Assembly: GCA_030704615.1 (NCBI GenBank)
Contig: CM060733.1
Coordinates: 72,106,001 to 72,170,000, forward strand
Length of the DNA: 64,000 nucleotides
Direction: 5' to 3'
From: Takakia lepidozioides
Lineage: Eukaryota > Plantae > Bryophyta
This document shows, in pieces, positions 1 to 64,000 of the stretch. The translations under genes were made by a program, and so were the position numbers. The notes beneath the pieces were generated by a model. It was not told where the DNA came from and did no database searches. It saw only the letters and a program-made list of their open reading frames with translations. Position 1 is the stretch's first letter; each line of letters starts with the position of its first letter.

Positions 1-2102
1 ATCTCCTTGACTACTTGCCACAATTCAGCCGCTGACATGCTACCAATTATAAATTCGCCATCGATTAAACTTGACAGTAATTCCCATTCTTCCCAATCAG
101 GTTTTGCATGCTCTTCAAAGATGCTCTGTATCTCATATTTTGAGAACACAGACAATGACGGGTTGTTCTCCAGTAAAATCTCCAAATGAGTATCCACGAG
201 TTCATCACTTAGGCCAAGGTGATCGTTCCATCTTCCAAGCAACATAGCCAATGTTGAGCTTGCTGCAAGATCACTCTTGTCTATTTCACGTTGTGAGCTC
301 TCCATGCATCTGTAAAGGTTGTCCCATTTGATGAGCTTGTCAACATGTACATGGGGGTCACAAGTAGAATTAAAACCTTGTAACATTCCTTCACCCCTAT
401 TGGCCGCTTGGTTTAGGACGTGTAGCTCCCTATCAGCTGCCTTCCACGTAGATTCCAATAATATCGCCCGTGAGGCAAAATCCTCTTCAAATTATATCTG
501 TTGGTTTTGGCCACAAGAGCTATTGTCATAGGTGTGTTTCTTGGAGAAAACACATTCAACACGCTAGATGATTCCAGATCAATAAAATTAGTATGTGTTG
601 ACATACTAATGGGAGGTTCAACATGATCGGAACAATCCACTTCAACGCTTTCAGAAGATGCCATCGGTCGTTTGCGACGTGAACCATTTGAACTGGAGCA
701 AACCTCGGGAATAGTCACACTTCTTACTCTTGGAAAATGTGCCTGTATGGCAGTCCGGTGGTTATGCACAACGTTGGTTCCTGGAACAGACAATGCCACA
801 ACCTTGTCATTGGACACGTGACAAGAAGTAGCTGTTGGTTGAGGGAATGGAAAAGCATTGGAGGAGGATGGTGATCTTTCTGGTTCCATAGCCTCGTCCT
901 CAACATCATCATCTTCAACTTGATCATTGTTGTTGACTGTATATTCCACAACAAATTCCCTTCATTGAAGTAGGCTTGCCGATTTCACATACTCGTCCAC
1001 TTGATTTTGGACTAGAAGATAATAAGGATCAGGTATGTAAATAATCTGAACAAGCCCCACACCCAAAAATTTAGCATCACATAAATTAAAACATTCTAAT
1101 CAATACAAATATAAAAAAGAAATGTGCACGTACTCTGCAGCTAAGTAAACTGGTTGTATTGAATACATGCAAAAAGGACAAGCAAATCAAAGACCATTTA
1201 TTGTATTTGAAACTTACCCTTGGTCTCCCCCCTTTTCTTGTAGGAAGGCGTGACCAGATTTCAACTTTGCAAAGGTAGAAAATAGACTCCGGTAACACCA
1301 ATCCAAGTCATTTTCGTGCAACATCTTTCTCATTGGCAATGTAATAAAAGAACTCTGCAATGTTTGCAAACTCTGGTTTTTGATAAAAATCTGCAGCAGC
1401 CTGAGCAATATACTTCTGACCAGTCCCCTCGGCAAAGCTCACATTCGGATTTCCATACATCCCGCCCCACTTTGTTTCTGGCGGCAGACTAACAGCGAGA
1501 CATTCTCGCGCAGTAGATTTAATTCTTCTTGTGACTGCCCCTACCAATGTTGGATGTTCAATCGTGTCAATCTCCAATGGAAGGGCTATGTGACGTTCCA
1601 TAGATTGGGGCCTACAATCACGGTTGCTTATGCCAGTATTGTGGCCAACACTTGGAAATTGAAATCGGGGTGTGAGAGACCTAGATGTTCGGAGGGTGCT
1701 CCCTGTCGGTGTTCTTGGTTGGGGAAGTAAGCCATAATGTCTTCCATCTACATGTTCAAAGGGAAAATTAAAAGCATAGCTATTGGTAACCTCGCTTGTA
1801 AGGCTTTGTGGATACGTGACAATGTTCACGGCAGGATCTTCTGGTCGTATTACAGTTGTAGCACTCGGTGAAGCTGTCATATTTAAGCAAGTTCTACTTT
1901 CAGCAGCAGCACCTGTTGCAGCGCCTGAAGTCCCTCGTGAGTGTGAGCGAGTTACACCTGCAACGCCAGTAGAAGTCCCTAGGGAGCCAACGTTGGGAGC
2001 CATCTCTCGACCATCAACTTGAATTGATTCACGACGTAATGTTTGTCCACGTGACGATTGTCTATACAAATTAGACTGCATTTTGTCGAGCAAAAAGGCC
2101 AC
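1..2102 (-). pseudogene. Decayed spliced ORF, probably transposon-associated; 3' part weakly resembles the start of a Ulp1/C48 protease domain; runs off the window edge
   Basis: ORFs 1308-2102 and 413-949, plus a frame open from about 490 to base 1 (…LGLSDELVDTHLEILLENNPSLSVFSK…). GTAAGT donor at about 1218. Internal stops and frameshifts. Confidence 0.3.
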
Positions 2103-3878
2103 ACAAAACCAACGAAAATTCGCACCTACTTCTCCTTCAGAAACTTGTCATTTCAAGCATTCAGAACACACATCGTCCATCATGAGAAACAACAGGAGAA
2201 CCACCACCAAAGATTTTAGTGAGGGTTTCATTCTAAAAATTTGATATTGCACAACACCAACCGAAGTATGACCACACTGTCACACGATCGAGTTCTTATG
2301 ATCGAGTTCCAAGTCACTGCAGTTAGAAAGGGCAACCGTAAGTTTCAATGTCTATCAATGATCAGAGAGAGAGAGAGTATACGACACTCCTAGTAACATT
2401 GAGGTTATATAATGACAAAGTCTGACTGTTAGGTTAGTGTTTATAAAGTCGGCTGTGTGGTCAGTCAGTATCATAGTCCTCGGCAAATTTGGGACAGAGA
2501 AAATAGCCGACAAGTTTTCAATGAAGCATGAAAAGCCAAGCGGTTCTGAAGTAGTTAAGTTGCAAATATTTGTAACTTGTAGAAAGAAGCAAAGAACCGC
2601 CTTGGAAGAATATGTAGACGTGTCACTGTGAATAGCTCGTATACAAGCATCGGATCCGTAATGATGTACTTGGTTGCAGGAGTAAGGATCTCTAGCAATT
2701 ACCTGAAAGTCGCGTTGGATTCTAGTCTTGCGCGTCAATCTTCCCAAGTGTCAATCTTCGCTACTTCAGGTTTGCACAACAATAGTAGCATGAGCTCACA
2801 TTTCCAAGTTATTCCTTTCTCCTGTATGAGATAATCCGAGCCTACGACAATGCAATATCCATAGACACGTCCAAACATAAAGGGTCTGGCTGCAAAGTGG
2901 CTAGCAAATGGACTTCAAAGTGGGTAAAGTGGTCCACTTATGGCAAACTCCGAGATGGATGGACAAAGAACCTCCATCTCTCAATCAAAACAAACACGCC
3001 TTAATCTTCGAGTTAGAGTGTCAAATTATTGGATCTTGAGGTGGTGCACAGAAAATACCTTCTCAGATATTAAGACTTCCCCACAACTTTCAAGCACAAC
3101 CAGCAAGAGAGAAACACAAAAGAACCTACCATAATGTAAGGTATTTTGGGTAACTCGTGCATTCATTCACAAGGTTGGCAGCATGAGATTGAATTCCTAA
3201 TCACCTTAGCGCTAAGTATGTGGTATTAGTATCATCTCCTTGTTCCTGCTGTAATTAGTGGATGCACCACGACATGCGCTTGATAGTGAAGCCCTCTAAC
3301 AGCAAGAAACAACAATACTGAACATCAAGAGATTTCAAAGGTGCGACGTAGTATAGTGTCGTTGAAGATAGATTAATTGAAGATATTCGGATCAGCCGTT
3401 TGAATCTGGCTTCGTACGATATGGCAGATACGGACATTTATCAAAGTACAATCAAATTCAAATTGCAGGTGTTTCGCCACTATCTCCGTATGTACGTGGC
3501 TACAGCGTATTGCCAGGCCTCAAGTATTATACTTAAACGCTAGACCATCACTGCCCACCCACGGGCAGTACTTACAATCTCATATTTTTATTCAATATGT
3601 GCTTTGGTTGTTTCTTGAATTAAGGGATAATATAATGAATACATCTAGTTTTATAAATTGTATAAGAAAAATACATCTATTTTCCATAAAAAATGGATCT
3701 TGTCTCTCTTATCAAACTTTCAGTGGTTATGAGGTGGGACGGTTTTATGTTTGACATGAAACTGAGAAATTTAAATATAATTATTATCAAATTTATATGT
3801 AATATTGATTAGTACTGAGTACTTGAACTCTAATATCATTATAGAGAGATAATCAGATAATGTATTAAAAATTATTAT

Positions 3879-3994
3879 ATATTTAAACGTAATTCAAGAC
3901 ATATACTCGAATATAATTCTCAGGAAATAACATGGCATATTTAAACGTAATTCAGGACATATACTCGAATATAATTCTCAGGAAATAACATGGC
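3879..3994. repeat. 58-bp tandem duplication (2 copies)
   Basis: atatttaaacgtaattcaRgacatatactcgaatataattctcaggaaataacatggc at 3879-3936 and 3937-3994, 1 mismatch. Confidence 0.95.
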
Positions 3995-4667
3995 ATGTAG
4001 TGCAGTACCAGACTCCATAGTATGGGATGCCTCGATGAATATGTTGCCATCAATGTATGGAAGTGTCGCTGTGCATGACATTGAGCATGGGGCATGCGTG
4101 AAGAAGAGGGTTTTATTGCGAGAAATTTGCATTTTAAATCTGGAAAGTCGATTAGGTGCATCCAGGCCACACTTGGGGACTTGGCCCGCGCCACAGCTCC
4201 TCACACGTGAGAAGTGCAAATTGGTCGTTCCTGCCACAGGTGCAAACAGGACGCCATAATTTCGTCCAGACTGTGCGGGGAGATTAGCGGGGATTAACTG
4301 GGGTTAGAATCAGACCATCACGGTTAGGGCGGCGGGTGGCGAGCCAGATCAGCGGGTCATTGCGGGTCGGGGGGGGGGGCAATCCGAGCGTCGTCCTCGA
4401 ATGGGAATGACGGGCCGGGCGCGGGCGTGCAAGCGGGGCGGGGGTTGGGGGAGCAGGCAGCGAGGAACGGTGGCGGGCCCGTGCTTGGAGGGGGCTGGGG
4501 TAATGGCGCAGGGCACGAGAGGATTGACGCACGCCTGGGAGCACAGCGAGGTGGGAGCATGGGCGCTGGCAGAGATGGAAGTGGGCGGCGGGCCACATGG
4601 AAATGATGTGGTGGAGGTGGGAGTGAAACGGAATGGGAGTCCGCAGGATCTGGGGGGGGACAGCGAC

Positions 4668-13977
<9,310 letters not shown>

Positions 13978-14323
13978 ATTACTGTAAAGTCATATGCAAA
14001 GTAACTCGTTCATACCTTAACTAAGCAGAAATAGTGCCCTCGACTGCCTTGCCCATCTAGATCCCGAGCTAAACATGAAGCTTCTTTGGACTACGTTTGG
14101 TGCATGGTATGAGCAGGCAGGTTGGGTCTGTGAAAAAAATTGCTTGATGGTAAGTGGATCTGAACACCACTCGGTATACAAGGGGGTTGGGTTTGGCTGG
14201 TCTCACATCGAACAAATGAAGGAAAGTAGATTCCGGCCCATGGAGGAACGAGTGTTTGGACCAAAAAGCAGAGGGAGCCCTGTTGTTAGTCCAGTAGAAC
14301 CTGTGCAATATCAATATCGTAGG

Positions 14324-15292
14324 TTAGAAGAGGGAAGCCAGCTTTTTGGGATTTAGTATAGTGATTGCTTCCTCCATTTTGCATAAAAATTGCTCTTTTT
14401 GTGTAGCCCCCATGATAGTGCATCCCAATAATGCATGGACAGGCATATATGGAGTCAAGTTGGAATGTCGGAGAGCCTGGATAAGTGGGAGGCAACCAGG
14501 GGGTTGCTGATTCATCAAATACATGTAGATTAGCATTGGACCAGTAGTAAAGGTCGCCATGTAAACCTGTGGACGTATATTTCCATGTATGAAAGCCTCA
14601 AGGTGAAATACAGAATCCCTCTCTCTACATCTCTCATTTTGTCCGTGGGAAGATACAAGTCTGTCAATTTGGAACATTGAAGGCTAAGTGGAGGAATATG
14701 TTGTGCACACCCTTCAGGGTCCTTGTCCCCCATCAAGGGAGGATCTGCAGAAAGTAAGCTCTTATGCATATAGTGACCATGGATTGCCCCCCTACCAATT
14801 TTGAAGTCTACATTCCCTGAATCTGAGGTCTGACATCTACCAGTTGGGGTTCACACCTGATTCATCATTACAAGTGGGGGACACTCTTTCTCCTATGGTT
14901 GATCCTGCAAAATGTCCATTTGGTTCAAATGTCAATATATCCATTCTAGTGAATATTTGCACCCCACCACAGCTTACAAATGTGACCAGGATGCCTTGTA
15001 TAGCACAAGGAAGCCACCCTGAAGTATTTGGTGGATATAATTTGCTAACCAAGTGCCAGTTTGTTGCAATTCTGAAGCTTTTCTTTGCAGACATTAATAT
15101 TTGATGAGCTTTCTTTGGACACTCATAGGCTTCCAACATGTAGACCAATGATCCTGGGAGATCATGCAGGCTCAGCTTTGCACTTTTGATGTGGATAATA
15201 CCAAAATCGCAAGCATTGTCATCTACCCTAAAATATATCCGTTCATATATCCTAAATTTACCCCCCGTGTTAACAATAAGGTATTTAACCAT
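14324..15292 (-). pseudogene. Decayed ORF of about 320 codons, unknown product
   Basis: ORFs 14837-15292 and 14324-14677 share one frame and are joined by a stretch with several in-frame stops. No family recognised. Confidence 0.3.
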
Positions 15293-15393
15293 ACTCGCAA
15301 TTGTACCCTAGGGGTAAGAATGAGGATTTTTATTATTTATTTATACCCTTCAAAATTCCAACAACAATATATCTTGTTCCGGATCGTAATATA

Positions 15394-15543
15394 AAGGTTT
15401 GCGCAATCAGGCACCAACAACAGTCTCACGCTACACGACACAACCACAAGGGGGGGTTCATAACAGCCAAGCAGTTTGTGTTGTTGGAGGGAGATGCAGT
15501 CCTTCGCAATGAGGATACGCGCATCTATCTCAAAGCTTTCGAG
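15394..15543 (+). mobile_element. Relic of the upstream orphan ORF of the methyltransferase-carrying retroelement family
   Basis: VCAIRH…GFITAKQFVLLEGDAVLRNEDTRIYLKAFE matches VFAIRH…GFISNDKFVLLEGDAVIRNEDTRNRLKAFE at about 47465-47615 (-). Confidence 0.85.
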
Positions 15544-16124
15544 CTGAGAGACCACCAAACTCTGTCTTTGTTCTCTTTGGTTTTCACTGAGAGACAGATA
15601 GGCGTGAGCATTGTTTGGTTTCTACCTGGCAGAGAGAGGAGGAGGGCTGGTTAGAGAGGGCTACCATAGCTTGGGATAGGATTAGTGGCAGGTCCTTGGA
15701 TATAGATATACCTTCCACACCTTACCATCCTGCAAAACGAGGTATCTTTGAGATAAATTTGGCAGTTACTGCATGATTACATCTTGTTTGGCAGCTAGGT
15801 CTCTATTCCATCTTCTCTCTCCATTGTAGCTAGTTTACAGTGGTAGTGCCAAAGCCTGTATTGGCGGAGGCGAGTCAGTCCGGGTGTGGGCTGGGATACT
15901 ACAGAGAGATTTTGGTGTGGAGGAGTTGTTGTTTGGTTTTTTTTTGTGTTTGGATCCCCTCCACATCTGCGTGCTTGACTGTGCGCCATTTTAGTTTTGT
16001 GTGGGCGCTTGTTTCATAGGAGGTTGGTCCGGATTTGATCACCAGCAGATCCTAGAGCGTGCTGTCGGTGGTGAGGCTAGGGTGATGACCAATAGACCAC
16101 CAGTGTTTCTCTTATGGTGGGGAA

Positions 16125-16445
16125 TGCTAGCTCACGTGAGCGAGAAATTCCGTGAGCAGAATCCTACTCACATTGCAGGGTGACGTTGACATCATGGGGT
16201 CTACAACTGCGGACAACAAAGGCAGATAAGGCCTATTACCGCGGGTAGGAGATATCAAAATGTAGGCAGTAGTCCATGTTTTTGCGAACACAATAAGGGT
16301 GGAAGAGGATGAATGTTGGATGAATATGCGATGAAAGACAGTTGGACGAATGAAGCATGGATGAATGAAAGATGACTTCTGTGTGGATGAATGAATGAAA
16401 ACCGCAAATGTAAAATGCCATCCTGCTATACCGTTCATCCACAAT
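16125..16445. repeat. GGATGAA-rich CACTA-type subterminal repeat region, related to 33950-34213
   Basis: Shared motifs attccgtgagcagaat-ct-ctcaca and cctattacYgcggg, and arrays of ggatgaa(tg). Confidence 0.6.
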
Positions 16446-17338
16446 GAAAAGATATTTTCCATTCATCACACAAAAAATCCCTAATTTCGCGATGTGATCT
16501 TCTCCTCCTCAACTTTCCCACCCAAAAAATGCCACCTTGCATCAACCAAAAGCAGAACCCAGAATGGGTAGCTCTTGATCTTGCCCATGTTGTTGTTCTC
16601 CGGATGTTGTTCAAATTCGAGCACATCATTGCATCACTGCAAAAGGCTATTCGATTACATTGCTTATGCAACGATAATACTTTGTAGAAATTGAAGAGCG
16701 TGGGATCATATTTCAGTGGATATAGCAGCTGACCATTGGGAATCCGGAAGTACCTCGTTAAGTTGCAAACTCAGTAACAATAATGTTTGAGGGTTATTTG
16801 CTGAGTAATAGTCAACACCAATGAACTAGAGAATATTGAAACAAAGACTACCATACGATTTCAAATTCCATCCAGTTTTGGTGAGGGGAAAATTCTCATA
16901 TTGCCCACGAGTACCAAGCTAAAAGCTGGATCTCTGCAATCCATGTTGGAGATAATACTAAACACTTCAAATTAGAAAAATGTGGGGAGCCCCTCAATAA
17001 CCCATACTCTCAGCCCTACACTCTTACAACTCATACTCGAACAGCATTGTGGTCATGAAGTCAGCCTGTTATGGAACCACATAGAGACCACTTCGCATAC
17101 ATTTGCTAGTTTGACTGGAGAAAAATAACCTGGCCTCCTCACCATTGTTAAATATAGTCATGTCGCTTGTCAGTACTGAGGGAGAAGGGGTGGGACAGTC
17201 TGATGTCCTAAGAAAGTATGATCAGGCCCCACACATATCTACAAATACATGATTCCACTTATGTTATAATGTAGACACATGCAGTCTGTTACGACTGGAA
17301 AAGTCTACACTACTTCCTCGTTATAACAATGTTATTAG

Positions 17339-20300
17339 TCACATTTGTCCCTCTTGCTGGGCCGATGAATTATAACTTCGCCGCCGGAACGTTGGCTGTG
17401 ACTCCAGTGGCTGCTGCAGATATAGCTTGGTTGGATCATGCGGGTCCATGTACCTGGAATTTCAGAACAAATTTACATTGAACCATGCCTAATACAAAGA
17501 ACGCTTAGAACTTATACTGCATCCACAATATCTATTTACTGAAGACCATATTACTGACATATTCCAAGAGAAACACCACTATCTTGTACCAACCTTTTCA
17601 CTGTGTACATAGAGTCACTCAATAGCATCAGAAGCCACTTTCATCTTATGCCTCAGCAGGTTGGCAACTGCTAACACTAACACTTGTGCAGATGATCGCA
17701 CTCATATGCACCCCTAAGTGGTTTAAACTAAGCAGATCAGATACAATAATTTCAAAATTTTGTTGTCACTACTTCCCATTTAACAAATTATTCACTGCAT
17801 TTCACTTGCACTGACATGGTGGTTGCAAATTCCAGGCAAATTTACTTTCACATGAACTCAAGGTATGGAGTGAGACATTGAGTATGAAGAAAACATACGC
17901 ATGTCGCATGATGTCATCAACAGGAGGGTGGGCAGTGGGTAGTGGATCGATAGGTGGTGCTGATGGAGGGGATACCTGCAACTGCCGTTCGGCCTCCCTT
18001 ACTGACTTTATCAAGTTGAGGAATAGAGGAATGAATGTGCCCACCCCACCTTCTTTGAAAAAGATTTTGAAAGCGTGAGGTGCATACAATGCCTTATTTG
18101 CCCCCTCTGGAATCACCTGCACTCAGACAGTGATCAAAATGATGTCAGTAGCTTCAACGCATTCAGGTTTGCCAGTTAACCTCTATTATGACTGCTATAA
18201 CCTCTGCCATGAAACCTTTTCCTTCTGACCGTAGTCATGAAGGTGTTAGATATATGGGACTCCCAATTAATCCAATCCTACAGCCCATGCACCTGCCTTG
18301 CTGGCCAACAACAAATGCATCACTTACCATAAAAGGTCCAGAAGATCTATCGTACCCTGCCACACCAGAGTGCTCAGAAAAGGATCCAAAAAGACGCATG
18401 GGGAGGAGCAAGGGGTGGAAACTTGGTGGAATAGACTTACTGGATGTACTTTGCCAGAAAGATTATTGCAAAAAAAGATCGGCTGGTTAAAACTCTCCTC
18501 ATGTATGAATAGCTGCATCCAACCAGAAACAAGAGACCAATGTTTGATGCATGTAAAGCCTCCAACAGTGAGAATCATACGAGACACATGAGGCTTCATG
18601 CATCTGGGAACGAAAATAGAGGGCTGCAATAACACATTGGGTGGAATGTCGTCAATAAGGCTACAGGAAGCTGCTGCACTATTTAACACAAATAGTTGCT
18701 GAAGAGTTGGGCTACCATAGATCCCCGCCTACCATGCATCAATCCTACAAGGGTTGCATGTCTTGACGAAAAAAGTCAAATATTTCCTCACTTGATTACA
18801 CACTTTCTACAATACCAATTGCCAAAAACTACTAATCTGTTAGGGTCTTATGTAAATTTGCATCAAGAGACCATATCTATACCAAGCTGCAATTTTTCCC
18901 CACTTAAGCAAAAACTTTGAACGTACAAGAGCTAGTTTTCTGGCATAAGGGTTGAAGTACCAGTGGCATGTCAAATGCAGAGATATGCCCTTCAGGACAG
19001 CTCAACACGAATACAATCCGACAAGTAGACAAGTGAATTGTTCCCTTTCCTAACAACTTGCCTCCTGGAGCACTGTAACAAACATAACATGAATATTATT
19101 AGTTCAACAGGACTTTGGGTGTTCATATCTCTCATCCAGGCAGATGTTATAGGCCAAGCTTGTCTTTGTTTCTTATGCGTTACTCATGTGCTTTGCAGGT
19201 TCCTCTTTCTCAAGTAGTCTGTTTTTAAGCACCACCGCACATTTCGAAAAAATGGTCATTTGATTAACTACGGTCAACCAAAGACATTTGTGGCAATGTA
19301 GCCATGTCTACTTCACTTCAAATGTCTTCCATTATTTGAAGCAACCAGAAAAACAGATACAAGGAAGAATCCGTTACCCATTTTGCCCACCACGTGGCCG
19401 TTAGTTAAGCAAAATTGAGGTGTTAGCTATTCTGGTTACAGATACTAGAACACAAGCTAGGTTACAAAAAACTCATGGTATACTAACTGATCTGGGTTCA
19501 CTTCACTTTTTCAGGTAGCAAAGTGTCTTGAATCTCAAAACCCTACTGTGACGAATGTTTTATTAACAGCCTAACTAATTAACATTGGTATCCACAGTTA
19601 AGGACCTCCTGAAACATTGAGAGTTTCCCAACCTGACTTAAAAGAAAATAATTATGACGTACTTCACATCTTCGAACAGAATGAAGGACTTAAAGCACCC
19701 TATCAATTATCAATAAGAAGGCGCTCTCTCTCACAAGAAAGTCATTCCTTCCCTTCATACCTGCAAACCTCTGCTCAATTATTTGAGAGCATCTAGGATA
19801 ACTCTGGAAGGGTCATATCAAGATCGGACCTGATGGTCCTACTACCAAAATCCAAGAACACATCTCCTTATAAGACTAGACATCCCGGCCTACTCACCTC
19901 CCACAAATAATTCCTTCAAAAGACGAGCTTGGCACACTTGTCTTCTCGAATCAGTAAAAGCCTGAAAATGTGCTAGCAAACCGAGGGAGAAAAATGTTCG
20001 TGGTAGTCAACTTTTCGTGAAAGCAACAAAAGCCGAACTTTTCCATTCATGTCTGGAAAACTTCTCATGCGACAATACCAGTGAGCAGACTTGCAACTTT
20101 TATAATTACAGGCTCGCTGGTACCATAGACGGATCATTCGAAATTTTAACAGAAGTATTTAATTAGGGCTAACCAGATATCTCTGGATCCAATACCAAGT
20201 CTCTTTGATTCTTCTACCGAATTTCGGCACGGCTACGTATCGGCCAAACCTCGATTCCACCTGAATTGTTTACAGATCCACTTCACGAGTAATAAATAGA

Positions 20301-20484
20301 GGTTTTCCGGTAAGAAGAATAAGCTTCTCTCCTGAGAACTAGAGAATAAAAAACGAGAAGGGGGGATACAGTACTCTGGGATCTTGTCAACGTGGAACTC
20401 CACAGAGTCTCGGCGCACCACGAATAATTCATCCATAAAGGGCACCGGCGTGCCATTTCCATACAGCTGAGGATTCACCGCCAT
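17339..20484 (-). CDS. WBP2/UPF0664-like PH/GRAM-fold protein (At5g11680-like), 5 exons
   Basis: Exons 20484-20375, 19072-18961, 18512-18441, 18116-17899, 17453-17339, GT-AG and in phase. MAVNPQLYGNGTPVPF…, AFDMPL, FNQPIFFCNN, FKIFFKEGGVGTFIPLF, AYMDPHDPTKLYLQQP. Confidence 0.93.
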
Positions 20485-21350
20485 CTCTCACAAAACGATC
20501 GGGCACTTCAACTCCTGAACAAGATAGCTCTCTCTCTCCCCTTTGTGAGTTTAAAGAACAGCCCAATTCTACCTATCACGCAACACTTAAACACCCTGGG
20601 ATTTGCGAAAGAGTAACAAGAGTCCTGCACAGCACGACAGGTCAGGACGCGCAAGACGCTCGTCCCTAACTCCTTTCATCGTGCATCTGACGTGGCTCCC
20701 TCATGACTCCCATGGATGGATGACGATACTAGCCAACAAGTCATCCATTAGCCCATCCACCGTGAACGGATGTAAGAGGAGGTGTCCTTCAAAATTCCCA
20801 AACAAAACGAGCTTCCCAAATAATAATATTTAATATTTGACGCCTCTCGAAGGAAGCGTAAATTATGGAGTCTCTTCATCCCCAAGGGTTATTGCCTTCC
20901 ATTAAGAAGGTGGACACCTTTGTGACAGAGACAATGGCCTTCAGTTTACTTCTTCATGTCCCAGGCGGAGTGTAGAGCCGCATAAACTGTTGAGCAGAGG
21001 CAGTGTCACCGGTTATATCGATAGGAAGTACGATTGGTTGTCTTGGTTGCTAGGCTACAGTGTGGCAGATTTTTTGTCGCCTCTTCTCCCTAGAGTTGAG
21101 TGACGATATCTCAATTGCAACCAACTCTGAGCTTGGGTGGCTTGATGAGCTCCCGGACATACCCAAAATATTCGGGGAGATAAATGATATAATATAGGAT
21201 TTGTTGATATTATAGTATATACGTTCTCGTGTGCACACAGCTATTGTTGCTCCGCAACAAAATTTTGATTGAATACAAATTGCGGATTATATGTACAGAT
21301 TCGAATGTGTATGATTATGAATGAAGTCATGTACTTGGACTATGTAGGTA

Positions 21351-21860
21351 ATGAGTTTTGAATCAAGAGTTAAGGGTATTAGAAAACGGTTTTGGAAACA
21401 TGACGATGAGATTAGGTCTAGAATAGAGGCTCACATTGATCAACTTGCCCTACACGAAAGAAGAAGATGGATTAATGAGCGAGTTTGGCTAGACAAAATA
21501 TTACCAGATGGACGTCAACAACGATTCTATTGGTGCCGTGATCGACCAATGTGGCCAGATTGCGCGTGCTCAGGAATCTATTTAGGAGCCCTACACCTGA
21601 GATCTTCCATAGCAACTCACATTCGATGGCAAGTTGATTATCTGACGCATTGTGTTCAGTGCCGTTTTTTTGCAGAACATTACATGATCCATAGATATCA
21701 GTGCAATTATTGTAATCAGCCTCCCCCACCAGGAGGCGGAGCGCGATTTCATGTACGGTTGCACGCTGACGTACCACCACAACCTCGTTTTTATCAACAA
21801 TACACATATTTGAATTCTTTCATTATTGCTATGATTATGCAGGGTTATATTAGACCTTGA
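21351..21860 (+). CDS. Intact 169-aa Cys/His/Trp-rich orphan ORF upstream of the Gypsy gag remnant
   Basis: ATG-to-TGA uninterrupted; CAC, CVQC and CNYC motifs; no family recognised. Confidence 0.4.
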   Translation: MSFESRVKGIRKRFWKHDDEIRSRIEAHIDQLALHERRRWINERVWLDKILPDGRQQRFYWCRDRPMWPDCACSGIYLGALHLRSSIATHIRWQVDYLTHCVQCRFFAEHYMIHRYQCNYCNQPPPPGGGARFHVRLHADVPPQPRFYQQYTYLNSFIIAMIMQGYIRP

Positions 21861-22024
21861 TAGTATAGGTAATGCTAACTGGATAAGCCAAGCAGCAAAA
21901 ATGAATGTCGAATTCTGCTTCTAGTTCCCATCACAGTCCTAGTACAGATTCCGGAGGGACCCCCTCAAACCCAGCAAAGCACTTTCGATCAGTTCCTGCT
22001 GAATCACCTAGGTTGATGACTGAA

Positions 22025-22621
22025 TTAAGATTGCTTTGGGGAATTGGAATTTGGATCTCTTTGTAATATTTGTGGAGCAAAGTACATCCCGTGTTGGGGT
22101 GGTAAATTTGCCGGAGACACCTGATTATATTGATCAGGAAATGGTGCTCTTTGACCTCGTAGATTCTGATCAACTTGCCATTGGGTTGTAGGTTTTGGCC
22201 TCTCAATATTTCGCATTCGACAGCGCTCCAAAGGATGACCTACTAGACCACAATGAAGACATGTGCCATCGTTCCAACAATCTTCTGTTCTATGACTGGA
22301 CCGACCACACTTTCCACATGGCGGATAACGGTTTCGTGGCCTATACCCCTGTCCTGGTGGAGGATTCTGGGATGGAGGAGGTCCCATTTCCTGGATCGGG
22401 TTGGGACAATGAATATGACCTGACCCTTGACAATTATAACACCATAACTTGGACGCATTAGGACCCGTCTCAGCTAATGGAACCTGAGTATCCCTGTGAT
22501 GGACATAACTGGAAACCTGCTGACCAATGGCACTAACTCTATCCCCCATGGACTCAACAGCTCTCAACACAGATGTTAGTTGTTCCTCAAAATGTCCCAT
22601 CCGATCATTGCTAGTGGTCAT
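22025..22621 (-). mobile_element. Gag C-terminal (zinc knuckle) segment, inverted relative to pol
   Basis: CYNCQGSGH, CGKCGRSSHRTEDC and CLHCGLVGHPLERC on the minus strand; pol continues on plus from 22633. Confidence 0.8.
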
Positions 22622-22632
22622 TTACCAATCCT

Positions 22633-25600
22633 GTGATGCAGGAAACGCAAAGTCAAATTCCATGGCGACGATCTCAGGATGAGAGGAATCAAGGGTCCAA
22701 TCAAGCATCAACATCCACACAACCTCTTCCACAAGCAGGGACTTCCTCTGGTCTAGTCACGCATAAGTTACCATCGCAACCTAATGTGAATTGGATACAC
22801 GCCGAACTGTCAAGCATGCCAAAAGAGGAGAAACGTGAAGAGAACATATGTGTGGTGATGACTCGCCAACAACGAGAGATGCTGGTACGAGCGCCGGAAG
22901 GAGTAATTCCAGAGGTTACACCTACTTCATCTTCGGACAAAGAACTAATGGATTTTCAAGTTATGAAGGATGATGTGTCAAAAATTGCTACTACTCTTCA
23001 CAATGAGAATGAAGCCAGTATCAGGAAGGGAAAATCTGTGGTATTTGAAGGGAGTGACTCTCCGGGTAAGGTGTCCACTCCGTTGCCGTCACTAGTGATG
23101 CGACCGAAAGTGTCAGTAGTCAAAATAGCTAACACTACAGCGAAACGTCCTCGAATTCTGAAAAGGAAGTCTACCACCATGCGATTTACCGATGAGCTTG
23201 AGCCCTATAACTTGATGCATGACCTGCGTCAAGTGCATGCCAACATTTCAGTAGCTCAGCTTGTTGCTCTTGCCCCTACAGTCAGACAAGCCCTGAAGGC
23301 TTCATTGGTCAGGAAAAGAAGAGAGAATTTCCCAGTATCGCATCATGTCAATGCAAGAATAGACCCTGGACCAATAGAGATTGAAGTGGAGATTGTAGAC
23401 TGTTTTATTCAACATTGCTTGGTAGATGGTGGAAGCTCGGTGAACATCATGCCCCTCTCCACAATAGAGAAACTAGGCTTATACATGACTAGTAAATCCC
23501 CATTGATTATCCGATTGGCAGATCAGCGAAGAATCAGGCCAGTGGGTCAAATTTCCAATCTTCAGATGCAATCTGGGGGTTCTGCATACACAATGGACTT
23601 CCAAGAGACTCGTATGCATTACTGTTGGGCAGACCATGGTTGGTTCAGGCTCAAGCATGTACAGACTGGGCTAAGGGAACCATCACTTATGGGGTCAAAC
23701 CCAATAGTGTGACAATGTCATTCCTCTCATCTGTACCCAAGGTCTTAACCGATGAAGATGAATTCGGTGCAATAGGATCAGATGAGGAGTCGGAAGATTT
23801 GAGTGAGGAAGATCTTCATACTGAAGAAGAACCTGAAGTGCAAATCAACAGAGTGATAACTACGCCTTGGGTACCTAAAAGACCCAAGATGATTGATGAG
23901 GGGAAGAACTTGTTGGGGGATGTGTTCAAGTCATGAGGCCTAGGGTTGTATGAGTGTAACTCTGATTCCAATTGTCTTGAGTGGTTATATAGTAGGGAAG
24001 AAACCGTGAATATGATTCATGTGGAAGGAAAGACCATTACAGGTATGGAACTACCATTTTCAGAGAGAGGGATTTTGGTAGAGTTGTTCACAATCAACTC
24101 TGACCGAGTTAGCATGGATAATAGCACTCTCCCTCAAGATGAAAACCATGAGATCCTTGATCTCAGATCGAAGACGAATTAGTACATGACGTGTTGAGAC
24201 ATAGTGCTCCGTCCATTCCCCATCTACAATGGACAAATACTCATGCACTGTCAGAACAAATCACGGAGTCAAAATTCATTTCTGAACCTAAGACTCAGAC
24301 AATAGACATGTCAGTAGGAGATGAACCTCCAAGAATGGTAAAGGTAGGAGCTCGGTTGACTCCACAGCAGGTCCTAGAGTACCAGGTTTTATTCAAAGAA
24401 TTCCGTGATGTTTTTGCATGGTCTTATACTGAACTGAAGGGGATTCCTCTGTACATTGCTATTCACGCAATTCCTTTAGTTCCGTAGGCACGTCTGCGAA
24501 GACAGCGGGAGAGAAGGATCAATCCAAATTTGGCTTTGCTAATCAAAACGTAAATTGAGAAATTATTAGCTGCTGGTTTTATCTTTCCTGTTGAAACTTT
24601 AGAATGGGTTTCGCCAATGGTGATTGTAAGAAAGAAAACTGGAGGCTTGGGGGTCTGTGTGGACTTCCGTCCTCTGAATTATGTCACTCACAAAGATCAT
24701 TTTCTGTTATCCTTTCTTGACTCCTTAGAGGAAGTGGCAAGGAAAGAAATATATTCTTTCATGGATGGGTTTTCAGGATACAACCAAGTGTTTATTGATC
24801 CAAAAGATGTAATGAAGACGACTTTCACTTCTCCATGGGGCACTTTTACTTATACACGCATGCCATTCGGTCTATGCAACGCACCCCTGACCTTTCAAAG
24901 GGTGATGACCTATGCATTTTCCGATATTGTTCGAAGGAACATGGCTATCTTCTTAGATGATTTTTGTTGCCATGGAGAAATCCACAGTCACATCACCGCA
25001 CTTCGAGAATGCTTTCTCAAATGCAGGGAGACTGGTATTTCCTTGAACCCAATGAAATGTGGTTTTGTTGTTACCCATGGACTCTTGTTAGGCCATATTG
25101 TGTCCAAACATGGAATTGCTACTGACCCATCCAAGGTCAAGGCTATTGCTCAACTTTTACCACCGGAAACAGTGTCAAAGGTCAGGAGTTTCTTAGGCCA
25201 CGTAGGGTGGTAAAGAAGATTCATGGGAAACTATGCCTCAGAGGCCATCCCCTTGACCCGCTTATTAAGAAAGAACCAAGTTTTCTTATGGGATACAAGA
25301 TGCTAGCAAGCCTTTGAGAGCCTGAAGCATAAACTAATCTCAGCACCAGTTTTGGTAGCACCAGTCTGGGACAGACCCTTTCATGTGTATGTTGATGCTT
25401 CAGCAGTTGCGGTTGGATGTGCTTTGTGTTAACCTGATTCAGAAGGTCATGATCATCCCATTGCTTTTGCCAGCCGTCAGCTTACATATGCAGAGTCAAA
25501 CTATAGTACAACTGAAAGAGAGGCATTGGCCATGATTTTTGCAGTACAAAAATATCGTCATTACCTCTTGGAGACACCATTCACCTTCTTTGTGGATCAC

Positions 25601-27058
25601 ATGGCATTGCGCTATTTGATTAACAAACCAGATCTTACAGGTCGCATTGCTAGATGGTTGATTCTGTTGCAAGAGTTTGACTACAAAGTGGTGTATAAAC
25701 CCGGAAGACTAAACGCCCAAGCAGATCATCTCTCCAGACTCTCTAAAGAGTTAGGGGATGAACCTATCAATGATGACTTTCCCGACGCATTCTTGTTCGC
25801 TATAGACACTGTTCCAGCATGGTATGAACCCATAGCACAGTACCCTGGAATTCCCAGAGGGCTTGAACCATCATGAGAGACGAAAGATCAAGGTCCAGGG
25901 TATGAAATTTGTCCTATTGGGAGGACAGTTATATCGGAGAAGACTAGAGGGACTTTTGAGGAGATGTGTCACTATGGAAGAAGTTCCTAAGATATTGGAG
26001 GCTGCTCATGATAGTCTCTGCGGTGGTCACTTTGCGGGAAGGCTCACTGCTCAAAAGGCTTTACGATCAGGATACTACTGGCCTTCTATGTTCAAAGATG
26101 CTCATATGCATGTTCGTCGTTGTGACGCTTGTCGAGGTTTGCACGCAAGGACAATAGGCTAGGCATGCCATTGGTTCCAACGCTACCACTTGCTCCGTTT
26201 GAGAAGTGGGGGATTGATTTCATTGGAGAAATCCATCCAGCGTCTAGCAAACAGAACAGATATATCATTCTTGCAACTGAGTATCTGACAAAGTGGGCCG
26301 AAGCCAAAGCAGTTAGGAAAGCAAATGCTCAAACTATTGCGGCTTTTATCTTTGAGTATATCCTTTCTCGATTTGGTTGTCCTCGTGAGTTGGTCAGTGA
26401 TAGAGGATCGCATTTTCTCAATGAGGTCATTGAGGACATGATGGCCACATTCTCTATCAAACACCGGAAAGCGACCCCCTATCATCCTCAGACGAGCGGT
26501 CAGGTGGAAAGGGCCAATCAGACCTTATGTAACATTTTGGCCAAGACCATAGAAGCCAACAAGAGAGACTGGGATACCAAGCTCATCTCAGCTTTGTGGG
26601 CATTCCGCACCACACACAAAGTTACAACCAAGAACACTCCCTTTTCATTGGTCTATGGGGTAGAATCCATCATGCCAATTGAAACGGAAATCCCATCCCT
26701 GCGAATGGCCATCGATGAGAGACTCTCAGAGTCTAAGTCCCTAAGGGAGCGACTTGAGTTTTTGGACGCTCTGGATGAAACTAGGCAATTCGTAGCTCAG
26801 AACATTGAGTCTGTGCAGCGGCAACGCAAGACCCGCTTTGATAAGAGGAGGAAGAAACGTACTTTCAAGGAAGGAGATTTGGTAATGGTGTTTGACAGCA
26901 GGAATAAAAACTTCAAAGCGAAATTCGACTCTTTGTGGATGGGTCCGTATGTGGTACATGAAGTCTTCGACAATGGTTCTTTGCAGCTGGAGACCTTGAG
27001 GGGGGAGTGGTTTCCAAACAGAGTAAATGGAATACGTTGCAAGCATTATAATGTGTGA
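22633..27058 (+). mobile_element. Ty3/Gypsy LTR retrotransposon pol (PR-RT-RH-INT), decayed, non-chromovirus type
   Basis: Protease LVDGGSSVNIM; RT MDGFSGYNQ, MPFGLCNAP, FLDD; RNase H YVDASA, NYSTTEREAL; integrase HHCC, WGIDF, SDRGSHF, GQVERAN, ending RVNGIRCKHY. Several stops and frameshifts. No chromodomain seen. Confidence 0.96.
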
Positions 27059-27747
27059 CCAGTTCCAGAGTAAGCATAGGTATGTCTTGCCCTAATCTTT
27101 TCTAGTCAAGAGTGGAGCTTGAATGGAAGCAAGGCAGTGGAGTTTCACTTTCGGTTTGATGCTGGACGAAACAGAAATGACGGTGGGGTATGTTACCGAT
27201 CATCATCAGTTCAAATTTTAGAAAGGGTAACGACGATATTCTCTCTACCCTGGTATCTCTTTAAATTGGTTGTCCGTTCATTCTTAACAATGTACAAAGT
27301 GAAAATTAATCTTCTGCAGGGTTTGAAAACGACGTCAGTGTTTGCATCCATATGTCACCTGCATTATTGCCGATCATTTTGTAAAAAATGCATGCCCACT
27401 GAGGTGCTTCAATTCCAAATCATATCTCATGTGCGTATATAGTGTTTGCTGCAACAAACACTCTGCTAGTATACCGATGTTCCCTGCATGGAACAGTGCG
27501 TCTTCCTGACGTGGATCTCTAACCTTGTACCCTTCCTTCCAATCTATTGTCAATATCTCTACCCCGCTGCAGTATTCCTCATAGAGAGAGAGAAATCACA
27601 AAGGTAGTGAGGGGGTAAAAGGAGAGATTGTAGAGCGGTGGTTGCTGCTCCCCTTATCTGAGTGAATGATGTCAAGCACAGGAAAACCCACAAGGTCCTG
27701 TGACCTCTTTTCTAGTAGTTAGGTAAAAATGGTGTGTCAAACCAGAG

Positions 27748-28300
27748 TGTGGTCCTCTAAGGTGCAGAAAGTATCCAATCATTTTCAGTCAAGAATTTCA
27801 CCATGAACTCTGCGAAATCCATGAGAGGTCCCTGCGAGTCATGTTTTAGAAACAGATGGTACGTCTTTTATTTCTGGTGTAGGGTCCTCCGAAGTTCAAA
27901 AGTATCCAATCATTTTCATTGCTATTTGCTCTGGCCGGGTTCGAGTCAAGATCCTCTCTTAGAAATAGAACTGCTGTTCGAATCGATGTCCTTTTTAGAA
28001 ATAGCCAGAGTATGGTCCTCTGCGGTACAGAAAGTATCCAATCATTTCCCAATGATATACGAGCATAGGCTCAAAGTATTTACAAGACCGTAGTAGAATT
28101 GAAAACCAATCTGACACATCATATCTAGGGGATTCAAGCCCAATCCAGTGGGGGAGAATGGATGGGTTTGAAATGTTTTTTATCTGGGACTCAAACTCTC
28201 TCTGAAGAGGGAGAGGGGATGGTTTTACAAATTTATTATCTGGATTTTTGCTCAGGGAACTCAAACTCTCTCTGTAGAGGGCAAGTGTATGGTTTTTAGA
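27748..28300 (+). repeat. Degenerate tandem repeats in the Gypsy 3' internal region
   Basis: ggtcctc…aaagtatccaatcattt recurs at about 27750, 27880 and 28010 (about 131-bp period); actcaaactctctctg twice at about 28190 and 28260. Confidence 0.75.
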
Positions 28301-28463
28301 CTTTGTGATATGTTTCTCTTTCTTTGATAAAAAGTCTTACGTCAAAACAATGTACATTTGTACAGCCCCTACGTCATGTCAATGATAGATGTTCAATTTT
28401 GCAATGTGCAACCAAAGATTTTGGGTTCTTTCACACTCGGAGCGAGTATTCCTCATTGGCCGC

Positions 28464-31400
28464 TGTTAGAGGGTTGTCTGGGACTTAGACAGTTTTACGG
28501 GTTCTGTGGGGTACCCTTAATTTTTTCACAGACTTATGGATGGTAGACTTAGACCATCACAGGCCTTAGGGGTGGTAGACAGGCTTACACAGTCAGTCAT
28601 AGATTTATATAGTTAGACACAGCTTGACACAGTTAGTCGCAGTCTGACACAGCCTTACACAGCCTATCACAGTTTATCACAGTCTATCACAGCCTGACAC
28701 AGCCCGACACAGTTAGTCACAGCCCGGCACAGTCCGACACAGCCAGTCACAGCCGACACAGTTGGGCACAGCCCGTCACAGCATTCGCAGGGAACGACTG
28801 TGTGGGAACGACATCGGCAGCGGGAACATGTATTTTATCTGGATGACAGTTAGTTAGTTAGGCAGTTATAACAGCTTGCAGGTAGAAAAGGCAGAGTAGC
28901 AATGGAGGGAGGACACTTCTGGGATCACGACTTGGCCATCGGGAAAGGAAGGACGATCTGGAGCTAAGGAATGGAGAGCGCAGTGAAAGAGGAGTCGCGA
29001 ACTGTTGATGCTTGAATCATGCAAGCCGTAGAGTTATACTGTAGAGCAGACTAGGGACACCATGGCTTCGGCCTGACATTTGATAGATCATAATCTGATA
29101 CATATTCCATACTCACACTGTGTAGAGAGACCTGAGTGAAGTTGTGGAATGAAGGGATGAGTGATTGGAACATGGTAGATTGCTGAAGCAATCTAAATAT
29201 AAACAGTAAGGTAATTCGCTGACATGAAGGCAAGAAAGAATACAAACAAGAAACACTTCCATGATACACTAGTTGTAGGTCATGACTGATTGTTCTGAGC
29301 GGGCTGAATGCTTAGAGATATCCAACTCTTCTATCTTGGAGTTCCCACCTCGGATAGTGAAGGGATGGGTGAGTAAGAGCCGCTCGACATTTGGCGACCA
29401 TACTGGGGAACTGGGTCAAGAACAACCAGATGTGACAGACATCTGGTGGGATCATGGTGATTGGAGAATCAAAGAATTTGATGTGAATCAAATTCCCTGT
29501 GGAACTGAGAAAGAAAGATTGTCCAAACAATTCTTTCAGAGGTTCTTGGAATTGCCAGACAGTTGCAAAGAAAACATTCTTAAGAGAGTGCATGATGCTG
29601 ATCCTGAGTGGGGTTTGGAGAAAGGAGTGATAAATATTTATCAAGTGGCTTGTAGAGGGAGAGCAAGTTGGTTACCAACACTGGTTTATGTGATAGCGTT
29701 GCTATCCATTAAATGAGTGGAGTTTGAAGGCTGGGAGGAACGGAAAGTGAATGTTTACACTCATATGCATGAAGAACTGGTACTGGTAAAGAATTGGATT
29801 CCTAAGGATATCTTGTGGATCAAACTTACACCAAGAACAGCTTTCCAGACGTGCTTGCCATATGGCTATATGGTAACGGAGACTTCTAGTATAGCCAAGG
29901 GTGCATTAAAGCTTGAGAGAAATCCAGGTATATAGAGGTACTACAGAAGATAGTTTGTTATTGCTTCGTTAAAGATATGAAAGACATGGGACATGAGTGA
30001 TGAAAGAAAAACTAGACTTCACAGATATTCAGCAAAAAAAAAAAGTTATTTGAAAGCTAATTATCCATATCTTTGGGAGAGAGGAATAGACATAGGGGAA
30101 TCATCTGGACCTCTCACACCATTAACATCATAGAGTACATCAGCCATACCAAAGGAACCAGAGTTGGATGCCACATCTTCTTATTCTTTACAAGAAAGAT
30201 TACGGGATTTGATAGAGGAAGAAGATCAGCCACGAGGGGAGAGATCTGAGGTACATCCCTGGATTAAATATTTGACAGAAATCTTTGATCAGAGTTGGCA
30301 TGGGACACCAAAAGCAGGAACTCCAGTTTCTGAAGCACAAGACAAAGAAGGAGAGGAGGATGTGGTAGAGCCAACGGAGAGTTCAAACTCTCCGACACCA
30401 CTCCAGTTGAGTTATATAAGTGAGGAGGAGGAACACCAAGAGAAGAACTTGGAAGATGAAAACAGAGAGAAGAATTTGGAAGATGAAGAGTATGAAGAAG
30501 TAAACGCAAGAGCTGAGGTTGTTCATGGGCTGTGGATTATACTATGTTGTTTGTTTCATTGCACGTTATCACATTGAGCAGCAGAAGATGCAATCTAGAT
30601 TTCAGAGTTATTCCACTGGGGATCATTGGATCTTACCTTCAGTTCCACCCCATACGTATCTGTATGATGTGAAGGTCATGCTGCAGAAGGATCCCCAGCT
30701 TCGTTCTTAGTTCCATTTTGCTTTGGACAATTTGGCCAAGGAAAAATTTGGCTTTGACGATATTTTTTATAAATGACATGAAGCCTGGAAATACTTACAC
30801 TGGACAAGGTGCTTCGGGAGTATACTAATTTTGCTCGCAAGATATTGATGCAAGTTCTAAAATTTAAGCTTCCAGACATGGTGGGCAAACACTGTGTGTC
30901 ACGCAGGATTCCCGAGAAGCCCCATAAGATCAGAGCACCGAAAGGCAACATGGGGGACGATGATTCGGATACAACTGGTTCTATGGAGGAACCTTTTGAC
31001 ATGGTGGAGGACCATGCACTACAGATGGCAGAGAAGAAACGACGGGGATCTCCTATGCCAGAGAAGTTACCTCCTTATCAACCAAAGGAAAGACAGACAT
31101 TTCCATTTGGTGACCAGTCATCTCCACCAGCCAGTGACAGGGCTCGGGCTCGCACACAGAGCCCTCCACGGGACTCTCACCGACAGAAGGGTGCTCGTTC
31201 ACAAAGGTTTGCTGATCCTAAACATTAAATCGTGAGGACACGGCTTTTTGAGAGGGGGAGGGGTAATGTTAGAGGGCTGTCTGGGACTTAGACAGTTTTA
31301 CGGGTTCTGTGGGGTACCCTTAATTTTTGCACAGACTTATGGATAGTAGACTTAAACCAACACACGCCTTAGGGGTGGTAGACAGGCTTACACAGTCAGT

Positions 31401-31525
31401 CATAGACTTATACAGTTAGACACAGCTTGACATAACTAGTCGTAGTCTGACACAGCCTTACACAGCCTATCACAGTCTAACACAACCTATCACAGTCTAT
31501 GACAGCCTGACACAACTCGACACAG
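28464..31525 (+). mobile_element. Nested non-autonomous LTR retroelement: 5' LTR 28464-29389, PBS 29392-29409, PPT about 31250-31263, truncated 3' LTR 31267-about 31525
   Basis: TGTTAGAGGG… repeated at 28464 and 31267. 5' LTR ends …CTCGACA, followed by TGGCGACCATACTGGGGA (tRNA-Arg-like PBS). GAGAGGGGGAGGGG precedes the 3' LTR. No recognisable gag/pol motif inside. Confidence 0.9.
28610..28785 (+). repeat. About 10-bp CACAG-core minisatellite inside the LTR (also at 31420-31525)
   Basis: acacagcctt/atcacagttt/gacacagccc units. Confidence 0.85.
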
Positions 31526-32584
31526 AGGGATGTTCCTGCCAAGACGCTCCCGGGATGCGTCTCAATGGGCTGCTCCCATCACAGCGGAAAATGATTGGAT
31601 ACTCGAGGACCAGGCGGCGCTTTGTCTCTTCTCACAGGTGGGAGACAATGCTGTGAATGCATCGTCTCTTTCTCTCCTCTGGCTTTTAATTCTTGCAGCG
31701 GCGCTTGTGTTGGGAAGTATCTCTCTCTCCCTTCTCAAACCTAGCAAGTGTGCTTGTATGCTTCACTTCTCCTTTGCTTTGCTGGAGGTGGCTTGCTGGT
31801 GGTGATGCCGCACAGTTCTCTTCCCCAATCGCTCAAGGCGCTTTTGGTGATTAGGGTTTCTTTTGCTTTATGTCTTTCTCTCTTGCTTTTGAGGTTCTTA
31901 GTTGACATCGATGACAAGTGTAAGGGTCTGTGATTCACCTTGGGTTCCACAATCCTCACTAACCTGTTGGTTTTTGTGGGGGCTTGTGATGGGACCAGGT
32001 GAGGATCCCTACCTGCTTTGAATTCTCTTGAGCTTGCAGATAAGGATGTGGGCAACGGGAACCTAGTGTGTATGGCGTCTTTACTTGGCTGTTGCCTGCA
32101 GCCCCAATTTCGGCCCGCTTGCTCCCGGTTTGGCATGCTGATGCTTATTTTTTACTTATGTTTTGCTGCCTTTGATGGAGCACTTCGGCCTGACAGGCTT
32201 GTCTCTTGAAGCCCAGCATCTAGACCTTACCTTGTCTTGAATTTTGGACAACATTGCATGTGGATTATTAAGCTAGGTACTGTTTTGGCCTTAAAGATGA
32301 GTTATGGTTTATGGGTAAGGCATCAATGGCTGTTAGGTTCTAAGGAAGAAGAGGCCATGTTTTCAAAGATGGCAGCCTGATAAGACAGTGACAGGCCTCT
32401 TTCAGGCCTGGATTTGGTGTGGAATGGAGCATAGTGAGGTTTTATTTGCAAAACCTGGCATAAACCTCCTGGAAAACAGTGTTGGTAAGCTCTACTGGAC
32501 CTTTGCCAGAGATTATTTACCTTATTTTGCCATCAGACCAGACACCTGCAATGTATGATTTATTTTTTGGCCAAGTGGGCTTGG

Positions 32585-33270
32585 TCTCGGGCACTCAAAG
32601 TGTTTGTGTGTCCATGTCTTGAATCTGTAATATGGCAGGCCTTTCTTCCATGCCAAAATGCCTTACATAATGCATGTCTTGGGGCAATTACACATGGTGT
32701 AGAATGAAGTTGCAGTCTGTCTTTGTCATGCCCAAGAGGGTCACTTGGTTGCATGTTTACTTGGGTGTATGCCTGAAATGTAATTAATTGCAGGCTGGTC
32801 CTTCAAGGTACTTGTATGAACATATCCAGGATCTGTAGTAAGACAGGTTGTTCTTAGTACTTACCTACCCAAGGAGCCTCGCATGATGCATGTCTTGGGG
32901 TACTTACAGATGGCAAGGAGCGAAGCTACAATATGTTTTGTCATGCCCAAGAAGATTACTTGGTTGCATGTTTGAAATCTGGTAAATTGCAGGCTGGTCC
33001 TTCAAGGTGCTTGTATGTACATACCCTGAATCTGTAGTAGGGCAGGCTGTTCTTACCTACCCATGGAACCTTGCATGGTGCATGTCTTGGGTCACTTCAA
33101 GGTACCTGTGTATACATATCTTGGATTTGTAATGTGGCAAGTAGTTCTTATATGCCCATGATATCTTGCATGATGCATATCTTGTGGATAATTATGGATG
33201 ATATAATCTGAGGCTGCAATTTGACTTATATTGTGCAAGAGGGTCACTTGGGTACATGTCAGGAATCTGA
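32585..33270. repeat. Degenerate tandem repeat of about 200 bp (about 3 copies)
   Basis: Recurring gcatgtcttggg, ttgtcatgcccaaga and aattgcaggctggtccttcaaggt. Confidence 0.75.
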
Positions 33271-33519
33271 ACATGAATAAACCCTGCCCTCCCACCCTGT
33301 TTTATCATGACTGAACAGAGAGAGGGAGTATGAAAAAACAAAAAAGGTGGGGGGGGGGGGAGGGGGGGGGTGACTGAGCAGCAGACATAAACAGCCCATG
33401 ACATGGCACCATCTAACACTTCCAGTCTTGTCATAGTATATCAAGTGACCCCTCTCTCTCTCTCTGGAAATTGGGTTTATGGAATTGTTGTCCCAACTTC
33501 CATCCTTGAAAAAATTGAA

Positions 33520-34213
33520 AAATTGGGTTGCAAGGAATTTAGATGTTTTTCATCCAGAATCCATTCTTTTTTTCCCTAGTGAGACATTTCTTCATTAATA
33601 CCTGTGAGGTTCTGCTTCATCCGGACATCAACCCGGAACATATTGATTGCAAAACTCCCGTCTTTATTTTTTTCAATCCAACCTGGATGAGAAAAGGACT
33701 TCATCTGGCAAGACCTAAATACGAGACAAGACAGGTATAAATAAATAAATAAAACCCCGATGTTTTTCATTTAACCTAGATGAAAAACGGACTGCATCCG
33801 TCGAGTTCAAGGCAGGATGAACACACGATGTTTTTCATCTTCCGCGAATGAGAAACGGACAACGTCTGTCGGGCGTATGGGCTGGCGGATGTTTTTCATC
33901 CTAAGAAGGATGAATGACGAGCCGGACAGGGTGAAAGCACTGCGGGGGATTGCTAAACCGTGAGCAGATTCCGTGAGCAGAATTCTGCTCACAGATCTGC
34001 ATGTGCTCACCTATAACCGCGGACACCTATTCGGCCTAGAGGACCTATTACTGCGGGTTGTGTCAAGTATATCATGCATACGTCATTCATCGTTATGGAT
34101 GAACGATGGATGAACGATGGATGAATGGGGGATGAAAGGATGTTCGACGAATGGTACATGGATGAATGTAGTTTCTAGATGAATGCAAAACTAAGATGCA
34201 TTTTTCAGTAGTG
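33520..34213 (+). mobile_element. CACTA (EnSpm) transposon terminus with subterminal repeats
   Basis: Ends TTTTTCAGTAGTG (reverse complement CACTACTGAAAAA) at 34213. Dense GGATGAA/TTCATCC repeats. Perfect 20-bp palindrome GTGAGCAGAATTCTGCTCAC at 33973-33992. Matching left TIR not found. Confidence 0.7.
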
Positions 34214-34748
34214 GTTGCTAAATCCCCCTACCTCTAGAGTGAACTTCTGCCCACTGGTGAGGGTTGTGATTGTCCTTTCATCAACAATCAGAAGTCGACA
34301 TAGTTGCTGACACACATTTGCAAAGAAGGTGGAGAGGCCATTTGGTGCTTCAAAGGAAATTGTTTAATAACTAAAGATTCATTCCGACGAAGAATATTTT
34401 GTGCTACTGGAGTCGGCGTCCAAAACGAAGGCAGAACTGTCTATGAAGACACTAGCCCTGTTTTGCACAAAACCCTCTCTGTTTAAAAGCAAACCAGGGA
34501 GAGAAGAGAGGAGACTAAATTCCGAAGCTGCAGCCTCCGCATAACATGGCAATTTAAAATCTGCTTTCGGACTTCGGAAAAATTGCGGGTTTGCAAAGAA
34601 AGGGAGGAACCGTGGCGACCTTGGGCTCCTGTGCACACAAACAAACAATGTAAGTCCATATACATTCAGCTGGCCCAACTTGTGCACGAAAGATGGAAAT
34701 GGAAGGATGCGCCGTCGTGTCAGTGAATTGCCACAACTGAGCTAGCAC

Positions 34749-35714
34749 TTACTCACATGAGAAATCAGAATCAACATCAAGAGCATCGGGCTCTTGCAGA
34801 TCCGGCTCCACAACAATGTTATCAGTCTGGGTCGAATGCGATGAACCCCCAGACAGAGGTGCGATGACTTGAGAGTAGAGCTGCTCGTCCCCCTCCATCC
34901 CGAAAAAATGCCTGCCTACATACTTGCATGCATGGAAGGAAGCCCCTGCAACAGTGCAAATGGATCCACGAAACAAAGTAAGAAGCACAATCTGAAGGCA
35001 AAGAAGTGCACCCAAGAAATGGAGTTTGATTGGGCACCAACCTGTTCCCATGGACAGGTCCACCACTTTCCCACCATGCCGGCTGCATGTCTCAATCAAA
35101 GTCTGCATGAAAGCGGGTGACTTCTCCCGCCCTCTCCATGGAATGCCACCAATTTTTTTCAATGTCTGGGAGGAGTCAACATAGTTGTGGATAACATCAG
35201 ATTCCACAGGGTCGCATTCCGGGTCTATGTGAAGCCTCCCTTCCCAAACGTCGAAATGGCCAACATGAGCAGGAGTGGTGTCTGGCCGAATTCGAGCAAG
35301 ACAAATGGCCTTGAACACATGTGTCTGCAGCAACACCAATATTAGAAATGTTGTTAAGGGCAATTCCACGAAACAAGAACACACAAAAAAACCCAGGTGA
35401 GTACCTTCTGCCCGGGAAACTCTGCACTAGATAGTGGCAGGGTGTTGACACAGGTCCAAATTTTGCGGATTTTGAACCCCGAGGACTTCATGTAGCCGTG
35501 AAGCATCCGGCGGGATGCCATGTCCTCAACCTGGAAAATCAAAAACGACCCAGCGAGAAACGCACTTCGGGCAACATTCAGAAATCTTCAAACAAAAGTG
35601 TCATCCCGGAGGAGGAAGACGAAGAGGAGGAGGGAGATGGTGGAGCGTCAGACAGAAACTTGTTGCTGAAAGAGAAGGCCCACTGCCAATAAAGTGGATT
35701 ATGAGCATTCCAGG
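34749..35714 (-). pseudogene. 5'-truncated, intron-containing N4-cytosine/N6-adenine DNA methyltransferase-like gene (beta class)
   Basis: Exons about 35714-35594 (tentative, frameshifted in a CT-rich tract), 35530-35405, 35324-35042, 34945-34749. Spliced protein …GYMKSSGFKIRKIWTCVN…PWRGREKSPAFMQTLIETCSRHGGKVVDLSMGTGASFHACKYVGRHFFGMEGD resembles the N6_N4_Mtase C-terminus (KP.L…LI…GD.VLD.F.GSG.T..A….R..IG.E.D). Confidence 0.7.
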
Positions 35715-36325
35715 TTTTTTCTTGTGCTTGGCAAGACTTTGCTTTGGTTAAGGTAGTAGTGTTGTGGTGCTGGCGGAGTCCTCCCCGCATGGTTAGGCTT
35801 GTGGAGAGATGGCGACTCTCCCCCAAACAGTAAAAAAAGTTATTTTCCGATTTAATTTGATTCCCTGCTTTCTTTGGCATTCTATGCGCTTAGATTGAAG
35901 TGTATTTGACCTCGATAGCAAGTATGGAAGCCTGCTACTCACCTCGTGCATCCTCACTAACTCACGGTTGTTTTTGGGACAGGCAAAGGTGAGGGCTTCC
36001 ACTTAATATTCTAATGTGTAGGTGCTACTGGATGCCAAGTGGGATTGCAGAGCAGGGGAAGGAATCGCTTGCCAGGGACTCATCTTAAAATGCTGAAAAA
36101 CTAAACTACTCTATGGTTTTTCTTGATTCTATCTCTTTCCTTCCTTGATTTTTCAAAAACGAGTGTAATGCTTTCTACGATGGGCTATTTTGGCCTAGCC
36201 AGTGGAAAACCTTTGTTATGTGGTGACAGCCTGGTTTATGATGGCTTGTGTGAGAGACACACATCTGTTTTCTAGGCCCTAGTTTGCTTTCCTTACCTTA
36301 TGGTAGTTGGAAACAAATTGAGAGG

Positions 36326-36346
36326 TTTAGGGTTTAGGGTTTAGGG
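36326..36346 (+). repeat. Interstitial plant telomeric repeat (TTTAGGG)3
   Basis: Read directly from the sequence. Confidence 0.9.
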
Positions 36347-36919
36347 TTGCAAGGAACTGTTTGCTACAGCTACTCGGGTACCTATGTTGGTATAAGGCCC
36401 TTATTATATTCCAACCCAGATGGCTTTGTGAGCTAGATGCTTAAGCCAGGGTATGGTGAAGTTGCTGCCTGCGGCTATTCGGCTGACACTGAAATATGGC
36501 AGTAATATAAATGGTAACTGGTTTTTGATGCAGCCAGGATGGTCAAGTGGAAATACCCCCTGGACATGGTGTAATGACATGGTCAAATGTGGAATTGCAA
36601 ACAGTAAATTTGTATGATTATTTGACCTGCACCACATCAAGGCCAAAATATGGCCAAGTACCCGCCATCCCACCGAGACCTCTGAATGTGTATCATGATC
36701 ATGACTGGTGGTTAATCAACATCAGTGGCATACTCTTTGGGTTATGAATAATACTGACATGAACACAGTACTGTGCATGGATGTAATTCTGGATTTTCTA
36801 AGCTTGGTGATTGATGGATGGTGCCACTGTTAAGTGGCTGATATGTCTGATTATTCTTTCATGACAACGACCCTAGGGGTCTTGTCTTTGTCTTGACATG
36901 ACAAAAAGTATCTTCCCTC

Positions 36920-36976
36920 TCTTCTGCCCCCTCTCTCTTTTTTTTTTTTTTTTTTTTTTTTTGGGGAGTGACAGAA

Positions 36977-37032
<56 letters not shown>

Positions 37033-37225
37033 CAGAGACGGAGACAGGGAGGGAGAGAGAGAGAGAGAGAAGAGGAGGAAAAAGAAAAAGAAGGTGGGGG
37101 GGAGTGACTGAGCAGGGACTGACTGCCCCCTCTCTCTACCTCTCTTCTGCCCCCTCTGTCCCTCTTTTTTTTTTTTTTTTTTTTGTGGGGAGTGACAAAA
37201 GAGAGAGAGAGAGAGAGGGAGGGAG
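36920..37225. repeat. Compound poly-T/(AG)n low-complexity block, internally duplicated; partial similarity to 33335-33385
   Basis: Two units of ttctgccccctct…(T)n…ggggagtgacaRaa…(AG)n; aaggtgggggg…gtgactgagcag is shared with about 33345. Confidence 0.85.
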
Positions 37226-37458
37226 ATATGCAAATCCCCTAGGGATTACTGACCCTTGTGTGTTTTTAGGTATGTTCCCCCCTCTTTGCTTTCAACTTCT
37301 TCTTATTTTGTTAACAGATGTGTCTTAGAGTAGGTCAAGAGGTTAGAGAGGGTCAGTAAGCATGGAAGGTCTCCCGTTCCTGCTGCACACCATGAATCTG
37401 AAAAGTCTACTGATTTGACTCATGAATTGGTTTGTCTGTTCCAGTCAAGGCTAAGCGT

Positions 37459-37544
37459 CGAATGAAGTCAACATCAAACAAGAAGAAGCATATGGACACA
37501 CCGAATGAAGTCAACATCAAACAAGAAGAAGCATATGGACACAC
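37459..37544. repeat. 43-bp perfect tandem duplication
   Basis: cgaatgaagtcaacatcaaacaagaagaagcatatggacacac, two copies. Confidence 0.95.
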
Positions 37545-38339
37545 CAAGCTGCTTCTAATTTTATGGATGACGCTCTTGGGGAACCGGTGTGAGAGTCAAG
37601 GACGAAGATAAATAGTTCCTGTCGAGGGGCTCTTGCAGTGGAGATTACCTGTTTGTATGAATTGGCTTCTATAGAGACTATATTCAAGATAATTTTGCGT
37701 TGAAGACTATGGTTTTGGGTCCTATGGGCTGATGATGGTTGATTAATTCCATAGCGAGGGACCTCAATATGTTTGGACAAATTTGGTTTGGTGATGTTCT
37801 AATAAACTGCTTTGGACATTTTGAGATACATCTCGACGGGAGGTCTTCCTATCTTACTATCTTCTAATTATGCGTGTTTCATATTAATGGATGTGTTACG
37901 ACGGGAGATCTCCCTTGCCTCAGTGGAGATGTCGAACTTGGGACAGCAGACATAATTCTCCTGTACTTATGGAGTGACAATGTTTGGCATCTTTTTGTAG
38001 GCTAATAATATTAAAAAACTGTAGCAACTGTGAAGGACAGGAGGTCTCCCTTGCTAGGCTACCCGTGAAACTGTAGAAAACTAGGAATTCAACTCAGATT
38101 AGGGATGTGATCAGGGTATGGGTTCTCTGGGAAGAGCAATATTTACTTAACATTTACAATAAACTTAATAAAATCATTTAAATTTGTTTTCATAGTGAAT
38201 TTCTAATCAATTTAAATGAATTAATATACATATATATATATATATATACTATTCTTGGACTTTGGAAAGTCTAGATTTACTTAAAATCGAGTTCTTCCCA
38301 AATACCTTCCAACAGTGACATGGCTTCAGCAAGGTATAT

Positions 38340-40560
38340 ACTTCAGCAAGGCACATGCTTGTCGGTGGCTGCTGCAAAAGTCCCAGGCAATGACTGAACA
38401 AGGCCCTGCAGATCTGGCATGCGGCTCTCCAACACCTCCCTTTGGTGATAACTATGTCTGACGCACAGTCATTCTCCTGAAATCAGGACAAACAGAAGCC
38501 AACTTATCAACCCTCCATTATAACCCGCATGTTGAAAAGATTATGAGAAACAGTATTAAGACATTCTCGTTCAACAAGCATGGTGAAAGAATATATAAAC
38601 TGACATCTTGGAGTGACAAATGACGAAGGTATACTTTAGGATTGGCAGCAGCCTGCAAAGCCAGCAGCTGCACGGTGGCGGCATGGTATTCCATTAGTGT
38701 TGTGAAGGACTCCTCTGGAAGAGCCCCCTGTAACAAATCCATGCAAAATGGGAATACCACTCATGACCAGCAATAATAGATTGCCACAATTGTAAGGTGC
38801 AAAAGGGTTCAGTATATCAGTGGGGAAAATAGGCTATTACAGCATGAGGACATCTACCTTCCTGGAAGTCATAGAGACTTATAACCCCCTACCAATCAAG
38901 CACCAAACACCTTATGTAAGACATTTCAAAAAGCAAAGAGCAGTGTTCCACCTTTAATCGAGTAATTGCTGCTGCTATTGCCCTCCCTGGAGCTTGCAAA
39001 GCCCTGTTGTGCACCTATACCATCGTCCACCATTGACCAAAATACCCTTAGACACAATAACTGGAGTTCCAAAATCTATTTAGGTCACTAAGCTGAATCT
39101 CAAAATCTCACAAAGGGCACCAATGGCGAGACAGAAGAAATTTATACCTCAACAGGAGGCCAAGATAGAGTCGAAGACTATTAAAATATAAGGAGTGAAA
39201 TCAAGTGTCCTTCCGGGATAATGGGATTCCAACCCACAAGGCAGACTCAAGGTAGCCTCAGTACAGAACAAAAGATATTATACCAGTTTTGGTGTGGTCA
39301 GGATGCTGCTCATTTCGGCAGCAGAAATAACAGAAGGACACCCATATAAGCCAACATCCTAAAGAAAAGAAAGGATATGGCTCAAAAAACTACTAATCTA
39401 AAATTGAAGGACATCATTATTTTTCCACAAGCTACAGAATCAATCTGATCTGTTTGTTTGCAGGTGTCTCTTAGTATTTGGCAGACAATATAGAACAACA
39501 AGAAAGTAGGTCCAAATACACCACACATCAGCCAAAGACAAAGTGCCTAATGCAGGCAAGCTTCCAGATACTTTCAAGTCCTCAAGGCTCAAGCCCTCTG
39601 CCAAAGATAAAGTCTCTGAAGAGAAACAGTAGAAGAAAAACTAAAGTAGTAGGTCAAAGGCACTCTTGAGGCAGGGAGACAGAGATACTTGTACCCTGCG
39701 GCTGCCATATACATGCAAGCTTCAGCCTAAAGGGTCCTATATTAACCCTGCTGGAGCAAATATTATTCCTGTGATAGAGAGATAGATTGGATACGTATGC
39801 CTGACTTGCCTGGACGAAGATGAGAGCCACTACTTTGGGCAGCAACGCCACAGGGTCAGTCGCTTCTGCAACTTGTGATGTCAAGCCCTATGGCATAATG
39901 AGAACCAGCACCACATCATGAGTGAAGATGACATGAGGACATAGTTTGTGAAATGTAGAATACCCAACTTATCAGTACCCACCTCCATCTCCAGAATACT
40001 GTCCAAGAGTGAGATAAAGACTTGAATGTATAATGCAGCATGCTGACGATAATTATTCTTTGCTCTCCGACAATCTATTCAACCCCCAACACCTAATATG
40101 GTTCAAAAAAGTGAGAAATGGACGCGTAAACTTAAAGATCTCATTTGTCAATTTTTGCAACATGAGAGACCATGCTCAACAGCTTGTTGGTTGAACCTTA
40201 CCTTGCCATAACAATGTAGAAGAATCCTTTTTGCCTTCTTATCCAGGCTTCTTCAGCCACAGACCGCTAGATAGAGAACCTCAACACACATCAGCCACTT
40301 ATAAAAGTTTATTACACAGACAAGCCTATGATGCTTAGCTGGTCTTTTAGGATACTATTAGTTGTGCTTGCAAGGAGCATAGTGAGGCCATATTCTCAAG
40401 TGATACGTACCTCTCATTCACAACCGTTTCCAATGCCATTTCAAAAGCATCAACACTTCTGCACAGCATATGAAGCACATACGAAGCACAAACCAAGATA
40501 TCAAGTACCGGATACAGCAAGTACTTGGCCAACATCAGTTGTTGTAAAGTTGAGCCCTCC
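38340..40560 (-). pseudogene. UFL1: 3' fragment of E3 UFM1-protein ligase 1, introns retained, frameshifted
   Basis: Exon pieces SVDAFEMALETVVNE; GLWLKK/LDKKAKRILLHCYGK (frameshift); GLTSQVAEATDPVALLPKVVALIFVQ (39887-39810); VHNRALQAPGRAIAAAITRLK; GALPEESFTTLMEYHAATVQLLAL; ENDCASDIVITK/EVLESRMPDLQGLV (frameshift). 5' part of the gene not seen. Confidence 0.85.
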
Positions 40561-41807
40561 AACTGATTCAACTGATTTTGTTAATTTCTTAGCTCAACCA
40601 AAGTGAGCTATCCAAAGCTGAAATGGACAATCGACAGGAAGTAAAGTACTAAGTGACTCACGATTTCAAGCGTCCAAGCTCCTTGAGCTCTGTGCGGGCT
40701 GCTGCGGGCTGCTTCGGCCTCTTCCATCAATCGTATGACCTCTTCCCATGCTTTCTTTTCCTTTTGCCTGCAGGCTTCATGTTCATCCACACAACTTTCT
40801 TCTTTGATCAAATCGGACATGTGATTGACTAATTTGCCACCAAGAAAACCTAATTTTGCGACCAGCCCCTCTACAACATAAACTATACCATGACGTTGGG
40901 CAGAAAAGAATCACTCTATTCATATCAGCATATCCCCATTCCTCTACCGCAATCCCTATTCCTCTGGAACCTTTCAGCCATAACGTCAATGAGAGCTCGT
41001 CAGAGTATAACACTTGTGAATTGAGAGTCTTCCTCCGTATCCCTGGCGAACAATACAAAGTGTCGACGGGCTGGAATCAAAACAGATAACGCAACTTGGC
41101 CATCGCCAGCAGTTTACAAAGCTCGAAGTTTTGGAGCCTTGGTGAGCCACTAGTAGAAGCTCACGACACATTTGTACATACATACGTTAAGGATTTTGGC
41201 TGTGTATTACGCCATTTAATAGACTAATAATATTCACTAAATTCCCCTGTCCACGATAGACTCGGTCATAATGCGCTGTTTCGATGTCCTTTTCCAATGA
41301 CAGTATGACACGTGGCTCATAAACGTACTAGAAAGGTCTCGCAGGAGCGCCTAACGCTGTGTGCGCCGCGTGTCTCGCCGTACCGGGCTCGCCGCGCGTC
41401 TTACACAGCGCCTAACGCTGCGCTCGACCACATAAACGCATACTTACGCATACGCTCCCGCTCGCTCGCGTATGCTTATTCTGTACTAGATAATGGCCAC
41501 GTGGCGGACCCGGCGAGCGGCGGGGCCGCGATCAGGGTCAACCGGTGGCCATTATCGAACGTAATTGGAATGGGGGAGTATTACTGGGGTTACAAACCCG
41601 AGATGTCGCTATCAGAGCTACGATAGCCAAAAATAACTTGCCACGTGGTGCAATGTGGCAAACTCTCTTGACAAGTGAAAGGCCGAACCCTGCAAAACGT
41701 TGGGTGGCAGCTGTAATACGACCCCATGTCCAATTACGTATAATTCAACGGATGCAAGTAGAACACGTGAATGGAAGGAAACTTACGGATCCAGAGTCCA
41801 CATGTAT

Positions 41808-41909
41808 AGGGTAATGCCCTGAGTGGAGGGCATTCCCGGCTTTAAGGCCTACCGCCCTCGGCCTCAGGCCCTTAAATCCGGGAATGCCCTCCACTCAGGG
41901 CATTACCCT
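41808..41909. repeat. 102-bp foldback element with perfect 32-bp arms (MITE-like)
   Basis: agggtaatgccctgagtggagggcattcccgg (41808-41839) is the exact reverse complement of 41878-41909. Confidence 0.9.
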
Positions 41910-42199
41910 GCATAAAGAAATGCCAAAAAATTATTAAAAAAACAATCTAATGGCCAGTGCATTTTGCATTTCGGAATGCACGGTAAGTGAATGGCGTTTT
42001 CTGAATTCCATACCGGGCATCGGCCGAAATTTGTTCCCAGTGAGTTCCCAGGACATCCAGTCCCATGCCCAAGCCTTTGCTTGGTCATGGGTATAAAGAA
42101 CTGCCCAGAATTTTCCTATACGATTCAAGGTCCCTCCCTAACAGGAATATGCCTCAAAATATTCCCGCTCAAATTGGAGGAACATTAGTGCGTCTCCTT

Positions 42200-42417
42200 T
42201 GTGCCTTTGGCCCACTATGAAGAGTTGAAATCTAAGACCAAGTGCAATTTCCTATGTATCCCACTGCGTCTCCTATGTCAAGGCCCAAGTGCGACCTCTA
42301 GGGTAGCATGTGCCTTTGGCCCATGTATGAAGAGTTGAAATCTAAGACCAAGTGCAATTTCCTATGTATCCCAATGCGTCTCCTATGTCGAGGCCCAACT
42401 GCGACCTCTAGGGTACC
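42200..42417. repeat. About 109-bp tandem duplication
   Basis: tgtgcctttggccca…tgaagagttgaaatctaagaccaagtgc…gcgacctctagggta, two copies. Confidence 0.9.
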
Positions 42418-42773
42418 CTCTGCCGTTGGCCCAAGAGTCCAATGTCATGTAAGTCCAAATGCATTTTTTTTTCCACAGAGCCTACGACCAAATTTGAACC
42501 AGAGTCCTTTCCCTTGATATCTCTTCAAGGCTCCAACCATTGTCCCAAGATAGCCCCACATTGCTATTTTTCGGGAATTTTCAGCGACCCAATCTTGCAC
42601 CACCAGAGCTGCTCAAGAGAGCATACGATTCCATCCAACGGCCACCCAATCTCACAGTTGAGGGCATTTTGGACCAAGGGAGACAACCACAAAGGGTGTG
42701 ACATGATGTTTGATGCTATGAATCCATGGGGTGACTGTCCCCCCTTTGCAGAACGGTTGGCCATCCAGGAGCA

Positions 42774-43050
42774 ATGATTTTTGGACCTACGTTGTGGAAG
42801 ATGTGGACTTTCAACCAAAGGAAACAACTCGAAGTGGGACAAGTTCTTCGGACTAATGATATTCATATCTGTGCTGGGCAGAAACATGGGAAACGTCGGA
42901 TAAACTGGTTGGAGATGTGAATGGTTATAAATGGGCAGGTAAGATGTGTACTTTCAAGGCAGCCTCTGCCAAACGCAGTCAAAAAGGGGCTGGATTCTTT
43001 GTCCGTGATTTCTTGTTTGACAATTGTGAAATTATCAACTATACATCGTC
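42774..43050 (+). mobile_element. LINE ORF2 N-terminal AP-endonuclease fragment
   Basis: NQRKQLEVGQVLRTNDIHICAGQ/ETWE…VNGYKWAGK…KGAGFFVRD with one frameshift; abuts the truncated end of the methyltransferase retroelement. Confidence 0.65.
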
Positions 43051-43469
43051 TCTCTCCTCCGGTGACTATAGGTCCAACATCAGGCTCCCAGTTGTCCTCT
43101 GTGACTGCAACCTTGAGTCCAGCAGGCTTAGAGGTAGAAGACGCGTTCCGTGGTTGCTATGCTGCAACCTCTTGAGCAGTGACCACCGCCTCTTTTGTCA
43201 GTGACAATGTCTCATCCTGCCCCATCATCCCATCCTTGAGGACCTCCTCAACCCGAGAAAAATCCCCAACCTCATCCATCACCGCCGCCTTGGCTGCCAA
43301 CTCCTTCTGAACCTTGAGCACCTCCCACGTGTGCCATGGATGCGGCCTGCACCTCGTGGTCCTCACCTATTCGCCCCCACTCGCTGCCTGTACCGTCTCG
43401 GTAAGCAGGGAGACCATCAAGGGAAGTGTACTCCGTACTCGGCGCTGCTCAGCCATAGTCAAGCTGATA

Positions 43470-44415
43470 ATCCAGGTCAAGCAATTGAGATCCATTGCTT
43501 GCCCCAACACCTGACGACGTGATGCCTCAGAAAGAGATGGCTCCGCCGTGGTACCAGTGGTAAAACCCATCGCCCGCTCGCGCTCGTCAGCATTGGGCTC
43601 CACTAATTGCTGCAATTGGCTATCCCACAAGAGGCTAGGTCCACCATCCCGAAAAGCATGAGATCCTGGAAAGCTGAGCAGTGTAGGCAATGCGGCTTGT
43701 GGGTGACCCACCTTATTGACCACTGCCAAAGGTGATCGGTCATCGTGTCTCACATGCTGAGACTGCCTCCTTATGTCCAAAATGCTATCCACCGTCAGGT
43801 GTGGTGGCCGCTGCACCCCATCAAATGCACGCTTGAGCAGTGCAGGTGGCATCAAGTTGGTCCACCATAGTCGTGGGCGATGAGCCCGTAACCCCACTGC
43901 AGCTGCGTCCAGCAACACTGCTAACCCAAGCCCAGACCGCACTTGATGCACACTGGCCATCACCTTGGCTCGAGAATCACCCATCAATGGCACATTCTCC
44001 AAGATATATGCCGGAGAGTCTGTATGCTGAAGCTGTAAATAGCGTAGGACCCTCAACATCTCCCAAAACAGGCGTGACCTTGAGTCTTGTAACCCATTGC
44101 CATGCCCGGCTGATGAATGCCCTTGGCAGGGCCAACCTACCACTACCAAGTGAATAGGGTCAACCCGCTCCAAATCATACGCCCCCAGCAAAGAGATGTC
44201 TGCTGGCAATGCTTGTTGGTATCCACGAACTGTAGACACTAGCAACAAAGCAGGGTACTGCTACACCAACTGAGCAACATAGCGCAGTGAGACGCGTCAT
44301 GTAGTCTCATCCCTTTCCACATACAGGTAACGTCAAACTCGTACACCTGCCTGCAGCACTACAGCCAATCCACTGTTGATTCCGCCAAACAAGTCCAGAA
44401 GGCATATGCCTTCAT
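43470..44415 (-). pseudogene. C5-cytosine DNA methyltransferase domain within the retroelement polyprotein
   Basis: Motif I LLDLFGGINSG; II YVERD; III ADI; IV GWPCQGHS (catalytic Cys at about 44127); VI ILENVP; VIII AHRPRLWW; IX ERERAMGF; X RRQVLGQAM. Three in-frame stops (TGA, TGA, TAG). Confidence 0.93.
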
Positions 44416-47400
44416 CCGGGCACTGCCACACAAGAAGTGTGGTGTCCAATGGCGACAACTGAGATGGTCCTGGTGCAATCACCGCATTCTCCTCCTCTCC
44501 TGACGGTACGAAGGCTTCTACCCAGGCTTGTTGCACCCGTCTATCAGCAGCCTGCTGTAAATCCTTGCTCGTACCCCACAATGGAGTGTGAGCAACCATG
44601 GCAGACAACTCCGCCGTACCATGCATATCATCCTGCTCTGCTGGAGGTGGCACATCCTCTGCATGGGCATTGCCCTCCAGCAACTCTCCAGGCCAATTAA
44701 CTGCAGCTGTGAAGGCTGCTAGTGTTGGCATCTTGCCCCACTGGGCAGCAACAACATCCCCAATGAATGTCACAGGGAGCTGTACACGACGACCATTCCC
44801 TGACTGCCATCCAGGCCTGTAGGATGCTGACTCATCCCAAAAATCCAGGGTGAAGCCCATGGGATCTGCCCCACCAACGAGGACATCGTAAGAGACCGCA
44901 TCTGTCACAATGGCCTTGGCTCGCATCACTGAGCCATCTATAGGATGATCCGGCTGTAATCTAATGGCCAACTTACGCCGTGTCATGCCCCAAGCCTGCT
45001 CTGATCATCCCAGAGATGTCTGTATCTGGAAAGGACAAGGCTCCATATCCGCCTCCATGAAGCCCAAACATGCAATAGCAGCTCTGCCCAACATTAGTGG
45101 CTGAGCTCCCGAGTCCAACAAGACCCGCAGTGGCCGGTACCTCTTGCCTGCCGGTCCACTCAAAGAGAAAATGTCATCCTGGTTGTCTAACAAGACAACT
45201 CCAGGTGTCACCATGGCGCGCTCAAAGTCTGGCCTAGCTGGCAGCTCCGTCAACCTGGCAGTTGCAGCTTGCCATGGCGCAGCCGTGGAAGTCTTGACCC
45301 TCAAATCCGAGGATCCCTCTGCCACTACACCTTCCACTAACTCCGCAGAAAATGAAGTGACCTCCCCACTCTCGTAGAGTGTTGCTGCTAGTCTGAACAC
45401 TGCAGCTGGTCTTACCTCCGGCGTCGCAATCATGGTTGCCGAGAACAGTGGGGCTTGACACACAAAGGCGGCTGCCCCCAACAACACACTGGCTGCACTA
45501 GCCTTGGCAGCAGGTGTCAGTGCTGCACGTGTAGCTCTCCCCAATGGCACAATAACGGCCTCTGTATCTGTCGGGCGAGAACTAGGTGCCATGGATGTCG
45601 TCGACACTGTCTCCCCCAAGATGAATGATTGTGGCAACCTAGCCTGATGGCTTGCCTCCCCACGCTGTGGATCTAAGTCCACCTCTGCACCTCGTGGCTC
45701 AGGAACTCGTGTTGCTCCTCGAGTGACGGCTGCAGCAGACTCCACCTGCACTAGTGGTAGTGCTGTCCCACACATAAATCCCATGCCTCCCATGTCTCCT
45801 CCGTCAGGATGACGCTGCTGAGGAGGAACAGGAGGTGGACCCTCAGGTCTTGGAGCTGGTACCACCTGAGCTGTGGCCATGGCAGCAAGCCTTTGCTCTA
45901 GTTGCTGAAGCCGGTTGGTCATGCCTTGGTCAACGCCCTGACCTCCACGTCATTGGCCATACTGTGCTTGCCCTCGTCCTACACCTCGTGCTTGACCACC
46001 TCGTCCTCTCTGAGGTGCTCTACCTTGCCATCGGTTACCATTGTTCCCTTGGAACTGGCCTTGCCGCAACTCAGGGTGCAAGTCATAACACTGGGCATCT
46101 CCATGCCCATACTTGCCACAATGCCCACACTGCAACTGTGTAGGCTGTGCTTGTGCCGACCTTTTGCCACTCTCTGGACAATCTTTCTTGACATGAGGTC
46201 CTCCACATATCCAACATATCACCCCAAGTTGCTGTTGGCTTACAAAAGATGCTACTAGCCTCTGCACCTGAGGTTCCCTGTAAGCTCCATGGAATTTGGG
46301 TTGGGAAACCTTGCCCCCCTGACCACGCTGTTGGGCAGTCCCTTGTGCCTGTGGGCTGGCAGCTGCGCCTCGTGCAGGCATGTCCTTGCCAAATCCAATG
46401 GTAACAACTCGCTCCTCCACCATGTTGAGCTCAATCCGCTCAGCCAACAGAAACACATCTACTAATGTGGGTTGGGCTGCTTGTAACAGGGTTGTATCCC
46501 GCACCCTTCTCCTGAGCTCTTTATCCAAAATTCCATACCAGAACTGGATTGCCTGAGCTTTAGTAACCCCTTGGGTCACACTTATCAAGCGCCTCATACG
46601 AGTGTAGGCCTCTCGCAAGCTCTCACTGGATTTGCATTGGAAGTCTTGCAAACTTCGCAGCTTCTCTGTCCGTACACCTTGGTAGTTCCTCCGCAACTTC
46701 TGGAAGAACTCCACCACCGGGCTGAATCTAGGCACATGTGTTGTAGTCGTGCAGGAGAAGTAGTAGCACCTTCTACAGAAGTACCGGCACTACTTGTTCC
46801 ACTACTTGTTTCACTACTAGTGCTGGCCGTGGGAGATATTGGTGTTGATGCCGCTACTGGTCGCGTTGTGCCTCGAGTAATGGCGACGTAGTCAGGAGAC
46901 CAATACATCCTCCACTCCTCAATCTCTGCTTCATGTCCTTGCCTGAACTCGTGGTAATCGTCCATAGGCGGGCCTTCCAAATGCTGGAACAATCCCTTCC
47001 ACGCCATGAATGGGGTGAACAGCTGTGGATTGCGCATCTGTTGCAAATCACACCAGCTGTCGAACTCCTGGATAAAGTCATCCAGCTCGATTGTGCCCAC
47101 AGCTCCAGAGTACATACGAGGCCCCTTAGTAGTTCCATACATCTCCTCCATGTCGTCCCACAATAATGGCGAAGAAAACTGCACACCTGTTGATGAAGCC
47201 TCCGGGTCTGTGTCAGACTCTACAGTAGTCGAGGGTGGAGGTGAAGGTGGTCTGAACCGAATACCTCGTCTTGTGAACCCACTCTCACTACTACTGCCTG
47301 TAGTTGTACTCCCCTCAACACCCTTGGGTAACTCCGTGATGACACTCACAACGTGCACCTCCCCTACGTGACACTATAAGGCTCCAGTACTAATTCTAAT

Positions 47401-47428
47401 AGTGACACGGGTGGGCACCTGTTGCAAT

Positions 47429-47983
47429 TTAAGGGTCATATCCCAGTGGCTCAGGGCACCTGCACTCGAAAGCTTTGAGACGGTTGCGAGTGTCCTCATT
47501 GCGAATGACTGCATCTCCTTCAAGCAGAACAAACTTGTCATTGCTAATGAACCCCCGCTCGCGGTTGCCTTGTGCAGAGCGTGTCCGACTGCAACCATGT
47601 CTGATTGCAAAAACTTGTGTAGCTCTTGCTCCTCTGCTCCAGTACACCACGACCTTGTGGCTGAATACCTTGGTCCCCGGGGCTGTCTTTGGCTGTGTTC
47701 CAAGCCTAGCTTCCACCCACTTTGGTATCTTACCTATAGCTACAGAACTCCTTGCTCCAACAGAGTTCTGACTGTGCAAAGCAATATTGAGGCCCTCAAC
47801 GCCAACTACAGCAGTTTATTGTCTGTTGCTAATGCCTGACTCCCAGTATGCAATCAACTCGTCCAACTGCTCTCCACTCAAATCAGTTTGAGTTCTTTGA
47901 GAAACATAAATCTTGTCCCCTTGTGTGCACAGGCTAAGAGAAAAGACCTGCCCTTCAATTACGTCCTCATTTCCCCCAGCCAT
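47429..47983 (-). pseudogene. Orphan ORF of about 184 codons upstream of gag (one internal TAA)
   Basis: MAGGNEDVIEGQVFSLSL…YWESGISNRQ*TAVVG…FVLLEGDAVIRNEDTRNRLKAFECRCPEPLGYDP*; homologous copy at 15394-15543. Confidence 0.65.
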
Positions 47984-48278
47984 ACAAGGAGGACATCCCC
48001 AGATTTGTCTCTCATGTAGACCACAACAGGTTCTAGAAACAGAATTGTGGATCTTTCATAACACACTCACACTCAAAAAATTCCATAGATTTTTAGCAGA
48101 GTTTAAAAAACTAAAACCTAGATATATAGATTTCCCCTTTCTGCAGCTATCCCCCCAAAAACTGAGTCAAACGGAGTCCATTTGACAAAGTTATGACCAA
48201 TTAGGCTCTAAATCATTTAAATTAGATCAAAAGGTTTTTTTTTTTTTTTTTTTTTTTTTCAAATTTAAAAACTCAAAA

Positions 48279-48389
48279 GAAGGTGAAAAGTTCTTTGGAA
48301 ACTTCCCCAATCCTTACATGAATGGACTTCTCCACCTGGGTCATGCTTTCTCTCTGTGTAAGGTGGAGTTTGCATCAGCATTTGAGAGG
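48279..48389 (+). pseudogene. Cytosolic leucyl-tRNA synthetase N-terminal fragment (HIGH motif)
   Basis: [37 protein letters not shown]; isolated 37 codons. Confidence 0.85.
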
Positions 48390-48700
48390 GCGGCAAGAGA
48401 GGGCGTACTGATTGCACAGAGCTGAAGGATTGGCTTTAGGAGCTATGGCGGCTGTCTCAATGCAGGTTGCAGTGGGAGTCTCCTGCTCGTCTCTGTGCAA
48501 GTCGGGCTTTCTGGCGGGCTCCAATGCCTTCAGACTTACCAGGAACGTGCGCCTGACGGTTGCTCTTGCTTCACAGGCCTTTAGGTACACACATGTTTTG
48601 TGTGTACAAAAAAGACTAGTTTTTCAACGCTCTCTGCTCATAGAGCCAGGTCGCAGGTTTGCCATGGCAAGCTGCCCATTGTTGCTGCAAGTGCACATCA

Positions 48701-49399
<699 letters not shown>

Positions 49400-50002
49400 C
49401 TATAGTCTCCTCCTTCCATCCACCTCACCCTCATCAAATGGAAGGGAGGATGGCCTTGTGGCCAACTCCTGTTGTAGAAGCACGAACAACATACTCACAC
49501 TTGATCACCTTGCTGGCACGGAGAGGAAAATCCTGCGTTCATGCAGGAAGCAACAACCTGCCCCACAGCCCGCCTCATGGCTACCGCTCTCCGGTGCATC
49601 GTCCGGCTCCTCTGTCTATCCTCTTTCTGTATTGCTGCTACTTAACCCCATTATCAGATATAACCACAGATTGACAAAAATTGCAGCAACATCTCAAGCT
49701 TCCTGTTCTGCTCCACTCGGCACACATAGCCAGTCTAACTGCAGGCTCCCCGTGACCAAGCTATATTATAATAGTGCTTAAAAACAAAAATATCATATCT
49801 AGCTTAGCACTAGAAAACTAGATAGAGCATCTCTCTCGAGTGATTGAAAACTAAACTTACAGTGTTGACACAAGGACATGAAATACAACACCATCACTCG
49901 TTAAACTAAGAGTCGAGCCAGGGGCACCCCAAGCTATGGGGACTCCACCCCACAACATCCTATTCTCCCTTCATAAGCACACTCAGATTCTAAGCAGTGA
50001 AG

Positions 50003-50165
50003 GAGCTCGGTCGCGCAGGCTCAACTCGAGAGAGATGAGCCGCACGACTGACGCTCTCGTGAAGATAAGATGGTTCAGGTGTCAAGCTAAACTTGACACC
50101 TGACTTAACACTTGAACCAAATCCAAGTGTTAAATATAAATAACTAGCTTTATTCTAGTTAGTTT
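50003..50165. other. Cluster of consecutive hairpins
   Basis: 12-bp stem 50075-50103, 10-bp stem 50105-50133, imperfect stem 50138-50165, and an imperfect stem of about 20 bp at 50003-50056. Confidence 0.7.
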
Positions 50166-51369
50166 CACACTGTGTTTATTTAACTTGACAAGTCAGCTGA
50201 AAACAGAGAGGTGATTTGAGGGTATCTGTCAGTGATCGGCCATCCGAAGGAAGCGTTCCTGAAGGGATGTAGTCTGCCAAGTCGAAGGTTGGTAACATGT
50301 GCCTTATTTGTTTCCCCCAGGGTTGATTTTTTTTTTTTTTTGGCACAACATCCAACATCTGCTAGGATCTTTAGTGAGCACTTGGAAGAAATAGCATGGA
50401 GAGGGAGAGAAGAGAACCTGGTGGAGAGCAGGCGGGGAACTGGGAAGGCGAACTGTTGGGGAGGGATCCTCACTGGGAAGATATTGACTTGCGTCCACAA
50501 TGGTCGGTGGGGAAGCAGGGCTGGTGACCTCGTTAACTGGAGGGGAGATGTGCATGATGGTGACTGCAGCAGCCAGCTGGTTGTCTTTATCAGTGCTGAT
50601 GTCATCTGGAGAGGAGACATCGTTGGTGTCCAAGGATTCTGAAGCAGCTTCTGCATTTTTATAATGAACCCTGACTCCGTTGATGTAGTTTCTAGTCCTT
50701 TGTAGATCCATCCTATGATTTTCTTCGTCAATTTCCAGGTCCAAGAAGGCTGACAGCAGTTGGAAACCATTCACCAAAGTGTCTTGGTTCCTTATCTGGA
50801 GCGGGGGATGATAGCCACTGTTTGTAAGTCCAGATGGCACCCAGAGGTGGCAGCATATGGTAAATGTCTACCTCTTCCATTAAAGCCAACACTTGAGTTG
50901 ATGGTCTGCAGCTTAAACCGGGGTGATCTTCCAAGTAGGCCCCCCATGAAATTCTAGTCGAGGGAGACAAGAAATAGTGAGGGAGAGAGGCCTCAAAGAA
51001 TTCCTGAATCTTGTACTTGAATAGAATTTCCGGGCCAGTGTTGGGTGGATTCGTTCTGAGGAAGTGTTTGACATCAGAGGTCTGAACCCAAAGGGATATT
51101 TCAACACACTCCAAGTCATCAGACGTGATGAGAATTGCGGGGGGCTTGCCTTTTCAAAATATCAAGGGCGTGACACAGGAAGCCTGGGGAGCTGCAATCG
51201 TCTCAAGGGCTGAGCAGCCAATGAGGTCCAGGTTTGGAATTGAGCATGTGTTGAGGCACAGATTGGCAAAGGATTTGTTACAAGAAACAAAACATCAGCC
51301 CTGCTTGTTGGAGACCACTCAACTTCCACACTGGGCTCGCCACCTACTTGGGGTTCCAACCATGGTCTA

Positions 51370-53630
51370 ACGTGGCTTAAACCAGGTGAAACAACAACAC
51401 TCCTGGGCTATACCTTCGGAATCGACCTCACAGATGATCAAAAATTTGCCCCAACAATGCTAAAGCTAAAAAAAAAACTCTCTTACTGGGGCTCAAAGCA
51501 CCTTTTGCTCATAGGTCGGGTCTTGGAGGCAAACCAAATTTGCTCAGCTGGCATGTGGTTTTACTCATCATCGTGGCGTCCAGACTCAAAACAGGTCCAA
51601 GAGGCTAGACGCTACCTTAGAAACTTCATCTGGGGAGCACACAAGACCACAGAAAACAAAAGACTACAGGTCGGTTGGAAGCAAATATGCCTCCCTAAAA
51701 AGAAAGGTGGACTGGGTGTATTGGATTTGGAAACTCAAATTAATGCCCTTCTTGGAAAATGGATTAGGTTGCTGGAAATTTTTAGTTCATGATCACATCA
51801 CTGTATCTTCCCCCCTCAAGGTACCCACATGGCAACCCTCGCTTCGTTGGATCACCCATGGGTTCAACCTCAAGTAGGATCACCTCTCTCGAAAAACATC
51901 TGGCGTGCATGGGGCAAGCTTCGCAAAGACCTGATCAAAGCCCAACCTTTGAACTTAGTGCTCAGGCAGCACCTTTTTCTTAATACAAATACCCCGAATC
52001 CTTCCCAGCGCAACCAGGCCAAACGCTGGTCCAATTGGGATAACCTGGGAATCAGCCAGATCAACAACGTTTGGAAAAACACAGCTCTGCAACCCCTGGA
52101 ATATATTTCAGAGCTGGTAGGTAAAGGCAGAGCGTCCCAAGGCTATCAAGACCTCATTACATCCATAAACCCTCATTGGTTAACCATCCTTGAAACAGGC
52201 CTTTCAGAATTGGTGGACAACACGTGGGGCTTGGCTATCTACCAGGGTCAGTTATCAATCCTTTTTGTCCAGTATGTGACACCACAGCAGCTCACTATCT
52301 TCTCCTTTCGCATCACACATCTACACTGGTGCTCACTCTCTCTTCCACCCTCCCACAATCCATCCAACACATCCCTCTAACTCCGATTATAATCTGTTGT
52401 TGGTCTTCTCCTGATAAAGCCTTCAACCCGTTACCCCCGCTGACAGTTCCACTTCATGACTGGCTTGCCTCTAATACCTTCGTTTGGATTCTTGAAAGAC
52501 CTTTGCTAGAACTCGATATCGACCCTACTGAGTGGTCCTGGAGTTTCGCCAGGTCACCATACCCCTTCTTTTCTTATACAACAAAAAGAGGATACAGGGT
52601 ACTCTCAAAAACTCAACCAATGCTCTCAAAGTGGGACTTAAAATGGGAAGCCCATGGATTTCGAGAAGAGAGGTGGTCGGTTATTTGGGGCTCGGTATGG
52701 ATCAAATCTCGTCTTGCTAAAAAATTTGCTTTTCTGTGGCAAGTAGCAAATCGAGTTCTTAAAGTAGGTGAGTGGCTCCGGTTCCATGCATCAGTCCTTT
52801 GCGCTTGCTGCTCTACCGCCGTGCAGGAAACCCTGGAACACTGTCTGCTTCACTGCCAAGCACCATCCAAGATATGGCCTCTAGCGATTTTTTTTTACCT
52901 AAACTAGAATCCAAGGCCTCTCTCTGAAACTCATTTGCTACTAAACTATGACAGGAATACAAAAAACAAAGCTGTGAGCTGTCTTCTATTTGAAACCCTC
53001 AGAGGGTCGACATTGTGGCATCTCTGGAAAATCCGCTGTAAGAATACCTTCTCTGGAAAGACAGCCACGATATTCTCTCTCCTCTCCAGCATTTTTTACG
53101 ATCTCCACACTGAAGCTCGTAAAGCATGGGCTAAAACGTGTGCAGACATGGACCGAAATTCCTGGAGTGCAGATCAAATCCACGCAGCGTTCTGCAGTAC
53201 CTGGGGCCACCTTGGAATCACTTTCACCGGAGTTTGAGCGAGATGTCAACTGGAAACACATAAAAACTTCATCCAAGGCCTCCAAACTCAATTACTCTTA
53301 AATCCTTCTGCTTTAGGCAAAGTCAATGAGGAAGATCAATGTTCTTTGTTTCTCATTTTAGCTTTAGTAAGGTCAAAGGTCGGTTGGTTTAGGGACCACC
53401 AGTTCTTAGTAGGCCCGCCTACATTCAAGTGGTCTTCTTCCTCGGGATCCGTCCCAACATTAAGGTTCTTCAAAATCCATCGTTGGGTGGATGCGCGGCT
53501 CTTACTACACGACGGTGTGTGTGCCTTATGGCTTAACCGGGGTTTTAAAATTTTTCCCCATATTAAGTTATTAATAAAATTAATCAGGGCAATAAACCCC
53601 TGTTCTCTAAATTTGTTTTTAAGAAAAACA
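51370..53630 (+). mobile_element. L1-clade LINE, 5'-truncated (post-RT region, zf-RVT, 3' UTR)
   Basis: RNFIWG…VGWKQICLPKKKGGLGVLDL; CACC…ETLEHCLLHC; LWHLWKIRC. AATAAA, cagggcaataaacccctg hairpin and A-rich tail at about 53570-53630. Stops and frameshifts. Confidence 0.88.
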
Positions 53631-54527
53631 ATGAAAATAATCTAAATTGCTCTACATATTCACATTCATCCACAATTGGAATATACTAATGTGGGATCCA
53701 CTGGAGATTCATCTACAAAGCTCATCTAATAGTAACTACATTCATCCAGCAATGCAACACATAAGGAGCCACAACGAACCTGTGCCCAGCTGGGGATATA
53801 AGGATGCACTTCGTGGTCCCTGCTAAAGGCAGGGCCAATAAAAAACTCATGTCCAAGGCATGCCACATATTTCATTTACATTATACCAAGTAAACATGGA
53901 CACTGTCCGCAGAGTTGGTTGAGGGCCAAAGGGCCACATACAGTATGTGTGACTCTGAAGGACTCTAATTTCCTGTTACAAGTTCTGCCCTGATTTCTAC
54001 TATGTGGATTTATGGACAACTTCAACCAAAAAGTACATTAAGGAGGAATTTCTTGGGACCATACAGTAAGTCTCCGGAACTACCCAAGATGCCAAGATGA
54101 CATGCTTGTTCTGAACCCCATTACCCAGTAGCTCATGGGAGAGAGACCATTTTCAAATTGTACCTCATATGCCCTTCAGGGTTTACTACAAGTTTTCTGT
54201 TGGCAAAAATGTACATCTGCCTATTTGAAGCAACACAGTCACCAAAAATTCCAACAACAGTATTATCCTCCACCAGACACCAACCCAAATCTCCTTCCAC
54301 AAGTGCAACAACAGTGCACATGTTGCCAAACAGTCAAGAAGTACAAGGGCACCACAAAAAAACTCCAATTTGTACTGTCTTCAGAACATCTCATTCATTT
54401 CTATGCCACTGGGCTCTACATTGGGACGAATAGTTGATCATTACTAATCCCTGTAAAGAAATCATCTGCAAAGCAGGTGACCAAGATTTATGATTCTATC
54501 ACAAAAAATTGGTTTAACTTAGTAGTG

Positions 54528-57500
54528 TCACCTAGCCATCTGACCTGGAATCTTCGACAATAACAGCACAGATGAGACGTTACCTAGTGCAGAGGCAGCA
54601 GATTCTACATGCTGCATCAAAAACTCATAAATTTTCCGCTTCAGCCTTGCCTTGGTGTCCACAACCTTTGGATCTGGCACTTCTCCCTGCCCAGAACCCA
54701 CCTGATCCTGGTCTAACCAGTCATTTACTCTTTTCAATTGTGACAACATGGCTGCAATGTGACTATTGTCTTGTTGAGATACAACTTTAGAAGCCAGAAA
54801 ATTAGCACCTCTGTCACTTACACTTGTGACTCGGAAGCCACTGTCAAGGGCGCCCTCCATGAAGTGGAGAAACCAGCGTTGTGCTTCACTCTGAAGCTGC
54901 TTTGCTAGCTCAGCTGTCTCTGTCAGTCCTGTTCCCTTGACCCAATTGGAAACCATGGGAGGTGACTTTACCTCAGTGTCTGGCAAGTCCTTACTCGGAC
55001 CTTTTGTGCTGCAGCTCTTCAATGAAACAACTCTGCCAGGGCTGCGCCGAGAAGCAAGCACTGGTGATTTCATTGGAGATTGGGGCCTTGGATCCCTATT
55101 ATCTCGCCTACGTTCATTCCCAGTTTGAGTCACAGAAGACAAGGCTGTCCGAGCATTAGCAGAGGCTGGGGTTGTCAATGACCTTGCAGTGGAGGCTGAG
55201 GATGGGGAAGTACTAGTGCCGAGTGGTGCCAAGCTGGTCGATCCATCCAGCAAAACCACCACCTGCTGGTTGATGGCACTCTTGGCCCGAGCTTGCTTGC
55301 TCTGAAGTGAGAAGACTGCCAAATCTGATGACAATGCCGCATTTACCCATCCCGCTGCAATACGTGCCTTCTCTGCAACAACTTGGACTTTCTCTGGTGA
55401 GGTGCCGTTTGCATCATCTCCTGCTGTTTCAGCAGCATGCCTGGTGCTGGCCATTGCATCAGCCACTGCGACTGCCTCTTTCAAAGACTGGTGAAGACAC
55501 AGAAACCGCTCCACGGATGGCTGAGGAAGCTCTGTCCTTGCCAATGAGCACAGCTCAGCAAACATGCTGTATGCAAGCAATCCCAGGTTTCAATCAGCGA
55601 CCCATATCCAAGAAAAGCAATATCTAGTAACCTTGAAAGAGAATACCTCATCGGCATTTGTACATCTGGGCTGAAGGATTTTACGAGCAGCATCCATGAT
55701 TTTGGTTGACAAACTAATCTCATAGCTACACTGTGCTTAAATCATCAAATATGGTTTAGAAAGCTAAACAACCAAAGGCTTGACAAGCTTAGAACGAGTG
55801 CTTGAAAGGTGCCAAACTAGAGCGAAGGATTAGAGTGGAGCAATGATGTGACGAACAAAAGAGTTCAGATGAGCTGAAGCTTCTACCAACTCCTCACATG
55901 TTTTTCAGCTCCTCGTTGTCCCGAGTCCTCGGTCGAATGTTGTTTTGGGAACTATAATTATTAATGCGGTAAACTCACAAATCACAAACAACACAGCAGT
56001 CCTCAACTGAAAAGTACACAGGTTTATCATTTTTATACATATCACACACTGGCAGAATCAATGCTCGCCAATGGAAGCATGCCTAGTTTTACCAGTGTAC
56101 CAGCTTGTATTCAAATGGGATCACAAGAACTGTGATGCTATCATGCTATAAATGAATAGATGGTACTCTCGTCCTTGAAAGACGCAAGGGCACCATGGCG
56201 AAGACAGCGATTTATATCACTTCTGCATGCAAGCTGCTTGTCTAACACCGAATAATGACAATAAGCAAAGGTTTTTTAACTCAAAAAGTGAAGCCCAACA
56301 ATTTCCTATCCCTTGCCTCAAACTTCGAAGAACACTCTCTGCTGCTGAAGCCTCCTGCAGAGCTTCTACTGCTGCTGATGAAGCTGCATCCCTTGTTTGT
56401 CTGGCCTCCTGATAGTTCAAATCATGCAAATGTAAGCTTCCCAAGTCTTCAAATCTTCACAGCTGTTAACCAAAAGATCTCTGTTATCTGGGGATTCATT
56501 TGCACACCATCCATATGCAAGTAATCTTGATGGAAAAGGCCACACTCACACTGTGATATCCTCTGGTTGGCAAGCTTCTCATGCTACTTGAAGCATAGCC
56601 AAATTACAGACTCTATTGATGTAGCAAATACCTTGCCGAGTGCTGCCAGAGTTGTGGGAAGGGATTCCCATGAAACACTGCCATCTGTCCACATTTTGTT
56701 GATAATAACCTCCTTGTTTATGGTTGATGGCAGACAAGGATCTATAGGAGAGACAGCCCTCTTCACAGGGGTAAAGTTTGAGACTTTAACATGCACTTTA
56801 GCAGGTGCCATTTTTGGAGATGAAAGGCCCTTGTCCTGCCCCCTGGTCAGTGTAGCACTCCCATTCCTGTCACTGGTCTTCCTTGAAACTGAAACCTATA
56901 CATCGAAGAAACACTTGTCACATGATAGATTGCATGACAAATTTCATCCCCTAACAAAGGAGTTGCTGCCTCAAACAATAAAAGTCAAGCGAGGTAAGCT
57001 TCAAATGCCAGCCTAAACCAGCATGCAAAATCCATACCGAGTCTTCCAGACAAAACCATGCCAGTTTTACAAAGTGGAACTCGTGGCCGCTGAAGGATAT
57101 CAATAGCAAGTGTTTTCACTTTCAGTCAAAGCTTTTTGAGGTTTGCACTTCAAGGCTTTTCCCACCTCCCAAGTTGAAGGGTGGACCATATTTCCATTTT
57201 CTCTAGTTGCACATACTCTGACCTACAATTGGGGGAACCCCCAACCCCCACGAAGTGGCCTCAATTACGGCTTGGTGACAGGCCCACTACCTGCCTGGAC
57301 AGAGTTCCCACAGTCCATGAAGTGTTGACAAACATTAACTCACAATACTTTTTTGTGTTCTAGAGAGAATGTACTCATAAGACATTGTTTGCTGTGGCCT
57401 TGTGGCCATAGACCCTGCGCCCAGTTTGGGTGGAACAAAAGGGAGCACTACCTTTGTGAGGGGCTCACTCCGGTAGTGTGACTTACCTTGATAAAGACAA

Positions 57501-59207
57501 TTAGTTCGGGATTTCCAGATATCCTCGAGAAAGTTCTTCACACAGCATCAACTTGTGTGTGAGCTGCCCAGCAATTAGACCCCAAGAGGGCCAGGGCTTT
57601 AGGCTCAGCCTCAAGATTTTGAAAGTTGGTGAACACAGGTGCAGGGACAATGTTCTTGATGGTCCTGAAGAGGGTCACTCTCTGGTGAGAATATCCCGGA
57701 TCTCTAGAGAGAAACAGATTACAAGCAAACTGCTGTGGCTTGTTTTTTCTAAGACAAGTTACTGCTGAGGCAAAGTACATACATCCTCAAAAGTATCATA
57801 TAGCCCAGGGTGGACCTTCAAAATGAATATTCCATCACAACTAGTACCCAAAGTCTCAGAAATAATCACACACAAATCGTCAGCTGGAAGACCATGTCTT
57901 GTCTAACTGAAGAAGCACAATAAAATTAGCAAGCCACCTACAGTGGAGAGGACAGTAGCTTTGACATCTCCTTTGCCTTGCTTGTTGGAGGCTGTTCGAT
58001 CTCTGCTATCCTTCACTCCAATGGCTCCCTCCCAGCTTTTACGTAAACCCTTGGTGCTGACAGTGGCCACATCTCCAGAAGGACATCCACCACCTAGAGA
58101 GCGCCGCTTACTGCCATCTCCGACGCTCATTCTATGGATGACTTTCCCTGCGCTCATTGCTCTCTTCACACTGGGAGACAATTGCTTGGACCTAGAGGAA
58201 ATCAGAACAGAAGCTTCTTTGTGAGGGATTTTTCTTTCATCAGCACCCAGTTTAACACCCCTCCTGAACATCATCTTGTCCACAGAAGACAATTTAGATG
58301 CAGGTGATCCTCTGTCTGTAAGCAAAGAATTTGTAGCTCCATGTGAATTCAAGGGCGAAGTAGAAATTGGGCAGGAGCGTCGCGGCAAAGAGGTTGAAGA
58401 ACAGTCAAGAAACACCTTAGACTTTACAACTCTGCCTTTTGGTCGGGAGCCGGACCGCCCTTCATCTTTCCTCCTCTGTTCAACTAAAGATTCAGACCCT
58501 AATGAAGAACTCAGAGTCGGCCTCTCCGAGAGTTGAGCACAAAAGTCATTTGCAGGCCGCGTGGCAGACCCATTTGAGGAGAACCCTAGCTCTTCATGCT
58601 GCACCTTGGAACCTTTGGGAAAATGTGACGCCAACCTGTCTTCATGTTTGCCATAAACATGAGGCTCTGCCCCATTTGATGCAGAAGATCTTTCAGCAAA
58701 CTTAGCTGCAACACTTTCTGCAGATGATGGGTCAAATCTATTGGATGACGTGCGAGAGAAACATGCTTGACAACTGTCAATTGAATCCAAAGAGCAGAAG
58801 TGATCAGGATGCACTGCAACGCTGATCTGAAGAGAAGGAACAACAGTGGCAACAACATCTTCAGGAGCTCCTACACATTGATGCCTGCCTGGAAGGGGCC
58901 GGACACCTCGGAGAAGAGGGACTGGAGACCCAGCTTCGAGCCTGTCAACATGAATGAATTGCCCAAGCTGCAGCTTATCACTCAGTATGAGATCATCGTG
59001 CTCTTCTGCCAGGGAAACATACGTTGCATGGGACGAGTCAGAGACTCTAATGTAAAATCCTTGATTCGGCCAAAGTTCACTGCCTGCAAGCGCAGGCACA
59101 ATGCTAATGACTTGCAAAAGAGCAGAGCGGTGCTCTCCTGTAGCTTTTTCATCCGAGTTCATGTGCTGCAGAAGCTTCAGGAGAACTCCAGGAGTTAGGG
59201 TCGCCAT
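54528..59207 (-). CDS. DUF936 / CORD-family microtubule-associated protein, 4 exons
   Basis: Exons 59207-57942, 56895-56632, 56408-56317 (GC donor), 55566-54528. [87 protein letters not shown]. Confidence 0.93.
57362..57700 (-). mobile_element. LINE 3' fragment in DUF936 intron 1, same family as 12778-13267
   Basis: Collinear nucleotide similarity starting at gagaatgtactcataagac. Confidence 0.85.
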
Positions 59208-60840
59208 CCTTTTTCTTTGGACCAAAGTTGCTTAAAGGGCTTGCTTTTTGGTGCATAGGTCACAACATGCTTATGCAAGGGAAATAGCAGTCTGCTTTCC
59301 GTGAGGTCTTCGTCTTCATTGCAAGATAGCGGAGGATGAAGTATCGAATGAAGGAAGGATCAGGGAAAGATCCCACGTTTCGTCCTAGGCTCCACATTTT
59401 CCGAACCGCATCCCACCATCTCGAAGTCGCTTTGGTGGGTGTTATATACTTACAACTGACACATCAAGATTCCCTCTTCAGATTGACCTTGGCAGAGAAG
59501 CTGATAGTCCCATCTTGGTTGAAAAGGGATCTCTGCCGAAAGCATCGGCCCCACTCATATGCCTGTACAAGAGCCTGTCAGGCTAATTGACGGAAGGGGC
59601 ATTGCGAGAAAGAAACATGACATTTGTAGGAAAATTTCATACGGGGAAAGGACAGCGAGAAGATAAGATTTTAAGTTCCAACAAAGAAGAACATTGAGAA
59701 GAGCAAGTTACAGTCCAATACATTGTCTAATCCATCAGCTTCCTCAATTACCTCTACTTAACCACCAAGCCTTCATTCACCCTAATCAGTTCCCACTAGT
59801 TTAGAGATGCCAGTCTCTGCACATTGGATCAGCTGCTGCACTTTGGTTGCCTGAGAGACTCCCAAATCCTCGCACCTCAGCTGTACCGCAATATGTGACA
59901 CCTTTACTCACGTAAGCTATGAGCAGTCGGTAAGAATGTGGAGAAACAGAACGACAAGGGCAAACCACATGAGCGCGGGAAAAAACCGATGATGAGCCTG
60001 CGTGCAGACAAGCAACATTGCCAGTGTCATGAATGGACAGCTCTCCTCCCGCCCCATTCCTCCTTTCCCTCCCCCACCCCTGCGTCTTGTGAGCTTCCAA
60101 ACAGCGCCCCCTCCCGCTCTACCTTACTCATTTTGCTCTCCAAACACATGTTTGGCTGGCCTGCCGTGAGCCCTGTGCCATGTGCTCTCATAGTAGAGAA
60201 TAGCAAAAAGGCTGTGTCACAGGACACCATAGAAATGATAGTTTTGGGCTGGCCTGGGGCGCTCTATGTGTAGGGGAAGGCTCTCGGAGAGGGGCCTTTC
60301 CGAACGTGAAGAAGGGCTCAGAATTTTCATCCAATCTGCAGAATGTTCCTCCAATTTTTTTTATTTGTTTTTAAAAAGTCCAATTTGCAGAATCAATATA
60401 TATTTTTCCTTACCTTTAATAAAGCCTCCAGGGCTACAATCCCCCTGTTATTATATACAGTATATATATATATATATATATCAATATCAATAAATGAAAC
60501 GAGACGTTTGTTTTGTTGGCCTGCCTTCTTAAGGTAGGACTACGCAAAGGGTTTCACCGTTTCAGCTTGTTTGACACCGATACTTTCGATTACGCTTCCA
60601 AATCAATCGAGACAGTTGTCGATAGAATATTCTGTGTTTTAATGAATGACATCCGTTGGTCAAGAAGAAGGAGACGGTTGAGTGGGTGAACATGGTGATT
60701 CAAGGTTTATAGACGAAGTCTGGAGGTGTGGCTGGTTGAATTCGGAAACTAGAGGCAAGCTCCAGATCTGCCGAGATGAATCGTGAGCAGTACGCAAGCT
60801 ACACAATGTGGAAGACAAGAAGGCCTTGACCAAATCGAGC

Positions 60841-63130
60841 ATGAGCATGAATAGGAGCGAAGACTGGACGAGTGGAATTGTAGGATGGGCTACCTGGGCA
60901 GCGCTTGCAATTGTTGCTGTGTTCGGCTCTCTCCCCTCTGGTCGACATCTAGTGCTGCATCTGCTCAAAGGTGCAAGCTGATATGCTTCTTGTGGTTTTG
61001 AGCAGTATCTAGGGTTTCTAGGCTTATGAGAGATTGAATACTTTCAATAGGGATTTGTCCCTGTAAGCCGAGCATTAGCTGCACAATTAACAGTTTTCTA
61101 TCACCAAAATTGTTGCTCTTTCGTTCTGAATGACAGATTTGCAGTTTTATTGTTGGACTTCAAAGCTCACAATAATCAATTACTATTGTGGCAGGAGCAA
61201 TACAATTAGCAGTAGTGGCTCTTCTGCATCGAGAATGTCCATACAGATTACAGATGAGGACCTGCTGCACTTCATGGAGGTTTTGGAAGAGGCTGCGAAC
61301 GAGGAGGAGGGTTCCTGGGAACATGTCCTGGAAAGGCTGTCTGACAGAGTTGCGTACAGTGCCAAGCGCCGAGATCCGAAGGTTATCTTCGCCCCTCTTC
61401 TTCCGAACTAGACTAGCTCGTGCGTGATTCCCTTTTCAAAGGAAGATTGGAATTGAGGGAGGAGTGATCAAATAGAAACATGCACCCTAGCTACAGGTGT
61501 GCTTCTCTCTTAACGTTCTATGACCAACTGGAGGTAGGCAGCCAAGCCATGGTCGTTTTTGCACATATATGGAAAACTGGACACTAGTGAGATTCATGGG
61601 AAGACCTTATGTTGTAAATGTTTGGGTCAAAAGAAGGATTCATAGATGTTTATGGCGAGACAGTAGGGTTTCAATGAACCATCACTATTGCATATATCAT
61701 CATGCCGAAGGTATATTATGGAGTTGTGACATGTCACATGGCGGAGCCACAGAATACCTAGGCACAACAGTATTTCAAGATTCTTCTACACGGCTGTTGC
61801 GGGATTTCTATATGGACAGTGACTTTCGAGCCAAATGGGACAAAACCCTTGTTCACCATCCACAGCTGGATGTCTGCCAGGTCACTGGAATAGAAGTTGG
61901 GCAAATGGTTAAGAAGTTCCCATTAATGATGGCCAGGGAATATGTGTTGGCATGGCGTGTGTGGGAGGGTGATGACCAATCATACTACTGTTTTCTCAAG
62001 GTCCTTTGACACCCTTCTGCACAAACTTTCAGGTTGTTGGGGTTCTTGAGCTTAAGGCCACCAATTCAGTGTAGGATTCTCTGTAGGGGACTCCCGCAGG
62101 AAGTGGATTAAATTGTTTCTCATGTGTGCATCTACTCTTGGTACAAGAGACATAGAACTAGAACGATGTCTGAGAGGAAGCTGATGATTCAGTTTTGGTT
62201 GGTGGCTAAGCATGCGACCATCCTGATGCCCCCAGGCAGCCCAAGTACAAGCGTGTGGAGGTCTACGTGTCAGGTTGGCGCATCCGCAGAGGTTAGTGGA
62301 ACTTCATGTTTCTTTTTCTCACTTTGTTTTCCTCAATTTCTCTCTTGGCCGTCTCCTTTTAGAGCTAATGAAGCTGCGTTGGCGATGGCCTGACTACTGC
62401 AGCGCATTTAATGTTGTTGAAAACTATTTTTTTCCACCTGTGAATGACTGAGTGCCTAAGCCAAAGTGCTTACATGTTGTGCACTTTCCTGTTAGTAGGC
62501 TTGCTGGGCTTGGGTAGAAGCCTGGCAGTACGTTATTATCAGGTGGTATCCTGCTCACAGGTGACCAACAAAACACGGATTCCATTCATGTGGTGTTACG
62601 TTTTGCAAAGCATATCACACAGATCAATGTTTTCCATCATGGTTGGGGTTTGTGGCAGTGGCAGGCAGGGATGCATGTGAGGTAAAGATGGTGCAGCAGG
62701 AAGACATGGGCATGCAACGTGACATGGCCAAGGTGGCCTTCCGCCGAGGCATTTGGACTTATATCCTCAGAATTTGGACCTGAATCTACGCCAATATGGC
62801 AAGCCTCAACTTCACCCTGGCCTCAACGCTGTGTCCCTTGCTCACAAGGTGCTTTCTCTACCACGAGTGACAACTTTAGTTGTAAATAGTAGCACTGGTT
62901 GGCTCGGGTAAACATTCAAATACATGGGTATAGACATTGTTGTGTCACATGTGAAATGGCATCGCTTCGTCCATGAGTATTTCATAATCATCAGATGGAT
63001 CTATCTAGTTTGATCTCTTCAAGACAGGCCAGAACCGGGGGTCCTTGTCTAACTCAAACTACATTTTGCACTAAACATCTCGCAAATCTGAACTATGGAT
63101 GCTACAGGTACCAGTCACAGTAAAGGAAAG
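60841..63130 (+). pseudogene. START-domain (lipid-binding, PCTP-like) gene, probably pseudogenised; 3' end unresolved
   Basis: Exons about 60841-60970 (TM helix), 61195-61381, about 61737-62000, about 62210-62291, 62659-62848, 63108 onward. LRDFYMDSDFRAKWD, KKFPLMMAREYVLAWRVWE, SGWRIR. Two acceptors lack an in-phase AG; frameshifts in exon 1 and at about 62772. Confidence 0.75.
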
Positions 63131-64000
63131 ATTTCTCAGCCGCTATGATGCCAAGTTTCTGCAACGATGATTCTTTTCAATCAGCTGGTAATGTTGTGCC
63201 AGAAGTTAGTGAGATGAAATGTTAAGTTAGTAATACCTTTTATGGCCATTGAGAATAATTGCAGATGCCAGAGAACTTGGAGAGTGAGAGGGCACTGATG
63301 GGACAGGATGCAAGTAAGGTGGGAAAGGATGACAAGAGTGGCAACGTCCCAGAAGAGATATCCAGCAGTTCCCAAGTTGTAAAGGGGGAGGTTTCCAGTG
63401 ATGATACACAAGGAAATAATCCCGAGAGGAATGAGTTCAATGACTGGCTGAAGATGTTGCCAGTGCAGGCTTCTCTCCTCAAGTGTAGTCTTCAAACCTG
63501 CAGTGCTACTTTAAGCAAGCTTCTTTCGGGCAAGGTTCACCTTCTTCAGAAAGTTTCTTCAGTTTCTCAATTTTTCAATGCTTTGAGGCCCCTGTAAATA
63601 TGGTTACAATCATGGACCTTGTCCATATGAAGGAGCTCCATATTTGTTTACATGGGCAGCAGTGCTGGTGGCCCAGTGTTTGGGAGGGCAGTGGGCACCT
63701 TGCAATCATGGATGCCACAACCTTGGGAGCCTGCAGTAGATGAGGTTCGCTGCAAGCTGGAGCTCTTTATGGAAAGCATCACCTCTTTTGGATTTGACTT
63801 GTATGATCAGACATTAGGAGGGGTGTAAGTGAGAGGACACACATGCATAGATTTGGGTGTGCGTCTTGAAGGTGAGGTGGGAGCATTCAGATCCTGATTT
63901 TGGATACTGATGTTACTGACAGTGTTATCGGTGAAGGTTGTGTCATCAAGGTAGGTTTATTTTGACAGTCGACAATTCGGGGGATTCCTGCTGAGCTAGC

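Follow-up and report, generated by a model that had tools for sequence, protein, structure and literature searches.

A transcribed, truncated copy of a many-copy amino-methyltransferase-like gene in Takakia lepidozioides

Does a stretch of Takakia lepidozioides DNA that resembles part of a bacterial amino-methyltransferase gene belong to a working enzyme, and is that gene carried by a transposon? Acquired cases of 4mC, as far as PMC12344493 lists them, are those of Marchantia and Adineta, and amino-methylase cargo in DNA transposons is already on record for algae in two reports (PMC12477816; bioRxiv 2025.02.11.637652). A preliminary description of the locus had proposed an N4C/N6A amino-methyltransferase beside the end of a CACTA element, and had drawn the comparison with Marchantia DN4MT1 and bdelloid N4CMT. 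Here we follow the gene, its relatives and its surroundings in a window of 64,000 nucleotides, which is the whole stretch of DNA that was analysed.

Results

Setting of the gene fragment

The window is plant nuclear DNA, with genes of the DUF936/DUF6857, aminotransferase and glutamate dehydrogenase types and the C-terminus of UFL1. The methylase-like fragment lies within repeat DNA between a Gypsy-type pol and the UFL1 gene:

24.5-27 kb, Gypsy-type pol (RVT_1, RNase H, integrase)
38.5-39.9 kb, UFL1 gene
43.4-45.0 kb, C5 methylase, on the far side of the UFL1 gene

The C5 methylase shares no similarity with the amino-methyltransferase-like gene, and the two are unrelated, as had been stated before. 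It forms part of a decayed retrotransposon-like run of open reading frames on the minus strand (42400-47400), in which a gag-like frame (E 0.017) and a protease-like motif recognized by eye are followed by the C5 DNA methylase (PF00145, E 1e-10). This run resembles the Dnmt-bearing Gypsy elements described for Klebsormidium in PMC5890265. Adjoining the region, at 41808-41909, are near-perfect inverted 40-bp repeats separated by a loop of 22 bp.

Gene structure and splicing

The gene is on the minus strand, and GT-AG introns are read at three places:

35644..35714, minus, surviving coding piece just after motif IV, with the conserved Trp-Asn and the following helix (tblastn of P0007, P0042 and P0074)
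35643-35552, minus, 92-bp insertion with a 4-bp direct repeat, bringing a frame shift and a stop; kept in the transcript
35405..35551, minus, remainder of exon 1 with the core strands; past the insertion, the first in-frame ATG is at 35521
35404-35325, minus, 80-bp GT-AG intron, spliced out in the X1, X2 and X4 contigs
35042..35324, minus, exon 2: variable region, the family's WRG.REK motif (motif X position) and motif I strand
35041-34946, minus, 96-bp GT-AG intron that splits motif I, skipped in X1, X2 and X4 contigs
34757..34945, minus, exon 3: motifs II-III and an acidic tail
34756-34629, minus, 128-bp GT-AG intron, skipped exactly in X2 and X4 and as a near variant in X1
34341..34628, minus, last exon, untranslated in the window copy; an X1 contig extends to 34341

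The 80-bp and 96-bp introns were thus correctly anticipated from the genomic letters, and the peptide quoted at that stage is what is read after splicing. X1, X2 and X4 are runs of one sample from one study that had been labelled 'DNA?' by guess; we take them to be RNA from their splice joints. In the DNA run X3, the joints of the 80-, 96- and 128-bp introns are absent among the 10 joints listed. One X4 contig of 749 nt contains all four exons, joined, with zero differences, so the spliced template is this locus or an identical copy. A possible 63-bp intron had also been suggested, and a GT-AG pair of that length can be placed by eye at 35593-35531. Spliced contigs with zero differences run through it (X1 records 4-5, X2 record 14, X4 record 23), and its removal would cost the protein a strand to which relatives align; we therefore rejected it.

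The third intron was absent from the preliminary description, as was the 92-bp insertion. Removal of this intron creates a TGA stop codon at the exon junction. Read in another phase, the last exon has a weak likeness to the downstream exon of relatives (tblastn E 0.002-0.04; loci L006, L005 and L009 among 12). It was probably coding at one time, and this likeness in another phase suggests a third lesion.

Loose ends at 35041 in X1, X2, X4 and X6 read as spliced paralogs, X6 being a run from another study that was labelled 'RNA?' by guess. Among the expressed paralog contigs, X1 record 2 (958 nt) continues for 844 nt upstream of where it matches. A paralog contig in X1, X2 and X7 joins 35293 and 35399 via 14 other letters, as would a spliced paralog with a shorter junction region.

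Lesions of the window copy

The 92-bp insertion breaks the reading frame (its length modulo 3 is 2). Relatives align by tblastn over 35715-35647 and again from 35551 on, a single residue separating the two sides. X3 depth falls to 98 at 35568-35609, as against 1,257-7,304 in bins outside the insertion core, and from this drop we conclude that few if any other copies carry the insertion.

Homology to relatives ends at 35714/35715, just after the expected place of motif IV, where the preliminary description had seen the fragment break off. Upstream of it the 5' part of the gene is replaced:

35715..37000, strand not assigned, right boundary unmapped, unrelated and far more abundant repeat DNA, recognized from X3 depth and from the differing flanks of other copies

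Depth summed over X3 contigs, which is not a copy number, is 17,000-58,000 over this repeat versus 2,000-12,000 over the gene. Other gene copies carry different flanks at 35715-35740, and one X3 paralog contig, translated by hand, stays in frame past 35714 where the window diverges. We found no family match upstream of 35714, and neither the 5' part of the gene nor a second copy within the 64-kb window. X1 record 5 spans 35552-35745 with 0 differences, reaching 31 letters past the junction, and the transcript appears to run in from the upstream repeat. Three to four plant telomere-type TTTAGGG units lie inside that repeat (36325-36346).

Translation from the first ATG past the insertion gives at most 196 residues, and these lack motif IV. 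Since it cannot encode this motif, the window copy is a transcribed pseudogene, and it is close to certain that it is dead.

A family of diverged copies

With the unspliced window ORF, a full HMMER search of 1.84 billion proteins returned 44 at E<=0.001, at least one of which is spurious (P0031, a repeat protein); a word-based search with the same ORF gave no match. A family profile found 12 proteins, two of which had already turned up, and, out of 480 candidates, 12 metagenome loci. The relatives are named 'hypothetical protein' or are unnamed in the source databases. Many carry stops, and many have introns, read through as coding sequence, at two sites that they share with the window gene, among them the motif I site (35041-34946). 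This bears out the earlier view of a eukaryote-adapted, intron-bearing family, as do the spliced contigs. Near-identical relatives occur on different contigs within clusters. Relatives of 826-2355 residues were not found, which is weak evidence. Viral contigs held no family relative; tblastn of P0074 found none in phages, where P0021 reached Vibrio phage methylases at E 0.8-0.9 only.

Many diverged copies are present in the T. lepidozioides genome: 370 X3 contigs match along 1,241 bp, 53 of them at 99% or more, 112 at 95-99%, 114 at 90-95% and 91 at below 90% likeness. Of the 117 differences listed between paralogs, the 40 with the best support supplied 30 exon sites; 20 of these fall on third codon positions and 18 are synonymous, compared with an expected 23%. 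This pattern points to past purifying selection.

Fold and catalytic motifs

We compared the family to known methyltransferases by profile and by predicted structure. Against PF01555 the unspliced window ORF scores 14.5 bits (E 0.035), below the gathering score of 26.7, and the single exons have no Pfam match. All 44 matches of the first search stay below the cut-off (the best at 26.5 bits), 13 of them having E<=0.1. The window reading scores 143.7 bits with the family profile, whose alignment was made without the window sequence. This profile in turn matches M1.HpyAVI (E 2e-5), an arginine methyltransferase and CcrM (0.004-0.005) and N4CMT (0.025). In hhalign comparisons with phage methylases (96%), the family's D[ILV]P[DE] falls on DPPY, whereas the N-terminal halves alone give a weak result (6.8%). 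Atlas matches of 0.89-0.91 to phage N6_N4 methylases serve as a lead only.

The evidence on the fold comes from a model of the relative P0007 rather than of the window protein (pLDDT 68, pTM 0.70). The predicted structure has a permuted Rossmann fold, with motif IV before motif I, and superimposes on CcrM with Z 19.0 (rmsd 3.8, 221 aligned). Ten further beta-class enzymes score at Z 15-19, among them MboIIA (18.8), and N4CMT (8S9N) scores 16.6; the Foldseek E-value is 5.9e-11. MT-A70 proteins score lower, at 10-13 (MTA1/METTL3 11.7-13.1), and DPPW is absent, which argues against an assignment to the MT-A70/METTL3 type. The predicted fold and the motif order IV ... X-I-II-III would be shared with the beta-class DNA amino-methyltransferases (PF01555; CcrM 6PBD, M.MboIIA 1G60, M.BceJIV 8URK, M1.HpyAVI 5HEK, M.PvuII 1BOO). 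Profile, hhalign, Foldseek and CcrM comparisons together agree with the beta-class ancestry proposed earlier.

The family differs from these enzymes in its D[ILV]P[DE] motif IV, in a motif I that is usually without Phe and in its spliceosomal introns. Among 118 proteins and 12 loci, 45 relatives cover the motif IV column, and the aromatic residue is absent from all of them. They read DLPE (17), DIPE (12), DVPD (11), DLPD (2), EIPD, NIPE and DLPI (1 each), so that 44 of 45 have an acidic residue at the aromatic position. These 45 sequences are not independent but fall, by eye, into about six or seven clades, none from T. lepidozioides. [DNSH]PP[YFW] is found in 0 of the 45, and motif IV is missing altogether from the window copy; the control phage enzymes have DPPY in 70 of 70. 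In motif I (DxFxGxG), 51 distinct stretches keep the Asp, and retain the Phe in 2, the first Gly in 17 and the last Gly in 38 cases; the window copy has both Gly and no Phe. The family keeps the first Asp of motif IV and the Pro at its third position, a pair of near-invariant Trp residues and, in most cases, the last Gly of motif I; the Trp and Gly of WRG and the Asp of motif I are invariant in alignments A2 and A4. Judged from its sequences, the family is one that functions like or derives from a beta-class methylase, yet it lacks the catalytic motif of that class.

Among the outcomes that would count against it, the preliminary description had named a missing Rossmann methyltransferase match and a lack of both motif IV and transposon linkage in all intact paralogs. 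A fold match was found, scoring above MT-A70; the second outcome was seen in part, in that canonical motif IV is absent from all 45 relatives that cover it. With the window copy broken, the proposed enzyme comparable to DN4MT1 and N4CMT is not borne out.

The CACTA-like end and the search for a transposase

33540..34213, plus, repeat with GGATGAA/TTCATCC arrays, closed at 34198-34213 by a CACTA-like terminus; it lies outside the gene, lacks coding capacity and has no partner end

The letters at 34198-34213 look like a CACTA terminus. They lie 543 bp from the gene stop, in agreement with the distance of about 540 bp given previously, and the gene is outside. The end closes an element to its left and faces away from the gene. 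The pattern, chosen after the fact, has 1 match where 0.16 are expected; the bare TAGTG pentamer, with 99 occurrences in the window, carries no weight by itself. We searched for a partner, and the best candidate has 13 of 20 matches at this decayed locus, where paired CACTA terminal inverted repeats with a 3-bp target duplication are not seen around the gene. The terminus is credible but unpaired. X3 depth passes smoothly from the array into the gene, and the window transcript reaches to about 130 bp from the end. The idea that TAGTG at 34213 is an internal part of a longer conserved repeat is weak (11 of 300 shuffles reach the score), and we set it aside.

No Tnp2/Plavaka transposase was matched in 223 window ORFs (13-22, 27-34.3 and 35.7-38.3 kb), the remaining window having been scanned for domains through selected ORFs only. 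None was found in 101 of the 159 ORFs of the 12 relative loci, whose contigs of 1.0-2.6 kb are too short for linkage.

Several repeats accompany these sequences. A second copy of the repeat core of 33940-34200 lies at 16128-16480 (score 133 versus a shuffle maximum of 47), without the CACTA-like end, and beside this array is decayed, coding-looking sequence on the minus strand (17400-19500) with no match to Pfam or to the methylase family. A tandem array of about 200-bp units, 70-90% alike and very abundant in X3 (32580-33270), could be part of one element with the gene. Eight of the 9 relative loci tested (12 are in the set) show tandem or repeated units of at least 40 nt, and four of the nine show palindromes or long inverted repeats. 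The arrays and inverted repeats beside the relatives at L003:2011-2426, L010:1-869 and L011:1366-1854 are candidate binding sites; these regions hold 139-nt and 212-nt tandem units, each with a 22-26-bp palindrome, and long inverted repeats.

Discussion

Our preferred explanation, which we consider reasonably probable, is that the window holds one copy of a plant gene present in many; it is transcribed and spliced, but its 5' part is cut off and its frame is broken. The intact gene product, on this view, has a predicted beta-class fold, is likely catalytically dead and likely served a DNA transposon as an accessory protein that binds DNA. By origin it would be a bacterial or phage methylase of the beta class that entered a mobile element, where it may have gained introns and lost its base-stacking residue under selection that preserved the fold. 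Such a protein could then bind palindromic arrays beside its own gene without methyl transfer, and this binding may help the element to assemble or to evade host silencing. Read-in from the adjacent repeat presumably keeps the window copy transcribed, and its product would be at most 196 residues long and without motif IV.

Two parts of this explanation meet counter-evidence. The kept Asp and Pro of motif IV, the two Trp and the Gly of motif I also fit a rebuilt active site, and intact members might then be active methyltransferases in which D[ILV]P[DE] stands in for DPPY, base stacking falls to a conserved Trp (that of WRG or one following motif IV) and the element repeats are marked with 4mC, 6mA or another modification, with the window copy still dead. 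An acidic residue in 44 of 45 relatives looks like a fixed change rather than drift, and the invariant WRG Trp and Gly and motif I Asp, the complete fold of the P0007 model and the purifying-selection signal all agree with such a site. However, an aromatic motif IV residue stacks the target base in this methyltransferase clade according to PMC4738411, changing SPPY to APPA (Ser and Tyr together) abolishes N4CMT activity, as reported in PMC8885841, and motif I is eroded as well; we regard active members as unlikely. The fuller version, in which land plants harbour intron-bearing, transposon-borne amino-methyltransferases of phage type that are expressed and, with the rebuilt D[ILV]P[DE] and Trp site, write a non-5mC mark on their own palindromic arrays, would amount to a self-marking transposon system hidden from Pfam, and appears quite unlikely.

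The other part is transposon carriage, for which copy number, setting and analogy argue, and against which stands that no transposase or paired terminal inverted repeats are tied to any family member in the sequences scanned. The genes might instead form a host (domesticated) family, of which fragments were captured and spread by non-autonomous elements without being native cargo. The lack of a transposase in the ORFs scanned, the conserved introns and the expressed, spliced paralogs would suit a host family; several near-identical copies on different contigs within clusters, stops in many relatives, repeat arrays beside the gene and a functional name in no source speak against one, and we hold it to be decidedly unlikely. 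That a canonical 4mC/6mA enzyme family is carried by the CACTA element ending at 34213 strikes us as highly improbable. The terminus with its subterminal arrays, the smooth depth change and the PF01555 cargo that bioRxiv 2025.02.11.637652 reports for red algal EnSpm/Plavaka elements are in its favour, but the end faces away from the gene and is unpaired, and no relative has a canonical motif IV.

We compared the dead accessory protein favoured here to other systems. The giant transposon Sola1-1_Ec32 of Ectocarpus carries an N4/N6-methylase fused to ParB (PMC12477816). Red algal Plavaka/EnSpm elements carry PAG2, a PF01555+SET cargo gene, and inverted-repeat arrays are reported alongside PAG3, the ParB gene of Plavaka (both bioRxiv 2025.02.11.637652). 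The present family has in common with this cargo a PF01555-type domain in a eukaryote and a repeat setting, a likeness by description rather than by sequence. The algal genes are ParB or SET fusions in defined elements with a transposase, whereas for the present family no element, ParB or SET was seen; a ParB-like domain had no Pfam or Atlas match in the available N-terminal part of the relatives, which are gene calls on intron-bearing DNA whose upstream exons are probably missing. DN4MT1 and N4CMT likewise have the eukaryotic beta-class fold (8S9N), but they are active host enzymes with TSPPY/SPPY, the former being reported to keep TSPPY in bioRxiv 2021.02.12.428880; the present family is multi-copy and without SPPY, and DN4MT1 is set apart by description. 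METTL14 and the DIRS1 methyltransferase domains resemble the family in having kept the fold with a disrupted catalytic motif, and the DIRS1 domains are transposon-borne (PMC4738411), yet these belong to other clades (MT-A70; PCIF1-like).

The window pseudogene cannot be counted as a third eukaryotic 4mC enzyme. Of more interest is the family to which it belongs: Pfam fails to detect it, it has many copies, it is expressed with apparent purifying selection, and its non-canonical motif IV is fixed. We found no description of it for land plants in the literature searched, subscription papers lying outside the search. If it is transposon cargo, the algal class of methylase accessories would extend to land plants.

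Elsewhere in the window, a 340-bp repeat is present in two copies that are 80% alike and 44.6 kb apart (12778-13124 and 57362-57700), likely LINE ends, and an ORF on the plus strand (5404-5967) has a C17orf113-type zinc finger (PF25431, E 5e-25).

Follow-up and report, generated by a model that had tools for sequence, protein, structure and literature searches.

A Ty3/Gypsy retrotransposon copy in Takakia lepidozioides with a DNMT3-like methyltransferase on the Gag side of a conserved, putatively read-through stop codon

The methyltransferase-bearing element in the window

The window, a stretch of 64,000 nucleotides from Takakia lepidozioides, carries on its minus strand a dead, 3'-truncated Ty3/Gypsy copy that encodes Gag, a protease and a C5 cytosine methyltransferase (MTase) and is cut at 43040, ahead of the reverse transcriptase (RT). 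The first-pass annotation had described gag, two zinc knuckles, an LLDSGA protease and a C5-MTase in one frame without frameshift from 46735 to about 43050, and the order of domains was borne out by the motifs in the sequence and by a single alignment block of 53% identity with Marchantia Mp_4g09160 (P0003), which runs unbroken from 46744 to 43229. The Gag N-terminus (47151-46870, in a frame open from 47373), however, lies in a different frame, with 73% tblastn identity to P0003 residues 1-94, and a frameshift between 46870 and 46744 separates it from the rest. The capsid-like region of Gag (46400-46744) is 76% identical to the P0003 segment and matches Retrotrans_gag weakly (PF03732, E 0.096). 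Two CCHC-type knuckles follow within 46088-46216 and align with knuckles of relatives; the spacing of the knuckle at 46129-46088 is canonical and that at 46216-46178 is one residue under it. The aspartic protease (44762-45211; LLDSGA at 45121-45104) shows 54% identity to that of P0003. While zf-CCHC and the protease families (Asp_protease_2, gag-asp_proteas) were detected by Pfam in relatives, they were undetected in the decayed window copy.

The MTase domain (43445-44410) matches PF00145 at E 8.4e-10 and holds, in the canonical order already described for it, motifs I (44407-44381), IV (GWPCQG, 44137-44120), VI (ENV, 44005-43991), VIII (43888-43871), IX (43585-43565) and X (43504-43490). It lacks the motif permutation of DRM enzymes, and the UBA, BAH and chromo Pfam families are absent from the frame, as the first reading had stated, indicating that it is not of the DRM, MET1 or CMT type. 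The best PDB matches by sequence and by fold are DNMT3A/B, and a model of the MTase domain of relative L009 (pLDDT 60) had DNMT3A as its top Foldseek match (E 3e-12). A DNMT3 affinity is suggested by these sequence and structure searches and by the work of de Mendoza et al. (2018, PMC5890265). The domain shares fold, motif order and best matches with host DNMT3 enzymes such as human DNMT3A/B and moss PpDNMT3b (PMC6453930), but identity is only about 21%, and the element enzyme is intronless, sits within a polyprotein and has neither PWWP/ADD nor the plant N-terminal domain.

Seven in-frame stops interrupt the window copy, three of them decay stops near the start of the MTase domain. The last one (43159-43157) is a conserved feature of the family and not decay. 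It opens the sequence UAG CAA CCA (43151-43159), a readthrough-type context that ends the Gag-PR-DNMT frame (PR, protease), and other copies in the species have no variant listed at any of the nine positions. The following segment (43040-43150) matches the pre-RT linker of relatives and is the start of the Pol frame, broken off at 43040. The truncation before RT, noted earlier, could be located to a junction with a different repeat, beyond which contigs of all four runs diverge.

The adjoining repeat (42200-43039, plus strand), likewise cut at the junction, is high-copy as judged by depth and loose contig ends. Within it, in opposite orientation, lie 36 codons of an MTase from the same family (42591-42698; tblastn 55-58%), with 69% DNA identity to 43849-43741. 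A hAT-like identity for this repeat was unsupported by tblastn with the zf-C17orf113 frame of the window or by Pfam. Upstream of gag, the minus-strand stretch 47465-48235 reaches a summed contig depth of 2.3-3.1e5, compared to 137-329 in unique flanks, and contigs of two runs depart from the window sequence at 47464; it may belong to the element as its 5' untranslated part or represent a separate repeat. No similarity to the LTR of relatives was seen in this stretch, and no terminal A repeat, LTR or primer site was located in the window copy. An upstream 177-codon frame (47960-47429) is without a Pfam match and has one look-alike within the window, at 15385-15567. CG depletion fails to separate the element from its surroundings (0.48 vs 0.46).

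Relatives and lineage

At E<=0.001 we identified 69 related proteins, among which Marchantia (MTase identity up to 71%), Calypogeia (70%) and Sphagnum fallax rank first; relatives also occur in Closterium and Klebsormidium. Complete relatives have the order gag-PR-DNMT-stop-RT-RH-INT-PHD, and the element class is Ty3/Gypsy on the basis of gag-PR-(MTase)-RT-RH-INT-PHD in 14 of 80 related metagenome loci, the window copy itself ending before RT. The protease lies upstream of the MTase in 52 of the 58 loci with room upstream, and RT lies downstream in 51/59. Since the 80 loci reduce to 65 groups, mostly of one family, about four independent lineages carry the linkage argument. Marchantia polymorpha has five near-identical stop-free Gag-PR-DNMT frames (1278-1281 residues, MTase 98-99% identical), and in relative L066 only UAG-CAG-UUA parts two open frames, of 1369 and 1047 codons, the second of which encodes an rve integrase with an H2C2 finger and a PHD finger.

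The copy in the window is broken, and at 43040 it abuts another repeat, as could be expected of a one-off retrocopy of a host DNMT3 or DRM gene, an assembly chimera or a contaminant. The recurrence of the protease-MTase-RT linkage in dozens of loci and in named genomes nevertheless refutes this explanation, and confirms the initial view that the MTase is integral to the retrotransposon and not a neighbouring insertion. Further evidence against it comes from 397 clusters at 50% identity that match the domain at E<=1e-30, from a motif order that is not DRM-permuted, from 41,819 contig pieces that map onto the element region in one run, and from flanking genes that are plant genes, in line with the land-plant context assumed from the start. 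We therefore regard its probability as practically nil; the family is highly repeated in this species.

The closest described system is KnitGypsy-Dnmt3 of the alga K. nitens (de Mendoza et al., 2018, PMC5890265), in which Gypsy domains likewise occur together with a DNMT3-type MTase that is intronless and unpermuted and evolves under purifying selection. K. nitens GAQ80424.1 is 98% identical to P0063 over 176 residues of the protease region, P0063 and the window protein align collinearly across the protease and the MTase, and both fall in one 68-row MTase clade with a support of 99 in an unrooted tree; the RT tree comprised members of the family plus a single further Gypsy element of the window. 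This similarity and the shared clade argue for shared ancestry with the K. nitens element, and we conclude that the window element almost certainly represents the land-plant branch of the Gypsy-DNMT3 lineage described as KnitGypsy-Dnmt3. Hence the MTase is not an independent capture.

In KnitGypsy-Dnmt3 the MTase is in the Pol frame with RT (PMC5890265), whereas in the window family it is set on the Gag side by a conserved stop, and a shared frame of MTase, RT and RNase H was restricted to deeper relatives, for example P0408. The window element is consequently a variant of the KnitGypsy-Dnmt3 lineage and not that family. Identity between the two is only 29% over 566 residues, the window family has a land-plant host and far more copies, and a PHD finger, a readthrough context, 4-bp duplications and self-priming go unmentioned in the passages of PMC5890265 consulted here. 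A methyltransferase is paired with a chromatin reader in the LTR elements named EpiLTRs, which differ in having DAM, a DNMT4-related enzyme and a chromodomain and occur in Cymbomonas and Euglena; the preprint sets them apart from 'streptophytes (Gypsy-DNMT3)', and its supplementary tree might include land-plant sequences (bioRxiv 10.64898/2026.05.21.726589). No bryophyte DNMT-retrotransposon report was found in the open-access literature searched, consistent with the earlier statement that no characterised embryophyte case was known. Viral contigs gave no match to P0003, and with the alignment as query the matches were confined to distant MTases of phage type (25-52% over short stretches).

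Conserved stop, permuted repeats and a proposed replication route

The same in-frame stop between MTase and RT was present in 58 of 70 sequences, and Marchantia and Calypogeia-cluster proteins terminate at the matching place. Because this stop separates Gag-PR-DNMT from RT-RH-INT-PHD, the MTase belongs to the Gag-side product, and the proposal that it is a pol domain had to be abandoned. CAR-YY follows 53 of the 58 conserved stops but only 7 of 868 decay stops; only 5/58 have the strict CARYYA context, the large Sphagnum-type group has CAA-CCC after the stop, and UAA serves as the stop in 16/58. Readthrough of the conserved stop is quite probable. Reinitiation at an ATG three codons past the stop was considered and rejected: the Sphagnum-type group has this ATG, but the window copy, L009, L066, L072 and L073 lack it, so that readthrough fits better. 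Splicing is an alternative way in which Pol could be made. In the deeper relatives P0408, P0409, P0411 and P0416, PR-DNMT-RT-INT occupies one open frame, showing that the stop is not needed lineage-wide.

Among relatives, L071 and L079 have a complete A-coding-B-A-B repeat layout, and L039 and L042 preserve 3' ends only. Relatives have TG...CA ends and a purine tract, an exact 4-bp target duplication flanks 5 of the 8 loci with both ends and is absent in the other 3, and the CA-nn-TG junction is retained in the distant L066 and L073. The A-coding-B(-A-B) ends correspond to a circular permutation of an ordinary LTR. DIRS-like terminal repeats are also reported for KnitGypsy-Dnmt3 (PMC5890265), and an A-coding-B-A-B layout on a Gypsy body was seen here in relatives only. 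SymbioDIRS-Dnmt3, which has A-coding-B-A-B repeats, and SymbioLINE-Dnmt (PMC5890265) are further retrotransposons bearing C5 MTases, but they have dinoflagellate DIRS (tyrosine recombinase) or LINE backbones, whereas the rve (DDE) integrase and the 4-bp duplications show that the present family is not a DIRS or tyrosine-recombinase element.

Circles are generally regarded as unproductive for DDE integrases. The permuted ends nonetheless suggest integration from circles, for which we consider the chances to be about even. In 10 of 20 cases, the 5' repeat is followed by at least 10 nt complementary to the repeat interior, compared to 2 of 1000 control 23-mers, the copies being decayed; this could reflect self-priming. 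The A repeat also carries a TATA-like box. Self-priming is predicted for the Tcn1 and Tf1-sushi chromoviruses of mosses, Gypsy elements of bryophytes that lack a primer site for tRNA (Neumann et al., 2019, PMC6317226); these, as described there, have chromodomains, ordinary LTR ends and no reported MTase, in contrast to ORF2 of L066, which has a PHD finger and no chromo family.

From these features a replication route can be proposed, in which most ribosomes would halt at the UAG and a minority would produce Pol, after which the protease would free the MTase inside the particle. Reverse transcription, probably self-primed, would then yield cDNA with an LTR consisting of B+A; this cDNA would circularise, and the integrase would open the circle at the internal CA-nn-TG site, so that a two-LTR circle would give A-coding-B-A-B and a one-LTR circle A-coding-B. 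The PHD finger would help in the choice of site, and cDNA arriving methylated would fix the chromatin state at the new insertion in advance.

Selection on the methyltransferase and its candidate targets

The MTase domain is under purifying selection, as a comparison across copies confirmed: dN/dS was about 0.10-0.17 (0.095-0.171) in four unsaturated pairs, compared to a median of 0.57 in decayed Sphagnum-type copies. Pairs with the window copy are saturated (pN 0.20-0.23; against L002/L007, pS 0.75 and pN 0.20). The catalytic Cys is kept in 192 of 193 aligned domains, and Cys, the Glu of ENV and both motif VIII Arg are each kept in 191-192/193, in rows that were chosen with an MTase profile and are biased towards retention.

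It could be speculated that the domain is kept for binding or RNA methylation, where it would bind or mark genomic RNA or cDNA, or shield cytosines from deamination, without net DNA methylation. A stoichiometric, structural function suits Gag-level abundance, Glu replaces the motif IV Pro in 78/193 relatives, and KnitGypsy-Dnmt3 was inactive on yeast DNA (PMC5890265), a result its authors call inconclusive. On the other hand, the nearest solved structures are the DNA enzymes DNMT3A/B and the residues above are retained, and we find this role quite improbable. SymbioDIRS-Dnmt3 performed de novo CG methylation in yeast (PMC5890265).

An active enzyme might instead target host chromatin, either around the insertion site or at older copies in trans, limiting host damage and the spread of the element. 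The integrase bears a PHD finger, a chromatin reader, and insertion-site effects and host benefit are among the options listed by de Mendoza et al. (PMC5890265). However, the fusion partners of the MTase are Gag and the protease and not the integrase, which would fit action in the particle better, and mosses already silence transposons via host DNMT3 and CMT (PMC6453930, PMC10952607). A host-chromatin target therefore appears unlikely.

We favour, as the rather likely reading, an active MTase working mainly on the element's own cDNA. The overall scheme of a Gag-PR-DNMT3-like frame with readthrough Pol, in which the MTase would be packaged at Gag-like abundance and would methylate the new cDNA, seems to us similarly plausible from the sequence comparisons. 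More tentative, and on balance doubtful, is the full picture of a Gypsy lineage of ancient origin in green plants, with recent activity in liverworts and high copy numbers in mosses, which would combine a de novo MTase at capsid stoichiometry via a leaky stop with self-primed cDNA methylation and circle integration through an attachment site inside the LTR, thereby delivering pre-methylated insertions; circles would here be the normal substrate of a retroviral-type integrase.

Why retrotransposons keep an enzyme that silences them has been an open question since 2018, owing to known hosts that are difficult to handle experimentally and to the lack of a signal from the Gypsy enzyme in yeast. 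The stop-free Gag-PR-DNMT frames make it testable in a genetic model, M. polymorpha. The Gag-side position predicts hundreds of MTase copies per particle, and the permuted LTR predicts integration from circles and may cause LTR finders to miss or misread the family. The M. polymorpha frames are currently annotated as hypothetical genes, and bryophyte methyltransferase inventories may need to count retrotransposon copies.

The decayed copy and its surroundings

Window positions 46744-43229 of the minus strand align in a single frame with the Marchantia protein Mp_4g09160 (53% identity). A Gag resembling capsid comes first, then a pair of zinc knuckles, a protease with LLDSGA at 45121-45104 (minus strand) and, last, a C5 methyltransferase (MTase; 44410-43445, minus strand) whose motifs I, IV, VI, VIII, IX and X follow the canonical order. 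The first-pass annotation had proposed this shared frame and claimed that it lacked frameshifts; both held for the stretch it gave, and the Gag N-terminus (47151-46870, minus strand), upstream of that stretch, lies in a different frame from the remainder, indicating one frameshift outside the annotated frame. In agreement with the earlier reading of the MTase, Pfam matched PF00145 (E 8.4e-10) and found no BAH, chromo or UBA domains in this copy, but it detected the protease and zf-CCHC knuckles in relatives and not in the window copy. Seven stops interrupt the Gag-MTase frame, and for at least two of them almost every other contig of the species has a different reading. The copy is indeed broken before the reverse transcriptase (RT): it ends at 43040, where contigs from all four sequencing runs of the host diverge and a different repeat adjoins. 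An MTase fragment of 36 codons (42591-42698, plus strand), derived from a diverged family member, lies in a different high-copy repeat, in opposite orientation to the main copy. Upstream of gag, a 177-codon frame with one stop (47429-47960, minus strand) has no Pfam match and resembles 15385-15567 (plus strand; 51% identical), both alignments ending near 47465. At 48261-48398 (plus strand), beside a long T run at a repeat edge, lies a short class I aminoacyl-tRNA synthetase fragment (PF00133, E 0.002), presumably of the leucyl type.

The genes adjoining the element are plant genes. The window carries a zf-C17orf113 frame (5404-5970), glutamate dehydrogenase exons (11229-12722), an aminotransferase exon (48698-49399), a LINE-type zf-RVT (52194-52907) and a DUF936/DUF6857 gene (54528-59231). 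In a rapidly built phylogeny of a single exon of the latter gene (39 rows, SH-aLRT only, no named hornwort included), the window joined the mosses with support 98, branching separately from both Sphagnum and Physcomitrium/Ceratodon, which makes a moss host likely. One sequencing run placed 41,819 contig pieces on 38000-52000, with a summed depth of 4-9e5 over the coding part versus 137-329 in unique flanks; summed contig depth is no copy number, and the family is likely to be very high-copy, with thousands of copies. A further high-copy repeat (49675-50300, summed depth 2.8e5) matches neither the element nor its loci, and a second, unrelated Gypsy with protease, RT, RNase H and integrase (22615-27100, plus strand) carries no MTase, its RT-RNase H being at most 38% identical to the MTase-bearing family.

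A conserved stop between methyltransferase and reverse transcriptase

The linkage of protease and MTase recurs in related loci. From 152 confirmed stretches of metagenome DNA the best 80 were kept; they collapse into 65 groups at 98% identity, and most come from one Sphagnum-type family. In these, a protease lies upstream of the MTase in 52 of the 58 loci with room and RT downstream in 51 of 59, while 14 loci show the full order gag-protease-MTase-RT-RNase H-integrase-PHD. In locus L066, two open frames of 1369 and 1047 codons share one phase.

An in-frame stop occupies an equal position between MTase and RT in 58 of 70 sequences (42 UAG, 16 UAA; three have none and nine were unanchorable). 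CAR-YY follows it in 53 of the 58, a context seen after 7 of the 868 stops that arose by decay within domains. The strict context CARYYA, reported as important for readthrough in the accessible part of PMC3441728, occurs in the window and in loci L009, L066, L072 and L073, lineages whose synonymous sites are saturated or nearly so where compared. In the host species no variants are listed at 43151-43159, though adjacent positions vary. Marchantia and Calypogeia-cluster proteins terminate at the corresponding place, as seen at the protein level, and four deeper relatives (P0408, P0409, P0411 and P0416) do not have the stop, marking it as a sub-lineage feature. The conserved stop thus assigns the MTase to the Gag-protease product, before RT, contrary to the initial view of an integral pol domain, and its context suggests that Pol is likely made by readthrough.

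The MTase has been under constraint. The window differs from loci L002 and L007 with pS 0.75 and pN 0.20, and dN/dS (pairwise Nei-Gojobori, pairs not independent) was 0.095, 0.112, 0.126 and 0.171 for the MTase in unsaturated pairs, 0.106 for protease and 0.026 for RT in the L066-L073 pair. In decayed Sphagnum-type copies, the MTase and the protease share a median of 0.57, against 0.36 for RT. The catalytic Cys is kept in 192 of 193 MTase domains.

Most likely, Gag-protease-MTase would be synthesized in bulk and assembled into particles, the MTase would be freed by the protease and could methylate cDNA inside the particle or within the preintegration complex, and the cDNA would be inserted by an integrase carrying a PHD finger. 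Against this mechanism, the enzyme of the Klebsormidium nitens element KnitGypsy-Dnmt3 was silent in yeast, according to the available text of PMC5890265, and the CG content of the element is unremarkable. An action on host chromatin instead seems unlikely to us, and a binding or RNA role slightly less likely still; methylation of the element's own cDNA is the reading we prefer.

Terminal repeats

The ends of the window copy are lost, and the terminal repeats are those of relatives. Loci L079 and L071 have the layout A (339 bp)-coding-purine tract-B (113 bp)-A-B, where A begins with TGTCA, B terminates in CA and the B|A junction reads CA-nn-TG, also in the distant L066 and L073. An exact 4-bp target duplication flanks five of eight loci with both ends, and 27 3' ends comprise 20 with B alone (one at a contig end), four B-A-B and three B-A. 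The purine tract lies before B. In 10 of 20 copies the sequence following 5' A is complementary, over at least 10 nt, to the A interior below a TATA-like box, versus 2 of 1000 controls. Together these features resemble an ordinary LTR, composed as B+A, that carries a putative self-priming site, and the inserted forms would be circularly permuted versions of it. Opening of a two-LTR circle at the inner CA-nn-TG would give A-coding-B-A-B, and a one-LTR circle would give A-coding-B, although B-B recombination after insertion would also yield the short form. At L071:10837-10859 the A2|B2 junction holds about 21 extra bases ending purine-tract-like, as expected from imprecise cDNA-end joining.

A land-plant branch of the Gypsy-DNMT3 lineage

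The element is real and represents a land-plant branch of the Gypsy-DNMT3 lineage. A protein search with the window MTase region matched 69 proteins, led by gene models of Marchantia polymorpha (up to 71%) and by Calypogeia fissa (70%), with Sphagnum fallax lower, and 397 clusters at E<=1e-30 emerged when 1.84 billion representatives were searched with a profile. Closterium accounts for 6 of 20 looked-up family proteins; no vascular plant is among the named matches, which are a minority. P0063, tied to Klebsormidium nitens by a 98% match across 176 protease-region residues, is collinear with the window protein from protease through MTase (29% over 566 residues). The nearest solved structures are DNMT3A/B, by sequence (E 6e-6; HhaI, 6e-4) and by fold (E 3e-12, from a moderate L009 model, pLDDT 60).

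In a FastTree phylogeny of 193 MTase domains (midpoint root, no outgroup, 40 near-duplicate or partial proteins omitted beforehand), the window falls with liverwort and Sphagnum-type sequences in a 13-row group (support 100), nested in a 68-row group with the MTase preceding RT that contains P0063 and Closterium. The other 125 rows form a separate group with the MTase between RNase H and integrase. An RT-RNase H tree splits the same two layouts with one change, the sister layout taking its own side (57 of 77 rows). This larger group, ordered RT-RNase H-MTase-integrase-PHD (P0040-P0068, P0138, P0155-P0160 and many of P0263-P0403), has the chlorophyte Hariotina reticulata as its single named member; the literature covered contained no description of it. 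A PHD-bearing Gypsy is known from Chlamydomonas.

De Mendoza et al. (2018) described KnitGypsy-Dnmt3 as an acquisition in the K. nitens lineage with the MTase in Pol (PMC5890265, as far as accessible). Its repeat layout is the same as in our relatives, but its MTase position differs from the Gag side of the stop found here. The text and readable supplements of that paper do not contain 'Marchantia'; a 2026 preprint and PMC12344493, in their accessible parts, write 'streptophytes', citing de Mendoza et al., and their supplementary trees could hold land-plant members. The available text of PMC6317226, PMC9516144, PMC10952607, PMC6453930, PMC11982613 and three preprints mentions no such element, and we found no bryophyte report in the literature outside Repbase and subscription journals. 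This branch combines an MTase placed on the Gag side of a stop that is probably leaky with LTR ends that read as permuted. The finding matters chiefly because the young, intact frames of Marchantia make function testable. Several Marchantia family members (among the gene models P0072, P0073, P0074 and P0077) lie on the V sex chromosome, annotated as hypothetical genes.
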